DNA from: Blasia pusilla
Lineage: Eukaryota
NCBI GenBank assembly: GCA_050084515.1
Contig: CM114271.1
Location: 22,320,001-22,384,000 of the forward strand
Direction: 5' to 3'
Length of the DNA stretch: 64,000 nucleotides
Both the position numbers and the translations under genes were made by a program. The notes under the pieces are model-generated. The model was not told the origin of the DNA, did not search any database, and saw only the letters and a program-made list of their open reading frames with translations. Shown here one piece after another: positions 1 to 64,000 of the stretch; position 1 is the first letter of the stretch; every line of letters begins with the position of its first letter.

Positions 1-1213
1 GTCTAGGCTCGTCAGAAAGAGAAGCTAATAAGTCTAAGTGTTGCAAGCGACAACCTAAGACTTAAGCCAAAAAGAGGAATTGCGGGTTAGCTACCAGAAC
101 GCGATTCTGTGTTAAGGGGTCGGCTTCCCAGAACTTAACATCAATAAGGTTTGCGTTGATGAGGACATCAACCTTCTAAGGAGGGGTGAGTGTCGCGACC
201 CTCATAACCAAACAACACCAAACGCGCGCCAAGCGAAACATCGTAACTCAAAGGAACTCACGCCGCGAGGTTTGCGCTTTGAGAGGCGTTTGGAAGAGTC
301 TCTTGAAAAGTCTAAGAGACTAAACGCGAACAGAGTTGTGCGTTTCATGCGTTAGTGGTCGCGACCAGGAAACCTAGACCAAACGCGAGCCGAGACTTGA
401 GATGAGTTGAGTCTTGGAGGTTGGTTGCCAAAGAGGTGAGAACGATTTGGAACACGGCTAGCGTTTGGGAGAATCTGACTGTGTTTAGGACCATAACGTT
501 GAGCTCCAAGATGCGTTCGGGACAAGTAAGGGCGCGTTGAAAAGCTGATCTCGAGATGCTTCCAACGCACAAAAGATCTCAGCAAACGCATAAGTACAGG
601 CTGAGATATTGGCCAAAAACGATTCAGAGAGCAATCGGGTTGAGGGCCAATTGGAGGGGCCCGGGTGTCTTTCCTAAATGTAGGGGGCCCCGGAGATCCC
701 AGAAGTACTAGTAAGGGGAGTACCTTCTCTGAGATGTCTCGGGAAACGAAACCCCACTTTGGGCGCCAAACGGCGTTTGAGGCACGGGATGAAACGGGAG
801 TTTGGCGCGAAACCCAAACCCAAACTCCGATCCAAGGGAGTGGACTTTGTACGCCACACTTGGATTCCAACCCGAGATTCACTTCGTGCAAGTCTTGGTG
901 AGGAACTCATTGGATGTTCATCGGACAGTTGGAACCGCTAGGCGCGAAACGCCGTTTCAGGTTCTTGAACCGACCAGAAAGTTTGTCCCAAGTCTTTCGA
1001 GACTTGCCCGTGTTGGAAACCGCGAAACTAGGAAGGTTGAGCTTGAAGAGAGAGTTCGAGACGAGAACTCGGAAAGTCATCCCGCTGATTGATCCAAGAC
1101 CCGACTAACCGAAGTGCGTGTTTGGATGCAGATCAACGTTGAGAGCGTGACCTACTGAACGCACGCTTCCGCAACAAACAAGATTAACGTTCAAGGAGAG
1201 TAGGCGCACGACA
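1..1213 (-). mobile_element. 5' end of an LTR retrotransposon (probable Ty3/Gypsy): ~440-bp LTR at ~771-1213, tRNA-Lys PBS at 752-768, internal region running off the window
   Basis: Minus strand reads TGGCGCCCAAAGTGGGG at 768-752, close to the complement of the tRNA-Lys 3' end (TGGCGCCCACCGTGGGG). The putative LTR starts TGTCGTGCG at 1213, exactly where Helitron helicase homology begins. The LTR 3' end reads CG rather than CA. Confidence 0.55.
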
Positions 1214-1802
1214 ATGCAGGAACATACTTACCTTAGTGTTGATTCCGTTCCGGATGAGGGAATGAGTCCGAAAAAATTCATAAATATATGCTTACCGTTA
1301 GGTTTACCACCATATCGTTTAAGCTTCAAAATTGTTGCACCTGTCATGCTTTTACGAAACTTGAATAGTTTAAAGGGACAAGCCAATGGAACTCGATTTA
1401 TGATCCGTGGATTCATGCAACATGTCATTGATATTGAAATTATCATAGGCAAGAACACTCGGGATCGAATCTTTATTCGACGAATCCCATTGATTGCATC
1501 AGACTCGGGTTTACCTTTTGATTTACGTAGATTTAGATTTTTTATTTTTCCTGCTTTTGCCATGACTAGGAATAAATCTCAAAGTCAAACTTTGAAAAAG
1601 ATATGAATTTACCAATTACATGAGTATTTTCTCATGGTCAATTATATGTAACATTGTCAAAAGCAGGACAAAGAAATACAATTAAATTAAAGAAAGTGAT
1701 GCAAGAGACTTCGTGTGTAATATGGTGTATAAGAAAATCAATAAGAAATTTATTTATTTATTGATATCTCCGTATCCGTGCATAGCAGAGGCAACTTACT
1801 AG
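1214..1802 (+). mobile_element. Helitron 3' fragment: decayed PIF1 helicase C-terminus plus terminal hairpin and CTAG
   Basis: Translation PVMLLRNLNSLKGQANGTR...[20 protein letters not shown]...AFAMTRNKSQSQTL is nearly identical to the helicase at 38055-38620. Degenerate hairpin CCGTGCATAGCAGAGG (~1776-1791) is followed by CTAG at 1799-1802 and then T. Confidence 0.85.
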
Positions 1803-1811
1803 TAGTATATA

Positions 1812-4485
1812 TTAGTAAGGTGCCCATGCTTTGCACGGGCAATACAAATTGTTTGAAGAGCTTTTGTTAGTGTATAGCGTCATCATGGAAGACATCATCG
1901 TGCAAACATAACACCTAGCGATCTTCTCTCCATGTTTGGAAATAACACGTCGTCTCTCCACATTTGGGAAGAACTGGTTAGCACTAGGCCAACTACATGA
2001 CGCACCGCAAAAATATTAATTCAAAATTTCATTAAAAAAGAAGAAGAAGAAAATACCAAAAAGTGAATTATGTAACTTAATGGGAAAAAGGGTTTTCCCA
2101 TTAAGTTTCCCATTAAGGGAAAAAAAGAAGTGACAGAAGGGAAAACGTAGAGGGGAATTGTTTTCCTAGAGGGGAAAAAAACATGAAATTAGAAGTAGAG
2201 GAGAAATTTTAGTATGGAGTAAAGAATTGAAAATATTCCGAAACAAAATTAAGAAGTTTAAAAAATGAGAATTGGTAAGTTAAATGGGAAGGAAAAGAAA
2301 TGAATTGGAAGAAAAAAAAGACAGGAAAAGAAAGAAAAAAAAGTGAAAAAAGAAAGAAAGGAAGAAAAAAAAGGAAAAAAAGGAAGAAAAAAAAGGAATG
2401 TTTCTATGTCTTTTGTAAGGCCAGGTTCAGTAGCCCGAACCTATCCCTACCCTAGTACTCCCCCTAACGGACGGCGCCGCCGATTATAATCAGGGCTAGA
2501 TCCAACGGCAAGATGTATCTGGCAGTTAGATCTACATTGAATGGCACAAACAACCTAGGCGTGGTCTCCGCCATTCCTAGGCATCTCCGTCCTACTTCCC
2601 TTCCCCCTCACACCTGCGCATTCTCTCAAGGCCTTCGGCCACGCTCGTGCGCGGCCCTCTGCTCTCGCTCTCCTCTCCGCTCAATCACGCTGATGCGTTG
2701 GGCTGTCCTTCCGCTCCTCTCTCTGCGCGACGCTCTCCCCTCCTTTTTGCGCGACGCTCTTCATCCTCTCGCTCGACGCTCACACTTGCTAAATGCTCCA
2801 ATCCGATGGAGCTCGCTTCTTGTACAAGCGCAAGAGTTGTACCCAGTCGAGCTTTCTCCGCTTGACGTTGTTACATGCACACATGAGTTTGAGGTTACTC
2901 CACTCAAGTGCTTAAGGAACCTCATCCTAGGAATGATTAGACGTATCCTCTATGCTCCTCCCTCGACCGTGCTCGAACTCTGACCTCTCCTCTGCACTTT
3001 CAAGATCGTGGGTTGTTTGAACTTGCTTTTAGCTCTTCATGTGCTCAACTCGTGCAACGTTTCGCCCATTCGCACCTTGTTTTTTTCTGCTCATTACCTC
3101 TCCCTGTTTGTATATCATGGAGACTACAACGTCTGCCTTGTTCCTTGTTCCTTGGTCTTTTCTTCGCGCTTCCTATACAACCGATTAGGACTTGAGCCCT
3201 AATTCACTGAATACTTCCTATGCGAGAAGTTTGATTCGGTTTCTAATCGGTCCCGTGCTTCATTTAACGACATTTCTAATCGGGAAATTGTTGTTGGTCG
3301 AGTTGTCAAAATTTTACTATCCCATCGCCTTGCGTTAAGTCGCGGATTGCATGCTTCTACCTCGTTGATCGTTGAGATGAAAGGGTGTAGGGTTCATGGC
3401 CATGTGTAAGAAGCTTGGGATGTGTTGGGGATTTAGGTCGAGGTTTCTGACATCTATAAAGCAGTGAACTCATTGTTGAGACCTTGGTGAAGGTTCTTCC
3501 CGAAATGCTTTTTCGATGAGTTCATCTAGGTTACACATTCCCTTTCCTTGGGTGGCTTCTTTGTTGTTATTGTCGTTGCCATATTGGTTGTTTTTGTTGC
3601 TTCGATCTATTCTACACCGGAGTGGGAGGAGCTGGCGAAGGAGTGGTGATGGGAGAAGCCAGAGGAGCCGAAAGAGCAATGGGAGCTGCCGAAGGAGCCG
3701 AATCGGGAGTTGGAGCCGCTAAAAGAGCTGACTTGGGAGTGGGAGCTGCTGATCATTGTGCTGAGTACCTGAAATGCAAGAACAAATCAATAGCAACATT
3801 AAGAGTAGACCTCAAAGGACCCATAGTAGAGCTCGAAGACACACACAGTGTTAGAGCTCAGAAGCTCAACTGTAGCTTAAGCTTGGTTGCTATCATTTTG
3901 TTGCATGTGTAAATGAAATATGTGTCAATAAAGCTTATAAGCTCAACATTAGCTATTGAATGTGTAAATGAAATCTACGTGAATAAAGCTCATACTCTCA
4001 TGAATAGTTAAAGCCTCAATTGCTTGTAACATTTTGTTGAATGAGTAAAGATCCGATGTTACATGAGTTTTCAAATGAGACCTAATGTTACTTGACCAGA
4101 GGCTGAAGTGCACACAATGACTTTGGAAGTTTCAAATTGGTTTGTAATACATAAATACTTTTACTCTATAAGGTCTGTAAACCGTGACGCCTCTTCGAAT
4201 AGCAAGAGGGCCATGAAATCGATGGATCTCCCTCATGGAGCGGATCTAACTATCTTCAAAAACAAAAAAATTGAATGATTAAAAAAAACCGTTTTCACGG
4301 CGGAAGTACCAAAACCCTAAGGGCCCTCGTCCAACGGCTACAAAAATCCCCTCCAACGGTTTAGAATTGTGGAATTCACATATCAAACCATCCGGAAAGA
4401 CTCCATTTTATTTGGACCAAAATGTCATGTGTCATATGCACGGGTGTTTGCGTTGTGAGAAGGCACTCTCCCATATTATTATAGA
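1812..4485 (-). mobile_element. Non-autonomous Helitron (~2.7 kb), same family as 37957-53819
   Basis: Minus-strand 5' end A^TCTATAATAATATGGGAGAGTGCCTTCTCACAACGCAAACACC matches the large element's TCTATACTATTATGGGAGAGTCCTTTCTCGCTGCGCAAACACC. The 3' end has hairpin GCCCGTGCAAAGCATGGGC plus ACCTTACTAA (CTAG with one transition). No RepHel coding sequence is visible. Confidence 0.8.
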
Positions 4486-5029
4486 TGGCCTCCAATTTCC
4501 GTACGTATTCACATTCCCGTTAATCTTACGGAAGCAGTGGGAAATCGTGAATGGTTTAAAGCCATACGGCGCTGATTTGAGTAGCCAGTATGCTCCCGTC
4601 GCTCGCTGCATACGGAATGCACGCTGGAAACGTGCCTCCAAAATCTCAACGCCGGCCGCTGCCGGTCGTGATGCGACTTACAGAGGAGGTCCTTGGGGAG
4701 GGCCGCGGTGGGTCCTTGTGCAAACCCTCAGCCCTGGGCGGTGCGCGCCGGTCGGGACCGGTTCATCATTCCCGAGCGTTTGTGATGCCCTCAGTCAGAG
4801 TGTATGTACTGTGAGCGGTGATGTGAAGGCGAGGGCGTCGATGGAGGGGAGGGGAGGGGCGCACAGGTTTCATGAATATTGCTGCGGGTTTAGGGTGCCG
4901 AGAAAAACATAGCGTTAGTGCGAGAATTAGGAAGCAGTGGAAGTAATTATCGTGTAGGCAGAGCAAAAGCAGCGAAGTCGAGCGGATTCGTGTTGCAGGG
5001 GAGCGAGTTCAAGTTGGATTGGATTTCAG

Positions 5030-8000
5030 ATGACGATGGATGTGGATTCCTTGGATCGTCCCCCTACGAAATTTTCTTTCAACGGTGCAGGATCTGTCCA
5101 TTTTCCACTTTCTTCTTGCAAGGGAGTTGCGTAATGACGAACTGTAGGGAGTTCGGGGAACTCGTATCTCGTGATGTTTTTGGAACTGTGGTGAGATTGA
5201 TCGCTACAAGAAGCTAGACTTTTGCAATTCTGTCTCTCTGTTGAAAGGCGACAGCTAGTTTCGGGGTATTTATTTCCGGAGCTTAGGATTGGGATCTTAC
5301 GGGTTGAAGTGCGGTATGCACAGTTTTGCAGCTAATAAAGACCGCCCAAACACAGCACGGGCTCCGGCATGGGGATTACAAACGCTACAGGTGCCGTTCT
5401 ACTAGACTCAGCGATCATCCAATAGTACTGCATTCTTTTGCAAGTGCGTTCTCATGCAGTTTTTAATGATGTTCGGATCGGTCGTGTATTTTTGTTTCAC
5501 GAATCTTACGGTCGCTTCCGAAGACTTTCAGCTGATCCAGAATATTTGTCGTGGTTTTGGTCCGAGGGTATTTAGTCCGTTAGAATGCTTGAGGTAGCTA
5601 GAAGAAACATTGTCGGCATAAGGCGAGATCGTCTAGTAACTGTGGGTAAACGTGGTTGAATCACGTAGTCGGAAATTGAAAAACATTTCGTAGAGACATT
5701 TGGACAATGTATATAATCAACTGATTCTGCCTACTGGAGCTTGATGCAGGCGGTACTGCACTGCTCGTCTACTGCGCCTTTACAAGTCCCTCAATTTTAA
5801 GCATGGCCGTGGCAAATATGTCAAGAAAGAGATTGTGGAAGCAACCGTCACCGATGTTCGGTAGTGTGCTATTCTTGTTTCCCCTTTGAATAACTTTGAA
5901 TGATTGTCCAAAATTGTGGAAGTAAGTGTAATCTTGCGACTCGTAGTCCCTATGGCGTACAGTGGAAAATTTTGTTTCATGCCTATGGGTAATGTCTCCC
6001 TTGGAAGTTCAACCCTCAAGCAAGTTGGTTTGACTTTAGGTGCATCCTCTGTACTGTTGCAGAAGTTCCATGGTGTTCATGACTTTTAACCCACCTTCTG
6101 AACCTCTCTCTCCCTTATAAGTATTCTCAAACTGTTGAAGAAAAGGCTTCTGGCATATTCTCAAGAGTTTCGTCGCAATATGTCTTTTTAGCCACATTTT
6201 TCAGGCTTATGTGTTCGTGATCGTTTCATAATCTTGTCCTTACAATCTGCAATATTGGCCACTAGCGGCATCAGCTGTCATGAAATAATGAATCTGAATC
6301 AAATTGTTGCAACAGGTACCTCCATGTCGTGCTGTACTTGGCAGAGAGGGCGTGGAGCTATGCAATGGATCTTAAACAAAGTACGGCTACAACCAATGCG
6401 CGTCAACAGTCTCACTTAATTCGGAGACTGGCGAAAGCAGCAAAGTGGGGAGATCTATTGAATCGGCTTTGTTCAGAAAAGGCTGATTCAAGGACTGGTT
6501 TGGAGGCACTTGTATGTGGAATAACTTTTAGCCCAGATCTTGTAGATTGTTGAGTTGCACATTTGTCTACTATTATAAGCTTCTTCAGGTGATTGGATAT
6601 AGTGTTAAAGCATAATATACCATCTTAGTCTTTGGGTTTGTGAAACAGGCTTATGCTGAGCATATGCGAGGCAACTTATTGTTAGAACGAGGGAGTGACT
6701 GGGACACAGCTCTTAAGAAGTTCAAGAGTGCCAGGTCTTACACTTACATTTCTTCTTGCTTCTGTTGTTTCTAGATCAGTGAAGGGTTGTAGTCGTAAGT
6801 GTGCCAGTTTGGAAGATGAAGTTTCATATCTATCCTAATATTTCACTTGCAACCTGTAGGAAGGTATATGATGAACTAGGGAAATTTGGGGATGTTGAGA
6901 ACCAAGTCATGTGTCGGCAACGGGTGGAAGAGTTGGATACCATTATTAGATACTGTATGTATGAGATGGGGAAGTCAGACTTGAAGGGATCAGACCTACT
7001 CGGGTTGAGCACTCAGGAAGGGCCTGCATTTGATCTGTTGCAGTCTAAATTGGAGGTACTTCTGAGTTTTGGAACCTGTGTTATCTTTGTTTCTGAATAT
7101 GTTGTTGCTATTCTTGTGATACTTTCATGAAATGGCTGACAGACTTAAGTGATAATGGCTGTTTGGTGTAATCTTAAGAACATTTCTTTACTAACTTCGT
7201 TATGATTGGAGCTTTCAATTGGATTCCTTCTTCATGGTTAAATTGTCAGACATTATTCTGGCCCAAAGAGGAGTCTGTACTTACGAGAAATACCGACATA
7301 TGCTGTTTGTGATTAACATAGTTTCAAGAATGGGCTCCTCTTGCTCTGTAGTATTTTGTTTGTTACCCATGTTTAGGGGCATATCATCTTGTTGCGGATC
7401 ATGTGGAGATACCCATCTGGATCTTTAGGCTTTTCGAGAAACTGCTTTGACTGATTCTAAAGGGAAGTCCTTGAAGTCTGATTACGCACGGCTGTTACTT
7501 GAAGGCTGTCATGGCAGAGGCAAGAACTCAACAAGCAGTATCGATGACAGAGCTGGAGTGGCTTGGTCGCAAGTGGCCCGTGAAGAATGCAAAGACTCGG
7601 GTCTGCATACTGAAAGGTCAGTGGTCGCAACGGTATGGAATACTTTAACTTTTTGACCAATAGACTTGGGTCAATGAGCAAGTCCTAGGTTCTCTTGATG
7701 ATAGTTCCTATTTAAAATATCTCAAGTGTAGCATAACCTGAGGTCCCAGTATTTTTTCCTGTGATTCAATGATGACCAGGTCAGGAGCTTGAGAAAGATC
7801 TGAAGGGTGCTGAGTCAAGTCCGCTTTCTGTGGAGAAGAAACTGTCTGTTTTTGATAAGACTTTTATTGCTTATCAGGATGCTAAGCGACATATACGTGA
7901 TGACTTGGTAAGATCCGCAGTTGCTCGTCCATGTAACTGCTTGCTGAAGTTTACTGCTGATTGCTGTCTGCTCCACAGGTCTGCTGGCATGAAAGACAAG

Positions 8001-10530
8001 TTTTGTTGATTTCCATAACTCTTCTTGGAACAATTGCCTTTGAAGAAGTGGTTAATCGAATACTAGAGATTCTGAAATCTGTAAGAGGAAACTGGGAAAA
8101 CAAAGGAAGAGTACTGACACACACAGATATAAAGGAGTAGCAAGCCTCTAATATGGAATGAACAGCATGTAAGAAGACCAGAGGACTAGACTGATCAACA
8201 TAGACACAACTAAGCAGGACATAGAACAACCTACATCTGCAAGGAACGTGGTTTGCAGCCTAGAGCTGAACAGTGTAGTTCATATAAATGCCGAGAGGCC
8301 TCTGAATTGTGCCCATCCTTGAACAGAGACTTGTTCGAACTGAACAGATTGCAATTCACGCCCACACAGTCTTGACTCTGACAAGCAACACCTGTTTCCC
8401 GACACATCTGACACACATGTACTGAGTCACCAATATAGCCTGTCTGTCCCATTTACCTTGTTGCTAGTTGTCAATGGAGGTAGGTCACTGCGAGCTGATT
8501 TCTTACATGGTAATCATTTTGGAGAGTGGACTGAAGGATCACCATCCTTTGCAGAGTCCTGTAGTTATCATGGTAATAGGGTTTTGCAGATAGTTGCAAA
8601 TTGTCATTAAATTTCTTATCTTAGTGCAGATTAGACCTTTTCGCGCATTCAGGTCAAGAATATAACCAATATGTTGCTCAGTTTTATAATAGATTTTGCA
8701 TGTTGGTTTGAGGCTAGGTCATGTTTTTCTTACAGTCTTTGTGCAGTACAGGCAGTGGCAGGGACTGCTGATGACGTACGGGAAGAGCTGAGTGGATTGG
8801 ACAGGGCAGTGAGCAGCATTTTGCTTCAGCGAACGGTAGAACGGAATCTGGTTCTTGTAAGCATGGCCAAAAATCGATTGAATCGTGCCCAGAAAGGAAT
8901 GCGAGAAGAGAAAGGCGAGAAGCCCGCAAAGCCAGAAGATCTTGTCCGCTTATATGATATCCTTATACAAGTGAGGATCTTCATCAGCATGCCTTTGCAG
9001 TGTCAAATAAAATCCAGATTTAGTGAGACCATGTTTAGTGGTTACTAATCTGTCTGGAATTGAGATGAAGCCATATTGGATGGTGCCACTAGAAATCTTG
9101 AATTAGGACGGGACGTGAGTAGAAGTAAGAAAGCGCTGGAAGGAAATCAAAGAGTATTTCCAATACAGTTGAACAGGTTTAAACAAAGTCAGGGAATATT
9201 TGACTGGAAGTGGACTATTATGAACGAACTAATACATGTGCTTCAAGTTGAGAAAGGTCCTCTAAGCTGTGCCATCACAATATATTCATCACATCCATTT
9301 GCAGGGAAAAGTAGATGAAGTAGTGGGAAATGTAGATGAAGTTTATCGTACGCCCCTCATAGATATAACAGGTGATCATTGATATATGGTGGGATTTATT
9401 TGTGTTCGTCATCTTCAACAGAATGTTACAGATCTCTCAGATCTAGTCACGTCTGGACGAGAAACAACTGCCAAAATCACTGCATTTGAAAAGGATCTGG
9501 CTGCCCAGCGGCTTGGATTCCAGGCTGGAAGGTTGGTCATTTTCAATTTTCCTAGGAGTTCGTGCAGGTTGATAGGTGTGGAAGTCTGGAATAAAAGCAT
9601 GTCTATTGTAGTTGAAGTTGTCCGACTAGTATACCTTCTGAGCTTGAATATTGGCTGAGCTGCAGATGTTACTTTCTTGCTCAATCATATAACGTTGCTG
9701 CGAAATATCCCGAAGCATACTCGCTCATGAATCGTGCCCAGGAGCATGCAGGAGCAGCAATCAATATCTTTTTGCAGTTAGATGTCTTAGATGAGGTATG
9801 CCTTGAATTGTAAGCAGTAGGAGCATTACATGTATCAGTGAGGAAATGACTTTCATGCCTGTTTGTTTTTTCAACGACTTGACATCAAGTAGCATTCCCG
9901 TTTGTATTATTTACATGGTGGTTGATTTTGCAGGTTACAGTTCAGGAGTTGAAGTTCCTAGTTGACGAGTGCAGGGCTCACAAATGTCTTATTCATGCCC
10001 GTGCAGTAATGGAGGAAAGCAAATCTCACAGTCAAGTCCAGAAAGGCATTGGGGCTCTGTCTTTGTCGAAGGCTTCCTTAAAAAAGGTAGTTGTATGTCT
10101 TTTCTGGTAAATCTTTTGTTGTTTGCACCATAATAAGAGTATACTATCTCCAAACTGGTTCGTTAGTTGTATAGAAGACTTTCATGTGTGTTTAGAAGAA
10201 GAATGTGCTCTGCAATCCTAACCAGGGGGGGGGGACCTTTCTCCAAACATCACGATCAAGTTTTGAAACCTTATACTTGGGCAACCTTCACAGGAAGATT
10301 CAATGTATCTGTTGGACAATGCGGATGAGTACAAATCAGTTTTGGGCCAGCTGGGATCAAAGGAGCCCCCTACAATTGCCCAAGTCATACCGTCTTTCCA
10401 AGCTGTTCCCTGCAGGCCCATTATTTTGGACACTGCTCTCAATGCCATTGAGTTTCCATCTTTAGAGGGGCGTTTGAAGAAGGAAGAGAAGGGAACAAGT
10501 TTATTCAACAAGTGGTTTGGGCGATCATGA
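5030..10530 (+). CDS. SRP68: Signal recognition particle subunit SRP68, about 13 coding exons (approx. 5030-5084, 5324-5390, 5750-5860, 6317-6511, 6649-6734, 6860-7056, 7505-7616, 7780-7907, 8745-8970, 9422-9531, 9665-9795, 9933-10087, 10294-10530)
   Basis: Spliced translation gives FSFNVLQLIKTAQTQHGLRHGDYKRYRRYCTARLLRLYKSLNFKHGRGKY, YLAERAWSYAM, YDELGKFGDVENQVMCRQRVEEL, KPEDLVRLYDILIQ and FQAVPCRPIILDTALNAIEFPSLEGR, all characteristic of plant SRP68. GT-AG junctions are in phase where checked. Stop TGA at 10528-10530. Confidence 0.95.
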
Positions 10531-12123
10531 GGCATATGAAGGTAACATGACCCATTGAGGAATGCTAGGAAACATCCATTCAGGCTGTGAGAAAGTTTTA
10601 AATTATACAAAGGTCGTTTGATGCCTCAAAACTCTCTGGTAGAACTAGAGGTAGTAAACACATGCTTCCGAGTGTTTTAATCTTGAATCTTACGAGAATT
10701 GGCTTTTTATGTGCAGGATGGATGTGCATACACCTTGCACTTGGATTTCCTTGTGGTCAAATTTCAAAGAGGGCAGAATTGCATGTTGCAATCCTGTACT
10801 TTGACAGAGTTTAATTGGAGGAGCATCCATTCCCATTCTCAGTTTTGTTTCAGGAACAACTTTAGGTTGAGAGTTGATATTGAAATGTGGTCATTTATTT
10901 CTGAAATTGCCCTCATAAGGGCAGCTTCTCACAATAATACAAAACAAGTCCCCTAAGGGAGAACATTGTTTCCTCATGGGATGTATTTGACAAAAAGAAT
11001 ACCAGAACTAGGGACTTTTCGAGAATATTCGGGAAATGCCGAGGGAGAGTGGGTATTAGGGTTAGGGTTTCTAGGTGAAGTAGGATAAGCGGCAATAGTT
11101 GATTGTTCCCTCTTATCTTTTTTTTGAAACAATGCACTACCTATCGAGCGCACTAATGGATGGTTGTTCCGTATAAATGATTACGTCGTTGCTTTCCGTT
11201 CTAAAATTTGTAATTACACCTTTAGTAGCTAAAGACATTTACTGAATCGACAGTAGCCTCGTCGAGAAAATGCATCGAAAAATGCACAATTCAATTCGTG
11301 ACAAAGATAAGAGAGATTTGGTACATTTTTCTCACAACTGTGCCAGGTGCGTTCTGTTAATTCTTACGGGATGTATTTACGGGAGACTGGCAGCTAGACG
11401 GGCCTACATCACAGGGTGACCGATGGAGAATAGGTCAACTTTGGGCGAAAAAGGCGGTCACAGCACTAATAGACTTCATCTTTAAGCACAAAGTAACTAG
11501 AGAACAGTTCTTACTCCAACCCAACTTCAAATTCTCAACTTTGATCTCATTTCAACTCGTAAGAACATGATGCATTTAGGAGAAAGTCTTGTAACCATGT
11601 GCTAACCCTGCACGAGGGCCCAGTCCTCACTTTGGATCTAGCAGGCAGGTTTTGTGATATGGGCATCATTTCACCGGCTCCGATTTTAGGTTCGGCTCCA
11701 AGAAAATCTGAGCCAATCCGCAGTTCGTTCGGAAGTCTTCAAAAGTCGCCTTATTTAATTCACCTGTAAAATCCAGTCGAGAGCATAAATCCCATCCCGT
11801 TAGAGCACTTTCCAGGAGCGCATAACCGGGTATACTTGCAGGGTCATGTTGATTGTGCAAGATGTTAGAACCATTACCCTGCTGCGCCTCTTTCTCACTG
11901 CTTTTCAAGAGGACAGTATGATCTACAGCACTAGCACCGCAGTCGCACAAACGTTCACGCCCACACGTTGTCACTGCGCACATATTACAACATCCTTTGA
12001 GAAACACTATGTACATTTTCTGAAAGCATCGTAGCGAGCATCGCCTTTCCTACTATTATCACGAAGACCTGAAGTACGTTACACTACGTCTAATCATCTA
12101 GCTACGACCCAAGTGGGAACAAT

Positions 12124-14369
12124 TCAGAGAAACATTTGCCCCAGCAAATCATACTTTGTAGGATCTTCAAGCGCATCGGATGATCCCGTCCACGATTTCC
12201 AGTAACCCTTTCCAAGCTCGGATTTACTTGGTTTCTCAATTGTCGAGCTATTGGAAGCCACAATCCTTTGATCTCCCTCAACTTTCTGCACCTTACCATC
12301 AACTGGGGCGGCTCCTTTCTCATCTACACTATCACCATCTATCTCTACAATCATCTCATTTGTACTATGAGATTCTAGTGTAACACACGACATTGGGCGC
12401 TCAGGCTCTTCTTCTCTTGGTCTTTTCAAGCTCGTTTCGGCTTTGCCGCTGGCCACTCTTGCGCTGGTACCAGACACTTGTGCCACATTCTCTTTCTCGG
12501 ACAAAACAGCGTCCTGGTGGCAATCACATCCCAGTTGGGTAAACCCAGTCAATTCACAGAATGTAGCATCCACCTTCTCCGTTATCTCCACACCCACTCC
12601 TTCCTTGGAGAGCATGAGCTTCCATGCTGCATTTGAAGCTCTTTCTAATACAGCAACACTGAGATTCCAACATTCAAACACAGTTAATACTCGCACATAT
12701 ACCTCGTCCAGCTATTTCCAACTCTAGAGACTGACTCTACTCACAACACCTTATCAACGGATGTAGGAGCCAGACACTCTGTGGCGGTTACAATGACAGA
12801 GTGACTGGTAATACCTATGAGACACGCAATAGAATCTCAGACATTGTGATACACTCAATTACTAAATTGACTCCAACACAATAGAGATTGAGTTTCCTGT
12901 GACGCTATATAATCACTGTAATCACAAACAATCATTTCAATTCCCACACCGGAGGAGATTTTACTTGTGTGAAATGCAGTGATTGGGAAGAGTCACAGAA
13001 GATTGTATCTCTAATAAAGCACTACAAATTTTGAATCTCTTTCTTTCCAGGACTGGCAGGTTCAGTGACGATCCTCACCTAACCTAGTTGTGAGACAGAG
13101 TCGCATTATGCCTTCTCATAGACCTCCTTCGTATCACATGATAGCTCACCTTAGGATCGTTGTCTTATTCGTTCAACCTCTGACGACTAAAAGATGAATC
13201 TCATGTACAGGACAAGGATTCTCGATGCTGGAAAGGTACTTCTGAGGCAAAGACCACCACCCACCTTAGTTCATGACGAAGTTCTTCCATGAGCTGTCTC
13301 CTACTCTTGGTCTCAACACCTGGAGTTCTGAGCACCTCGCTCTGCTCCACCGAAGTTAAGATGAAGCTTTTAAGGTCATCCTAGTGACATACACACGATG
13401 TCAACAAAAGGAAAGCTCATAATTAGCTAAAGCTTGTATTATATTGACAGTATGGAGGGTCGAAGATTAATCTCTGGTAATACTCCTGATGGGTGCAATA
13501 TGCTAGAAGCAGGAAGAATTCACCCTGGATAGAAACATGGAGACTGAATTTCGACACAGATACTCATAGGTAGATATTCCACCCTTAATGACAGTTGCGA
13601 ACTGGAGGGTTACAACAAGTACTTGGTGAAAGACAGTCGGGGTCACCTCCGACTGTCTTTATAATACATAGACTGTATTATAAAGACTATATGATACGGT
13701 CTATTTAATGAAAATTCAATTTTAATCAAAGCCTCCGTAAGCATCCTTGCTGGGAGATTGACCTGCTCTAGTTCTCCACGAAAAAGAATACCGCACTCTT
13801 CCCAGTGTTCGATTAAGATTCGATATCAAGGTGTTCGTAGCGTCTTCTAAGGAAATGTTCCCGTCTTCGATTCTCTTCCAATTTCTCAATGTGAACTGCA
13901 TTTCCCTCCTCTCTCCTCTCTCAGAAACCCTAACCCTAGGCTACATGACGGAACGAGGAAAAATCCGCTCCGCACAAAGCCGAGAACACTTCGATTTGCA
14001 TCTGACCGTGGACGCGCGAACGTCTCCGTTCAAATCTTAGTTACTGGGAGGGAAAAAACTCAGACTAGGGACACAACTCCCATTGCGAATCAAGTCAGAA
14101 GATCGCACTTGCGTTCATCTAGAGGAATGGATTCCCGTCACTTAGGATTGACTTCGTACGTAAATTCAACGCGTGAAATTCCGACGTCGCATCCCCTTGC
14201 GCGAGAATACTAAATCAAACCAATTTGGAGATCTGCTGCATCAACACGTACTCACATTTGATTTTAGCAGAGAAATGAGAGAGCTCCGCAGATTATCGAA
14301 CGTGCCATCGTACATCAAGCATTTCAGCACGTCCTGAGGCTTCACCGTCGCAGATACGTCGTCCGACAT
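12124..14369 (-). CDS. BOD1/Shg1-like (COMPASS component domain) protein; coding exons 14369-14256, 13380-13265 and 12658-~12124; 5' UTR exon near 14495-14720; C-terminus uncertain
   Basis: Spliced product MSDDVSATVKPQDVLKCLMYDGTFDNLRSSLISLLKSN|DDLKSFILTSVEQSEVLRTPGVETKSRRQLMEELRHEL|SVAVLERASNAAWKLMLSKEGVGVEITEKVD fits the BOD1/Shg1 pattern (L.DDG.FD.LR...L..NEEL...W.L). Intron phases (0, 2) are consistent. A further intron near 12155-12069 could give a short alternative C-terminus. Confidence 0.75.
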
Positions 14370-15739
14370 CTAGCAGTATAACGAATCAGGACATAAAGAG
14401 TCCCAAAGCCGATCCAATTCCACCTTCCGCACACGCCTCCGCCGTCCAGACTCAACGGAAAACACTTCGCGAATCCTGCTCTTCTACAACCTACCTATGT
14501 GCTCGACTTCTCTCTCCGCCCCCTCCATACTCTCTTCGCGCAGACTCCTGCCACTCCTCTACATATCCCTGTCCATGCGCACCCCAATTTTTGACTGCCT
14601 CACAACGAGCTTGCCGCGCGGTATCGTCCACAAATCGCTGGAACACAGAGTCGTCGACGATTCTCTCTCTCTCTCTCTTCAATGATGCGATGGACTCCCC
14701 TCTCCTCCCGCTGTCCACCTTCGCTCCGGCCTAAGGTTTTGCATGTAAGAGTCCGAGGCATGACGTCCTACTATCATAACATTCTTTTTTAATTATTGGA
14801 GATTGCCTCTGATAATTAAAAAAATTGTAAATTAAATCAAACCAGTACCCAGCTTGTTTTGGTTTTTTAGTATGGATGGGGAGGAAAATTAAATTGTTTA
14901 CAAAGAATGAAAATTTTGTTATATGAATTGACAGGACAAGAGAGTATGAATTGATAGATAGGGAAAGTAGAAAAAAATCTTAATACCAAAGGAAAATACA
15001 TAGGAGGGTTAGTAGACAAGTGCTAACACCGAGTGGAATAGATTCAAAGTTCATTATTAAGTTGCTCACGTCTCCATTCACATTTATGTTTGAAAATTTA
15101 TCACATAATAATTTGCATTGTGGAGCCTTTGCATTACTAATCCACTTGGCATAAAGAGAGAGAATTGATTTACAAGTCATAGTAATAGGGGCCTTAATAA
15201 GATAATAAAAAATTATTTAAAAATGGTGCTTAGAATTTTTTAATTGTGGAAGGTAATTTAAACCCATGCATCCGACTTCCCCTATAATGGAAGAACTTTG
15301 AATTTTGTACATGCTATTTATGGGAGATCTTTTACGGAAATAATTAATAAGAGACTAAAATAATATCAAACGGGAATTCAAATAAAAGAATGGAACAACT
15401 CATAAAAAGGTGAAGAAAAAAGTATTGAAAAAGAAAGATTCAAAAGACTTTATATAAAAAGAGGATAGAAGAATCTAGCTGTAAAGGCACCCAAAATTGA
15501 GTATTCTAATAGCTAAAGGATTTTGAGGGAAAATCCATCATAAAAACAAACTACAAAATAGGACAAAACAAGGCAATAACATCCCAACAAGGGAAGCAAG
15601 CAAGAAACACAAAAAGGAATGCATGAAGGGATTGGTAACAAGCTTGAACAAAAACCAACTAAAGAAGCTATGATATTAATAGTTTGAAACAAATATGGCA
15701 TAAACACTTAGGGTTGGTCAATACGGAATGGATTAGGAG

Positions 15740-16150
15740 ATGAGTGGCCACCGACCACTTTGGCTCAATGTATCAACGACAATGCTTATGCATGTTGTAA
15801 TACCACCAAAATGTATTGTAAAAAATAAGTACTCATAGTGGAGAGAGAACGACTACAAGAAGGTACTAGTTGATGTTTCTTGAGGGAATGGTGAGTATTT
15901 GTTTTCACAAAAGTATCAAAAGATGCATGTAAGTGCCCAATAAATTCCACTATAAAAGGAATAGATCCATATATATATACCCTAAACCATATATATCTCA
16001 CCACATAAATGAACTCATTGATTCTTCTTGTTATATTGATTGTTGAACCGTTAGTATATGCAGCCTAACGCACCAAGTGAGAACTGTTGGATTAGCAACC
16101 ACCACATCATCTAATAGACAAAAGCCACCTCGAGATATAACAAGGTCAAC
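15740..16150 (-). mobile_element. Decayed 3' end of an RLE-type (CRE/R2-like) non-LTR retrotransposon
   Basis: Translation SIPFIVEFIGHLHASFDTFV...STYFLQYILVVLQHA*A resembles the restriction-like endonuclease C-terminus (FIP...E..G ... RQ.IS.ALQ..QA). Confidence 0.5.
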
Positions 16151-16439
16151 TATTTTTTTTAACACAACAACCACTGTTTTATTCTCATTATTAATTTTTT
16201 TCTCAAAAAAAAAATTCTAAGAGAGTATAATTGTATAAGAGGAGGGAAAGAACGTCTACATCAAAGGGTGGTGGGGGAACTCATAGGAATTATTAAAGAT
16301 AGGGGCGGGGGGAGAGGGGTTTCAATGAGTCGAGTATGTGAGTGTCGTATCCAGCCTGGGAAAAAGAGGGGGCATCCCCCCTATGAGTTAAATTCACTAA
16401 CAATAGAAACAATATCAACAATGCCTAGGGAAATATTCC

Positions 16440-17000
16440 TACCATTAAGAGGGCCTCTAGCACCAACGTCTCCCATCTCCTAAGCCCGCCTCAAAAGCAT
16501 ATTGGCTTGGGCACATTGCACCGCTATGTAGACCAATTGTCTACAATAAAGAATTGTAGTAGCTAAAGATAATCCATTTCTCAATTGGAGACTATGAGCG
16601 CAATCCTAAGGAACAAGTCAAAACGTCTCCCCCATACATCTCTATCGTTAGGGGGATGAATCGATGTTTGTCAAGAAGTTCACTATAGAGACGAGTCTTA
16701 TTCACTGTCACCACCATTGCCACTCCTTGTTGTAATCTCCCTTCTACCACCATATGGGCTCCCATTGACTCTCATATAAAATCCATCACTAAAACATCCG
16801 CCACCACCACTTCAACCTCATAAGTCGTATAAAGATCAACACAAATTAAGGGATCCCGCATCGAGTAGTGATGCTCTCTTTGAATGTAGAATCCACCCTC
16901 CTAAGCAATACAAAACAAGATATCCTGCATAACATTGTGATTGGAAATCCTCTCACCGCCAACTCAACATCGTCCCAAATGCGAGCCCAAATTCACACCA
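16440..17000 (-). mobile_element. Second decayed RLE-type non-LTR retrotransposon 3' end
   Basis: Minus frames give EGGFYIQRE...VDLY...VVVADVLVMD, KTRLY...HRFIPLTIEMYG and LYCRQLVYIAVQCAQANMLLRRA. These are PD-(D/E)xK RLE-domain motifs, interrupted by stops. Confidence 0.6.
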
Positions 17001-18037
17001 AGAGAATCTTAACTCTGACGATACTCATAGTGTGTTGAACCAACCACGGTAAGAGACCGGAATGGGTAACCTGACAATAATGTCGATGTCGCTCCTTGGC
17101 TACTGTAAATCTTGACCCCAACTTGGTCGTGAAGACAACTCCTCCAATCATCAAGTCGTACTCCTCACGTACTGAGGCTGCTCAAACCTCCTCGCTGTGC
17201 GGTGCAGATCCAGGGGTCTGGTACGACACTGGCGAAAAGGAACGACTACAAATGGCACGGCACTCGGGAATAGGGTGCGGCACTCGGCGACATATCCTCC
17301 TCAATCAGCAATTCACACGCTTTGCTCCTTAGTGAAGGAGCGCCTCCGCGATCGAGACGGTGCGGTGCGATCACGAGCGGCATGGCACGGCACGGCGCGG
17401 AAATTGGCGGCGCGTTGCGGCTACGGGCGTCACGGCACGGTACTCGATCATCGTCGAGCGGCTACCAATTACAACATAGCATCATGAAATGAAAACTCAA
17501 ACACCATAACCCGAGGTCATATGCCATCACTGGTTGATGAAGAAATTGCGATGACGGTGGTGGCCAAAACAAAGTACGTGATGGCGGCGCAAGTAAGAGA
17601 ATCAACGGTCATCGTGGAAGACCCTCCACTCCGTAATGGCGGAAATGGCAACCAAGGGTGGACAATGGCCAAACGCAACTCTGAGCAGCGTTAGGCGGTG
17701 ACAGCAGCCGACGATGGACGGTGGATCGTGGACCGCTTACGGTGACGGTGGCGATGACGGTTGACCGATGACGGTGAAAATGGACCGTTGATGGTGATGG
17801 TGGACCATTGACGGTAACTATGATGGCGACGGCCACCGCCTGCATGGCAGCTGGTTTAGGGTTTGAAAAATTTAACCCTAAAAATTGTGTCACATCTGAG
17901 TAGCAGATAAGCCGAGATCTATCGTGGATAAGGCGTAGGAGCCAGCGGACTATCTTGAGTGTAACTTTGTCCCACGGTGTCGGATGAGGATGAGGATAGG
18001 TCCATTGTGTCAGGAACGTGGTTTTTGACAACTTTCA

Positions 18038-20370
18038 TGTTGAGGTCTTTCACAACTGGATGACTTGTTGACCAGGTCACCCGCCCCTGGTAACCTGTGC
18101 GCGCATGTTACCAAGGGGAGGACTATTTTTAGGGGAAGAGCCTTTTGGCTCTTCCCAACCCTAGATAAGAGAGGAAGGTGGCTTTCCTAAGCCATCTTTC
18201 TCATGTTGGGCTGTTGGAGCACATCTCTTGTATGTGTGTCAGATAGGACTAGGGTGCTAGCGTCCGGATTCCTTGATAGCACAGGGTGGACGAGGCTTGA
18301 TATGCCGATGTAGATTGAGGAGTGGAGTTTTAGGCCGGGTGTGCCATTTTTACTACTCTTTATTTTTACATGAGAAAGATGTCGGGGGGCTGGTGGGAAT
18401 TTGTTGTTTGCAAGTAGGAAAGCGAGTTGCCTTGGTTGGGAGCCCCTAGAGACGCGTGTGTTGTGGATGTCGGTCATTTTTTGTGTTCGGAAGGCCGTGG
18501 GCAAAAGCGCTCTCCGTTTTTCTCAGATTTTGCTGGTGCGGATTGATTGGGGACAACAGTCGAGTGTTGTGTGCAGTGGGACGGCGAGTGTACCCAAGTG
18601 AGGGTGTCGGGAAAGAGCAGGAGGCGATTTAGGTCACAGAGGCGGCAATGGGCGGCGACGGGCGTGGAAGGGCGAACGGCGACAGGAAAACGGCGCCCCT
18701 CCCCCCCGGCGCATTTATTTCTCGTCATAGGCCGCGTGTGGGGATAGGCAGAGAGGTTTGCACGACATGATGTTTTCGGGCACAATAGGGATTTGCAAGA
18801 GTTGACGATGGAGTGTCAGTGCGCATGATGTCGAGGGGTTGTCCGCATCTATTGACGGGAGGATTGACGTGTTGGTCGAGGAGAGTATTGTGTTGCAGAC
18901 GTTGTTGTGTCACATGTAGGAGTGCGTGTTGACGGTGCCGTAGGTTGGAGGGCGTAATCAGGCTACCCATTCGAGTCCCTTTTCCCGCACTTGTCATGTG
19001 TGATTGAGAGTGCTAGGTATCGGGTAGTAGCTTGTGCTAGGTGGGTGCAGCGATGGTGACGAGTGTAGATTCTTTTCATGTGTAGCATGTTGGTGGATAT
19101 ACGGCGGTTTCCGCGTAGAGGTCGCATGTATGACCCGAGAGTGTCACTAGGTTAGGTGAGTCAGTTGGAAGGCTCATGGTGAGCCCGAGTGTTGAGTGTG
19201 CGTGAGGCCGGGTATGTCACGGGATTGATGTTAGCATAGGTGAGCTAGTGAGGAGTGTGGGAGACTCTCGGTGAGTTTGTGTGCTTGAGCGGGTGAGACA
19301 GGGTTTGTCATCACGGCGTTCTTCCAGGGTTCGGAAGAACGGGTTAGTGCGAGCAGTGGTAGTGGTGTGACACGGAGTGGAGTGAGATATCGAGGAGTTA
19401 CCAGTGAGGAGCTACCTTGACATCCATCTGTGGCTAGATCGTCATCACTAGACACTGGGTCTAGTGACGAGATCGCAGACAGAGATAGTAGTACTTGGCA
19501 AGAGATGGACGACATGGGCCATCGAGGCATGTGTTGTTTCTCGGGTGTAGCGGGCACCATCGACTTAGATGATTTTATTTAGGAGTTCGACACGTGGTGC
19601 GACTTCTTGGAGATACGGACCCCAACACGGTTCAACCCTTTCATGGCATGGAAGGGGTTGTTCCAGCACTTGGAGGGTCCTTCGATGGATGACTACATGG
19701 AGTTTTGATCACTATATTCAGTAGAGATCGATGCCTAGAGGATGTATTGGGCTCCAGGATATGTGTCCACTAGTGGCCGCGAGGCATATGATGGGATTGT
19801 GAGAGGAGAGAGACCCACATCATCAGCCCAGAGACTAGATGGAGAGGAGGGCAGTGAGACAGGCGAAGTGGCAGAGACCTCTGGTGGTAGAGGGCCACCC
19901 AGCTTCAACCCCACAATGGAGTTCTTTTGACAATTGGGGAAGAGCTACCAGGGCATATGCGCCGACAAGTTGAAGAGTCTATATGATTTTCAATGAGTAT
20001 CGGGTGAGAGTATGAGAGAGGCATTGACACACATGAGGAGGGTGATCATTGCTACGTATGGAGTGACTGAGGCGCAATCAGTCCAGTATTGGTATGGGGT
20101 TATGGACCGAGAACTACGGAGGAGAGTCCGAGATGCAGTGTTGATTCACACAGAGAAGCCCAGATTGAAGGTGGTCTTTGAGTTGTCTGAGCGTAGTGTG
20201 CTCAACATGAGTGAGGAGCAGGTAGTGACCGCTGGATTTTCTCGAGAGTCAACGGGTCCACGAGCGACGGTGACCCCATAAGTGCAACAACAAGCACCAA
20301 TACCACGGGAGCGGTCCGGTGTGCCCAGAGAGCAGGGCGGGTACAGTGAGCCTATGAGGCAATGACCCGT
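18038..20370 (+). mobile_element. Truncated LTR retrotransposon (possible LTR from TGTTGAGG at 18038) with decayed gag at ~19514-20330
   Basis: Gag-like translation DLDDFI*EFDTWCD...FMAWKGLFQHLEG...FNPTMEFF...LKSLYDF...ESMREALTHMRRVI...YWYGVMDRELRRRVRD, with multiple stops. It is homologous to 56430-57175. The left boundary is tentative. Confidence 0.55.
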
Positions 20371-20408
20371 ACCTACATATGTTGCTCGGAACTGTGGTAA
20401 GCGGAATA

Positions 20409-21475
20409 GGAACCACAGTTCTGATTCTTCCTCCTTCCTCTCGCCACACTTGAAGAAGAGCCACGCCTCACTTGAGAATCCGCGAAACAAGAACTTGAGT
20501 TCCGATTCTTCTCTCCTTCCTTTGAACGCCATGCTAAAACAGAGAGTTTTTTCGACCTCACTTCTTGGGTCCGTGCCAAATGGATCAGAACTTGAGTTCT
20601 GATTGCCTTTACTATCCTCTCCACCTCCCTGTAGAGAGAACACAACTAAGGAGTGGAATGGGAACTAGAGTTATGATTGCCTCCTTCCTATCCTCTCCAC
20701 CTCCTTGTAGAGAAGACCCACAAATGAAGGGCGGAATGAGAACTGAAGTTCCAATTGCATCCTCACTTCACTTCCATACGTTGCCGCATTAAGCCACGCC
20801 GTAGTAGTCAACTGCAGTTAAGACGCTCCACTGTTCTCCAACTGAGACATAATTGGAACTTGAGTTCCCAATCCTCCTTACTTCCTTGTCACTCTCGCCG
20901 CGCCAATCTTTGCTACGCCGGCGAGATGACCACCATGCACTTGAACCACGCCTTGGCTCAACCGAGCTCGATATGGAACTTGAGTTCCAAATCCCTTTTG
21001 CAACTTCTTGTTACCCTTGCCGCGCCGTGCCATTCCGCGCCCTTCAGGTGACTCAACCCTTTCTGCTAAATCAACACTTCAGTTTCGAGTCCTACTTCGT
21101 TGCTCTGCTCCAAACTACCTCTTGGGAGGGATCTACTGAATCAAAACTTAAGTTCTCATGCCTCCCTTAACTCCACCAACTTTGTGGATAGCAGTCCTAG
21201 GTATACTCCAGTAACGGCTCCAAACTAGTGACGCTAGCTCCTCCACACTAGCAGCACTCCAAACCTTTCTCAACCCCTCATCAAGGGAAAGCTTCACCAC
21301 GTAGCCTCTTCCTTGCCTTTCCTGAACCACGTTCACAAGGGAAATCAGAACTTCAGTTTCGATTGAATGAAGAGCTCCTCCTCCTCCTCCTCCTCCTCCT
21401 CCTCCTCCTCCTCCTCACTCCTTCTAACTAGCTCTCCAAACAAGGGCTATCAGAACTTAAGTTCTAATGCCTCCC
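20409..21475. repeat. Dispersed array of a short quasi-palindrome GAACTTRAGTTC (about 9-10 copies), probably inside a transposon
   Basis: Copies near 20491, 20588, 20663, 20740, 20856, 20975, 21144, 21348 and 21453, often followed by YRATT/ATGCC. Confidence 0.7.
21375..21416. repeat. (CTC)n microsatellite, about 14 units
   Basis: Directly visible. Confidence 0.95.
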
Positions 21476-24400
21476 ACAACAGCTCCAGCAGCGATCTCCT
21501 GCCCTTTCCACGCCAATGATCCGCTCATCTCAAGGAATCTACGTGACTTTGGGGAATCTTTTGGAATCTTTCTCAAATCTGCCCTATTTTGTGTCCCATT
21601 TTTACAGTTGGACTCAGTTTTTTGTGAGCTTTCTAATGGCGAATTCAGATTTGATAAAATCTTGCACAATCAAACACCATTGTGCCCTCCTTACATTCAC
21701 TTCTTGCTTGATTTTCCTCCTGACCAACATTCATCCAATTTGGTCCAGAATCAAGCACACCTCACTCAAAATCAGCAACGAAGTGCCCACACACTTGCTT
21801 ACTTGCCCACACTCAATCAGGTCACAATTGAGACTGATTTCCTCACCATAATTGTCTCAAGAACTCCGTCCCTACAATTTGATCCTCAATTGCTCCACTC
21901 TTGAGCAACTCCACCAAGATTGAGAAGCCTCCCCCTCTCCAAATCCTGTCAAATCTGTCACATTGCACAGATTTCTCAATTCACAACATCTCATTTTGAT
22001 TTCAGAAATTTTTGTGCCCCATGTCCTTCCACATGGTCATGATACACTAGCTTGCAATTCCTGCAAACCCACAACACCACAATTATGCTCTACACTACAA
22101 ATTGAGTCCGACTTTTTCTTCTAGTGAGAGCAAGCATGCATCTCCTTAGGATATAAAGTTGAATACGCACTGTAAGCTCTCATGAAATCTGCAATCAACT
22201 GCAATTCATGGAAATAGCCATACTCATGATTTTGATACACATTAGTGTAATAACAAGAGAAAGTATACACAAGAATTCCCAAAATGTGTGATCTCCTTAT
22301 TGATCACTCCTAGCCCACTCTTCAATAGAGAATCCATGCTCAATACCTGCAAGCCGCTCTATATCACGGATCCCAACAAGGGTCTGCAATCCTAAGGAGA
22401 TGAGCTCCAAATAAGCCTCATATAAGATATACCCCCTTGGCACCTCCATGAATGTACCCACAGGTCACCACCCTCCTAGCAGGTCACTACCCACATGTAG
22501 TACACACCTACTAGCTCCCTAACAAGTACACATGTGGTCCCTTCATGAGACCAACTTCGAACTAACCCATGAACCTACAGGTCCAAGTGGAGCCATACAT
22601 GGCTGGGAAGGTCAACCTCTTCAAGGTTGCCACTCCTCATAAAGGGAAGGGTGACCTACACTTGTAGGTTACATATGACCTCTCAAAATAGGGAAGTACA
22701 AGACCCCTCTAAGGCCTCAATACTATCTCGCCCTACGCCTCATCTATCATGACAGATAAGACATCATGTTTTATCAAACTTGAAATGATAAAACATGAAG
22801 ATAAGAAGGGTCAATTAATTGATTTTATTAGAAAGAAAGGTATAATTAATTAATTGCGGTCTCATGGTAGGAATGTGATCCTATGCCATCTTAAATAAAA
22901 ATGAAGTGCGCAACAACATATTCAATTCTATGATCAAAGATAAGTATCAAGAAGTTACCACATCTCACATCTTACAAATTCAAGTGATGAGCATTACATA
23001 TATAAAGTGTTTGCTTTTAGGTTTCATATTGCCTTGTGTATGATTTGTATTTTCCTTGTAAAATATTGCTCATACTATTTTTTTAGATTACAATATTAAA
23101 TTAAAACTATGACATTTATCACTGAATTATATCAAGATCATACGGAGGATTTTATCAAGAGTATGATGTCACATCTTTTAAAGTGGACCGAAGAGTTTTT
23201 GTTCGGCATACACTTCAAGAGAGACTAAATGTTGAGCCCAATTGGACATAGATGACCTATTTAGGAGTAGGATAAAGAGCATGTTTCCTCTTGGATTGGG
23301 CCTAATGTTTAGTGAAATCATTTTGGATTGGGCTATTTTAAAGATTTTCCGTCCAATATTTTAGATTTTTGGAAATTTTCTCAATATACTCCATGAGATT
23401 TTAGACAATTGATGGATATATGTTTCACACATTGGAATAGTACGAAAATTCTGCAAAAAGTAACCAAAAACTATCCATGTTTAGGAAAGAGTGTTCGTTT
23501 TCAGCTGAGATGATGCTTTCAATGGACGAAGTGTGATCGTACAACTTTTCGATTGCCAAAAAACCAATACTTGTACATGATTGATTAGCAAACTGGATGG
23601 GTAGATTATTTTGGGGGAGGCGGCATAATCTTAGCCATTCATTTTTATCGATGCCCAATTAGGAAACTAATATGAGTTGTCCAATGGGGATCATACGACA
23701 AGATCCAAACACGGTCCTAAAAGGTGGCCCAATCATTGAATGAAGATCCTATCGTGGGGCTCTTCTGCCCTCATTCTCGGTTTCGCACTTTCACATATGT
23801 AGCCTTACTTTCATGTTATTACGTGGGCAACTCTATTGATTTACTTTTGTGCTTTCACCTAAGCAACGATGTTGCCTCACTTTTGTGCGTTTACGATTTT
23901 ACCTTTGTACCTTCGATATCTCACATCCATGTTTTCACTTACGCATGTTCGCTGCCTATATTTTATTACTTCACTTGCGTAGTTCCAACTGCTTTGATAT
24001 CTCTTTTTCACACTTTCACGTGGGCAACTTTACTACCTCTACAAATTCACTAAGTCCACCATCTCCGCAAATCCTATGACTCTCTGCCTCATTGCATCCC
24101 AAGTCATCAAGTTTTGACTTACATGAAGTTGTGTCCTACAACTTTTGACTCTCAATTTGGTCTCATATTTTCCTCTGGAGTCCACATGGCTTTCGCAACC
24201 TCCGTTTTCTGCTCACGTCTCGGCACTTTTGTAGCCCCTCTCAAAACTCTCGAACACAGTATGAGTTATTGAAAGTTCATCCTAGTAAACCCGATCAAGA
24301 TTTTGACCTCGATAGTTTTAGGTAATATTGTATGTAAGACAAAGCTTATTTGTTGGCTTATTGAGTTCCATACTTTGCATCAATAGAATGAATATTTTTA

Positions 24401-24779
24401 CCATGTTCTTTTAGAATATGTTGTATTTCGATTTGGGGCCGCTCTGATATCATGTTCAATTCCCAAATTATCATATTTTCACAAATGTGTGTATTCCAAA
24501 TTAGTGATAGATATGAATGATTTGTATGAACTTATTAATTAAGTCGTGCTATTCAAAAGCTTTCAAGCCAAATACATAATTCTAAAATTATTGCGAAGGT
24601 GGTTAATGTCTTGCAACTCTAACTTGAAATGGACTTCAATAAGATGATTGCAATATCTTCTCATACCAATCATTCGATACATAATCCATTAGTTAGTGAA
24701 AATGAAGAGCATGATTTCAAGGTTCTTAATGATAAGCATAAAACTTTATTTATGAGTTTATAAGATCATATGTTTAGAT

Positions 24780-25930
24780 CATTACTTCTCCAAGGACCAT
24801 CAAGGTGTGGTAAGACATTTTTAATATCCTTCTTATTCAAAATTTGGAAGTTTTAAAATATATTTTATCTCCCAACAATATCTATAAAAATCGTTGTAGT
24901 TAGGCTTCATGTTGATGCCACAACAATTTACTCGGCCTTTGCAATACCAACATGGAAGACTTGCCTTCAATGTATATAATATTGATATTTGACGCTTATT
25001 TACGGTTGAAATAATCTCTCGTAATGATTTTTGATGAATGTTCCCTGTTCACGTCAATCAATTTTTTTTTAAATCATAGCCATGGGCCTCAACAAGGCCT
25101 TTCCATAATATTGGATGTAATTTAAGGGTAAATTAATTATACTTGTTGGGGATCTTTATTAGTTACCTCCAATATATATCACGAATCCACTACCTTTTGT
25201 CATGGTTTTCATTTAAGTTCCTCCGTATTCGTGTCAAATCTACAAATCTACGAGCTAACAACACTTGTGAGACTCTCTGATGTTCCACATTATTTGAACC
25301 TCTTGAACTCGGTTAGGCGTACTATACCTACAACACTAGAGATATAAGAATGTGACTATTTTATGTTGGAGAATGAGGCAATAGATTTTATTTACTCATA
25401 TTTAACCATAGTATGTATTTGTTATATAGATAATAGCATTTTCAATGTTTAAGCTCTTTGATGTTTGTTTGGTGATGTGTACATAATAAAGTTTGGAGTA
25501 AAATCAAACACACCTTCAAGTCTAGAATTCAGTTCTTGGGTTAAAGATGAGGAATTCCACTTGCTAGATATTGTAATGTAATGCTTATTTCTAATATGAA
25601 CTTGAAAATCCAAGGAGCCAATGAATCCTTAGCCACTATTTCTAATTTGATTTATGATGACGATGATCTTATAATAATTGTAGTGCAATTTTATCAAATG
25701 GCAAGTTAGTCAACAACACTATATCTAAATTTGCAACTCTTAGGTATGACTCGGAAAAAAATTATGTTGCAAAGACGTTCCCACCACTCCTTGGTTATGC
25801 CGTGATATGATTAAAAAAGCCAAGGGGCCACTATAAACAATCGTTGTTTGTTTTTTATTAGATATTTTTTTTGCAATTGGACTAACATATGTTATGTTAT
25901 CATGAATGAAGCAAAAACATCAAATTAGGA
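24780..25930 (+). pseudogene. Heavily decayed PIF1-family helicase, probably of transposon origin
   Basis: Ordered motif remnants across frames: LLLQGPSRCGKTF (Walker A, ~24785-24820), ATTIYSAFAIP, IFDECSL (Walker B), GKLIILVGDLY*LPPI, VMLISNMNL...GAN, and GLTYVMLS. Many stops and frameshifts. Confidence 0.65.
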
Positions 25931-28534
25931 TATTTGGATAACTCCAACATGAGATTCCAAAGTGTTCAACCCGTTCATAATTTTATGCTTCTATCATGAG
26001 ACTAGTAAAAATTTGCAACATGCTGCAATGCAGAGAAGGGAAGTACAACCATGTTAAGTGCTCACTCTATCCATGTGAGTCGATCTTTCCAAAGTACCAA
26101 GGGCCTTCCATTGTACAAGCATGATATAAATTTTGTCATGCACGTGGAAGCAACCTTACCAACACACTAACCTCTAATAAAGGTATATATATGATTTGGT
26201 ATTACTACCAAATCATTTAAATTTTCTAATCTATGTCGGTACTTTAATATGAGTTGAATTTTGCTTCTCTAGTTTATGCAAAATACTTGGATTTCACAAG
26301 TATAATACTCGACGATATCAACATACATTAAGAGGAAGTCCATTCAATCTGCATACAACCTATAGATAATCAAATCAAATATTTAGATAACTTAGGCTTC
26401 ATATTAGTCTTATGGGAGCATGGGGTTATTAGACATCAGATCCAAGCCCTCATTAGTTAGGGGCAAGAGTGGGAATCCAAACTACGCAAAAGCAATAAGG
26501 ATGGGCCTCCTACAAGTAGCACTAGCTTGATGTATTCAAAGTCATCCACAATATTGTAATATTTCCCTTTTTCTTATTGTAAACTCATATCTCTTAAGTA
26601 AGTCTTTGAAAACTTACTAGTTTATAGCTTATGTTCTTTGTGAGTATAAGGAATTCATAAAGATGCACTCAAGTTCAGAAACATATATTTTAAGGAGACA
26701 ACATTAACAAGGAACATTAATACATTAATAAGGATGCCACAAGTTTCAGGTGGTATTAGGCTAGATCAACTCTGCTTGTTGACACATGAGATGCACCTGC
26801 TTACGAGAATGTTGTTGGATTTGTTTGCAGTAAAGACAATTTACTTATTTGATAAAATGAAGTTAGTTCGTGAAGCATGAGAGCTATCTCCCTTTGAGCC
26901 CCTCCCAATCAACCTTGACAATTTGCACTTTCCTATATTTCCATCATTTAAAGATTTCATTATAGTAACATCTATTTTTTGGCATTATTGCTAACAAAGT
27001 TTCAACCTCTAATGTAGCTTAAAATTCGTCAGTCCCACAAGCCAAAGCTCCAATCAAAGGTGTTTTCTGTGATTCTTATGACCCAAGTGATCTGATTGCA
27101 CTTCCCAACAGTGCAAGTATGCATAAGAATAAGCTTATTAAGAGCTTTTAATCTCAACCAAGAGTCCGACATTTGTGCCCTTTGTTGTTTTCTTGTAATG
27201 GATATTAAATACGAGTTCTTTGGCATGTACTTGTTATATGCATATCTCATAAGTTGGATATTACGTATACATGACATCTATATTTTCATCTACATAGAGA
27301 CTTGCACTATGCTGTCTTAAAATTTCCATTACTACACATTAATAGATCAAAATTTGAACTTGGTCATAAGATAATACTTCAGTAATATCAATAGAAGTTT
27401 CTATTGAATTTCTCTAAGTTACATTTGACTATGATTTTCAACTACAGTTCAAGATAAGTTCCGCCTACTAATACTTGTTACATATGAGTATTGATATTGT
27501 AGGTGTCCCAAGTGTGTCGAACCAAACCACATTTGATTGAGTTCTCATAGAGGTGGCTCTAGATCATTAACTAGATATGATGCATTTAGTGTCATTCATA
27601 TTGATGTAGTAAGAGTCCATATATTACATCCATTTGGTAGATTTTGATGACATCCATATTATTTGCATACTGACTATCTGATCGTTGTACTTCAAATGGT
27701 CATTTTGGTACATTGAGTAATAGATCTTCTAAACTTCATTCCTTTTCCATGATTCACCAATTGGAGGAGTTTTTTTGCTTATGTATTTGTCACTCTCAAG
27801 TTCCAACGCTAATATCTTCAATGCCTTAAACATACAAACTTGTATTTGGTTTGAATTTGGAAGAGATCTTCTATTAGCTACATGATTAACTTCCAATCTG
27901 TTTGGTTAAATGCTCTAACAATATGTGCTCAATGACATATAACATGAGTTAAAATTTTTTCCCCAAATTGTCTTCTTATTATTGTTATATCATGTCCTTT
28001 ACATTCTTGAACTTGCCGATAAGAGCGATTTCATGTTCATTTCTATTTCATCTGAGGATTTATGTTCACCATGCTAATCATGAAAAATGCCTAGGGTGCA
28101 AATATTTTTATGTTAGCTCTGTATATTATGTTCACTCTAATATTCATCGTTTCAAAACTTTCGCAACACATATGCTTAAATTTCAATACTTTGCTCTTCA
28201 TGCTGTTGGAAAATCTTCAGCAAGTCCTGTGTGTATCTTAATTTGATTTCTTTAATAATCATAACTATTTGTTATCTCAAAACTTCTAACCTACGTTTGA
28301 TGAGTGCATCGATTCTTACAATCCCAACTCACTCCTTCCATTTGAAAAACCATTGTTTATAATTCATTTACTTCTATTCAACATATCCTTTACTTATGTT
28401 CTATTCATTCTATTCTTTATTTCCAATGGAGAAGTGCCAAATATACCATCATATTCTAGGTTGCACATTGCTTGAATTCTATGTTCATCTTTACATCTCT
28501 ACAACTTTAGGGTACATATATGGTAAGTTTCAAG

Positions 28535-28869
28535 AATTTAGCATATGCAATGAATGAAGGAGAGGTAATTATGGAAAGTATTACACAACAGGTCGGAGGA
28601 TTTTTTTTCACTAGAACCAATACATAGCCGGTATTTCATAACTGGAAACCGTAAAAATCGGATTTCGAACTTATTTTGAGATACCTTGCAAAGAAAACCC
28701 GCAATTTAGGATATGCAATGGATGAAGGAGAGGCTATTATGGAAAGTATTACACAACACGTCCAACGAGTTTTTCCACCGGAACCAATACATAACTGGTA
28801 TTTCATAACTAGAAACGGTAAAGCCGGATTTCGAAGTGATTTTCAGATACCTCGCAAAGAAAACCCCCC
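28535..28869. repeat. Tandem duplication with a ~168-bp unit (28535-28702 and 28703-28869)
   Basis: Both copies read AATTTAG(C/G)ATATGCAATG(A/G)ATGAAGGAGAGG...TTATGGAAAGTATTACACAACA...GAACCAATACATA...GGTATTTCATAACT...GATACCT(T/C)GCAAAGAAAACCC. Confidence 0.9.
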
Positions 28870-29955
28870 ATTTCATGCCAATTTTTTTCGACCGGTTTAA
28901 CCGACTACGATTACTCCTAACCTCGATCTCCCTGTCATTGTCACACAATTCACTACTCCAAAACTAAATTACAACTCCATGAATTAATGGAATGGCACAC
29001 TCTAGTTTACTTTTAAACCGAACACCCAACCCACAGATTAGGGATTACCTGGTGGGTTAGGTGTCGTTCACCTAACGATTGACGCTTTCCTTCCTTCGAG
29101 ATGGAACAGAAATGACATGTATTCTTTTGAAGCACGGGAAGGAAATGGGAGTTCAGTTCGCTTTGGACTCCGAAGGGGAGGAGAAGAGATCTGTTGAGTA
29201 GTGTCGGAAGTGGAGGAATGCAGGAAATGAGTTTGGATGGTTTTCAATTCGAGGTACAGGAGCTCTGGTCGTTTTCATTTAAAAATTGATTTAGAAATGT
29301 GGAGGTGAATGAATCGGCGACTGAGAATCGCACAATTTGGTGGATCTGGAGTCTTATTGTACTTGGAAAGCTTGGTGTCTGTCGAGGATACTTGGGAGCA
29401 CTGCGTAGGTGATTTCTTGAGTCTGTGGTGCAATCAAAGCCGCGATTCTTTCAATTCTGTAGGGGAGTGGTTGTCTGCCGGTGTTCTCGCGTGTGGATCG
29501 TGGAAAGGGATCCATCTCAGTGGTTTTGATGCTCTGAAGCGATGTCGTTTGGATGATGCAGGACTTTTCGTCACCCTCAGAAGCGTAGGATCTCTTCTAC
29601 ACCGCAATGGGAATCGATCTTCAACTGTGATGCGCAGAAAGACGATATATGGGGGTTTAGGGTTTAGGGAGATGCGGTCGGAGTGACAGTGGAGTCGGTA
29701 GAGTTTGTGGAGATGCTGAGAAAGCGCAGGGGACAGAAAGATCTTACCAGTGCGGTGCGGTTTCCTTGCAAATGACGCTGGGGCAACAATGTTCATTCTC
29801 CAATTGAATATTTTTGCTCCGGATGTAGAGGAATCTGCAAGGCCCTCTAGATTCCCTCCTTCAGTTCTCCGCTGGCTCAGCTTGCGACTCTGATTTCCTT
29901 CAGCTGCTGCTCTGGGACCTGGCACCCGCATTCTCCTCATCTCTCTCAGAAGCGC

Positions 29956-32900
29956 ATGAACAGCCTTCAAACGGGGGCTCTCGAAGGCTTCGCTATGTGG
30001 ATATCCTTTCGGAGGCCTTTGAACAGAGCATTTTTTCGTACACTTGCTTTCCATCGGTCTCCGCAAGAGTTTAAAGGAGATCCTCTGAATGACAGTGTTG
30101 GCCAGGGTGCGAAACGGCCTGCCAAATTTCTAGACACAAGCTCTAGGTCCGGTGATGGCGATCAGCAGCCCCGCTGGTCCCAAGGAAACGAAATTTCCGA
30201 GTCTGGCCAGATCCGCAGACAAAATTTCGCCGGTTTTCATGAAAGAAATCACAGGCACGATGGATTGGAAGGACAAAGGAGGAGCTCGGAAGGGCTGGGA
30301 AGAGCTTCAAGATACTCACAAAGTAGGGAAAGGGATTCTCCAGGCACCGAGGCCCATTTCGTAGGCGAGAAGGAGTCCATAGGAGAGAGAAGGGGGATAG
30401 AAAGAACTCCTGAGAGAAGGCTGGATGGTTCTGGTTCCCGACGCCAACCTGATGTGGCTCCCCGTTCTAGAGATAGCGGAGATCAGCACTACGGATACTC
30501 GTTCCGAAATTCGAATTCAGAGGTGGGCGAATTTCGTAAAATAGATACTGGAAGTTCTCGTGGGAGAAGCGATAGACATGATTTCGTGGAAAGAGAAAGG
30601 AGGAGATTGGATTCGCGAAGTAGCGAGTCTTACAGAGGACGAAGTTCAGTTGACACAGACAGCAGGCAGATGGGTTCTCAAGTGACTGAGGAGTCGGGTG
30701 CTCGGGCCCAAACCTATCCGCGTCGTCAAGAAGGAGAGAAGAAATGGCAATTTGCCGTGAGGAAAAAGCAGCAGCTCGCCGGATGGAGTCGAGGCCAGAC
30801 AAGGAAGTCGACGCAGAAGTTTGTGGACGATGAAGATCTCGGGGACGAACCGCTGGGAGATGAATGGAGGCAGAAGAAGATGGCGTGGCTTTGCAAGGAG
30901 ATCCCAGGGCTCAAACCCCGTGGAGTCGTGACTATTTTGAATGAGCAACGTAAGTGGATAAATGCGACAGACGTTAAGTACATCGTGCAGCATTTACTCC
31001 GGATCGGCCAGTTCTTACGCGCCCACAGAGTAAGTGCTGGTCGTCTCACATCCGAGTCTGTATGGTGATTCTCAACAATATTCAGGCAAACGTTGTGAGC
31101 AATTTTCGCAGGTCCGAGCAGCAAGCTTCTGCACATTCAAGACTATATAACTTGGTCGGTGTCGTTTGATCAAGCCATTCAACTTGGCAGTGGATCTCCC
31201 AGCATCGAACGGATATCTCCGAGCAATACCAGCTGGGTTTAGAATGACATTTTCCACACATAGGTTTTTGTAAGAGCAATAGGCACTCGAAGAACTGACT
31301 GTCGACTCTGTGTGTTGTTTTTTGGAGCAGGTTTTAAAATGGGAGATGCAGCAACCTTGGTACGAGTACAACTTCGAGCTCAATACTGCAGTGGCCAATT
31401 CTCTCGGAGAAAATAATAAGCTGAGCAGGACAAGGGACCTTTACGATCTGATGATTCAGAATAGAAAGGTGCCGGAGCTTTCCACCTATGTGTTACTGAT
31501 AAATTGCTACATTGCAGATGGGACCAATGAAGCTCTACAGAAAGCTGGGAGTCTTTTTAATCAAATGATTCAGATGGGGGGTTATGAACCCCCACCAACT
31601 CTCCGCTACAAGCTATTCAATGCCCTTCTACAAAAGAACTTTACGCATCTTGACCAGGCGGATGCAGTGTTCGGAGGCATAAAAAATAGTGGCTTGGCAG
31701 TTAGTGAAGAGATGTACAACTCACTCATTCTCTTACACGGAACAAATGGAAATCAAGAGAGAGTGGACTTCCTGATAGAGGAGATGAAGAAGACAGGTCT
31801 GAAGGTTGGGGAGGAAGTCTACGCTGCCATTATAAGAGCGTGTGTCAAGGATGGAAATATCATGAAAGGCGAGCAGGCATTCACTGACCTTAAAAGTGTT
31901 TGGGAGAAGCAGATTCCCTCTGTCTATGCCTCCTTGATCAAGATGTATGGTGACGCAGGTTTGCCAGAGAAAGCTTTGGAGAGTTTTGAGGAGATAAGAC
32001 TCAGCGGGATAAGTTTGAGCATAAATATTTATGAACCAATAATTGCAGTATTAGCTGCAGCTGGAAAGAGACAGCAAGCTGAGAAGCTCCTGAAGGAGGC
32101 TCAGGAAAGAGGCCTGCCATCAATGCAGGGATGCTATAATGCTGTAATGGGATTATACTCGAAGTCTGGGTTGATACATGAGCTGGAGACAACCTTTCAG
32201 GACATGCAGAGTGCAGGTTGCAAGCCAAATGCTGCGTCCTTCAATGCAGTTCTGGAGGGATATGTAAAGTGCGGATTTCTGGAAAAAGCAGAGGCTGTTT
32301 TTCAGGGCATGAAGATTGAGGGTAGAATTGGTCCTAACCAGAGGACCTTTGAGATAATGATTAAGGCTTATGGTGATGCAGGAAACTCAGAAAAATTGAA
32401 GGAAATGTTCCATGAACTGGCTGGCAGGAAGATGGCTGTTCCACATGGAGCAGCTGAAGTCTTAGAGAAAGCTGTCAGTCCAAAAAGGCTGGATGCGTTG
32501 AAAAACTCGAATCTCAAGCTTAACAGAAACCAAAGAGAATTGCTGGCAGGAGTGCTCCTGGGCGGAGCGCGTGTAGAAAGTCATGATAAGAATCGGACTT
32601 ATGAAATTCACTTTGGATTGGATCCTGATAGTGAAGGTCAATCTATCTTGATTAAACATTTGTATGAGCAGTTCTCTGACTGGTCAAAAGAAGCTCCGAG
32701 GGAGCAGCCCATGAGTGACATCAAAGATCCTCTGAAGTCTAAAACATTGCTAACTTTCCAGACTGTAAGCCATGGAGCTTTCCGGTTTTTTGCCCATCAG
32801 TATAGACCGGACAGGAAAGCGAAGATTCCAAGACTTATACATCGATGGCTCAGTCCTCAGGCCCTTGCTTATTGGTATATGTATGGGGGTTACAGGTGCC

Positions 32901-33145
32901 CTCAGACTGGAGGTATAATCCTGGATGCATCACCTTACAGTGGCAAGGAGCTCATGCTGGTGGTGGATGCCCTCAAGGCAAGAACCATTGATTGTGAGTC
33001 CAAGAGACAGAGTAAGGAAGGGCTGGTTCTTCGTGTTACAGGCAAGTCTGCGACTTGGCTTTGGAAATTAATGGAACCCTTTATTATTCCTGGGTTGAAG
33101 GTTTCATTGAAGCCTGAGGACAGAAGTGTCTGTGAACCTAGTTAG
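29956..33145 (+). CDS. OTP51: P-type PPR protein with C-terminal LAGLIDADG domain (OTP51-like organellar splicing factor); exons 29956-31029 and 31331-33145
   Basis: Contains KKMAWLCKEIP...ILNEQRKWI and RAHR|VLKWEMQQPWYEYNFEL across a GT-AG phase-0 intron. Tandem ~35-aa PPR motifs follow (e.g. YNSLILLHG, FNAVLEGYVKCG), then LAGVLLGGARVES...FRFFAHQY...IPRLIHRWLSPQALAYWYMYGG. The start may be 29956 or 29995. Orthology versus paralogy is not established. Confidence 0.9.
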
Positions 33146-34846
33146 AAAGTAAAGGATGTGACAGGTCAATTATGTAAAAGCTCAGCCACATCTGGAAGCA
33201 GTCAGGGTGTACATGCTGTTGGAACAGGTACTGATGTCTCTACCAAGTCTCTTGCACTCTTAGCACTTGATGCATTTTCATTGTTCATATGTCTTGCTAA
33301 GAAGTCGCATTCTACAATTCTACAGCGTCTTTCTATGCTGCTAATGTGCTTTTACATAATTTGAACCCTTTGCCACTAGTTTGCTTACAATGTGAGTCTG
33401 TTATTTGAAAGAACCGACATTGGTTAGCTCACATAGTGTTTCTTGCCGTGGCCTGACAATCTGATGTTTTAATGCAGCTAAGAGTTCTCACAATACAAGG
33501 CCAGCCACAGTGGAGGGTTAGGCTCATGTGGCACATAAGAGTTTCAACAAGGACATTTGAGTATTCTAGTATGAGAGGGGTATTGGCGCCAATGCACCGC
33601 AGTCCCAGAGAGAAAGTTGAGACTGTTACTTGGGTTTGGTCTCTTTCTGAAGCTTCCAGTTCAGACATCTCCACAGAAAATGGTACTAGAAGATACCATA
33701 CATCATGAAAAGTCACACATAGCCCATGGCCAGAACGTATAAACAAGGATACACCAAAGTATAAACAAGAATACATCAAAGTTTGCAACGGCCATTACTT
33801 TGGTGAAGAAATTTTGATGTTTGTGTGCTAAAATGTTGGACACTGTATTTTGGAATCTTCTTGTATCGTAGTGTCTTCTTGACTGTGATTAACAATAATC
33901 ATTCTGAGTATTGATTGCGTTTGAGAACTTTTGAAAGTAAACTGGGTAAATGTTATTGTATGGTAAGGTATTTAACATCCGCTGGTATCCGAACACCGAT
34001 CAGGTTTTAACAAATGTCGCAGATGGAGTTATGTAGGGAACTTTCTTTGAATACTATTTAAAATCCACCAGTTACGTGATAATAGGTCTTGTATCATTAT
34101 CACCACACATTCAAGGGTTTTAAGACAGTAGATACTGTAGAGTAAATCTGCTGGTAACATTCAATCAGCAGATGATGCCACGAAGTAGATTTTGTCATAG
34201 TTAAAAACTTTTGGCACTGATTATTGCACGAAATACAACAGATGTTGAGAAAAAATCCATTCCGTCTCACAGAGTGCTTTGTATTAGTAACTGGAGTAAG
34301 TTTTGAGGCTTTAAGAATTGTACATTGACATCGTGTTTCACAATGTCAGCAAATTGGACGGATGTTTCTCATCCATCACTTTTCTTAGTGGCATGGAACT
34401 GGCTGAAGTGGGATGTAATGCTAGTGGAATTGTCCTTTGCAGCATTGTGTTGGTATCACAAAAAAGGTGTAGAGAGGAATTCATAACCTGCCATTCCTCT
34501 CATTAATCTGCCGCAGGGTAGTAGGCTTGCTGTATTTTTGGGCACATGAGAGGGTAAACTCGTGATTGATAGGTCCCATCTTGCCAACCAAAAGCTTGAA
34601 GAGCCTTGTCTAATTTTTAAGAATGAGATTTCCTCTTCACTCCTCGTGTTTCTGCACATGGCAAGTAACAAATCAAGATCTGCACCCTATAGTCTGACAA
34701 GACATACTCTCAGCCAAGTGTGCACAACAAGAGAAGTGGCCATCATGTGAAGTGTTGAGCCTCTTTGATTCCCATGATCAACTCCTGCATAGATAATCGA
34801 ACCTCTTATCAACCTGAACTTACATTTTAACAAATGGCAATTACTT

Positions 34847-37344
34847 CAACCAGCCCAGATTAGGAGGTGACAATGGCTACATGACTCTGTACCTTGCTCT
34901 TCTACCATTGCCGTCACTTCATCTGTCGCTATGCTTCCATGGATCTACAGACAATCTCGCCAGTAGAGGGAGCCTTAGAATCCAGCAACTGGTGAGGTAG
35001 TGTCTTCACTCAAAGTAACAGTAGTAATTTAGGACACATCCAGCACAGCAAAAAAAGTGATTGGCGATCACTTCCTAATCTTTCCAAGACCCAGGCTGGA
35101 CGGAGTTTGTGGAGGCCAAGCAGAAAGTAATGATAGAAGAGACATGGATCGTAGATAATATATAACACACACGTAAGGTTCTGCTCTACTCAGTTTTCTT
35201 GAGAAGTGCATCTGGAAAAACCCTGAACCCTAAAGTGCATCCGAGCGAACATTGTTGCTATTTGAAGAGTTACAGATTTCCTGCTGCATGCCACTTCAAG
35301 CTCTTTCAGATCATGGAGTCATGATGATGATGACTTGGACTTTGAACTTACAACAGTGGAGAGGTGTAGCCAATCAAAGCAGCGTGGAACTGGATCAGAC
35401 TCTGAAGGCAAGACGTCATGGTTCCAATATGTCATGTCTCGGAACATAGACTGCGTCACCCATTCGTCAAATTTGGCCTCTTCAGCCCCTGAGTTAGCAC
35501 TGTTTCCTCCGGCTGAAATCCGGTTCTTCTCCAGAACATATCCTACAAAGAGGGAGAATAGATTAACAGAGTGTGTGAAACAATTCACTTTCTCATCTTC
35601 TTCAACTTTTGACATCACACAGACGCCGTGCCATGAATTCCCAGGCTGCTGAGCAGCTGTCAATAATCCCAAAGGAGTGCAAGGATTTAACGGGCCCTTA
35701 AGCAATTGCAGAAGATTAACATCTGACCCGTTATATAAATGGGCAGTGCTGAATAGTTCACCTGACTCTGCCTCTTCCATCGACCTCAATTACCATCATG
35801 CTTGCATTTACCCGAACATTCGTGCAAAGAAGGCAGCAGCAAGAGCGAGAGGTGCAGTAGGAGATATTGGCAGTAGCTGAACGAACGACGATAAAGTTGA
35901 TTGGAGGATCTCAGCTTCGCTTCTACTCTTCTCCACTTAGCTTCCATTGCTAAGATATATCAGAGCACATTGCTCTTCCTTAGATTCATCAGGGCTTTGA
36001 ACCGCCGTCCGCTTTGAAGTGAGAAGGCGCACAAATGATCCAGGGAAATACTCACCACAATAATTTGGAGGAAGTTCCAGCGTCGAGCCCAGCAACTTCC
36101 GTCCTCTAAATGCCGCCTCGCTTATCTCCATGTCATCCCTCCTCTCGCCTATTCTGAAGCAAAAATTGCAGATAAGCATCGTGTGCCATCAACGATTTTC
36201 AGCTGAACTGATCAAAGACATTTCCGCCATCGTCAGCTCTGTTCCCTTGCCAATCAATACTCACGATGGGAATTGTTATCCATGGCTGACTTCCTGCACC
36301 CCAACGAACCTCCAAGCCCACTCTCTTCCCGCCAAGCTTTCTCGACACAGTACACACACCATTATGCACTCGAACGAGAGAATAAATGGGACTGGAGTGT
36401 GACTACGGAATTCCACACTGAATCTCCGGAGAACCTAAACGGTGAGGAGATCAGTTACACGGAGAGAAACAAGCGCTAGTCATGATGGACTTTCCGATCA
36501 CCCTACCCTATCCTGCCCAAACACTCACTTCATACATCGACCATCGTACAAAGACTAGGCACACTCGTAGACGAATCCTCGGACGAGCCATAAACACTGC
36601 ATTCGATTAGCAAGTCAGTGAACAGACGCTATAGAAATAGACGAGAATCCCACACATTCGCGCCTTCCACTTCTGCATCCACTGCCCCTCGCTCGACACG
36701 CCAGTCGCAACAGGCCTCATGGCCTTCAGTATGGAAACACTCAGTGGATGCAGCAACAGAGATTGTGCACATCGACTCCTCCAGAAGTCTGTGCAGGATG
36801 CGTTTCCTGCTTCTCAACGTGCTTCATCCCGCTCACGAACAGAGTGCAGCAACAGAGATTGCGACCATAAACACCTCAAGCCTATGGAGGATACATTCCC
36901 CCCAGCTCATGGGCACAAGAAACACGGCCTTCCCTTCACGCCCTATTACCAGGGAACGTGAAGTCCACAGTTGAGACCGAAACCACTCAGTGAATCCAGA
37001 GGACATGCATCCATTTCCCGCTCCTCAAACCCACAAGAAACACAGCCATTGACGCCCCACTACAGAGAACTCGGGCGAGAAAACACTCAGTGAATCAATC
37101 CTGCGAGAGAAATTCTGAGTCCGGATGCGATGCACAGATTCTCTACTTCTGAAAACCGCTGACAGCGCGGGCCCTGACGTGCATTACCAGTGGGTTTAGG
37201 CGTGAAGAAGTGGGACACCGGCGCCGGGCCGTAGTGGTTGATGCAGCACGGCATCATGTGCATAGCTCCGCTCATGTCCATGCAATCATCCGTCACTCGG
37301 ACGACTCCCATAGCTCCATCGCTCCCTCCCGCCCGCATCTCCAT
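34847..37344 (-). CDS. RNASEH2C: Ribonuclease H2 subunit C; exons approx. 37344-37188, 36152-36056, 35540-35351 and 34944-~34847 (3' end uncertain)
   Basis: Translation has MHMMPCCINHYGPAPVSHFFTPKP, EAAFRGRKLLGSTLELPPNYCG|YVLEK and FRDMTYWNHDVLPSESDPVPRCFDWLHLS, the typical RNase H2C motifs. GT-AG junctions are present. Confidence 0.88.
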
Positions 37345-38054
37345 CCTTCCGCACTCCAACTCCTCCGGATCTCCACCGTATCGATTCTCGCGCTCCCTTC
37401 TCTCCTCCTCTTCGTCTCCTCTTCCGCTTCTCCGCCGAATCGATCCTCGCACTCCTGATCACCTCTCTTCTTCTGCTCTCCACCGAATCGATCCTCGCGC
37501 TCCCTTCTTTTCGACTGATTCTTTTCTCCGCCCACAAAAAGAGAGAGGCACAGAGAGACGGACCTCTGCTTCGTAACAGATAACAGACACAGAGATTCTG
37601 AAATAGAATCTCTCTCTTGTGCTTCAAAAGACACAGAGAGAGAGAGAGAGGGTGAGAGACGTTGCTTCGTACCCGCGATAGAAACCGGGTTACCGTTGCC
37701 AACTGTGGTAGGGGGGGTTCTACTGTGCCATACAAGGGGGGTGCTTTTATGGGGCTACTCAAAGGAGGCTTGTAGAGGGGGTGTTATAGGGCTACTCAAG
37801 GAGGTGTGATCGACACTCGCATAGTCCCCTGAGGACGACACACGCGGTTTTTGTTACGGCCCCTGCAAAGACTCCCTTTTTTTTCCACTTTTTTACTAAT
37901 TATTTCCTCTTCCACCTCTCTCACAAGGCCGCACATTGGTTTCAGAATATTAAGAACTAGTAAGGTGCCCGTGCGATGCACGCGTGAGGGAATACGAAAG
38001 ATGCAAATAGGCATGAAGGAAAAAAAAATTTGATCTGATTTTTAAATATTTATT

Positions 38055-41000
38055 TTATCCAAGAATTTCTTTATATACTACATTCCGTGTATAGTCACCT
38101 TCCTTGTTTGAATGTTCATCGCTTCCAATTGTAATGTGGATAGAACTTCTCTTCCCTACTCTAGATAATGCTACATACAATTGGCCATGAGAAAATACTG
38201 GAGTAGGCAAGTAAATGCCCACCTTTTGCAAAGTTTGACCTTGGGACTTATTGGTAGTCATAGCAAAAGCCAGTCGAATAGGGAATTGAAACCTACGTAA
38301 ATCAAATGGCAAACCTGAATCTGATGCAGTCAATGGGATACGTGGAACAAAAATTCGACTCCAATATTCTTCCCTGTGATGATTTCATCATCTATGCAAT
38401 GTTGCATAAATCCACGAATCACCAATCTTGTCCCATTTGCTTGTCCATGTGCTCCATTCATGTTTCGTAACAACATGATTGGTCCCCCAATCTTCAAACA
38501 CAATCGGTGCGGAGGAAGTCCTGAAGGCAAGCATGTGTTCAAAAATTCAGTTGGATATACATGAGTCATCCCCTCGTTTGGAATAGAGTCAACGCTGAGG
38601 TAAACTTGCTCATGTACACAAAATATAATGAGTTTGTAAGAAAAGGTAATATTAATATCCAAACTTGTAATTGAATAACTCTTTTATAAAAATTAAAGGG
38701 ATTACCTCTCTTGGAAACCGCGACATTACGCTTGCATTTATGTCATCTACATCTTGATTTCTTAGAGTCAAAATTGCCGTATCTCTCAAGAAATCAATGT
38801 CATTGAATTCGGATGGAAATTTTCGATATATCAAATCAAGAAGATCACATATCGTATTACTTCTAGTAACAATTTCAGATGGTAATTGTATAAAATTTTC
38901 TCCCAAATGTGGATGCAAAGGTACACGACCCTCTCCCACTTCTAATAACCAATCAGCAAAAGCTTGTTGTTCACTACGCAAGTGACCTTCCAACCTCTGA
39001 ACTCGCATGTTTGTAGTAAACTTCATGACCTTTACATTAGACCAAAGAGATGACCTCTTTATGGTGGCTTGGATGATTTGCGGCCGATCCCCATGACAAA
39101 CAACAGGAAACACTTGACGAAAATCACCACCAAATACCATAAGTTTTCCACCAAATGGTAATTGTCGGTGTTCATCAGAAACAACTCCCATAATATCTTG
39201 TAAAGTCCGATTTACAACCTCAAATGCGTGACGATGAGCCATAGGAGCTTCATCCCATATAATAAGCATTGCATCACGGATTGAGCGCGCTCCATCACTA
39301 TTAACCAACAAACTACAGTAAGAAAAGGGGAGTAAATTAGAACTTGTGCCACGGTGGAGGAAATTAAACTTTTGCATCACGAAGGTGGCACTTACTTGTA
39401 AGTAGAGCTCTCATGAAGATTGATGGGGATTTTGAATCGCGAATGTGCAGTACGTCCTCCGTCTAACAATAGAGCAGCTATTCCAGATGACGCCACAGCC
39501 AAAGCTATACCTCTTGCACTCCTTACACTTGCAAGAAGAAGATTATGTAAAAATGTTTTTGCCGTTCCACCTGGGCCATCGATGAAAAAGAATTTTGGAG
39601 ATGGTGGAGCATCCAAGCATATTTTATCAAGCTCATCATGTATAGCTCCCAAATAATACGTTGTCCTTCATTTAGACATGTTTCTCCTAATTGCACTTGC
39701 TCAAATAGTTCTTCCGTATCATACAAAAGCTCTCGTTCCTCCAAATATGAATTTGATTGAAGTCGTTGGAAGTCAGGTTGGGGCATGTCTGGAAAGTCTC
39801 ACAGTCTTTTCCTTGATCTTGTAAATAATAATGGACTTCCAACAATGCAGTATTAACCATAGCATCTTCAACGGGAAGATTAGGAATTCCAATTTTCTAC
39901 AAAATAGGATGATAACCCAAAATTTGTAGACTTTTGAATGCTCAATAGAAGATACTATTAAGAATTAAAAAAATATGCAAGGGTATTAATGAATTCTTAC
40001 CATACGCCGTTCATATAAGAGATCTTCTACCATTAGAACCAAAAATTAACTCCAGAGTGTTGCAGGTTGAGCAGATGTGTTGTACGCTAGAATAATTGCA
40101 AATAGGCGACAAAGTGAAGAACCTGTACGAATTGTAGAAGCTTCTTCAAAGCAAGAGAAAACTTCCCTATTATCCTCAAGAAGTCCCAATTGGATAGAAG
40201 CCTCCTTGAATGTTGGACATAATATCCCATTAACAGTTCTCAAACATTCATACGTAGTTGATCCTCGAACATGATGGAGAAGTAATCTCAACCAATGACG
40301 TTCTCCTTCACCTATGAGGAATTAAACTAAATGAGTTTATCCCAACATGTAGATACACTGCTTTAGAGGTGGAATATAAAAGGAATTATGTACAAAGAAG
40401 TTGTGAGCATTTACCTGGATGAGTAAGGTATAAGCCACAACCATTTTGTTTTTGTACCCTACGAATCCATCTCTTGTTACTCCAACGATAATAAGAAGGA
40501 AAATCTATGTATAGATATTTTCGAGCACTGGAGTCAGATAGATTGGTTGCAAACCATTGGGTCAATGTTGTCTCTCTTTTTAGTTGCAAAATATCTCCAG
40601 GAGCGTCAACATCATTGAAGTAGACTAATTTTTGTTCTGGAAGATAGACTGCTAGTCGTACGATACTTGGAAGTTCAGCATGTAGACTAAACTTAAAGAG
40701 ACGCCAACATGCTTCCGAAGAAGATATATATCTAGAATAATGAGAATTCCAAGTATTTGAGTGAGAAATTACATGAGAAGGACTCTCCCATAATTACATG
40801 AAGTTGAGAAATAAAATATAATGCATCAGAGAAGTCAATCCATAAAATCATACCTTGCATCAAGATATGACATTGTCTCGTCAATAACTTCGATTACATT
40901 GGATGTATCCATATCCTTTGACAACTTAAATGACACAGCATCAGATCCTTTATAAACATATTTGTATAAGTACTTGACAGCAAAAACACTACTTGTAATC

Positions 41001-43820
41001 TCCAAATTAATGTGACAATCAAATAGGATGCATAACATCAGATTGTAAGGTACAACCCAACGATTATCCAATGAATATTCGCTCTTAATTATCGCCCTTC
41101 CATTCTCCAATCTACAAAAATACAATAACAATCGTAATTAATCATGAATGAATGTATTAGAAGGAATCATGCATACATATGCCTAAAAAATAAAAGGGTC
41201 CTCACCTACGATATATCGGATAACCATCTTATGTTTCGGTACTGTTGGCCGCAAAAGCTTTAGGATAGCCTTTTGTACATTTTTTTGTTTCCTTATCCAT
41301 ACACATATCATTTGGATTTAATGGTCCACATGGATCGTGAACCACGCAATTAGCAACGGTAGAATACAACCTTAGATGGGTAGATTGATCAGGGATTTCA
41401 GTTGAAATGATTCGATCATAATCACTTGTGGTACGTGGTTTATCCTCACGACCTAAAATAATAAGGACATGCACATGCGGTAAGCCTCTTTTTTGGAATT
41501 CCACCACATGGATGCATCCTACAACTCGGCCTAATATCTGTTTCTTGATGATAAGTCGTAACAACTCCTTCTTTTTCTTCTCAAAAACCCGCACAACCAA
41601 ATCTGGTCGGTCTACAGCTGATTGGCCCGGTAATAGGGCTGAAGTAATCTCCTCCCACTTTGGATTGCATGTCATGGTTAAGAAGTAGTCAAGCTTCCCA
41701 AAATGTCGTACAATTGCCATTGCATCCTGATACAATTGATGCATATGACGTGGCCCTCTAGTAAAAGAAGAAGGTAATATAATTCGTTTCCCAAGCCTTC
41801 GGCTATCCGCATCTTGTCGATGCATGGCATCCTTTACACCTTGATATAATTCAGCCCTCAACTCCTTATGATTTAAGCGCACCCATAATAATCGTTGCAT
41901 TTCCACAATGGCATAGAGGTCAACCATATATTCTTGAGTAAGTCGACGAAGCCGCAATAAGCGATTGTCATCTTCTCCTCCAACCTGAGTTTGAAGTCGA
42001 AAACATGCAAATTGCAAGGCCGTAACACATTTTGTTCTTCTTTCCTCAACAATATCACCATAAACTATGTCCTCATCCATGCAATCATCTGCAGGTTCAG
42101 GATGTCCCTCCTCTCCATGAATAATGTGGCCCAATCGTCGGGATTCCCTACAACCTTCAATTCGCCCAAAGGGTATTCCAGGATGCCAATCTGCTTCACC
42201 ATAGATAAATAACAAAACAAAGTGTAAGGGAATATATGCTTCATTGAGGTCGGATATACGTTTGACTCCTCCTCCATGTAGTCGTACAATTATATCACGA
42301 TGCTCAACGTGTTCACTTCCATCACCCGGAAAAATAGCATCAACTTCAAACGCAATTAGTAAGTTATAACGCCTTGCATCAGGTCTTCTCTTACTTGCCT
42401 TGAGGATAATCCGCACATTAAGATCACTTGCTTCATATGCCATATGACGAAAGATCTTCACATATGGATTGCATTCATGTAACATGTCTTGGAGACCTTT
42501 CAAAATATCCATATTAAGAATAGAAGATGTAGACATAACTCTAGCACGATTTTCCAATTCATTTGTAGTATCATGGATGTATAGTTGAGCAAATTGAGGA
42601 TGTCCCCCAATATCAGGATGTAAAGGTCCAATGGAATGATAGATCCCGCCTTGGACCCTAAAGTGTCCAGTGCCACCAATTTGTTCGTTTACATGTACCC
42701 CGGTAGATGCAAGTTGAAGTGCCGAATTATAAGCTCGAGCATGAGTAAGAAAATGAACGCTTCTAGGACTAGCACCCGAAATCAAGGATTTCAGAAATGG
42801 AGGAGATGATCTCAAGAGAGGTAAGTATATTCTTCCATGGCCACAACACATGCCATATGGTGAGTCACCAAACTTAATACCTTTGACCACTTCACATTTC
42901 CAATGCAAAGCACGACATGAGGGACATATCTCTGTCATAGAACCTAATGTATGACGACCGCTGGTACGATTCAAACTCCTTTGTAATTGCAACTTTCAAA
43001 TATCACTTTCTTGAAAATTTGGCCTCCTTGCAAGATTGAGAGTTGTATTTAATCTTACAACTCTATCAAGGGTAGACGATCCATAAATTATAGAAGTGTT
43101 TGGTACAGTGGCACGTTGTGGAGATAACAAAACTCCATTAGGAGACATGGCATCTACTCTTGACCTTGATTCATCCCCGAGTTGGGAAAAAGTTGACGAA
43201 TTGTTGAAAACTTCATCTGGAATAGGAATAGGAAGAGTGGTCGACGAATTGTCGACAACTTCATCTTGAACTTGAATAGGAAGAGCGGTCGACGAATTTT
43301 TTACAACTTCATCTTGAATTGGAATAGGAGGAGTGGTAGGTAACTCAACTTGTGGTGGCCCAATCGTGGATGTATTCTCGATAACTTCATGAAATGCATT
43401 GTCAACTAACTCGAGTCTTGGCGATATATAAATATAATCCGTCGAGTGTTCGCTCACTTCTTGATTTTCTTCTACTATTATTCCATCTTCATTTGAAGGC
43501 CTGAGAAAATATGTCAAAATATTGATAAGAATAAATACAAATCAAATATGGAGTAAATCAAGTAGTTATGAAGTGAATAGTTAGATAAAGGTACCTATTC
43601 AATGGAATAGGTGCAATACTCTCAGGCTGAACTTGACCATTAAGCCCTTTCCTTCTTTTTCTATACTCTCGATAGTAATTCCTCTTTTTTTCTTTGAGAG
43701 CTTCCATTCTATCAGCCCGAATAGCACGCTTTCGTTTTTGGGCTTCGCCACGTAGAACCTTCCAAAAGTCACGTATATTGACAGGATTCAATGGGATTGG
43801 AAGTCTGGAACAACACATGA
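38055..43820 (-). pseudogene. Helitron RepHel (Zn finger, HUH/Y2 Rep and PIF1 helicase), multi-intron and disrupted
   Basis: Motifs: CPSCRALHW...CCGHG; VVEFQKRGLPHVHVLI (HUH); KYLYKYVYKG (Y2); FFIDGPGGTAKT (Walker A with G>A); [31 protein letters not shown]. In-frame stop at 41229-41231 and several frameshifts. Confidence 0.93.
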
Positions 43821-44589
43821 ATGTTAAAAGCTTACAAAATTAAATGAAAAGTCAATATTTGGTGGGAAATTGGACAGGCGAAATGAACGTCGATGTAGTA
43901 AACTTACGTTGGAGATGTTTCAGGTCGGAGTTCATCTTCGAGACGTGTTTGTTGAGCTAAGATTTCCTTGCGACGGACACGCCTTTTTTGTTGTGCATTC
44001 GCATGCATCAATTTTCGGAAGTCACGCAAATCCGTAGGATTTGATGGAAGAGGAAGTATGTGCAAAAATTGGGTTTAATGCATGAGAAAAATATATTGTC
44101 GAGAAAATGGTATGTAAGGCATCATCGTTGAAATGGAAATAAGATGCTTAAGTCCCTACCCTAAGCAAAGGTTCTTACATCGGGGAGGTATTCTTCGATA
44201 CTTCAATATGTCTTCCCGAACTTTGTTGCGAAATTGGCATATTTGTAATAATACCAAGTGGCCGTCTCTCCCTGTTTAGTGACGATCCGCCAACACTCAT
44301 CATCTACATGACACACAACGGAAGTATTGAGAATTGAAATAAAATGACCAAAAGAAGAAAGAATAAAAAGAAAAGAAAAGAAAAGAGGAGAGAAGAGAAA
44401 GGAAATTAGTAAGGGCAAATTTTCATTTCCAATTTGATTTTCTTTAAAAATTATAAATTGAATGAAAAAAAAAGAGAATATGAAATTTATAAAATAAAAT
44501 TTAGTGAAAGAAAAGAATTTAGGGAAGAAGGGTAAGGGGGGAGATTTATTTTAATAAAAATTATAAATTGAAAGAAAAACAAAGAGTCG

Positions 44590-47500
44590 GAAAGAGTCAA
44601 CCTGGAACCCCTTTGGGAACTCGGGGACGAGGAGCCGACCAAATCAACTAGAAAGAAAAGCATCAAGCTTGGGACCCAAGAGACCATTCCCAATGGCCAA
44701 CACTAGGAAGAAGAAGACGTTTGCGTGGGGGGAGATGATTTGACAACTTTTGTTGAATTTTTTGCCAAGGCTAATGGGGAAGGGGCAGAGGAGGAAAGTC
44801 TTTCTGGCCTCGCTAAGAAGCGAGCAAGCCAATTAGAAATTGGAAAAGGATACTGGAGGCCTTTCTTCATGAGTTCCATGAAGTTCGAGGACATGCTTCT
44901 TAAAAAGGTACCCGAAAGGTAAAAGAAGAAATTCAAGGAATACACCCAAAGGTTTCAAGCCTTTGAATAAAAATTGGTAGATTGGTTTATTCTGGACTGC
45001 CCAAAGAAATGGACTGCATCGCTTCGGCGAGGCCAACCATTCCGGAAGCAATCATAAAAAGGCCTCGAGAAGTTATGTAAAAGATGGTGTCACCAACGAA
45101 CAGAAACTAGTGCTTCGTCCGAGGGCGGCGTCTTCCAAAACCTAACATCGGGACACTTGAGTCCTCGGACTCCAAAAAAGATTTAAAATCTAAGCGGAAA
45201 AGAAAAAAGCACGCGCCACCACTCTCCCAAGCATCGACGGAAGACCCGACCAACCAAGTACCTTCCCCAGCAGTCGGAAAGTCCAGTGAGGGGGACAGCG
45301 AGGAAGGCAGGCAAGTCTGCCATTGAAGAGCTAAGTAAACAAATGGTGGAATTGAATGTACATCTGGCGGCCCAGTAGGATCCCAAAAGTCAACCAGGTC
45401 TGATGAGACCCAACATCTGGTGCAGTAACTGCGGAACCCAAGGGCATCTTGCCAGAATGTCAAAGAGAGATTTACGTTGGATCCAGGAAGATCCAATTAC
45501 AGAAGAAGGGTGGTATGAACCCGAACAGTGGGAAGGGTGCTATGCAATCCAAGCTGTGCCACCACCTAATCCCGGATGAAGATGGATCACCCGATATGTG
45601 CCTCCAGAATACCGGGAATAGAGACCCCTAAGACAGTTATGGGTGTGGCGGCCTTCACGTGGGCGGTGACCATTGGGCTAATAATTGCCCAAATCCAAAG
45701 CGCCAAGAGGGACTTAATCCATTGTGCGGAAATTGCAAGAAGGGGGCACCTGGAATGCCCAGAGCCCAAGGTCCCGCCCACCCAACCAGAGTCCGAGAAT
45801 GACGTAAATGTGCAACTTGTCCGAGTGGAAGAGTTAGGTTCCCTGTGCCCTAGTCACTATCCACAGACGGCGGCCAAAGAATCATCAGACTGGCCCAAGG
45901 AGCTCCAAAACACCATTCTTGATGTCACCACGAGGTCCAAGAATCAGACCGCTGGGACCCCCAAGGCAAGGAAAGGTGCTTCGTCTTCGCGCGAAGCTAA
46001 AGACCCCAAGACGAAAAGTGTCAACGCCTTTCGCATCGGGAAGGCCATCCTAAAAGGCGATGTTGACCTGGCCTTTGATCGAAGTCACCCTAAGTACTTC
46101 CATCAGGATATCGAGGACCAGGTTTGGGCTCAAGTGCACCAGGACCAAGGGCCAGAAGGGAGGCAGACCACAGAGAAGACGAGAACCGGGACGACTCCGA
46201 CAGTGCAAGCCATCGTGATGTCACCTTTGGTCTTAGAAGCCTACGACTTACTCAGGGACTTGGTATCAACCCCGGCCAATATAACCCTGCGGAAATTATT
46301 AATGGATAACCCTGTGTATGGCAAAATTTTGCAGCAAAGATGGAAGATAAGCCCAAAACCAAGAAGTTTGCAAACAATCTACCAGTAGTGGATTTGTTCT
46401 GTATCAAAGTGGAAGATTTGGGAGCCCTAGAGGTAGAAGTGAAGATTGAGGGAAGGGGTGAGCGACTGGCTGAAGCTCCACAAAAGGGCAAAGCGCGAGG
46501 ATATTGGAACTTCGCGAAGCGCGATTATGGGAGCTTCGGAGAGGCGCAAAGCGTGAGAGTTCTTGAGCTTTGCAAAGAAGCGAAGCACCAAAATTGACTA
46601 TTGCATCCCGTCGCCAACACCAAGAGCCCACATAACGCTGGGACTATACAAGCGCCCCTACCGAACGGACGGGTATTTTCATGGACGAAGTCACCACAAA
46701 GTTGCGTAGAAGACCAAAACAAGGCAGGGAGTATTTCGAAACACCCTCATAACTAGAACCCGGAACTCAGGAGGACTCTGACGAGACGCCTCGTGCTAGC
46801 GATCACCATCCTGCACTTCGTCTCATGTCCTGCGACCAACGACATGGTGTGGTTCTGAATTTTCCACGGTCATGAATCAACTTCAACATGTTCTCCACTT
46901 GGAAGACACAGCGACGGTGGACGAGTATTTACAAGCCCTTGATGATCTCAACTATAGGGCCCAAGCTTCGTCCGAGAACGAAGCATGGCGCAAAGTGGCG
47001 GAAGCAAATCTTCACCGTGATCAAGAACTTGAAGACACGAAGACGACGCCGCAAAGTTCAAAGCGACTTGGTCTAGAGTCAATACAAAGCACTAACGCAC
47101 GCCAATGGGAGAGCTTGGCGATTAACCTAGAGTGTGGGGTGATCGTTCAGTCAAGGAAGCTTCGCAACTTATTCAACAATATCGACACCAAATGCATAGT
47201 GTTAGCAACGAATTCAAGAAATTGGCCATACTACATGCTCAATCTTCGAAGTTGCTTCAAGAACATCAAGAAACAAACCAAAACTTAGTGACGCAGTTGG
47301 TTGGAGGCTACTGAGGAGGAACCCTGTCTTGGAGGCAGAACAGAAGCTTCGCTCAATGAAGTACTGATTATACCCGGGAAGATGTCAAGGAGCTAGTCGA
47401 CGAAGCAAGCAAGAATTTTGAACGACAAATGAGCGAGAAGATCGACTATGTCAACAAAAATTGAAGCTTTCGACAACCATACTAAGTCTCTCTCGGAAGT

Positions 47501-49062
47501 TGTTCCCAACCTCTCAATTACTTTTGAAGAAATACCACTATTTTACTCCATCCGATGTCTTAGTCCGTAACAAAGTATTAGGAAGTACGCTAGTTGTTAA
47601 TAAATTGTGAGAAAGAATGCTAATCACACCCCAACATTATCAACAAACCTTCTACTATTCACGGTCGTTTGCGCCTACACTTGAGTTTGACACTTTAGAG
47701 GATACTTTTATGGAGTTACAAGAAACATCGTGAAGTGTTCGCCGGGGCCGATCACATTTGAGGGAGGGGGTATGTGATACCCACAATTTTGTACTTTTGA
47801 AGAAATACATCTTTTTATTCAACGAAGACTTGTATATACATTATGATTTTGATTATTATATATTATTATGGGAAGGAATGAGTAAGATTAAAGTGAATCA
47901 CAAAGCTCCAAGGACAAGGCAAAGAGATAGAAAATCAAGGATTTGCCTAAGAGGAGAGGAGACTAAAATAACAAAGTCTCAAGATCCAGCAAGAAGCTTC
48001 GGAACGACAACGAAGCATAGCGAAGCTCAACGAAGCTCTGTCTATGAAGTGCTTCGCTCTATAACGAAGCATAACGAAGAAGAAGAAGAGAAAGAACTAC
48101 TTTGCTCTTGTAGGAAGCACGAAGAACGAAGCACCTGGAACAAGAACCAAGAATGGAGAGCTTCGTCTTCAGATGATGAGAAAGAGCTTTGTGCTCAAGC
48201 GAAGCAAAGAGGTCCTTTGTTAGTCTTAGCTTCGCTTCACTTAGCAAAGTGAAGTTAAGACTAAGACAAAGTGATTTTGCAACACATAGTTAGAACATTT
48301 ATAATAGGAAGAGACGCAACCCTTTGTATCAAATTGGTAGTTATGACAATTTTGTTCTGCGAATTCATAGGGATCATAGGAAAAGCAAAGAGCACCATAG
48401 ATCTAGGTAGTTACAAAAGTTGAAGAGCCACCACCTTCATCAAAATCGCTTCGAATCTTTGGATCAATCCTCCTTCAGAGAGTATTTAAGAAGCAATGAA
48501 AGTAGCTATCATCATCATTCTCTTACGAAATCCTTATCTTTGAGGAATGGTCCGAGCAAGGGAGTAGTACCCTCGAGCTTGTATACACTTTGAAGCTTTC
48601 TCATTCTTGATGGAGTAGTAAAGCAACAATTCCTTCATTCTGATGTGCAATGCTTATGTCAGAGTATTCTTATTGGGTCTGCAGAATGAGGAGTGAATCA
48701 GGCGAACCTTTCTCATCAATCGAATAATCAACATAGAGTTATAGGAAATCTGTTTGACAAAGAGTAGCCTGCCGAGACGGATTGAGTTTCAAAAGTAGGA
48801 GAAGCTACCTTTCATGTTGAGGTCTCTGTGAGGGTTCTTGAGATCGAGAGGAAATCTACCTGAGCGTGCTATCAACTCCACTAGAGAGAATTGAGAAAAG
48901 AAACTTTGGTACTAAGAAAGATCCGAAGATATCGATAAGACATTGAATATAAATCATACACCTTTAAATATAACTATTACAACAGAATTGTAATTTCGAA
49001 CTCTCTTTTCATAAAAAAATGATGCTCTTGGGGATCGAACTTATTAAGTGACCGTTGTCGCA
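44590..49062 (+). mobile_element. 5'-truncated LTR retroelement nested in the Helitron: decayed gag with Zn knuckles, coiled-coil-like 3' ORF, PPT and ~1.29-kb 3' LTR (47773-49062); no RT visible
   Basis: IWCSNCGTQGH (~45415-45450) and further broken CxxC/HWANNCP knuckles at ~45635-45760. PPT GAGGGAGGGGG at 47760-47770, then TA and TGTGATAC. Candidate LTR end GTTGTCGCA at 49062. Confidence 0.65.
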
Positions 49063-49571
49063 TAGTAAAATCAGCCAATGTGTAAACTCCTTCCTCGTTA
49101 AGTGTTAGATAGATTTTTATTAGTATTAAGTAAATTAGCTTAGGAAAAGGAAATTCCCATGTTTAAACCTCTTTATGGTACCTCTTTTATGCGGGCCCAA
49201 CTTTAGGAAAAGAGGTCATAAATAAAAGATGACTTTATAAAAATAAAGTAGTGAGGTTGATGCTTTAATGAAAAGCAAAAGTAGGCTTGGTTGGTGGATA
49301 GGTTAGTTGGGGTAATTTGGAAAATATCAAGTGGGTAAAAGAGGATATTTTGGAAGAGATAAGAGGAAATCTACTTGTGTCAAAATGTGATTGGCTAAGC
49401 CTTGAGAGGAAGCCATGTGGCACAAGATAAGATTAGCTCTATTTCGTACTCTTGTGGGTCTCTTGTGAGTATATAAAGAGGAGGGACCTTCAAGGGTTCA
49501 TCACTTTCTATTCCACATGTTGAGTCTTTCGTGTCACTCTTGAGTGTATGACTTTGGGATTGCTTGCTCTT

Positions 49572-49772
49572 CCAATGAGAGTGGATCACCCCTCTTGGGA
49601 GAGTAACTTGACCATGACCTATTCTTCGAGAGGTTTATAGAGTGTGGTGTGTGTGTGTGTGTGGAGATGAGAGGTTTGTCACCTTAGAGGAGTTTAGTCA
49701 TAGTAAAATAGTGAATATTTTGGCTTGTTACTTCCCCAATGAGAGTGGATTACCCCTCTTGGGAGAATAACT
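49572..49772. repeat. ~37-bp direct repeat pair flanking a (GT)n run
   Basis: CCAATGAGAGTGGAT(C/T)ACCCCTCTTGGGAGA(G/A)TAACT at ~49572 and ~49736. Confidence 0.85.
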
Positions 49773-52481
49773 CCGCCAAAACCCATTCTTGAGGAGAGTA
49801 GAGAATGTCTGTCAAGCATGGATAGGGGTGGAGCACGAGTTGTGCCCGACTTTTCTTTCCTTAATCCATACCATGTCAAGATACTCTTTGTAGATAGGCA
49901 CTGGTTCACTCGCTATTTAGTTTATCACTTTGGGGAGGCGTTCATGAACCAGGTCATTCAATCTCCAACTCCGGTGATCCTTCCTATCGTCATATATGGA
50001 AGGACATGGGATTGTACTTTGTATGTCCTTATATAGCAATCCATGGACGTCAATAGACCTGCTCAAGTAGGGTTTAATACTAGTTATGCTATCTTCCTCA
50101 TATACAAGCGTAAAATAGTTGATAGGGATTTTATAGTTATGAATTTTGGGGTCCGATGTTATGAAGAAGTGATCGCCTCGGCACTTCCATTTGTGATACC
50201 AGTCGTGAGAGAATGGAGAGTATATATAATAATTTTAAATTGAAAAAGGAGATCGTCTCAGAGAGTTCATCTTGGATCGAGCCACTCCCCGCCAGCCTAG
50301 AAGGCCTGCCCTTACTCGAAGAAAGACTCTCGACACGACACCGTAAAACAGAAACTCTTGTACATTACACTTCACGAGGAAGGAGTTTACACACAGGCTG
50401 ATTTTACTATACGATACCGGTCTCTGGGATAGTTTAACAATATGGAATTCCAATCATTGAGGTGGATTGCAACAACAAAAGGTGGCAGGAGATGTGGTGG
50501 GGAGCTTATTCTGTCCCCTTCTTCCTCTTACAGATTTAAGATCGAGACATCGAAGTCTCAAGACGGGTGATCTTCTTGTTGCTTATTGCGTCGATCAGCT
50601 TGCTGATCTCGCAAAGAGGGCCAGGAGACTTCCATTGCGTGGATGACCCCTAAACCCAACCCCTGAGCACGCCCGGGAGGAGGCAATTGCGGGCGCGGAG
50701 GGATTCTTCCTAAATCACGGATGTGCCTTTGTTGTCCGCGCCCGTTCTTTCCTTTCTCCAATTTTCCTTCTGCCCACTTCGTCCCTTCCTCGTCGGTTTT
50801 AGGGAAAGAAAAGAATTTAGGGAAGAAGAGTTAGGGGGAAGATTTATTTTCATTTTCTAAAAAATTAGAAATTGTAAATAATTGGGAAATAATTGGGAAA
50901 AAAAGGTTAAAAAGGAGAAATTTACATTTAAAAAAATTTTGTGAGGAAATTCATTAAAAAAACCCATGTTCGATAGGCCGAACCTGGCCCTAACCTAACA
51001 TTCCCAACCCTAGCCCTGATCCGAGCCCCGCCCCCGTGCATGCGCCGCCTTCGAATCCTAGGGTCGTTGGCTGATCACTCTCCCATCTAACGGCCAGGAA
51101 AAAGAGGCCGTTAGATGGTGCATCTGACGGCTCACGGTGAGCCGTGAGCAGTCACCCTACACCCTACACCCTTCCCCCTCCACCCTCCCCCCTCCACCCT
51201 TCCCCCTACCCAATCTCCCTAAACCCCTTCACTCCCACTCCCACCCCCACTCTCAGTCGCTCGCCCTTGCGAGCCCATCCGTCCACCCTCCTCTCCGATC
51301 GCCCGCTCTCTGAGTGCGCCCGCTCTCTGAGTGCGTCATACTGGCTTGAGCACGCCCCTCCTTCCGGCTCGTGCGCGCTCGAGCACTCCAGAACTCCGAC
51401 TCCTGTTTTTCGGCGGCTGCGCTCATTTTCGGCTCATTTTGAGCACTCCAAAACTCCGACTCCTCCCGGCTCGGCGCCCGAACTCCGACTTGCATGCTTG
51501 GGCTCATTTTCGGCTCATTTTTTGCTAGGCTCATTTTCGTTTAGGGTTTTCGTTGGGTACTATGCACCTTACCTTTCAGATGATGGAATTTGTCTGTCTT
51601 TCCCTAGGTTGCTAATTTACTCTCTTGCTAGCTCTCTCCGCCCTCCTCTCCGATCCCTCAGGCGCCCGCGCTCTGAGTGCGTTATACATGAGCGCTTGAG
51701 CGCGCCCCTCCGTCCGGCTCGTGCAGTCCCAGTCCCCCTCTCCCAGTCCGTGCTGGGCTTGTACACCTCGGTGCTTGAACATCTCCCGTGAGAATCGCCT
51801 TTCAAACTCAATCTGCACATTGAAGGTCAGTTTTGGTTTTGTGACAGTCAAGCTTATCCCCTTTCCGGTTCTGCTCTTCGGTGTTCTTGATTGACTTCTT
51901 TCCCTAACTCTCCGGCTCTCAGGTTATCTTGCTAGGCTCTCTTGCTACTTGTTCGACTCTGGGTATTTTTGACGGTCGAGCTCTCTTGCTAGTTGTTTGA
52001 CTCGGGTGCTTTTGACTGTCGGGCTCTCACAACCTTGCAGATCGGGTCTCGGGGATTTCTTCACGGTCGCGCTCTCACAACATTGCACATCGGGTCTCGG
52101 GGATTTAGTTTGGCTACTGTGCTTTTGATGGTCGGGCTCGTTTGATAGTACACTCTTTCGGCATAGCGCAGCCCGATTGGTAGGGTGCTAGGGATCGGTA
52201 GCCCGTTGGGCTACCAATCCCTAGCACTTCGGCTACAGTGTCTCTTTTGACAGCTAGGCTATTGGTCTCCGAAGCTATTTCTCTCCTATTACACATGTAC
52301 ACCTGGGACACGTAGGGGCAAAATGGGTGGAGTTAGTACTCAAGTTGAATACTGAAAGAGGGGTTGGCAGAGACATTCAAAAAACTTTTATGTCGCTTTC
52401 ATTTCAAAGTAAGCAGTACATGACTATTTGATTTACTCTACTCCTAATCGGCATGCTCAGTCATTCTCCTAGATCCCAAAT

Positions 52482-53234
52482 TCAGATATGGATCTGAATA
52501 TTCACTACAACTTCTTTCCCCTTCTGCCCTTTACGTGGGGATTTCTTCGTGCACTGTGGAGTTACCGCGGACCTTCCCTTGGATGGTGAGCTTTGCTGAT
52601 TTTGGTTAGTGTGCGGGGTCATTCTCCGCTTCTTAGCACAGGCTCCCTCCTTGGTATGTTCCCTTTCTATGCCGGGCCTCCTTATGTGATAGGGAGGAGT
52701 CCCTTCCTCCTCTACAACATCTATTCCCTCTCCTCCAACTGGCTTCGGATCGTACCCTTTGTCGGAATCCGTAGAGAGGACTGCAACGGGCATGGAGTCC
52801 TTTATTGCATACTCAAATCCCGGAGCATGCATGGGGATGATCGGCTCTCCCCAAGTGGGACCATCACAGTGCAACTTGTTCCATTTTCTCAAGCGCATAC
52901 AGTCCCCATGACTTATTGGAGACCATTTTGTTCTCTCCAATGCTTCGAGATCTGGTGACTTTACACCGTAATGTTTTTTCGAGCTCGTTACCTTGGACAC
53001 ACTCTTTCCTCTCCCTTGTGTTGAATTTTTCGCTGTGATTCTTGTTGCCATCTCTAGGTAGTTTTTATTCTGCTCCTTTGCTGTTTCAGATGTTGCAGAT
53101 GTCGGAAGCTGCCCGAAATGTGAGGAGCTTTGGAGGTGATGGAGCGAACGTTGAATGTGTAGGAGCTCTCGAAAAGTCGTTAAAGTTGCTGCTGTAGGGG
53201 ACATCAAGAACGCGGGAGCTGATCTTGAGATCAC
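52482..53234 (-). CDS. Helitron accessory ORF of unknown function (basic, low-complexity); possibly an exon or pseudogene
   Basis: 250-codon open frame near the Helitron 5' end. MATRITAKNSTQGRG...SKKHYG...YAIKD has a frameshifted homologue in the small Helitron at ~3330-3590. Confidence 0.45.
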   Translation of the reverse strand: MISRSAPAFLMSPTAATLTTFRELLHIQRSLHHLQSSSHFGQLPTSATSETAKEQNKNYLEMATRITAKNSTQGRGKSVSKVTSSKKHYGVKSPDLEALERTKWSPISHGDCMRLRKWNKLHCDGPTWGEPIIPMHAPGFEYAIKDSMPVAVLSTDSDKGYDPKPVGGEGIDVVEEEGTPPYHIRRPGIEREHTKEGACAKKRRMTPHTNQNQQSSPSKGRSAVTPQCTKKSPRKGQKGKEVVVNIQIHI

Positions 53235-55373
53235 ATCAAGGTCCGCTTAATCGGGGCAAACCGAGCCTGCTATGTTCATCCGCAACTACACCGAGCTCAG
53301 TATTTTAGTTCATAGAGCTCAAAGCAATGTAGACTCGTAAAGCAGAGACATGTCTTACTCTATCTAGCAATAAATGAAGTTCAGCGAGTATGAATGATAG
53401 TGAATGAATGAGTTCACTTTACCTCAACAACTGTTCGTGAGAACAGTTGTTGAGGTAAGAGGGAATAAATAGGGTCAAGTAAATTACCCTCGCACTCACT
53501 ACTTGAGAAATAAGAAGCCAATCTCATCGGACGACGCTGGTTTGAAGGATCGAAACCGGAAAGGACAGAAAATGGACACAAAAGTTGCGGCCAAAAATGA
53601 AACCCTAAGTTAGTTGCACGTGCTAGGTACGCTTCAGACGCGCCAAAATTCCACGTTCTTTAGGAAAACTGTTACAGGAGGCTAGGGCGGCTATGAACAA
53701 AACCCTAAAACAGACTACGTTAGACGTAAGCACGGAACACCCTGGTTCGCTTGAAGTACCACGTGGCAGTTGGAGAGGTGTTTGCGCAGCGAGAAAGGAC
53801 TCTCCCATAATAGTATAGATAATTTAAATTATTTTTTTAGAAAAATTGCATGGTGATAATCTCACGAAAGAAGAAATGTTCCTCTTTCGTGGGATTGCAT
53901 TTTTTTCCCATAACCCTAAACTACGGCCATGGGCGTAACTGTGGCAATGGATGTAGGCGTGCTGCTTTGAGAAGCCCTTACAGGGCTATTCAATGAATGT
54001 GTAAAATGTGACTCTCCGGAGGTCCCTCCTACATGATGAATCTCTAAGACCCTTTTTCATCCACGTCTGCATCCCTTGCATGCTAGCTTATTATTTGACT
54101 CCTCATTTCTTGTTCAAAGAAATTTAAGAAGCAGAAATGCCATTCGTGGAGTTGCATATGGCATCTACTACTAGGCAAAGTCCTCTCTCTATATGCCCAT
54201 TGGATGTTGTGTCAAATTATCTCATCTACAACTTTAGCTCCATCAAGAAGGGGAATACTCCTCCATACGGAAAAAAATGTTTTACCAAAAATGTTCCATA
54301 ACCAACTTTAAAGATAACATACATAGACCAAAGAAAATTAATTTTGTATAAATGATTTTATGTTTTTGTAACAACATCTCAAGCATCTCCTCTCGCCATC
54401 ATTGCAAATGCATTCCCTCGAGTTTTTATGGATGCATTGGGTAACTTAAGAGAGCATGTTTTCCCTTTGTTTTGGCTCATTTGGAGCTATATGGAATAAT
54501 TTATTATTTTTGGGTAAGTTTCTATTAGGAGTAGAGTTGAATTTCCACTTTGGATGGCGGCACTAAAACCCCTAAAGTAGGTCAAGAGCCAAGGAGATGA
54601 CCTATGAGCATAGGTTATCATGCAGAGAGTTTGGGAAAGAGAAGGGGGTATATCCAAGAAGAGAGAGTTTTGGAGCTCATTCTCTCTTTGATGAACCTTT
54701 TGACATGAGGCGGCGGGACTATGGTTCTCCTTACCTCTTGAGAGCTCTACAATGGGAGCTCGTTGGTGTCTTTCTGGTTATGCATATTGGGGATCATGTT
54801 TCCCATTCACCAGCTCATGGGAGTGCTCATGAGAGCAACAGCCGCTCGTATGTATTGCTTGTTGTTCAATTTTTGGAACAAGAAAGAGGCGCGCGGAAGC
54901 GTTGTCTGATTTTGGATAGAAATTGAGTATGGGGGTGGGGTTCTCCATATTGCTGGATTTCATTTACACATGTTCTTAGTTCTTTGTGGGAGAATTCAAC
55001 ACAAAAGCGTTGTCAATTTTTTCGTAGGAGTTGAGGCCGCAAGTTGCATGACAATCGCTTCCAATTTTAGATGGAAGGTTGGATGAAGGATCTGATTTAA
55101 CAATGTCGTAGATCAAGAAGTTAGAAATGATGTCAAAAAAATGGTGCACAATTTTGATTTCTAAGGATGAAGTTTTGACCATTTCTATGGGGTTATCATA
55201 GGCACCATGTGAGAACAATTTTGAATTTGGGTATAACTCTCTTGGATGAGTGTAGAAAAGTAAAAATTTATTATTTTTAGTGGGTATCCAAGGTAAACTT
55301 GTTATTTGGAGGAAATTAAGTGAAAATTTTATTTAGTGGGTGTTGACCCAAGATTTGTGGGGTTTAGTAGATA

Positions 55374-55689
55374 GGATTGCACACGGACAAAGTCCGTATT
55401 TGTGCAAGATCGGATATCCGCGGCCCGCACAAGGGTTGTAGCCCGCACGGAGCCTGCACAAAGTACGCAACTAGGCCTGAACGGCTTTGCACAAGCTCAT
55501 GCATGGATCCTGTGCGGTTTAGCCATGGGCCTTGTGTGGGCCTAGCTGTAGGCCTGCCGTGTCAGATGCAAGCTACACGCAGGCCACAACCTGGGTTGCC
55601 CAAGACTACGGAACGTGCTTAGGGTGGGCTCAGAAGCCGGGCGCAGATAGCCAAGCGGCATGTCTGGACTTGTCCATTTCTGTGCAACC
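55374..55689. mobile_element. Putative MITE (~316 bp)
   Basis: Imperfect terminal inverted repeats GGATTGCACACGGACAAAGTCC ... GGACTTGTCCATTTCTGTGCAACC enclose a GC-rich island in AT-rich flanks. No TSD was confirmed. Confidence 0.5.
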
Positions 55690-56429
55690 TTCTTAGTGGA
55701 GTATGAACCAAATTTGAGATAATTTTAGTGAGTTCACATTTTTTAAGGGATGAGTGAGGTGGAAAAAAACAAAAGATATTGACTTTTGAATAAGGTTAAA
55801 ATAGAGTCATTTTCACCCATGTGTGACATGATATAATTACCATTGACCATTACCAAACATCTACCATTCAATCTACGTCGTTTCTTTATTGATCGTCAAC
55901 TATTGCTTGTCGCTCCTAGGTTGTTGTCGACGATTTATGTTGTTATTATTCGATGACCACTTTGATCATTTTCAGCACCGGTTGTCAACATGAGTATCAA
56001 TGACCAAGCACAAGGGTGAGTATTGACCACCTTACTTTTTGTCGTCGACACAAGCTAAGTCCCATGCAGCCGTCTCAACATCCGTTGTTGTGCACCTAAT
56101 AATTGAGGGCTATCTGCTCAACAATGGCATGTAACCTTTGGATTGAAGGGATCTGAGTTTTCTTCCTACTTTTCTATTCCTTGTATCATTGAGGAGTAGA
56201 GTTTTTATCTTGATAAAGGAGGGGATGCCAATGATTTTTGCATCAACCCATTGAGTTTTGTGGCGTTGATAGTTGTTCTGCGTTGCCAATGTCACACCGT
56301 ATTGTTTTACCTACAATGGACATCGAGGAGGTTTAATTTAGCATTGTCAATATTGGGGGAGTATGACTTGTTGACTGGAGGAGTTTGTCTTCACAATTGA
56401 GTTAGGGTCAAGGTTTGTAGTTGTTGTGG

Positions 56430-57175
56430 AGCGATACCAACATTGTTCTCAGATGAGGGAGAGGGTGTAGCGAAGGAGTTTGTTAGTGCATCATCGCATA
56501 TGTTGAGTTGTCCTACCGTTTGGGCATGTGAGATAGACAATTGGGATAGAGGAACGCATAGGTTTTCGAGGGTTTTGGGTACTATAGAGTTGTATCGAGA
56601 GTTGTACGACTTCATTACAGAGTTTATGAGTTGGCGTGACTTATAGAGGGCCATGAACTCTAGAGAGTTCAAACCTTTCGCAACATGGAACGGGATATTC
56701 CAACACCTAAAGGAAGAACCCATAGAGGATAACCATGAGTTTTTCCATAGGTACATGTTCAAGATTGAGGCATAGAGACTCTACTATGATCCATATTACG
56801 TGTCATGGAGTGAGCCATTTCAAGATAAGGAGGAAGACCTATGGGAGGCTACTTCCTCTGCCACTAGTAAGAGTCAAGGAGGGGTGAGTCAAACTGGGGC
56901 ACTTGCATCGTCTAGTTGGGTTTATCCTAGGTTCAACCCTATGGTTGAGTTCTTTGCGGAGTTATAGAGGAACTACAACGTGGTATGGATTGAGAATTTG
57001 CGGAGCATCCACGACTTCCATATGCACATAGGGGAGATTTTGGGGGAGGCATTTACTCGCATGCGTTGTCTGATTAGTGTTACGCGTGACAACAACCATG
57101 ATCGTCTGCACCACCAGTGCAGCGACATGGATTTTGAGAGAGGAGTGTGGTATCACAAGCTCAAGAAGGTTATTG
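56430..57175 (+). pseudogene. Decayed LTR-retrotransposon gag fragment, same family as 19514-20330
   Basis: ELYDFITEFMSWRDL*...FATWNGIFQHL...FNPMVEFFAEL*RNY...LRSIHDF...GEAFTRMRCLI aligns by eye with the 19.5-20.3 kb gag. Confidence 0.65.
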
Positions 57176-57179
57176 TGAG

Positions 57180-60100
57180 CATGTGCTAGAGCAACCCATG
57201 CCATCATCCACAACTGGAGTCATCACCTGTGACTGACCTACCATAGTCAACCAACAAAGATAAGCATATGCATGCCAACCACGCACCATTTCCTTATCAC
57301 TCTCTCCGTGCCATCGAGCTCCTATGTCGTCTCTCTAACTCGCACATGGGTTACATCTCAACCCATCCGCATCTTGGTTCAACCGACCTGGCCTATGAAC
57401 CACCTCAAACTCATACTCTTGTAGTAATAGAGCCCATTGGCAAGCTTTCCCGTACGCTTGTTGGACTCCATCAACCACCTCAACGGCTGATGATCAGTGA
57501 TAAGTGTGAAAGGGTTGCCGAATAAATAGCACCTGAAATATACCACTGCCCACACTGCAGCCAAGCACTCTCCCTCACAAGAGTTGTACTTTGCCTCTGC
57601 AATGTTGTTCGATCGGCTCGCGTAAGCCACAAAAAAATCCTTTTCCTCATCATCTCTCTGAGTAAGCACTGCTCCTAGACCCAACATGCTCCAATCCGTA
57701 TGTAACTAGAATGGGCGACCCCTAACCGGTCTCTGTAAAATGGGTGAGTACGTCAACCTGTCCTTGAGCTCCTGAAATGCTTGCTCTTGATAATCTCCCC
57801 ATAACCAAACCTGATCAAGTCTCGTCAACAAGGTCAAAGACTTTGCCATCGCACTAAAACCCTTGACATACCATTGATAGAAGTCTTCCAGTCCAAGAAA
57901 CGCTCGGACTCGACTCACATATGTAGGGCGTGGAATCTACGCAATAGCCTCCATCTTCGTCTGCTAAACGCCTAACCCTCTCGGGTATATGGTGTGTCCC
58001 AAGTACTTAATCTGCTCTTGAAAGAATATGCACTTGGTTGGATGTAACTTTAGTCCATGTAACTGCAATCGCCGAAACACCTCCCCCAGGTGTCGCTCAT
58101 GCTCCTCAACCGTGGAACTGAAGATAAGAATATCATCTATGTAACATGGTACAAAATCCAAGCTAGCCATAATCATATCCATCACTCGCTAAAACTGTGC
58201 AGGCGCGTTCTTCAACCCAAATGGTAAGAACTGCCACTGATACAAGCAATCTCTCTCGAAGTGATCTATCCCCTAGAATGCTCTCTTCTCCCTCTCCTCC
58301 AACCTGATAGGAAGCTGATGATAGCCAGCACGGAGATCTAAAGTACTGAAGATCTTTGCATGCCCTAGGGCATCAAAGATCTCCTCAGGAGTAGGCATGG
58401 CGTACCGATCTGACCTCATTTGTCGGTTGATAGGACGGTAATCTCCACACATCCGCCTATCCGTCCAATTGCCATACATATCCTTCTTCGCAGACATGAC
58501 TGTGGCAAATGCATACTCCCCATGTGATAACTCCACAAGTCCTGCCTCCAACAAGTCCTGACTCCTGCTCTCAATCAAGGCTCGCTCCATATCAGAATAC
58601 TTGTAGGGTCGATGAAAGATCGGCGTATCACTAGCCAACTCAATCCATTTCTCGTGACCCTTTAGCGTACCCAAGTCTCTCATATTGAAGGAAAAACAAC
58701 TCACATGCCTTCTCAAAAACCTATGAACTCGCCGTCGCTCTCCTCCTATCAACTTGAGAGCTATCACGGGCTCCCAAGTCTCCATCGTGACCTCACTCAG
58801 AGAGGACGCAACCTCTGGCTTTGGTTGCTATGTAGCAATCCTAGCCACCTCCGCAACAGCCATTCCACTTTGACCTCCTACACCATGCTCCACATCCAAA
58901 AAATGAACATGCGCTACTCTAGCCCCCTTTGCACTCTCTGCTCGAACAATGTCCCAGGAAGTCCATGGGTGCCTATCTCTCCTCGTCCCGCCCCCAACCA
59001 ATGCTTGTATAGACCCTGTAGGAAATGGTCCAACTTGTGGACGTGACGACATGGATGACATTTGCATCCCTCTTTGCTCTGCCATACCTAGGCTGACTAT
59101 CCATGTGAGACAGTTGAGGTCCATTGCCTACCCCAACACCTGTCTCCGAGATGCCTCAGTCATACCTGGCACCGCCGTAGTACCTGTAGCAAACCCCATG
59201 GTGCTCTTGCACTCATCTACTGTAGGCTCCTCCAATGCTCCGATCACCTCATCCCAAATCATGCCTAGCCCTCCTTGATGAAAGGCATGGGATTCTGGGA
59301 AGCTCACCAACGTAGGTAAGGCTGCCCTCAACTCCCCCATCCTATTGGCCATGCCAATGGTGGTCTATCATCACGCGTCATCACTTGAGATCGACGCCCT
59401 GAGCCCAAAATAGCATCCACTGTGAGATGTGGTGCTCTTGGACTCCATCGTATGCTCGACTTAGTACCTTTGATGGTATCAAGTTCATCCACCATAGTCG
59501 TGGACGATGGGCATATGATCCAACTCTCGCTGCATCTAGCAACACAGCAAGTTCCAACCAGGATCCCACCTGATGCAAACTTGTCATCACACGTGCACGA
59601 GTGTCTCCCAACAACGGCACGTTCTCCAAAATATACGCCGAAGAACATGTCTGACTCTCTTGCAAGTGTCGTACTACTTGCAGCATCTCCAAAAATATCC
59701 TTGACCTCGGATCCTGCAATCCAAATCCTCGGCCCGTTGATGAATGACCCTGACATGGCCATCCAGAAATCACCAAATGAATGGTGCCAACTCTATCCAG
59801 ATCCTACGCCCCCACCAAAGAGATGTCGGCGGGTAGTGTATGCTAATATCCCCGTAGTGCAAATACCAGCAACAACTCATGATACCTCTGGACCAATCTC
59901 GCTACGTGACGTAATGATACTCGCCGTACGGTCTCGTTACGTCTCTCCACATAAAGGTACTGTTGCACCCGTCTGCCCGCCTGAAATATAGCAGCCAATC
60001 CGGTGCTAATCCCTCTGAAGAGATCTAATACCCTAACACCCTCCTCTGAACACTGCCACACAATGGGTGTGGTATCAAGTGGGGTCAGTGTCTCCACTCC

Positions 60101-60570
60101 AAGGGCCCGCTTGCCACCTGACTCTCGCTGCTCCGGGATAAAGGCATGACTCCATGTCTGCCTCATAAGGTCGTCGGCACTTCTCTGTAGCTCTCGAGTC
60201 GTATCCCATAATGGTGAAGAGGTCTTGCCAAAATGGGAAGAGACACCCGCCATGGCCTGTCTCTCCGTGGGACTATCCGCTACTGGGACATCCTCAACAT
60301 GTGCATTCCCCTCCAACAATTCTTCTGGCCAGCTAACACTACCTATGAAAGTTGCCAACATGGTCACAGACTCGCCTCGTGATCGACCACCTCGTCCCGC
60401 AAACTGCACGGGTAACTGACTCATCCGCCCATCACCTGACCGCCACCCTGTCTGATAAGAAACGGTCTTCTCCCATAAGTCAAGGATGAATCCTAAGGGA
60501 TATAACACTGTACTCCCAACCAACACATCGTACGACTCAGCTGGTGTCGTAAATCTGAGAAATTCCAAAC
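57180..60570 (-). mobile_element. Ty3/Gypsy pol remnant with order protease C-terminus, C5 DNA methyltransferase, RT, RNase H; truncated at both ends
   Basis: Protease tail: YDVLVGSTVLYPLGFILDLW. RT: RMCGDYRPIN, DRYAMPTPEEIFD, FSTLDLRAGYHQ, LPFGLKNAPAQF, YIDDILIFS. RNase H: LHTDWS, VAYASRSNN, YLFGNPFTLITDHQPL. Many stops; no integrase present. Confidence 0.92.
59090..60040 (-). pseudogene. Retrotransposon-encoded C5-cytosine DNA methyltransferase domain (frameshifted)
   Basis: Motifs occur in canonical order: I VLDLFRGISTG, II YLYVE, III LPADI, IV LVISGWPCQGHS (Cys codon 59755-59753), V DPRSRIF, VI YILENV, VIII HRPRLWW, IX EPTVDECKSTMGF, X RRQVLG*AMD. Confidence 0.9.
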
Positions 60571-61119
60571 TCACTCGTTGGTCCCTCATTTTTATGGTTG
60601 CAAACCATCCGACAGTCCATGGTTCCTTGGTTCGCAATCCGTTGGAAATCGATGGGTTGCAAAATAAACAGCATCAAGATAGATCAACACAATCGACAAG
60701 AAAAAAAAAATTCAGAAAAAGTTTACAAAAACCATCATGGTTCAAAAACTTCTTGTCTTTTATTACATCCGAGGGAAGTTAGGAAATGTACATTTGATCT
60801 AGTCTATGATTTCTTGAGCCTCGTCACCTACAAATTTACTCCTAACTCTTCTATGTTCCTGTACAAAAGGAATGTCTTGGGATACAAGTGGCTCCTTTGG
60901 CTAATTGTAGACGGGGATTGTAAATGTTGGGGAATTTGAGAGCCTTGGTCCCCCCTTAGGTACACCATAACGGTCCCATGTAACATGATTTGAGTCCCAA
61001 CGCCTTGCTCGACAATAAATCTTGTATTCTCTGTAAGATGACACCCATCTAGTATCAATATGTGCTCCGTCCTTGAAAACAACTAAATCGGTTGTTCCAC
61101 TTCTCCTGTTCCACAACCA

Positions 61120-63900
61120 CTATTGATAGTTTCGGATAGTAGGAAGTGAAAATGGTGTCACTATCAATAGTGGTTGTGGAACTGGAGGAGTTGGCTTTGG
61201 AGGAGAGTTGTATACTCCCACTAGCCTCTCATAATCCACCCTTGCCTCTTTGCAAACGTCAAAAAGTTCTAGCCTTCCCTCAAGGCAGAGAATGTTCCTT
61301 CCACTCTGCCAAGCGCCTGTGATACTCGCCCCTGATAGGCCCACTAAGTCAAAGACCAAGTCACCCGGCCTCGAGCACAGCTCTATGAGTGTTTGCATCA
61401 AGGCATGTGATTTCTCCCTTCCTCCAAATTCCGGGGGGAATTGTAGAGACTATCTAAGTTGTACCCATCGGAGCATGGATCCACTGGATCCGGGATCTGG
61501 AACACCTGGAAGTTGTGCTCGGGCCTTACAAAGCACTAGACAAATGAGTGGTCCATGTGTGAACAAGCACGTGGAAAATAATGTTAGCAAAAAGAAAAGG
61601 GTAGTTGACCAACTCTCCATAAAGTGACACAATGTGCAACCCGTCGGGATCCGACGGGTTGCTCATTTGGCTAGACAGAATAGCAACCTGTCGGAGTCTG
61701 ACGGGTTGCTTTTCAATACGTCCTACTAGTCCCAAGTGATTACCAACCCATCCAAACTTGGCCTATAGGCCTGACAAAAGAGCAACCTGTCGGAGTCTGA
61801 CGGGCTGCTTTACAACTCTAAGAGGATTCTTCGGCTATGAGCAACCCGTCTGAATTTGACAGGTTGCTCATTTTGCTGGACACAACCGCCAACTGTCGGA
61901 GTCCGATGGTTGGCTTACAACTGAATCAAATTGTTCAAAGTTGAGAAGTTCCTAATATGAGAGCAACCCTTTGCTTTCAGACGGGTTGCATCACTCCAGA
62001 AACAAGTGGAAAAGCAATGCTATTTGCAACACGTTGGATTCTGACGGGTTGCAATCACTGGAGACATGTTGGTGAATTTGCAACCCGTTGCTTTCAGACG
62101 GATTGCATCATTGCAGACACAAGTGCAAAAGGAATTCTACTTGCAACCCGTCTGGTTCCTAGGGTGAATTTGAAACATGTTGGGATCCGACATGTTGCAT
62201 GCAGAGATGCAACCCGTCGGAGTCCGACAGGTTTTATTTCTGAACAAACTCAATTCGTTCAAAAAGTGCACTTACCCGGACTTGATTTGTCGCCGATCTG
62301 AGTGGATAATCATTTTTTATGAACCATGATTGCGCCGTCGTCCACTTCAGTGACCTCTTCATGCCATGAAGGTTGAAGAGCTCGTCTTCGCTCCCTCCAG
62401 TAAGGACCAAGAAATAACCCCTGTCACTGAGATACGCGTCAGCAAAAGAAAACAACAGAGCGATATGGTCATAGGAAAGTGGGACATTCCAATATGGGAC
62501 ACTATCAGAGGGATTGTTGTCCCACAAGCAAAACCCAGAAGGCAAATATCCAATGAGGAGATCCACCACCGCCTCCTCAGCAACCCCATGCACCGTCCAG
62601 GGGGCGTGCCCATTTCGATGGAGTTTTTGCCCTAGCACGGTCAATTTCTCGATGGCAGGTATCGACTCCTGAGAACTGAAACTCTACAATTTATCAACAA
62701 GATGAGTCAAGTAAAGAAGGATATTTGTCCTAGTGATCGTTTCCCTGTGCCTGCCCAAGGATGATGGAGTGTATTCCACATCCTTATCTCCTCCCTCGGA
62801 CGAACCAGGCACCTCTCGCTTTCGCTTCTCTCGAGTGTGTTTTCGGCTTGTTGGAGTCTCTATTACCTTAGACTCCACATGAGTTTTCTTTGATGAGGAC
62901 GAGGTCTGGCCCTCTCGCCCCTCTCGCCTCGACAAATTTGCCTCTCGCCTTGAACACTCAGCCTCTTTTCTCGAAGACTCGGCCTCGGAATTCCTCGATC
63001 CCCTCGCCCTGGCTTTCAAACCCGTTGTGGATTTATCTTTGGCAGTGACAACCTTTGCCACCAACTTCGTTGTCTCGAGGGCTTGCTCCTCCGCATCTCC
63101 TTCAAAAAATTTGTCAAGCTTCACAAAGTTTGGAATGTCGTCCCTACATGTGACCACTGCATCATAGATCACGTGTAGATTTTTTACTGTAATGTCCTTT
63201 GGATCGTTGAAGTCCAACCAGATTAGAAAATTTATTACCTCCTAGTCAAACATGCCCTGTCCCATCTCCATGTCATACATGGAAAATCCCTCTCCATGAG
63301 GCAGAGAAGCCCACAATTTGTAGGCTACCAAAAATTTTGCGCCAAGTACCTGCATTCACACAATTGATAAGGTACATGTACACCATCCGCTGGGGAGCTC
63401 TTTGTCGAGATAACTCAGCCACCTGGTCCTGAAAATCCCACTTTGTTTTTGCAAAATCCCATTTTTTGGCGTATATTTCCTCGACCAGATCTGCCTCAGG
63501 GAGGATGTAATTCTTGAACATCATCCGGAATCTTGGATTTTCCGTCGGCTTATCTCTTATGTCATCAAGCCATAGTTCAAAATCTTCTGCAGCCTCTAGG
63601 TTTGCTTCCTCTAGAATTGGCTCAATCTTCTTCAACTTTGCTTGTAGACCCACAATCATGGACTTCCCGAGAAGGCGCAACGCATCCCAGAATGAATGAT
63701 CATTCCCGTAGCCAATGGAAGATCACTGGATCTCAAACTCCCAGAGGGTGGTGTGCCACCCGCTTCTGTGCCTCAGTGCCCTCGAGACTCGTTTTAATCA
63801 GTCGGATTCGCCTAAACTCGGATATGCCTGACAGCGCAAACCTATGCACGCGATCTAGAGACAATTTCTCTCCGATCTGACCCTATGGATCCTCGTCTCT
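61120..63900 (-). pseudogene. Spliced, partly decayed gene ending in a beta-class amino-DNA-methyltransferase-like (N4C/N6A) domain; probably transposon-borne; 5' part runs off the window
   Basis: Exon ~62670-62276 has VDLLIGYLPSG (motif IV position)...FADAYLSDRGYFLV. Exon ~61500-61120 has EKSHALMQTLIELCSRPGDLVFDLVGLSGASITGAWQSGRNILCLE, comparable to KP..L...LI...S..GD.VLDPF.GSGTT..AA...GR..IG.E. A GTAAGT donor lies at 62275. Upstream open frames are at 62684-63217 and 63273-63680. Confidence 0.65.
61636..62235. repeat. Array of about 11 copies of a 27-bp palindrome (consensus GCAACCCGTCGGAnTCCGACGGGTTGC) with variable spacers
   Basis: Copies start at 61636, 61683, 61782, 61841, 61888, 61963, 62026, 62080, 62143, 62172 and 62209. 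Copy 1 has a perfect 12-bp stem. A further copy lies at 60634-60660. Confidence 0.9.
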
Positions 63901-64000
63901 CTTCCTCTGGCGCTTGATTATCGCCTAGAGCTCCTTGTAAAACTCCGGGCCAAGTTCGGGGTTGAGAATTGCAATGTAATGTTGCATCTTGCTTGCAGTG

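Follow-up and report, generated by a model that had tools for sequence, protein, structure and literature searches.

A decayed, methyltransferase-bearing Ty3/Gypsy element and the stop codon, predicted to be read through, that its bryophyte relatives share

In the window (the whole stretch of 64,000 nucleotides analysed), positions 57,227–60,547 of the minus strand were occupied by a decayed Ty3/Gypsy fragment encoding a protease (PR) tail, a DNMT3-like C5 methyltransferase (DNMT), a reverse transcriptase (RT) and RNase H (RH). The copy is a dead, doubly truncated member of an old PHD-integrase Ty3/Gypsy lineage with a DNMT3-like methyltransferase; its assignment to such a DNMT-bearing lineage is almost certain. 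The new finding is that one apparent decay stop, between DNMT and RT, is best read as part of the element's design. As a whole, the explanation we favour, and consider reasonably probable, is that the DNMT would be made at the level of Gag, RT and integrase (INT) would follow by readthrough, and cDNA would be methylated in the particle.

An earlier note on this DNA had described a complete C5 methyltransferase between protease and RT, broken by a few stops and frameshifts. Motifs I–X were indeed found in order and co-oriented between the protease tail and the RT, so that 'complete' is apt for the motif set, but not for the reading frame: the copy contained frameshifts and nine in-frame TAGs between 57,706 and 59,845, and one further stop beyond RNase H. 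Most of these are breakage as described, but the TAG at 58,828–58,830 is not decay. The three domains named in that note were all matched. PF00145 scored 32.8 bits (cut-off 22), and 31.1 bits once stops were replaced by X; with the same replacement, RVT_1 scored 103 bits and RT_RNaseH 97 bits.

All parts of the copy lie on the minus strand. The C-terminal protease tail (60,420–60,547; tail motif at 60,515–60,532) has lost the active site, and the copy breaks at about 60,550. A PR–DNMT linker (60,032–60,419) shares its frame with DNMT motifs I–VIII. The DNMT itself (59,100–60,040; PF00145) has motifs I (60,011–60,031), IV (GWPCQ; 59,750–59,764), VI (ENV; 59,618–59,632), VIII (59,489–59,509), IX (59,191–59,208) and X (59,113–59,127) in unrearranged order. 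It is damaged by TAG stops at 59,843, 59,804 and 59,128 and by frameshifts near 59,438 and at 59,352–59,358; an R in its motif I replaces the G or A of relatives. The ORF1 C-terminal tail (58,831–59,099) extends about 90 residues beyond motif X, and five Marchantia ORF1 proteins (1,278–1,281 aa) terminate at the point matching its end. There the in-frame stop stands in a tobacco mosaic virus (TMV)-type context, TAG CAA CCA (58,822–58,830), a predicted programmed readthrough site, and is followed by a predicted extended RNA stem (58,727–58,820; 5' arm about 58,799–58,820, 3' arm about 58,727–58,750). The RT (57,790–58,790; PF00078; YIDD at 58,132–58,143) carries copy-specific TAG stops, of which the one at 57,964–57,966 was missing from 1,327 of 1,564 plus-strand first mates in a host DNA run. 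RNase H (57,410–57,789; PF17917 and PF17919) has a frameshift near 57,436–57,451 and ends at about 57,413; the copy itself ends in the RNase H–integrase linker (57,227–57,409), leaving integrase, PHD finger and terminal repeats absent.

The description as a Ty3/Gypsy element stands on the order of protease tail, RT and RNase H, while gag, the protease active site and integrase have been lost from this copy; none of gag, the protease D[ST]G or integrase adjoined it within the homology bounds of 57,227–60,547. A tblastn alignment to Marchantia protein P0003 began at residue 709, past the DSGA of P0003, and 1,577 host reads diverged from the window sequence at 60,552 (among the best 15 of 310 joints). 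A gag fragment of a related element (56,548–57,084, plus strand; 40% identity to P0003 residues 9–185, E 1e-30) abuts the other break in opposite orientation. A methyltransferase-like ORF also neighbours the element; the leads from an atlas search with it all scored below 0.9.

The missing parts were found in intact relatives, which encode Gag–PR–DNMT, UAG and RT–RH–INT–PHD in a single frame. Their ORF1 comprises Gag, zinc knuckle, protease and DNMT, and their ORF2 RT, RNase H, integrase and PHD finger. In the intact L032, an ORF1 of 1,369 aa and an ORF2 of 1,047 aa share one frame across TAG CAG TTA; TAG CAA TCA is the junction in L084 and in L049, whose ORF1 contains one frameshift. The Ty3/Gypsy order Gag–PR–RT–RH–INT was present in L032 and L049, and rve and H2C2 domain matches identified a DDE integrase in relatives. 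Flanking 4-bp target duplications were resolved by the script in three of the five full elements. Full elements ended in TGTCA...GACA, with a G run, taken as the polypurine tract, ahead of the 3' repeats; target duplication, terminal ends and integrase are all absent from the truncated window copy. Instead of two identical LTRs, relatives carried split direct repeats, arranged A...B-A-B in 5 of 22 loci compared and as B-B only in four more. The relatives behave like integrase elements, but with non-standard ends. Membership in DIRS/Ngaro was rejected on the rve integrase and the 4-bp duplication, and the ORFs of L032, L049 and L066 gave no tyrosine recombinase family match. The ORFs of relatives had no chromodomain match but a PHD finger at the integrase, for which chromovirus membership (Chlamyvir, Tcn1 and others) was also rejected.

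A stop occupied the codon at the DNMT/RT junction in all 38 anchored copies of the clade, with no sense codon among them. By alignment it was present in 39 of 41 copies, and the two exceptions are artefacts of the alignment. At 134 Gln/Trp/Arg sites used as a decay control, stops reached no more than 10 of 26 (mean 6%). This site-specific conservation led us to reject decay as the origin of the junction stop. In five divergent elements (the window copy, L032, L036, L049 and L084) the stop was followed by CAR-YYA with the frame open on both sides, and the second codon after it alternated between Pro, Leu and Ser yet remained YYA. UAG-CAR-YYA is the defined type I readthrough signal (PMC3542737), known in tobamoviruses, benyviruses and pomoviruses (PMC3542737, PMC3159437). 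The five divergent elements share the stop and its six-base context with these viruses, and here too the polymerase lies behind the stop. The present elements differ from them in being retrotransposons, in having a predicted extended 3' stem that starts about 10–12 bases past the stop, as in type II, and in that one family has CAA-CCC. This Sphagnum-like family, the largest sampled (34 loci), is off consensus at the final base, and TAA replaces TAG in 8 of its 34 loci as well as in L064. Around the Candida Tca2 gag stop, the sequence gave no readthrough in yeast (PMC2194720). We consider programmed readthrough at the junction UAG likely, judging from its conservation and context.

The predicted stem of the window copy formed a duplex of −20.8 kcal/mol, below all 282 slid controls within this copy. 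Its arms are predicted to pair within their own group but not across groups: duplexes within a group ranged from −10.8 to −28 kcal/mol and across groups from −7.1 to −14.5, against an own background of about −9. Among 39 copies, 27 had a duplex within the bottom 5% of the background for that copy, and 12 missed that mark. The stem windows were picked after folds had been viewed; with the first choice, which missed the Sphagnum-like arm, the Sphagnum-like copies were not significant, and the final duplex window was set by protein position. RNAalifold on a four-element alignment recovered the stem, with no two-sided change. The arms are predicted to have been replaced together between the two groups.

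Two other routes to ORF2 were considered. RT–RH–INT might be translated from a spliced RNA with the TAG as the 3' acceptor, as occurs in Ogre elements, copia and foamy viruses. The TAG does end in the acceptor triplet's AG, a short T run stands immediately 5' of it in the Sphagnum-like family, and some NCBI gene models bypass the stop by an intron. The boundaries of these models disagree among P0009, P0011 and P0030, however, and the 50 bases upstream of the stop were GC-rich in 6 of 6 elements (52–56% GC, 24–34% T), a base make-up from which plant intron ends differ. The RNA:DNA depth ratio did not change over the site (15.8/2,949 and 14.3/2,502 in two bins), although RNA depth was low and the joints covered were the best 15 of 310, and an acceptor would leave CAR-YYA and the stem without explanation; we regard splicing as improbable. 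We give equally little credence to separate production of ORF2, whether through ribosomes re-initiating at an AUG close by or through an internal promoter. An AUG does lie 3–15 codons past the stop in 4 of 6 elements, the junction in Tca2 has weak promoter activity (PMC2194720), and RNA depth was higher over the RT than over the DNMT. In the other two elements, L032 and L084, the first in-frame ATG comes 117 codons past the stop, 14 before an RT motif; moreover, the frame is exactly continuous and the linker had a dN/dS of 0.25–0.59. The RNA step also fits cross-mapping of diverged copies onto the conserved RT core. Of 1,597 sense-strand RNA reads, 1,548 were less than 95% alike to the window copy and hence derive from other copies. 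Readthrough remains the preferred route.

Related DNMT-bearing elements were found in Marchantia, Calypogeia and Sphagnum, which bears out the earlier proposal that such a family persists in embryophytes; the junction stop, the PHD-tipped integrase and the split repeats are additions to that note. Of 28 protein matches, 14 were from Marchantia polymorpha (52–68% identity) and one from Sphagnum fallax; records of Calypogeia fissa and S. troendelagicum also contain relatives, as do Klebsormidium and Closterium. Compared with element DNMTs of Marchantia and Calypogeia, the window DNMT showed 61–67% identity to most. Stop-type elements clustered in both trees (SH-aLRT 99 for DNMT, 92–99 for RT), which were quick searches without bootstrap, the RT tree with 74 of 77 chosen rows after three were dropped as too short. 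The stop-type clade occurs in liverworts and Sphagnum, and probably in Coleochaete. It belongs to an RT clade shared with Klebsormidium elements (62 rows, SH-aLRT 97), including P0078, in which the DNMT is in one ORF with the RT. The same single ORF was seen in P0042, whose RT falls inside the stop clade, and in the sister clade L066–L080 the DNMT is fused to the RT, with no stop in 8 of 11 loci; the split is thus not needed for survival of the lineage. In a Scenedesmus clade, the methyltransferase is placed between RNase H and integrase. IMG/VR scans yielded no element (0 and 3 weak prokaryote-type matches), and a search of genome contigs yielded one (L084) plus four weak bacterial matches. 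A land-plant genome, as the earlier note supposed, is probable from the nesting with Calypogeia, Marchantia and Sphagnum sequences, a stronger hint than the flanking genes cited for it, which do not prove it: the cluster matched by OTP51 bore no label narrower than Streptophyta.

This distribution bears on whether the window simply holds a processed fragment of a host DNMT, captured once, in which every stop is decay. The nine TAGs of the window copy are the kind of stop that deamination of methylated C would produce. Against this, 427 clusters (50% identity) matched at E<=1e-30, elements of Klebsormidium, Closterium, liverworts and Sphagnum all have the DNMT at this position, and the junction stop is conserved site-specifically. 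Host reads over the DNMT were as deep as over the neighbouring linker (Hi-C depth about 2,200–3,100; 1,934 Mb read). Many relatives, the conserved stop and this coverage led us to reject a one-off capture, to which we assign a negligible chance. A host DNMT gene (DNMT3, DRM, MET1, CMT) or a processed copy of one was likewise rejected, as the DNMT is embedded between PR and RT, resembles the element DNMTs of Marchantia and Calypogeia, and keeps its motifs unrearranged; in a tree built without host DNMT3, it grouped with element DNMTs.

The nearest described system is KnitGypsy-Dnmt3 of Klebsormidium nitens, reported for one alga with the DNMT within the Pol ORF (PMC5890265). Both have an intronless, unrearranged DNMT3-like domain with its key residues in a Gypsy element under purifying selection, and KFL_009030040 shows the matching order PR–DNMT–RT–RH–INT. 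The DIRS-like repeats with Gypsy domains also appear alike, as far as the legend of Fig. 4c describes them. Identity to the window copy was 41% over 426 RT–RH columns, and the two are not mutual nearest relatives in either tree; the present elements differ in their liverwort and Sphagnum hosts and in that the DNMT ends the Gag–PR ORF, with a UAG separating the RT. Our literature search found no land-plant report of DNMT-bearing retrotransposons or of their stop, and an extension of this Gypsy family from an alga to liverworts and Sphagnum is supported. SymbioDIRS-Dnmt3, which methylates CG de novo in yeast (PMC5890265), DAM-LTRs and EpiLTRs (bioRxiv 10.64898/2026.05.21.726589) are also retroelements bearing DNA methyltransferases, but are tyrosine-recombinase elements or carry an adenine methyltransferase or a DNMT4-related enzyme with a chromodomain, and have other hosts. 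Chlamydomonas Gypsy-7a_cRei shares the green-lineage PHD finger on a Gypsy polyprotein, and no C5 methyltransferase is listed for it in the passages compared (bioRxiv 10.1101/2022.06.16.496473).

The best match of an intact relative's DNMT domain was DNMT3A/B/C, both by sequence and by fold (AlphaFold model, pLDDT 57, of which the top fold class alone was used). The catalytic C, E-N-V and H-R were invariant in 17 of 17 DNMT rows. Among four intact elements, DNMT dN/dS was 0.07–0.12 in five of six pairs, the sixth being saturated, against 0.72 between two decayed Sphagnum-like copies. We consider an active enzyme very probable. CpG observed/expected was 0.35–0.78 in six elements, a signal that self- and host methylation would give alike.

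Under the favoured explanation, ribosomes would mostly stop at the UAG and a few per cent would read through, aided by CAR-YYA and the 3' stem. The DNMT would then roughly equal Gag in amount and RT and integrase would be scarce, the opposite of a fused pol. SIRE1 is read through between pol and env. In gammaretroviruses, readthrough of the gag UAG into pol determines how much enzymatic protein is made relative to structural protein (PMC3542737). A single in-frame UAG is predicted to do likewise here, but after protease and methyltransferase rather than at gag/protease or behind pol. Inside the particle, the protease could release the DNMT, which may there methylate new cDNA before a PHD-guided integrase inserts it; the 4-bp duplication is observed, the guidance presumed. 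The copy might so arrive pre-marked like host heterochromatin, shielded or self-limiting (PMC5890265). We lean slightly towards cDNA as the main target. Readthrough could be real and the DNMT yet have most of its targets beyond the particle, in the element's chromosomal copies, in rival elements or in host DNA, or serve as a nucleic-acid binder of low catalysis. Gag-level output far exceeds the need of one cDNA, the domain occupies three polyprotein positions across clades, and yeast assays of the Klebsormidium enzyme were without signal, a result termed inconclusive there (PMC5890265). Retention of every catalytic motif, dN/dS near 0.1 and fusion to Gag and protease, which in general retroelement biology points to packaging, make this unlikely.

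A wider reading, which we hold only tentatively as a whole, is that a Ty3 lineage spanning chlorophytes to liverworts and mosses may have kept a DNMT3-like enzyme as a particle component through most of plant evolution, and that a bryophyte clade may have shifted the translational break behind it, so that every Gag would bear one. A plant-virus readthrough signal and a co-varying stem would ration RT and integrase, and the end-to-end junction inside the split repeats may reflect non-standard reverse transcription. At a copy number of hundreds to thousands per genome, such elements could contribute de novo methylation to bryophytes that has so far gone unrecognised.

The predicted site would add a readthrough position new for retroelements. 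Annotation is affected in the counts of bryophyte DNMTs, in false introns over the stop and in plant element genes filed under bacterial genomes. Why a transposon keeps a transposon-silencing enzyme has been asked since 2018, and the question has stood largely because of intractable hosts. The annotation of Marchantia polymorpha lists full-length ORF1 copies as hypothetical genes (Mp4g09160, Mp5g06330, Mp5g06860, MpVg00370 and MpVg00540), and since methylation mutants exist in this model, the question comes within reach of experiment; the conserved stop, suggesting that the enzyme is wanted in Gag-like amounts, would be a direct clue to its function.

On the minus strand of the window copy, DNMT motifs I, IV, VI, VIII, IX and X were followed, co-oriented, by reverse transcriptase (RT) and RNase H (RH), placing the methyltransferase between the protease (PR) tail and the RT, as the earlier note had described. 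Pfam searches agreed, with 32.8 bits for PF00145 (cut-off 22) and, with stops read as X, 103 bits for RVT_1 and 97 bits for RT_RNaseH. The DNMT had been called complete and broken only by a few stops and frameshifts. The motif order is kept, but the copy is dead, with R replacing G in motif I. The frame breaks are real (nine in-frame TAGs, three frameshifts), but the conserved TAG at 58,828–58,830 is not decay. Homology to intact relatives extended from 60,547 down to 57,227 on the minus strand, and the copy lacked gag, the PR active site and integrase (INT). From about 60,550 a different repeat takes the place of its 5' part, and 1,577 host reads diverged from the window there; the copy's 3' break was adjoined by a related gag in opposite orientation. 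Gag fragments of the same family lay on the plus strand at 19,505–20,251 and 56,548–57,084 (52% and 40% identity to the Marchantia protein P0003).

The repeated element replacing the 5' part (60,550–64,000, minus strand) consisted of ORF pieces and included an array of ~27-bp palindromic repeats (61,627–62,242). A weak N6_N4_Mtase match on the minus strand (61,120–61,446; E 3.5e-4) was below cut-off, and its motifs look degenerate. Host DNA depth was 1,300–3,300 over 60,727–61,661, and sense RNA reads came from other copies. Set beside the 4mC enzyme of Marchantia, this remnant of an amino-methyltransferase in a high-copy element merits attention. Elsewhere, the window held host genes, namely SRP68 exons (6,783–9,048, plus strand), an OTP51-like PPR-LAGLIDADG gene (29,851–33,145, plus strand) and an RNase H2 subunit C exon (35,319–35,789, minus strand), as well as a decayed Helitron (Helitron_like_N, PIF1; 38,330–42,995, minus strand) and, from the ORF list, a second helicase-like piece (1,151–1,606, plus strand).

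The proposal that a related DNMT-bearing Ty3/Gypsy family persists in embryophytes was supported by relatives in Marchantia, Calypogeia and Sphagnum, with the Klebsormidium element in the same wider clade. Searched against long proteins, the DNMT part matched 28, including 14 from Marchantia polymorpha (52–68% identity) and one from Sphagnum fallax; further DNMT matches came from Calypogeia fissa, S. troendelagicum and Closterium, and a later search added S. jensenii. DNMT and RT occurred in one protein in Klebsormidium (KFL_009030040) and Closterium. Riccia sorocarpa gave an RH-INT match only and Coleochaete scutata an ORF2 match only; the latter's transcript P0034 carries RT-RH-INT-PHD as its own ORF and is placed in the stop clade by the RT tree. 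The contigs that carry the land-plant element proteins are up to 67 Mb long; these proteins are therefore not contaminants. The full HMM scan yielded 427 clusters (50% identity) at E ≤ 1e-30. None of the labelled matches came from mosses besides Sphagnum, hornworts or vascular plants; the range given by these labels is a minimum. In quick trees, the window grouped with Calypogeia, Marchantia and Sphagnum (SH-aLRT 99 for RT, 100 for DNMT; the DNMT rows were element DNMTs), and the RT tree placed it with the Klebsormidium element in a 62-row PHD-integrase clade (SH-aLRT 97). The closest solved structures by sequence were DNMT3A/3B/3C (E ~5e-8), followed by M.HaeIII (4.5e-5) and DRM2 (0.03). DNMT3A was again the first match of the predicted fold (a mediocre model, pLDDT 57); judged by sequence and model, the element methyltransferase is DNMT3-like.

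Host Hi-C depth (1,934 Mb read) was ~2,200–3,100 over the DNMT and similar over the linker and PR tail, rising to 3,600–8,500 over the conserved RT-RH core. Taking a genome of 0.2–2 Gb, we infer hundreds to a few thousand copies in the host. An RNA run yielded 1,597 matching reads, mainly sense and mainly <95% alike to the window; family copies other than the window's are transcribed at a low level. Near-intact elements (L084, P0150, P0453) were filed within bacterial genome bins; the cases include a cyanobacterial bin and an Obscuribacterales-labelled methyltransferase 94% identical to that of metagenomic locus L032. These bacterial-bin elements are most likely plant contamination, which could mimic gene transfer.

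Many homologous Gag-PR-DNMT proteins terminate 86–155 residues past motif X, and five Marchantia models (1,278–1,281 aa) share one end point, at which the window reads TAG CAA CCA (58,822–58,830, minus strand). We surveyed 80 metagenome loci (the best 80 of 364 confirmed), 48 of which reached an anchor just before the RT. All 37 window-clade loci, and the window itself, carried a stop in that position: TAG CAA CCC (24 loci), TAA CAA CCC (8), TAG CAG TTA (2), and TAG CAA CTC, TAG CAA TCA and TAA TAA CCC (one each), with TAG CAA TCA also in L084, outside the 80. The remaining 11 formed the sister clade, of which eight were stop-free over the 45 codons before the anchor and three had stops elsewhere. 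In a decay control of 63 sequences aligned to one copy, a stop was present in 39/41 at the site, against 10/26 at the next-highest site and a mean of 6% over 134 Gln/Trp/Arg sites; both exceptions were alignment artefacts (the gap-shifted window and an alignment edge). In contrast, the stop at 57,964–57,966 was missing from ~85% of host reads. L032 is intact, with ORF1 (1,369 codons, Gag-zinc knuckle-PR-DNMT), TAG and ORF2 (1,047 codons, RT-RH-INT-PHD) in one frame; L049 has the same layout with one frameshift in ORF1. In P0042, P0058 and P0071, the ORF opens at the DNMT or slightly upstream of it and continues into the RT, hinting at elements with a break upstream of the DNMT.

TMV and further plant viruses use UAG-CAR-YYA as their type I readthrough signal, which is functional with UAA too (PMC3542737; PMC3159437). 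The second codon past the stop encoded Pro, Leu or Ser and was always YYA in five elements, which are related by descent and so do not count as five independent cases; in the large Sphagnum-like family this codon is CCC. A study of Tca2 cautions that flanking sequence can mislead about readthrough (PMC2194720). ORF2 could alternatively be expressed by splicing at the TAG or by separate initiation, but the sequence upstream of the stop is GC-rich, two of six elements have no in-frame AUG for 117 codons, and the RNA:DNA ratio, at low depth, is even across the stop. Parallels exist for both routes: readthrough in SIRE1, and splicing in Ogre, copia and foamy viruses. The NCBI models P0009, P0011 and P0030 bridge the conserved stop by introns with unlike boundaries.

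Readthrough would also fit a predicted long-range RNA stem, from ~10–12 bases past the stop to the GGERR/GAEAR codons 80–115 bases on; extended 3' stems are known readthrough stimulators (PMC3542737). Arm sequences differed between two groups, and each 5' arm paired with the 3' arm of its own group (−10.8 to −28 kcal/mol) but poorly across groups (−7.1 to −14.5 kcal/mol; slid controls averaged ~−9). With windows picked after the folds were seen, 27 of 39 copies were within the lowest 5% of their own slid controls; three of the 12 misses (L048, L062, L063) lose homology at the 3' arm, where unrelated sequence begins. Sphagnum-like copies failed the duplex test under the first window choice, and four sequences contained no two-sided change in the stem. 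The predicted stem is thus supporting evidence for readthrough, not proof.

Insertion is of the integrase type. Self-comparison revealed A...B-A-B split direct repeats in 5/22 loci and the B-B pair alone in four; the repeats are common to the stop and fused clades. Elements end in TGTCA...GACA, with a G run ahead of the first B, and L052, L061 and L066 were flanked by 4-bp target duplications (for L064 and L071, the script stopped short of the true end). These ends match KnitGypsy-Dnmt3 of Klebsormidium nitens, which combines DIRS-like repeats with Gypsy domains (Fig. 4c legend, PMC5890265). At the inner B-A joint of L052, L061 and L066, two extra bases separate the GACA end from the TGTC start; this joint resembles an end-to-end circle junction. 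L084 was assembled as a circle-like permutation.

Among the 150 best clusters, the RT was upstream of the DNMT in 64, typically as RT-RH-DNMT-INT-PHD, and downstream in the same ORF in nine; 49 ended ≤250 residues from the DNMT, 20 continued without RT and eight were partial. The RT-first proteins (among P0272–P0410, e.g. P0323; four checked with Pfam) had DNMTs that, as sampled, formed one clade (24 rows, SH-aLRT 98). Among 10 of these proteins looked up, Scenedesmus sp. PABB004 was the one host named, which extends the DNMT-Ty3 family to chlorophytes. The PHD-Ty3 polyprotein P0127 has a precomputed PF05869 (Dam-type) domain, in agreement with the DAM-LTR preprint.

In its accessible text, PMC5890265 discusses DNMT elements for the K. 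nitens lineage, and neither Marchantia nor Sphagnum has a row in its gene-count table; that of PMC12344493 and bioRxiv 10.64898/2026.05.21.726589 speaks of 'streptophytes' with bryophytes unnamed, and their supplements could list bryophyte copies. In the accessible text of these and the other literature compared (PMC10952607, PMC6453930, PMC6317226, 10.1101/363937, PMC8885841, PMC8566409, 10.1101/2022.06.16.496473), a scope excluding subscription journals, Repbase and the MarpolBase libraries, we found no report of a land-plant DNMT-bearing Ty3 element, the conserved stop or the chlorophyte layout. In how it works, the window clade resembles KnitGypsy-Dnmt3, and both are members of one wider lineage. 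It is a variant of that type because its DNMT, unlike that of KnitGypsy-Dnmt3, does not share one ORF with the RT.

The catalytic C, ENV and HR were unvarying in 17/17 aligned proteins, and DNMT dN/dS was 0.07–0.12 among intact elements. A less probable role for the DNMT is in-trans action or plain binding; a Klebsormidium DNMT domain gave no methylation signal in yeast, a result its authors called inconclusive (PMC5890265). What is new is that a bryophyte clade has its methyltransferase on the Gag side of a codon predicted to be read through. Low-level readthrough would make Gag-PR-DNMT exceed the long product, PR would free the DNMT inside the particle, and the cDNA would be methylated ahead of PHD-guided integration.

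Follow-up and report, generated by a model that had tools for sequence, protein, structure and literature searches.

The methyltransferase-like feature near the end of the window (the whole stretch of 64,000 nucleotides that was analysed) is probably a decayed copy of a multi-copy streptophyte gene. That gene would belong to an unnamed eukaryotic family with a beta-class fold derived from prokaryotes, and the family as a whole is probably a pseudo-methyltransferase. Its members would serve as a nucleic-acid- or SAM-binding module in a larger protein, and not as canonical 4mC/6mA writers. On our reading, the family is a pseudo-methyltransferase that has been conserved, or else an enzyme whose chemistry is altered.

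Homology of the two exons

The coding parts of the window copy and the donor of its intron are located as follows.

62276-62683, minus strand: exon A, the N-terminal half of a beta-class methyltransferase-like domain, motif IV to VIII region
62270-62275, minus strand: splice donor GTAAGT, phase 0, directly 3' of exon A
61120-61449, minus strand: exon B, comprising motif X, motif I and motif II, followed by a proline-rich tail and the stop codon

The peptide segments quoted in the first-pass annotation of this DNA are real, and all of them lie on the minus strand. The motif-IV-like stretch V-D-L-L-I-G-Y-L-P-S-G, with its degenerate loop G-Y-L-P-S-G, is found at 62566-62534 in exon A, and the motif X/I/II-like stretch (R-E-K-S ... 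P-G-D-L-V-F-D ... L-C-L-E) at 61419-61279 in exon B. In the latter, motif X corresponds to R-E-K-S, motif I to P-G-D-L-V-F-D-L-V-G-L-S-G-A-S, and motif II to L-C-L-E.

Exon B matches Pfam PF01555 (N6_N4_Mtase) over profile positions 165-218 of 221, with an E-value of 3.6e-4 and 21 bits, which is below the curated gathering threshold of 26.7 bits. Five PHROG families annotated as DNA methyltransferase also match it (best E 8.6e-6), as does NCBIfam PRK13699 (E 0.0088), and all the matches in these three libraries are under the curated cut-offs. Scored with a local profile made from 92 verified enzymes of prokaryotes and phages, exon B reaches 25.4 bits, and none of 40 shuffled versions exceeds 2.8 bits. 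Among PDB sequences, it matches M.RsrI (E 0.03) and DpnA (E 0.11). The top PDB sequence match, a sperm microtubule inner protein with E 4.1e-7 summed over two repeats, was set aside as low-complexity chance, since it falls on the proline-rich tail and each stretch stands at about 0.05. Exon B is about 50% identical over 35-38 residues to 11 metagenome loci. An exhaustive phmmer search with this exon gave six matches, of which the relative P0006 is the sole real one, the other five being tandem-repeat artefacts. A 10-residue identity to motif X in a GC-rich bacterial contig (L076), which has no methyltransferase context, was attributed to chance. Word-indexed searches with the window exons alone gave no matches.

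Taken alone, exon A is not recognisable as a methyltransferase by its sequence. It has no match in Pfam, PHROGs or NCBIfam, a PDB sequence search returned unrelated weak matches only, and the local profile of 92 prokaryotic and phage enzymes leaves it undetected (-3.2 bits). The homology of exon A is to the eukaryotic relatives: it scores 43.2 bits against a profile of the first exon of 51 of them, from which the window sequence was left out (best of 300 shuffles, 12.3 bits), and it is the only match of this profile among the 1311 ORFs of the window. Searches of the relatives against exon A by tblastn gave E-values of 1e-7 to 2e-6 over 95-109 residues. The language-model neighbours of exon A, with scores of 0.81-0.84, are at lead level only.

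Gene structure of the relatives

The first-pass annotation had joined the two segments into one gene, and both exons do co-occur in other copies. Of 11 metagenome loci, four are too short upstream to be scored; in all seven with at least 470 nt upstream, an exon-1-like part lies upstream of an exon-2-like part on the same strand. A single ORF contains both parts without a break in nine of 14 database relatives. A GT donor is present at the homologous position in 7/7 metagenome relatives, and the spliced models of the six loci modelled are all open and divisible by three. In intact relatives, the motif IV loop is encoded together with the central sheet by exon 1. A strand and a target-recognition-like stretch belong to exon 2, along with motif X and motif I, and exon 3 contributes the helix after motif I together with motif II.

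In database clusters of the family, as many as 13 sequences are grouped at an identity of at least 90%. The best-scoring relative, P0006, reaches 26.5 bits against PF01555 (cut-off 26.7) and P0024 reaches 14.7 bits; nine of the ten longer relatives have no match to this profile, and no exon or relative scanned exceeds any curated family cut-off. The family is unnamed in the source databases, and no description of it was found in the literature searched, whose supplementary files may list such genes.

Upstream of the domain, the relatives carry an N-terminal module. A profile of this module from 41 relatives has no match in the window, and the window ORFs upstream of exon A (62684-63722; the window ends at 64000) show no similarity to it. 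The long unknown N-terminus proposed in the first-pass annotation is therefore putative. By language model, the neighbours of one relative's upstream ORF, L001:306-1019, lie in clusters with 31-47% DUF3723 members at 0.96 and in a ParB_N cluster at 0.92. The same ORF has no match in Pfam, NCBIfam, PHROGs or a PDB sequence search, and its single-sequence AlphaFold2 model (pLDDT 35.5) is too poor for a fold search; hhalign gives 0.9% for the ParB link of the relatives' N-terminus. We regard the ParB/DUF3723 likeness as a lead provided by the language-model neighbours. Among the phage relatives scanned, fusions of ParB_N and PF01555 occur in 4/10, three of them above the cut-off.

Fold, motifs and selection

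A prokaryote-type, permuted beta-class domain had been claimed from the motifs, and this is supported by the profile matches of exon B and by the alignment of the family with E. coli YhdJ, which runs from motif IV through motif II (hhalign, 91%, E 1.1e-6, 194 columns). The controls PrmA and DusB gave 37.7% over 25 columns and 0.1%, respectively. The N-terminal half of the family also aligns with the N-halves of prokaryotic enzymes (65%, E 5.9e-5; reversed control, 0.6%). With prokaryotic enzymes, the match of the family profile is limited to about 60 residues at the C-terminus, and the exon-1 profile found nothing relevant among PDB sequences. The permuted order, with motif IV followed by X, I and II, is observed for the family in the YhdJ alignment and for the window copy in the position of exon A upstream of exon B on the same strand.

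The relative P0011, which is about 26% identical to the window exons, was modelled with AlphaFold2 from an alignment. The mean pLDDT of 10-residue blocks ranges from 52 to 94 over residues 251-450; the overall mean is 58.5, and P0011 has an unspliced in-frame insertion. In Foldseek, the top matches of the model are CcrM (E 3.9e-12) and M1.HpyAVI (TM 0.74-0.78, normalised by target length), with M.BceJIV, M.MboIIA, M.RsrI, N4CMT and M.PvuII among the further matches. The N4CMT structure stands at rank 28 (E 1.4e-8) and MT-A70 chains at ranks 43-50. The predicted fold of this relative, as distinct from the window product, is Rossmann-like and beta-class and superposes on solved enzymes. The first-pass annotation had asked for a methyltransferase profile or fold; this is found for exon B, at 21 bits with PF01555, and in the model of P0011; exon A itself has no library match.

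The catalytic loop departs from that of known enzymes. The canonical motif IV, (D/N/S)-P-P-(Y/F/W/H), is absent from the window copy and from the relatives. The family exhibits D-x-P-E-[GN]-L-P-V-P at this position, the variants of the relatives being D-[LIYMV]-P-[ED]-[GN] and their consensus D-[LIY]-P-E-[NG]; no relative seen has the first proline or the aromatic residue of motif IV. Among 111 prokaryotic or viral ORFs, the D-x-P-E loop is present in none and the canonical motif in 97. The motif count is partly circular, as its 51 sequences were chosen by a pattern requiring a D/E-x-P-E/D loop. In the rows and consensus displayed for two alignments made without this filter, every relative covering the region carries the family loop as well. 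The window copy, with G-Y-L-P-S-G, has neither the Asp nor the Glu conserved in the family.

Motif I reads D-L-V-G-L-S-G in the window copy, D-L-S-A-S-T-G in P0006 and D-[CVLW]-x-A-[AGT]-T-G in the relatives. The F-x-G-x-G of known enzymes is reduced to [AT]-[AG]-T-G in the relatives, the Phe being gone and the last Gly alone constant, and a few of them keep G-x-G in the form A-G-T-G. The relatives, P0006 and the window copy all retain the Lys of motif X, the Asp and final Gly of motif I, and the Glu of motif II. Catalysis by amino-methyltransferases needs the first proline and the aromatic residue of motif IV and the Phe of F-x-G-x-G. Judging from these motifs, catalysis would have been lost in the family, and its role would be one of binding. 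The first-pass annotation had suggested that a consensus of the relatives might restore (D/S)PPY, DLPY or FxGxG, which it does not. Of the two options that it had offered, a writer or an inactive derivative, the latter fits better, since a consensus without DPPY, DLPY and FxGxG sets the family apart from canonical 4mC/6mA writers. The dN/dS is 0.17-0.22 for the relative pairs whose dS was calculable; the family is under purifying selection and the fold is kept.

Intron and decay of the window copy

Four further features bear on the state of the window copy.

61410-61556, minus strand: probable decayed 5' part of exon 2, a strand and a target-recognition-like stretch in another frame
61627-62242, no strand: hairpin array of palindromic units of about 27 nt, GCAACCCGTC-N7-GACGGGTTGC, occupying most of the intron
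61099-61185, no strand: perfect 23-bp inverted repeat around the exon B stop codon
60553-61119, minus strand: downstream non-coding stretch with minus-sense paralogue RNA reads and AATAAA at 60764-60759

The proposed spliceosomal intron is well founded on its donor side, with a phase 0 GTAAGT whose GT is homologous in all seven relatives. On the acceptor side, the true position in the window copy is uncertain: an in-frame AG at 61451-61450 is a possible acceptor, and exon 2 of the relatives begins about 55 residues earlier than window exon B. Among the joints listed for the three RNA runs, no read crosses the proposed intron joint. The stretch at 61410-61556 is probably what is left of the missing 5' part of exon 2, encoding the beta-strand and the target-recognition-like stretch, though the evidence is no more than suggestive: in frame 1, three relatives match it weakly and collinearly (E 0.24, 1.8 and 4.6). 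Its frame holds a TAG at 61538-61536 and shifts near 61440. Paralogue RNA reads are alike to the window up to 61556 and divergent beyond.

Eight hairpin units lie in the intron and one at 60634-60660, giving nine in the whole window against none expected, and numerous joints between units, of the opposite-strand and of the skipping kind, are seen in the DNA reads. The intron of the relatives is about 100 nt long and has no such array. The inverted repeat at 61099-61185 folds as DNA with -27.8 kcal/mol (z -8.4), and paralogue RNA reads part from the window at 61136, in its loop. In our own in-frame reading, the 30-letter consensus of these diverging reads has no stop. The repeat is probably a rearrangement breakpoint that truncated the window copy. 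Over 60553-61119, the RNA depth is 3-7 with the first mate on the plus strand, and we infer that this stretch is a 3' UTR. No second copy of the methyltransferase-like unit was found in the 64-kb window.

The window copy had been described as degenerate and probably inactive, and we reach the same view. It has lost the Asp and Glu of the family, the 5' part of its exon 2 is unreadable, its intron is swollen by the hairpin-repeat array, its reading frame stops at the probable inverted-duplication breakpoint, and no transcript from it was seen; all of these argue for a non-functional, most likely inactive copy.

Copy number and expression

The reads sampled represent 6-12% of each of three RNA runs and about 1% of the DNA run. 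In this sample, none of the 527 aligned RNA reads is at least 99% alike to the window, and exon A has an RNA depth of 0. All three runs contain paralogue RNA, and the genome may hold intact paralogues with other motifs.

Only 77 of 9832 aligned DNA reads are at least 99% alike to the window, and at the listed positions of exon B almost all DNA reads carry another letter (51/52 at 61241, for example). The DNA reads represent many diverged copies, and the locus is multi-copy. Summed over both orientations, the DNA depth is 88-148 over exon B and 16-24 over exon A, the single-copy depth being uncalibrated, and in every bin of 59000-64000 it is well over what the 77 near-identical reads explain. 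At 60552, 571 DNA reads depart from the window and the depth drops from some 550 to some 220 before declining further; a high-copy Gypsy retroelement therefore ends there. The transposon context claimed for the gene holds in that the unit is multi-copy and adjoins a DNMT-bearing Gypsy remnant. It may not extend to the unit itself: the homology of the remnant stops at 60552, and the unit yielded neither a transposase nor terminal repeats or target duplications.

Alternative explanations

Every library match lies under its curated cut-off, as would be expected if the motifs were a chance resemblance in non-coding repeat DNA. This is refuted by the shuffle and reversed-profile controls, by the co-occurrence of the exons and the conserved donor in the relatives, and by the fold match, and we give it practically no weight. 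It is highly improbable that the methyltransferase-like ORFs belong to the adjacent DNMT-bearing Gypsy retroelement as part of a dual-methyltransferase, EpiLTR-like element. They do share the strand of this element and directly precede its protease-like stretch, C5-DNMT, reverse transcriptase and RNase H, and retrotransposons with adenine and cytosine methyltransferases are described from a chlorophyte and Euglena in the accessible part of a recent preprint (10.64898/2026.05.21.726589). However, the homology to the retroelement stops where the 571 reads depart and the depth drops, the methyltransferase-like unit has spliceosomal introns, and the contigs of the relatives, up to 4.8 kb long, have no reverse transcriptase. 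The same part of that preprint gives the described elements as Dam-type (N-P-P), not PF01555, and as absent from Streptophyta. The DNMT-bearing Gypsy remnant next door is a separate element.

The multi-copy state would be explained if the methyltransferase-like gene formed part of a mobile element not yet described; we regard this as possible but doubtful. The DNA depth over 59000-64000, the database clusters of up to 13 members and the transposon-rich neighbourhood are in its favour. The relative's upstream ORF, with its language-model neighbours in DUF3723 and ParB_N clusters, would point to kinship with large cargo-carrying elements, and ParB_N is fused to PF01555 among the phage relatives; the accessible part of PMC9156397 describes DUF3723 as a cargo gene conserved in Starships, its function being unknown. 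Nevertheless, the unit yielded neither a transposase or recombinase nor terminal repeats or target duplications, the 64-kb window contains no second copy, and its several conserved introns and purifying selection are as in host genes. The ParB link was negative in hhalign, Pfam and the PDB sequence search, with a model at pLDDT 35.5, and the upstream ORFs of the window are unlike the N-terminal module of the relatives. Another possibility is that the family, and possibly intact paralogues too, are active amino-methyltransferases, acting through the D-x-P-E loop on DNA (4mC/6mA) or on another substrate, with the window copy dead. The kept fold, the kept Lys, Asp, final Gly and Glu, the A-G-T-G of some relatives and the paralogue RNA in 3/3 runs are consistent with such an activity, and the near-invariance of the altered loop, with a dN/dS of about 0.2, would fit equally well. 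We find it quite unlikely in view of the aromatic residue and first proline of motif IV that are missing in every relative seen, the missing Phe of F-x-G-x-G, and a loop used by 0/111 prokaryotic or viral relatives. The pseudo-methyltransferase remains our preferred reading. A more far-reaching proposal combines a new eukaryotic family, derived from a prokaryotic or phage beta-class enzyme that was possibly ParB-fused, whose strictly conserved D-x-P-E-[GN]-L-P-V-P loop, in place of DPPY, would confer a new activity or mark a DNA- or SAM-sensing module, with a spread to tens of copies by an unrecognised mobile element and with expressed paralogues; taken together, we consider this combination somewhat unlikely.

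Comparison with known methyltransferases

The PF01555 beta-class enzymes (CcrM, M1.HpyAVI, M.RsrI and YhdJ) exhibit the same permuted motif order as the family, and their fold is that predicted for P0011, as its top Foldseek matches. The Lys of motif X, the Asp and final Gly of motif I, and the Glu of motif II are common to both. In contrast, these enzymes have DPPY or DPPF where the family has D-x-P-E-[GN] and the window copy G-Y-L-P-S-G, and F-x-G-x-G has lost its Phe in the family, and in most cases its first Gly as well. Its genes have spliceosomal introns, with the domain inside a longer eukaryotic protein.

Rotifer N4CMT and Marchantia DN4MT1a/b are likewise prokaryote-type permuted domains in intron-bearing eukaryotic genes, a likeness to the family that is drawn from fold and published descriptions and not from sequence comparison. 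N4CMT and DN4MT1 are active 4mC writers with canonical motifs, whereas the family has no such motif and no chromodomain and is multi-copy. In the accessible parts of their descriptions, motif IV of Marchantia DN4MT1 is TSPPY and the activity of bdelloid rotifer N4CMT is shown in E. coli. The Dam-type domains of DIRS and LTR retrotransposons are similarly prokaryote-derived, adenine-methyltransferase-like and spread in eukaryotic repeats; according to the accessible part of the preprint on them, no activity could be demonstrated for these domains in E. coli (10.64898/2026.05.21.726589). They have an N-P-P triplet and lie inside intronless pol ORFs, whereas the window unit matches PF01555, has introns and lies outside the retroelement. 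The profile and fold matches of the family are to PF01555-type enzymes and do not place it in the Dam class. METTL14 and MTA9 are catalytically dead methyltransferase paralogues of the MT-A70 family. The family may resemble them in retaining the fold with a degenerate catalytic loop in a conserved protein, a likeness by analogy only, as they belong to another family.

To our knowledge, few prokaryote-type DNA amino-methyltransferases have settled in eukaryotes, the named examples being rotifer N4CMT and Marchantia DN4MT1, each of which changed views on eukaryotic 4mC. For annotation, the window copy is a pseudogene and is not to be counted as a 4mC/6mA writer. The locus points to a further eukaryotic family with this fold, which is conserved, intron-bearing, under the Pfam cut-offs in the members scanned, and unnamed. 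That it has been amplified in a plant genome prompts one to ask whether a mobile element carries it, and its near-invariant altered loop provides a test case for the conversion of a DNA methyltransferase into something else.

Organization of the locus and recognition of its exons

The two halves of the methyltransferase-like domain, exon A and exon B, lie on the minus strand, separated by 826 bases that consist mostly of an array of palindromic units. The motif-IV-like and motif X/I/II-like stretches quoted in the first-pass annotation are both present, in exons A and B, respectively.

62683-62276, minus strand: exon A, a 136-codon open stretch ending at a phase-0 GTAAGT donor
62566-62534, minus strand: motif-IV-like loop, inside exon A
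61627-62242 and 60634-60660, no strand: hairpin-forming palindromes, each about 27 nt, GCAACCCGTC-N7-GACGGGTTGC; those at 61627-62242 fill most of the intron
61449-61120, minus strand: exon B, a 109-codon open stretch starting right after an in-frame AG at 61451-61450
61419-61279, minus strand: motif X/I/II-like run, inside exon B
61099-61185, no strand: perfect 23-bp inverted repeat (fold z -8.4), spanning the exon B stop codon
57379-60673, minus strand: decayed retroelement with a protease-like stretch, C5-DNMT, reverse transcriptase and RNase H, all stop-broken

The palindromic units occur nine times in the window against zero expected, all within 60634-62235, i.e. at this locus. Genomic reads hold many copies of them, with numerous opposite-strand and skipping joints between units, and they resemble a foldback or MITE-type repeat that invaded the intron.

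Every library tried relates exon B, weakly but consistently, to DNA amino-methyltransferases. In Pfam it matches PF01555 over profile positions 165-218 of 221 (E 3.6e-4), its 21 bits falling short of the 26.7-bit cut-off. It also matches NCBIfam PRK13699 (E 0.0088), five families annotated as 'DNA methyltransferase' in PHROGs (best E 8.6e-6) and, among solved structures in a PDB sequence search, M.RsrI (E 0.03) and DpnA (E 0.11). Against a local profile built from 92 enzymes of prokaryotes and phages it scores 25.4 bits, with 40 shuffles reaching at most 2.8 bits. The best PDB sequence match of exon B involves its proline-rich C-terminal tail (61165-61285, minus strand, residues 55-94) and a sperm-associated microtubule inner protein (E about 0.05 per stretch, 4.1e-7 summed over two repeats); this is probably a low-complexity chance match.

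With regard to exon A, no relevant match was found in Pfam, PDB sequences, NCBIfam or PHROGs, and the same local profile did not detect it (-3.2 bits). By language model it neighbours class I SAM methyltransferases (0.81-0.84), with a PF01555 cluster at rank 24, a pointer to methyltransferases that we treat only as a lead. When 51 relatives were combined into a profile that excluded the window sequence, exon A scored 43.2 bits against it (best of 300 shuffles, 12.3 bits) and was its sole match among 1311 window ORFs.

Relatives and their gene structure

Used as sole queries, the window exons retrieved almost nothing from large protein collections; an exhaustive search returned one true relative, the database protein P0006 (26.5 bits on PF01555), and five tandem-repeat artefacts. 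An alignment of exon B and P0006 retrieved 11 eukaryote-like metagenome contigs. All seven contigs with at least 470 nt 5' of the match carry an ORF resembling exon A there, on the same strand, the other four being too short upstream to judge. In all seven, this ORF closes at a phase-0 GT whose position is homologous to 62276. In these relatives, an intron of about 100 nt is followed by exon 2 (about 90 codons, with motif I at its end), a phase-1 intron that splits a Gly codon, exon 3, which encodes motif II together with the helix that follows motif I, and exon 4, which bears a conserved P-S-P-P-K motif. The spliced models are open in six of six loci.

A search with an exon-1 alignment profile found 25 longer database proteins, all unnamed and none with a precomputed Pfam domain. 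In 9 of 14 fetched relatives, a single ORF runs without a break through the parts encoded by exons 1 and 2, confirming that both are parts of one product. A bacterial MAG contig of 62% G+C (L076:4890-5219, plus strand) showed a 10-residue motif X identity inside a 110-codon ORF, without methyltransferase context; this is probably due to chance.

Fold and catalytic motifs

In hhalign, the family aligned with E. coli YhdJ, a bona fide beta-class N6-adenine enzyme, over 194 columns (91% probability, E 1.1e-6), placing D-L-P-E-N on D-P-P-Y-N and continuing through motifs X, I and II. Two controls gave the expected low values: PrmA, a non-permuted methyltransferase, 37.7% over 25 columns, and DusB 0.1%. 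The N-terminal half matched the N-terminal halves of prokaryotic enzymes at 65% (E 5.9e-5; reversed template 0.6%), and the full-domain comparison with these enzymes aligned only the C-terminal 65 columns (98.4%; reversed template 0.2%).

An AlphaFold2 model of the relative P0011, computed from a 42-row alignment, has 10-residue block mean pLDDT values of 52-94 over residues 251-450; a disordered N-terminus and an unspliced in-frame insertion lower the mean for the whole chain to 58.5. The leading Foldseek matches in the PDB are beta-class DNA amino-methyltransferases, including CcrM (E 3.9e-12), M1.HpyAVI (TM 0.74-0.78 on target), M.BceJIV, M.MboIIA, M.RsrI, rotifer N4CMT and M.PvuII, followed by Type III Mod subunits and MT-A70 proteins. 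None of the outcomes that the first-pass annotation had named as contrary to its proposal (no fold, no profile match, exons never together) occurred.

The catalytic loop of the relatives, D-L-[VI]-I-A-D-[LIY]-P-E-[NG]-L-P-V-P, is almost invariant. The 51-sequence count of this loop used a selection pattern demanding such a loop; the unfiltered alignments contain the same D-x-P-E-type loop in every relative covering the region. The idea that a family consensus might restore DPPY did not hold, as the relatives read D-[LIY]-P-E-[NG] instead. Their motif I reads D-[CVLW]-x-A-[AGT]-T-G, in which Phe is absent and the first Gly usually absent. Among 111 prokaryotic and viral ORFs collected by the motif X-I region of the family, 97 exhibit a canonical [DNS]-P-P-[YFWH] upstream and none D-x-P-E; all ten of those scanned are PF01555 members above the cut-off.

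Purifying selection nevertheless acts on the family: dN/dS is 0.17-0.22 in the four pairs with calculable dS, one of them near saturation. Established knowledge of amino-methyltransferases assigns the placement of the flipped base to the prolines and the aromatic residue of motif IV. Given this role, we infer that the family may comprise pseudo-enzymes or enzymes of altered chemistry.

Decay and expression of the window copy

The window copy is a pseudogene. Its loop, G-Y-L-P-S-G, has lost both the Asp and the Glu of the family, and tblastn did not detect the first ~55 codons of exon 2 in the window. Weak collinear matches to this 5' part (E 0.24-4.6) lie in another frame, which holds a TAG and would require a frame change near 61440. 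The phase-1 intron at motif I is missing from both the window copy and P0006. RNA reads of paralogues part from the window sequence at position 61136, within the loop of the inverted repeat, and their loose-end consensus, in our own frame reading, runs on without a stop. This divergence suggests that 61099-61185 is an inverted-duplication breakpoint.

Three RNA runs and one DNA run with the same species label were aligned at a likeness of at least 90%. Only 77 of 9832 DNA reads are at least 99% alike to the window, and at the listed exon B positions nearly all differ from it (e.g. 51 of 52 at 61241 and 76 of 78 at 61257), indicating that this stretch is a diverged copy within a repeated family. 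Uncalibrated DNA depth, summed over both orientations, is 200-850 in the DNMT region, 88-148 in exon B, 16-24 in exon A and 8-50 further upstream. RNA reads span 61004-61671 at a depth of 5-21, in an orientation fitting minus-strand RNA, and none of the 527 is at least 99% alike to the window. In the three runs, of each of which 6-12% was read, no reads covered exon A, and no joint over the proposed intron was among those listed. The paralogues are expressed; within that 6-12%, no expression of the window copy was detected.

Neighbouring elements and upstream sequence

The decayed retroelement adjoins the methyltransferase-like unit downstream on the same strand. It encodes a C5 cytosine methyltransferase (PF00145, E 6.2e-8), is very high-copy (DNA depth 200-850), has transcribed paralogues and matches the known DNMT3-bearing Gypsy elements of streptophytes, such as those of Klebsormidium (PMC5890265; preprint 10.64898/2026.05.21.726589). 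Its high-copy homology stops at 60552, where 571 DNA reads diverge, and we therefore treat it as separate from the methyltransferase-like unit. We also rejected a Dam-type retrotransposon methyltransferase, since the same preprint (10.64898/2026.05.21.726589) describes retrotransposon-borne adenine methyltransferases as Dam-type (N-P-P) and reports the LTR-borne form as absent from Streptophyta.

Elsewhere in the window, an intact 620-codon PPR-LAGLIDADG ORF (31283-33145, plus strand; LAGLIDADG_2, E 1.4e-34) is of the plant organelle-splicing-factor type and marks the window as plant-lineage. ORFs at 38652-39410 and 41229-42995 (both minus strand) contain PIF1-like helicase and Helitron_like_N (Helitron Rep) domains, which indicate a Helitron. 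The window, which carries these PPR-LAGLIDADG, Helitron Rep and PIF1 helicase ORFs, is from a plant-type genome.

Upstream of exon A, where the sequence extends to the window end at 64000, the ORFs in 62684-63722 match neither Pfam nor the N-terminal module of the relatives. At the locus of one relative, an ORF (L001:306-1019, plus strand) lies 2-3 kb upstream of the methyltransferase-like exons on the same strand; by language model it neighbours eukaryotic clusters that bear DUF3723 (0.96) and one ParB_N cluster (0.92). DUF3723 is described as a Starship cargo gene of unknown function (PMC9156397), and ParB_N-PF01555 fusions were found among phage relatives. Pfam, NCBIfam, PHROGs, PDB sequence search and hhalign were all negative for a ParB/DUF3723 link of this ORF, which is no more than a lead.

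Placement of the family

The locus resembles and descends from beta-class PF01555 enzymes. As it departs from PF01555 in gathering score, motif IV and motif I, we do not class it as a functional member of that family. The first-pass observation of a split methyltransferase-like gene is confirmed; its interpretation, a 4mC/6mA methyltransferase-like gene in a transposon context, is only partly supported. In contrast to this family, N4CMT and DN4MT1 keep the canonical motifs and write 4mC. No description of the family was found in the literature searched, although supplementary files, which lay outside the search, might list it. The window copy is a pseudogene member of this beta-class methyltransferase-like family.

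Follow-up and report, generated by a model that had tools for sequence, protein, structure and literature searches.

The window analysed here, a stretch of 64,000 nucleotides from a Blasia pusilla contig, contains a row of short GC-rich palindromes next to sequences that resemble DNA methyltransferases, which raises the question of what such an array is and how it came to lie there. The array spans positions 61636–62235 and consists of 11 palindromic units of 27 nt, which align in MAFFT without gaps in one fixed register (12 + 3 + 12 nt) and have the consensus GCAACCCGTCGG-N3-CCGACGGGTTGC. The spacers between them measure, in order, 20, 72, 32, 20, 48, 36, 27, 36, 2, and 10 nt. The initial annotation of this DNA had described about 11 fixed-length palindromes with spacers of roughly 2–70 bp, and our count of 11 units with spacers of 2–72 nt agrees with it. 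Neither the array nor any of its units is assigned to a strand.

Copy 1 (61636–61662) is a perfect palindrome around the centre GAT, with 12 of 12 Watson–Crick pairs between its arms. Ten pairs are retained in copy 2 (61683–61709), copy 5 (61888–61914), and copy 10 (62172–62198), nine in copy 3 (61782–61808), copy 4 (61841–61867), copy 7 (62026–62052), and copy 11 (62209–62235), and eight in copy 6 (61963–61989) and copy 8 (62080–62106). If G:U pairs on the plus strand are counted, copy 2 also reaches 12 of 12. Copy 9 (62143–62169) preserves the left arm only and, pairing at just 4 of 12 positions, is therefore a half copy. An outlying twelfth palindrome (60634–60660; eight Watson–Crick pairs, or 12 of 12 with G:U pairs on the plus strand) sits in a segment of approximately 100 nt that is rare in the family of related elements (read depth of 45 versus ~900 in the adjoining sequence).

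With at most two mismatches allowed, the half-site matches 19 times in the 64-kb window, compared to 1.82 expected matches, and none of 100 shuffles reaches 19. Fifteen of these matches belong to the array, two to the twelfth palindrome, and two are lone occurrences at chance level (6849 and 46603); 17 of the 19 fall inside the host element. All 12 two-armed copies of the palindrome in the window lie within 1.6 kb of that element, and the remaining ~62 kb hold none. A scatter of the motif independent of the methyltransferase gene, which the initial annotation had named as one ground for refuting its idea, was not seen in the window. The confinement of the two-armed copies, together with genomic reads that join such palindromes through other spacers at depths tracking those of the flanks, supports the view that the array belongs to the element family and is not a foreign insertion. 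The 27-mer pattern was found at 0 loci in metagenome contigs, and a search of literature full text for the motif letters returned just unrelated primers.

The host element is a dead copy of a high-copy plant retroelement family. On the minus strand, it carries a Ty3/gypsy-type reverse transcriptase and RNase H with in-frame stops (57379–58827; PF17917 and PF17919) and a fragment of a C5 cytosine DNA methyltransferase (C5-DNMT; 59381–59803; PF00145, E-value = 6.2e-08). We found no long terminal repeat (LTR), primer-binding site (PBS), or element end in the 64-kb window, nor an LTR pair or a second copy, and the place of the array within the element is therefore not fixed. A further block (56599–57084, with a relative at 19562–20056) was considered as a gag gene and rejected, as it has no Pfam support. 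The surroundings comprise plant nuclear genes (PPR-LAGLIDADG and SRP68), a Helitron, and a retroelement.

The array grew by repeated local duplication of blocks made of palindromes and spacers. The block of copies 1 and 2 matches that of copies 4 and 5 (79 per cent identity over 80 nt), which makes copy 4 the homolog of copy 1; the block of copies 6 and 7 matches that of copies 8 and 9 (84 per cent over 79 nt), with copy 8 a duplicate of copy 6; and copy 3 duplicates copy 2 (88 per cent over 48 nt). The higher-order duplication that had been suspected from the resemblance of the spacers after copies 1 and 4 and after copies 6 and 8 is thereby borne out, in blocks of 48–80 nt that are 79–88 per cent identical. 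By hand count in the array blocks, duplicated palindromes are 78–81 per cent identical and duplicated spacers 75 per cent; in this one copy, the palindromes were thus kept no better than the spacers, and no constraint is visible after duplication. The array in this dead copy is decaying, mostly at CpGs. In a BLAST search of the spacers, a check that the initial annotation had proposed, all other matches within the 64-kb window were 10–15 nt long and at chance level.

On the minus strand, upstream of the C5-DNMT and the reverse transcriptase and RNase H, two coding-like blocks are separated by a non-coding gap, which the array occupies. Two hypothetical proteins of liverworts are homologous to the upstream block (‘exon 1’; 62276–62683) over their 115 C-terminal residues and end at the same point as it does; the block continues upstream to 63241 across one in-frame stop. 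Liverworts are the only source of detectable protein relatives of the element. This block has no family match in Pfam, only chance-level matches in a PDB profile search, and an AF2 model with a mean pLDDT of 40.7 that is unusable for a fold search. Its nearest clusters in the ESM Atlas are all methyltransferases (0.78–0.82), at the level of a lead only. The downstream block (‘exon 2’; 61120–61449) is weakly similar to the AdoMet-binding end of beta-class DNA methyltransferases, with 21 bits against Pfam N6_N4_Mtase (PF01555; below the cut-off of 26.7) and PDB matches to M.RsrI (E-value = 0.03) and DpnA (E-value = 0.11). No homologs of it were found among ‘longer’ or ‘near’ lengths. A protein-profile search of metagenome contigs gave 114 pattern matches, none of which was confirmed. 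In alignments read by eye, the catalytic (D/S/N)PP(Y/F) motif is not present, the aligned position reading GYLP here and DLPT or DLPK in the two liverwort relatives. The label ‘methyltransferase-like’ for the flanking blocks is thus a weak one, drawn from sequence similarity.

We also examined whether the gap could be an intron. A candidate 5' splice site GTAAGT (62270–62275, minus strand) follows codon CGG in phase 0, where the upstream block ends, and a candidate 3' splice AG (61450–61451, minus strand) forms part of an in-frame TAG; the two would give GT..AG borders and an in-frame join. Beyond that TAG, the frame of exon 2 continues for 70 open codons (61453–61662, minus strand), and this segment matches exon 2 in DNA depth and in RNA cover as far as 61556. 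An alternative acceptor lies at 61557–61558 (minus strand), where the window reads AC and 484 of 572 genomic reads carry the base that makes an AG. RNA reads of relatives diverge from the window exactly at 61556, and the 20-nt sequence that they carry upstream of this point has no match in the 64-kb window. The same reads cross 61450 unspliced, and no joint between the donor and the acceptor occurs among the 15 joints listed (106 more exist). It is possible, judging from the splice-site letters and reading frame, that the gap is a GTAAGT..AG in-frame intron. In the earlier description of an intron between two methyltransferase-like exons, the intron is thus a model only, and the evidence for a methyltransferase is weak, the upstream block matching no family at all.

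Genomic reads extend the picture from this copy to its family. In about 1 per cent of one whole-genome sequencing run (likeness of at least 80, 81-nt bins), depth is ~900–1240 in the flanks versus 137–602 in the array bins, and it is lowest in bins that are mostly spacer. All 15 joints listed touch a palindrome on at least one side, and 14 of them link two palindromes, by skips of 77–546 nt, by backward jumps, or between opposite strands; none of the 15 bridges the flanks without palindromes. The joined palindromes are separated by other letters, such as a stretch of 25 nt in 13 reads and one of 17 nt in 17 reads, and past the last palindrome there is a heterogeneous loose end (226 reads, agreement of 0.48). 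At the resolution of 81-nt bins, these patterns fit palindromes that are shared and spacers that are private across the family. The data thus show in part that the palindrome is the common unit and that spacer sequence and copy number vary. RNA reads from three runs under the same species label, which derive from diverged relatives, cover the downstream block and have zero depth over 61777–62181 in all three runs. Palindrome-containing RNA reads are few (7, 7, and 12 at 61689; 2, 8, and 3 at one joint). Given this near-absence of array RNA, a role of the array in abundant RNA is a candidate only.

Do the arms evolve as pairing partners? Changes in both arms that preserve pairing had been reported for copies 5 and 10, and both examples hold: copy 5 has A3>C and C5>A, and copy 10 has C6>A and C7>T, in each case in both arms. 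Across the 12 related sequences, four pairs are altered on both sides, compared to 1.7 in shuffles (22 of 500 shuffles reach 4), and the covariation score is 0.247, compared to 0.192 (19 of 500), with the shuffle control not to be read as a probability. The both-arm changes give modest backing to a reading based on base pairing. Of the proposal that the array is a structured RNA, the pairing component is thus modestly supported; the RNA component, with zero RNA-seq depth of relatives over 61777–62181, is a candidate only. Folding of the whole array is more stable than that of shuffles on both strands (z of −13.8 and −8.8); we discarded this measure as uninformative, since any repeated palindrome would fold in this way. 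The best Rfam match of the array scored 26.9 bits, compared to a gathering score of 84, and all miRNA-like matches were below threshold.

The palindromes hold 21 CpGs in 297 nt, compared to two in 303 nt of spacers. On the plus strand, C>T changes outnumber G>A changes by 20 to 5 (raw P-value = 0.004), or by about 16 to 5 without the changes common to duplicates (hand count), and hairpin energies are −183.1 kcal/mol on the plus versus −160.0 kcal/mol on the minus strand (Wilcoxon P-value = 0.07). The strand favoured by hairpin energy and substitutions is antisense to the open reading frames (ORFs) of the element. The signal of strand asymmetry is weak. A G>A bias of retroviral type was rejected as its cause, because the flanks are balanced (T>C 80, A>G 79, C>T 83, and G>A 74, counted at the family level in genomic reads as places per kind of change).

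A second array, built from an unrelated palindrome, lies 41 kb away in the same window (20404–21470). Five of its pairs are changed in both arms, compared to 2.2 in shuffles (5 of 500 shuffles).

We consider that the array is probably a repeat module intrinsic to a high-copy plant retroelement family, non-coding and prone to form hairpins, with a putative role. The host has a Ty3/gypsy-type reverse transcriptase and RNase H together with a C5-DNMT, and a methyltransferase-like gene lies upstream; repeated local duplication of palindrome-plus-spacer blocks gave rise to the array. Some mechanism requiring base pairing would maintain the likeness of the arms, perhaps selection acting on a stem-loop that forms in unspliced RNA or single-stranded cDNA of the element, or copying from one arm to the other through fold-back or template switching while the element is reverse-transcribed or replicated. 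In live copies, the array may well act as a cis-acting structured region akin to the palindrome clusters of Sireviruses, which the excerpted text of PMC4728375 describes as regulatory and as hot spots of small RNAs and indels.

The LTR palindromes of Sireviruses are the closest analogue. According to the same excerpt, Sireviruses have, per LTR, ~7.3 copies of a 17-nt odd palindrome (CACCGGACtGTCCGGTG in the maize Ty1/copia elements Ji and Opie) in indel-prone, hairpin-forming, siRNA-rich regions, and more palindromes near the envelope-like gene are credited there to earlier work (PMC4728375). As far as that text allows a comparison, the systems share several close copies of a short, GC- and CpG-rich, odd-centred palindrome in a plant retrotransposon family, arms that are better kept than the centre, and a hairpin-prone, indel-rich setting that varies between copies and families. 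Here, the cluster comprises 11–12 copies of one GC-rich palindrome within 1.6 kb, family-wide in reads, and its behaviour as a hot spot of indels and copy number is seen in the skipping (77–546 nt) and backward joints, the altered letters, and the reduced depth. Unlike in the excerpted Sirevirus description, the unit is 27 rather than 17 nt long, the host has a Ty3/gypsy-type reverse transcriptase and RNase H with DNA-methyltransferase genes, and the array is internal, in a gap that may be an intron, rather than in a recognised LTR or its U3 part. For the cis-regulatory and silencing-trigger regions of plant retrotransposons, clusters of palindromes are the best candidates, and close analysis of them has mainly concerned maize Sireviruses. 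If the preferred reading is true, the same device would be present in a very different, gypsy-type element with DNA-methyltransferase genes and in an internal position, and CpG-holding palindromes beside the methyltransferase genes of an element would offer a testable link from the methylation machinery that the element encodes to a defined target.

Two further groups of elements share parts of this architecture. Ogre and EVADE are intron-bearing plant LTR retrotransposons whose splicing was shown experimentally (work cited in the excerpted part of PMC12786077). As in these elements, the internal region here may hold a spliceosomal intron (GTAAGT..AG with an in-frame join); unlike in them, as far as they are portrayed there, no spliced read occurs among the joints listed, RNA crosses the proposed acceptor, and a second acceptor model exists. 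We know of no palindrome array in Ogre or EVADE introns. Methyltransferase-carrying retrotransposons include KnitGypsy-Dnmt3 (PMC5890265) and DAM-LTR/EpiLTR (bioRxiv 10.64898/2026.05.21.726589), which, in the excerpts of these sources, resemble our element, which combines a Gypsy-type reverse transcriptase with a C5-DNMT and has a second methyltransferase-like ORF upstream of these, and differ from it in their Dam-type (NPP) adenine methyltransferases, the block here matching N6_N4_Mtase only below threshold. A term search of the bioRxiv preprint found neither introns nor palindromes nor tandem repeats mentioned. A bolder version of the preferred reading, which we regard as unlikely, is that family-specific arrays of CpG-bearing palindromes form a conserved cis module of methyltransferase-carrying retroelements in this plant lineage. 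They would work as stem-loops or intermolecular duplexes of the unspliced genomic RNA or the cDNA (in dimerisation or packaging), or as the preferred target of the DNA methyltransferases that the element itself encodes; arms would co-evolve under this constraint, spacers and copy number would be free to change, and the two unrelated arrays in the window would be two examples of one general device.

Alternatively, an ancestral inverted duplication could have been amplified by slippage or unequal exchange into neutral, minisatellite-like junk, with symmetry arising by chance or as a by-product of copying; the array would then be an ordinary hypervariable repeat in a dead transposon. The higher-order duplications, the fact that palindromes and spacers have decayed equally when duplicates are compared (hand count, this copy), an array depth below that of the flanks in the family, the lack of RNA over most of the array, and the borderline statistics of arm symmetry and hairpin strand are all in line with such an origin. 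We nevertheless hold it to be somewhat unlikely, as family reads show the palindrome beside many different spacers, both arms carry exact mirror images of two double transversion/transition changes, an independent second array has the same symmetry, and nearly all CpGs of the region are in palindromes. A tiny, independent MITE-like palindromic element, or a foreign insertion that landed by chance, could explain why an extra copy sits ~1 kb off, in a segment rare among family copies, as well as the heterogeneous loose end. This is very improbable given that no two-armed copy lies in the remaining ~62 kb, that depth in palindrome bins never exceeds that of the element flanks, and that the array grew by block duplication and has no TIR or TSD structure; to our knowledge, 27 nt is also far below the size of any MITE. 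The label ‘CRISPR-like’ in the initial annotation reflects appearance only, namely a partly palindromic repeat of fixed length whose spacers differ. Because the spacers are of unequal length (2–72 nt), are paralogous to one another through duplication, and have no matches elsewhere in the window, an adaptive array of this kind is already refuted; moreover, the repeat is a feature of a eukaryotic, plant nuclear retroelement with very many genomic copies, and none of the 54 ORFs scanned matched a Cas family.

Finally, the palindromes could be binding sites for a dimeric protein, either the methyltransferase-like or DNMT protein of the element or a host factor for which they serve as an enhancer or silencer. 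The two-fold symmetric 12-nt half-sites, repeated 11–12 times at fixed spacing, the concentration of CpGs in them, and the C5-DNMT and methyltransferase-like ORF encoded beside the array would suit this function. In En/Spm (CACTA) and Ac/Ds transposons, short subterminal motifs in both orientations and at irregular spacing form multivalent binding sites, and the array resembles these in its short repeated motif, its two orientations, and its irregular spacing; it also has the letters CCGAC in common with what we take to be the TnpA motif. Unlike in those transposons, no transposase, TIR, or element end is near. The suggestion that the palindromes are transposase sites is not supported, as the host is a retroelement with a reverse transcriptase and RNase H, in which no transposase was found. 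Binding by any dimeric protein strikes us as quite unlikely: the mirrored changes of copies 5 and 10 are predicted by pairing and not by a shared recognition sequence, and thus favour the former, no DNA-binding domain was identified in the ORFs neighbouring the array (Pfam and PDB profile searches), and the catalytic motif of the methyltransferase-like block is degenerate in the alignment read by eye. As a lead only, 6 of the 12 palindrome centres read ANT and so give G-A-N-T-C (copy 4 carries its presumed ancestor), which is presumably the site of some beta-class adenine methyltransferases.

The palindrome array at 61636–62235 of the window is best read as an intrinsic repeat module, prone to hairpins and highly variable, of the retroelement family whose dead minus-strand copy carries it. 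It comprises eleven units in fixed register, as proposed in the initial annotation, each with two 12-nt arms that are reverse complements of each other around a three-base center (consensus GCAACCCGTCGG-N3-CCGACGGGTTGC), and the units align without gaps. Copy 1 is a perfect palindrome, copy 9 consists of the left arm only, and the remaining copies form 8–10 of the 12 Watson–Crick pairs. The spacers measure, in order, 20, 72, 32, 20, 48, 36, 27, 36, 2 and 10 nt. Half-sites with at most two mismatches occur 19 times in the 64-kb window (1.82 expected; none of 100 shuffles gives as many): 15 belong to the array, two make up a twelfth palindrome at 60634–60660, and the two lone matches are at chance level. 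Copies 1 and 2 are 79 per cent identical to copies 4 and 5 over 80 nt, copies 6 and 7 are 84 per cent identical to copies 8 and 9 over 79 nt, and copies 2 and 3 share 88 per cent over 48 nt. These identities indicate that the array grew by duplication of palindrome-plus-spacer blocks, in agreement with the higher-order duplication suspected initially. Few members of the family have the segment around the outlying palindrome (60553–60650, about 100 nt; depth of 45 vs about 900), and at 60552, 756 genomic reads depart from the window sequence toward one consistent alternative.

With the stem imposed on the plus strand, 86.1 per cent of 144 cells pair. Both arms of copy 5 carry A3>C and C5>A, and both arms of copy 10 carry C6>A and C7>T, as had been noticed. 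Across the array, four pairs are changed on both sides, compared with 1.7 for shuffled data (22 of 500 have at least four), and the covariation score is 0.247 vs 0.192 (19 of 500); this signal is modest, and the copies are related to one another. Among plus-strand changes from the consensus, C>T is seen 20 times and G>A five times (raw binomial P-value = 0.004), or about 16 and 5 times in a hand count after removal of duplicate-shared changes, from which follows a tendency of plus-strand mismatches toward G:U. The hairpins have a total energy of −183.1 kcal/mol on the plus strand vs −160.0 kcal/mol on the minus strand (Wilcoxon P-value = 0.07). At the family level, variation in the flanks has no strand bias (T>C at 80, A>G at 79, C>T at 83 and G>A at 74 places). 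The strand signal of the array is weak and points to the strand antisense to the open reading frames. The palindromes hold 21 CpGs in 297 nt vs 2 in 303 nt of spacers, and an Rfam search of the array gave no match at the gathering score.

We compared the window with reads at least 80 per cent alike from about 1 per cent of one whole-genome sequencing run and from three RNA-seq runs, all under the same species label. DNA depth in the flanking blocks is about 900–1240, which indicates a high-copy family; the majority of family reads are <90 per cent alike to the window. Within the array, binned depth is 137–602, with its minimum in mostly-spacer bins. All 15 joints listed (there are 106 more) have a palindrome on at least one side, and 14 of the 15 run from palindrome to palindrome, with skips of 77–546 nt, backward jumps or strand changes. 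At many joints, other letters lie between the joined palindromes (e.g. stretches of 25, 34 and 17 nt, in 13, 9 and 17 reads, respectively), which places the same palindrome in further genomic copies whose spacers and unit numbers differ. None of the listed joints represents a family copy in which the flanks are joined and the palindromes absent.

The array grew by block duplication, spread family-wide and decayed through CpG-driven change. The initial interpretation is partly supported, in that the array is part of the element family and its symmetry is of a structural type; its description as CRISPR-like is refuted, and the suggested transposase link fails, as no transposase is present. Neither a foreign insertion nor a spacer-acquiring array describes this built-in family module. 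Block duplication would also be expected of a neutral minisatellite, which is quite possible. We consider an array of protein-binding sites, the main idea of the initial annotation, doubtful; recurrent half-sites would suit it, but the mirrored arm changes do not favor it. An independent mini-element is unlikely. Under the preferred reading of a family module, the likeness of the arms would be upheld by a pairing-dependent process, and the module may be cis-acting in those copies that are still live.

The palindrome-rich region of maize Sirevirus long terminal repeats (LTRs) is the closest published analogue. As described in PMC4728375, a 17-nt odd palindrome occurs in about 7.3 copies per LTR, its center is less conserved than its arms, the region is a hot spot for 19–22-nt indels and siRNAs with predicted hairpins, and additional palindromes near the envelope-like gene are credited to earlier work. 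Introns are known in the plant LTR retrotransposons Ogre and EVADE (PMC12786077), and DNMT-bearing Gypsy elements and adenine-MTase retrotransposons are described in PMC5890265 and bioRxiv 10.64898/2026.05.21.726589; a term search of the latter turned up neither palindromes nor tandem repeats.

The window is plant nuclear DNA with a PPR-LAGLIDADG gene, SRP68 exons, an RNase H2 subunit C gene and a Helitron. On the minus strand, in 5'–3' order, the element reads as an open frame with one in-frame stop (63241–62276; the upstream block), the array-holding gap (between 62276 and 61449), a second open frame (61449–61120; the downstream block), a 276-codon frame, a C5-DNMT fragment (PF00145, E = 6.2e-08), and a Ty3/gypsy-type reverse transcriptase (RT) with RNase H (PF00078, PF17917, PF17919) whose frame is split by in-frame stops. 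This copy is dead. At 57379–63722, one degenerate minus-strand element appears to join the RT/RNase H, the C5-DNMT and the upstream MTase-like gene; most family reads diverge from the window at 60552, so that the blocks may not form one element in most genomic copies. A 2026 report gives retroelements with two DNA-MTase modules from Cymbomonas and Euglena only.

The identification of the array-flanking blocks as methyltransferase exons is weakly supported. The downstream block matches N6_N4_Mtase at 21 bits (cut-off 26.7) and M.RsrI at E = 0.03, whereas the upstream block matches no family. The latter's putative catalytic motif looks degenerate by our own reading, its ESM Atlas neighbors are methyltransferases at the level of a lead, and its AF2 model is unusable (pLDDT 40.7). 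Among 1.84 billion representative proteins, the upstream block has two real relatives only. Both are hypothetical liverwort proteins, from Riccia sorocarpa (35 per cent identity) and R. fluitans (29 per cent), and both end at the same point as the block.

A candidate donor, GTAAGT (62275–62270), comes immediately after the final codon of the upstream block, and a candidate acceptor AG at 61451–61450 would connect both frames in phase. The proposed intron (62275–61450) is a fair model, against which stand three observations: beyond a single TAG, the frame of the downstream block is also open for the 70 codons upstream of 61449; genomic depth and RNA cover stay undiminished to about 61556; and at 61557, 484 of 572 genomic reads have a base that creates an AG, with RNA reads of relatives departing from the window exactly at 61556 (14, 14 and 21 reads, by run). 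This second acceptor does not share the donor's phase. No spliced joint is among the 15 listed joints. Under either acceptor, the array lies entirely within the non-coding gap.

RNA reads are almost all of one direction, which would be the minus strand with standard libraries, and they differ from the window at several bases and therefore derive from relatives. Depth is about 13–46 across 60805–61556, falls to 1.6–12 as far as 61776, is zero across 61777–62181 in all three runs and does not exceed about 5 over the upstream block. Palindrome-bearing reads are few (7, 7 and 12 at 61689), and one palindrome–spacer–palindrome joint occurs in 2, 8 and 3 reads.

Near the downstream block, a hairpin at 61095–61194 (32-nt arms, 94 per cent complementary) overlaps the block's end; it has a miRNA-like Rfam match below threshold (42.9 bits vs 99) and a genomic depth about one-third that of its flanks, and expressed relatives have a different sequence between 61089 and 61136. 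At 61425–61433, at the start of the block, the window copy lacks about 26 nt present in most family copies (loose ends of 246 and 420 reads, one consistent sequence).

In a second, unrelated array, at 20404–21470, a different palindrome of about 20–22 nt (type ATCAGAACTT|AAGTTCTGAT) occurs 11 times at irregular spacings of 74–372 nt, with five both-side pair changes vs 2.2 for shuffled data (5 of 500), and there is a (CCT)n run near 21377–21415. In a window scan, 9-mers recurring in both orientations were confined to the regions of the two arrays. Beside the second array, 19562–20056 is 58 per cent alike in DNA to 56599–57084 beside the first element, a shared block without a Pfam family, and 17071–17307 is 66 per cent alike to 56452–56211. 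The first-element counterparts sit just past its RNase H; likeness in translation is about 43 per cent, one pair being in the same orientation and the other inverted. Across the window, short palindromes with 10-nt or longer arms, no more than one mismatch and a loop of 0–6 number 73 raw and 41 merged, vs a back-of-envelope random expectation of about 13, with small clusters at 18088–18198 and 19317–19656. Elsewhere in the window are minus-strand Helitron-type Rep/helicase genes (38330–43541; Helitron_like_N E = 6e-56, PIF1 E = 1e-39), a further Pif1 2B fragment (1151–1606), an intact plus-strand 620-codon PPR protein with a C-terminal LAGLIDADG_2 domain (31283–33145), and the host genes for SRP68 (6783–9048) and RNase H2 subunit C (35319–37458).
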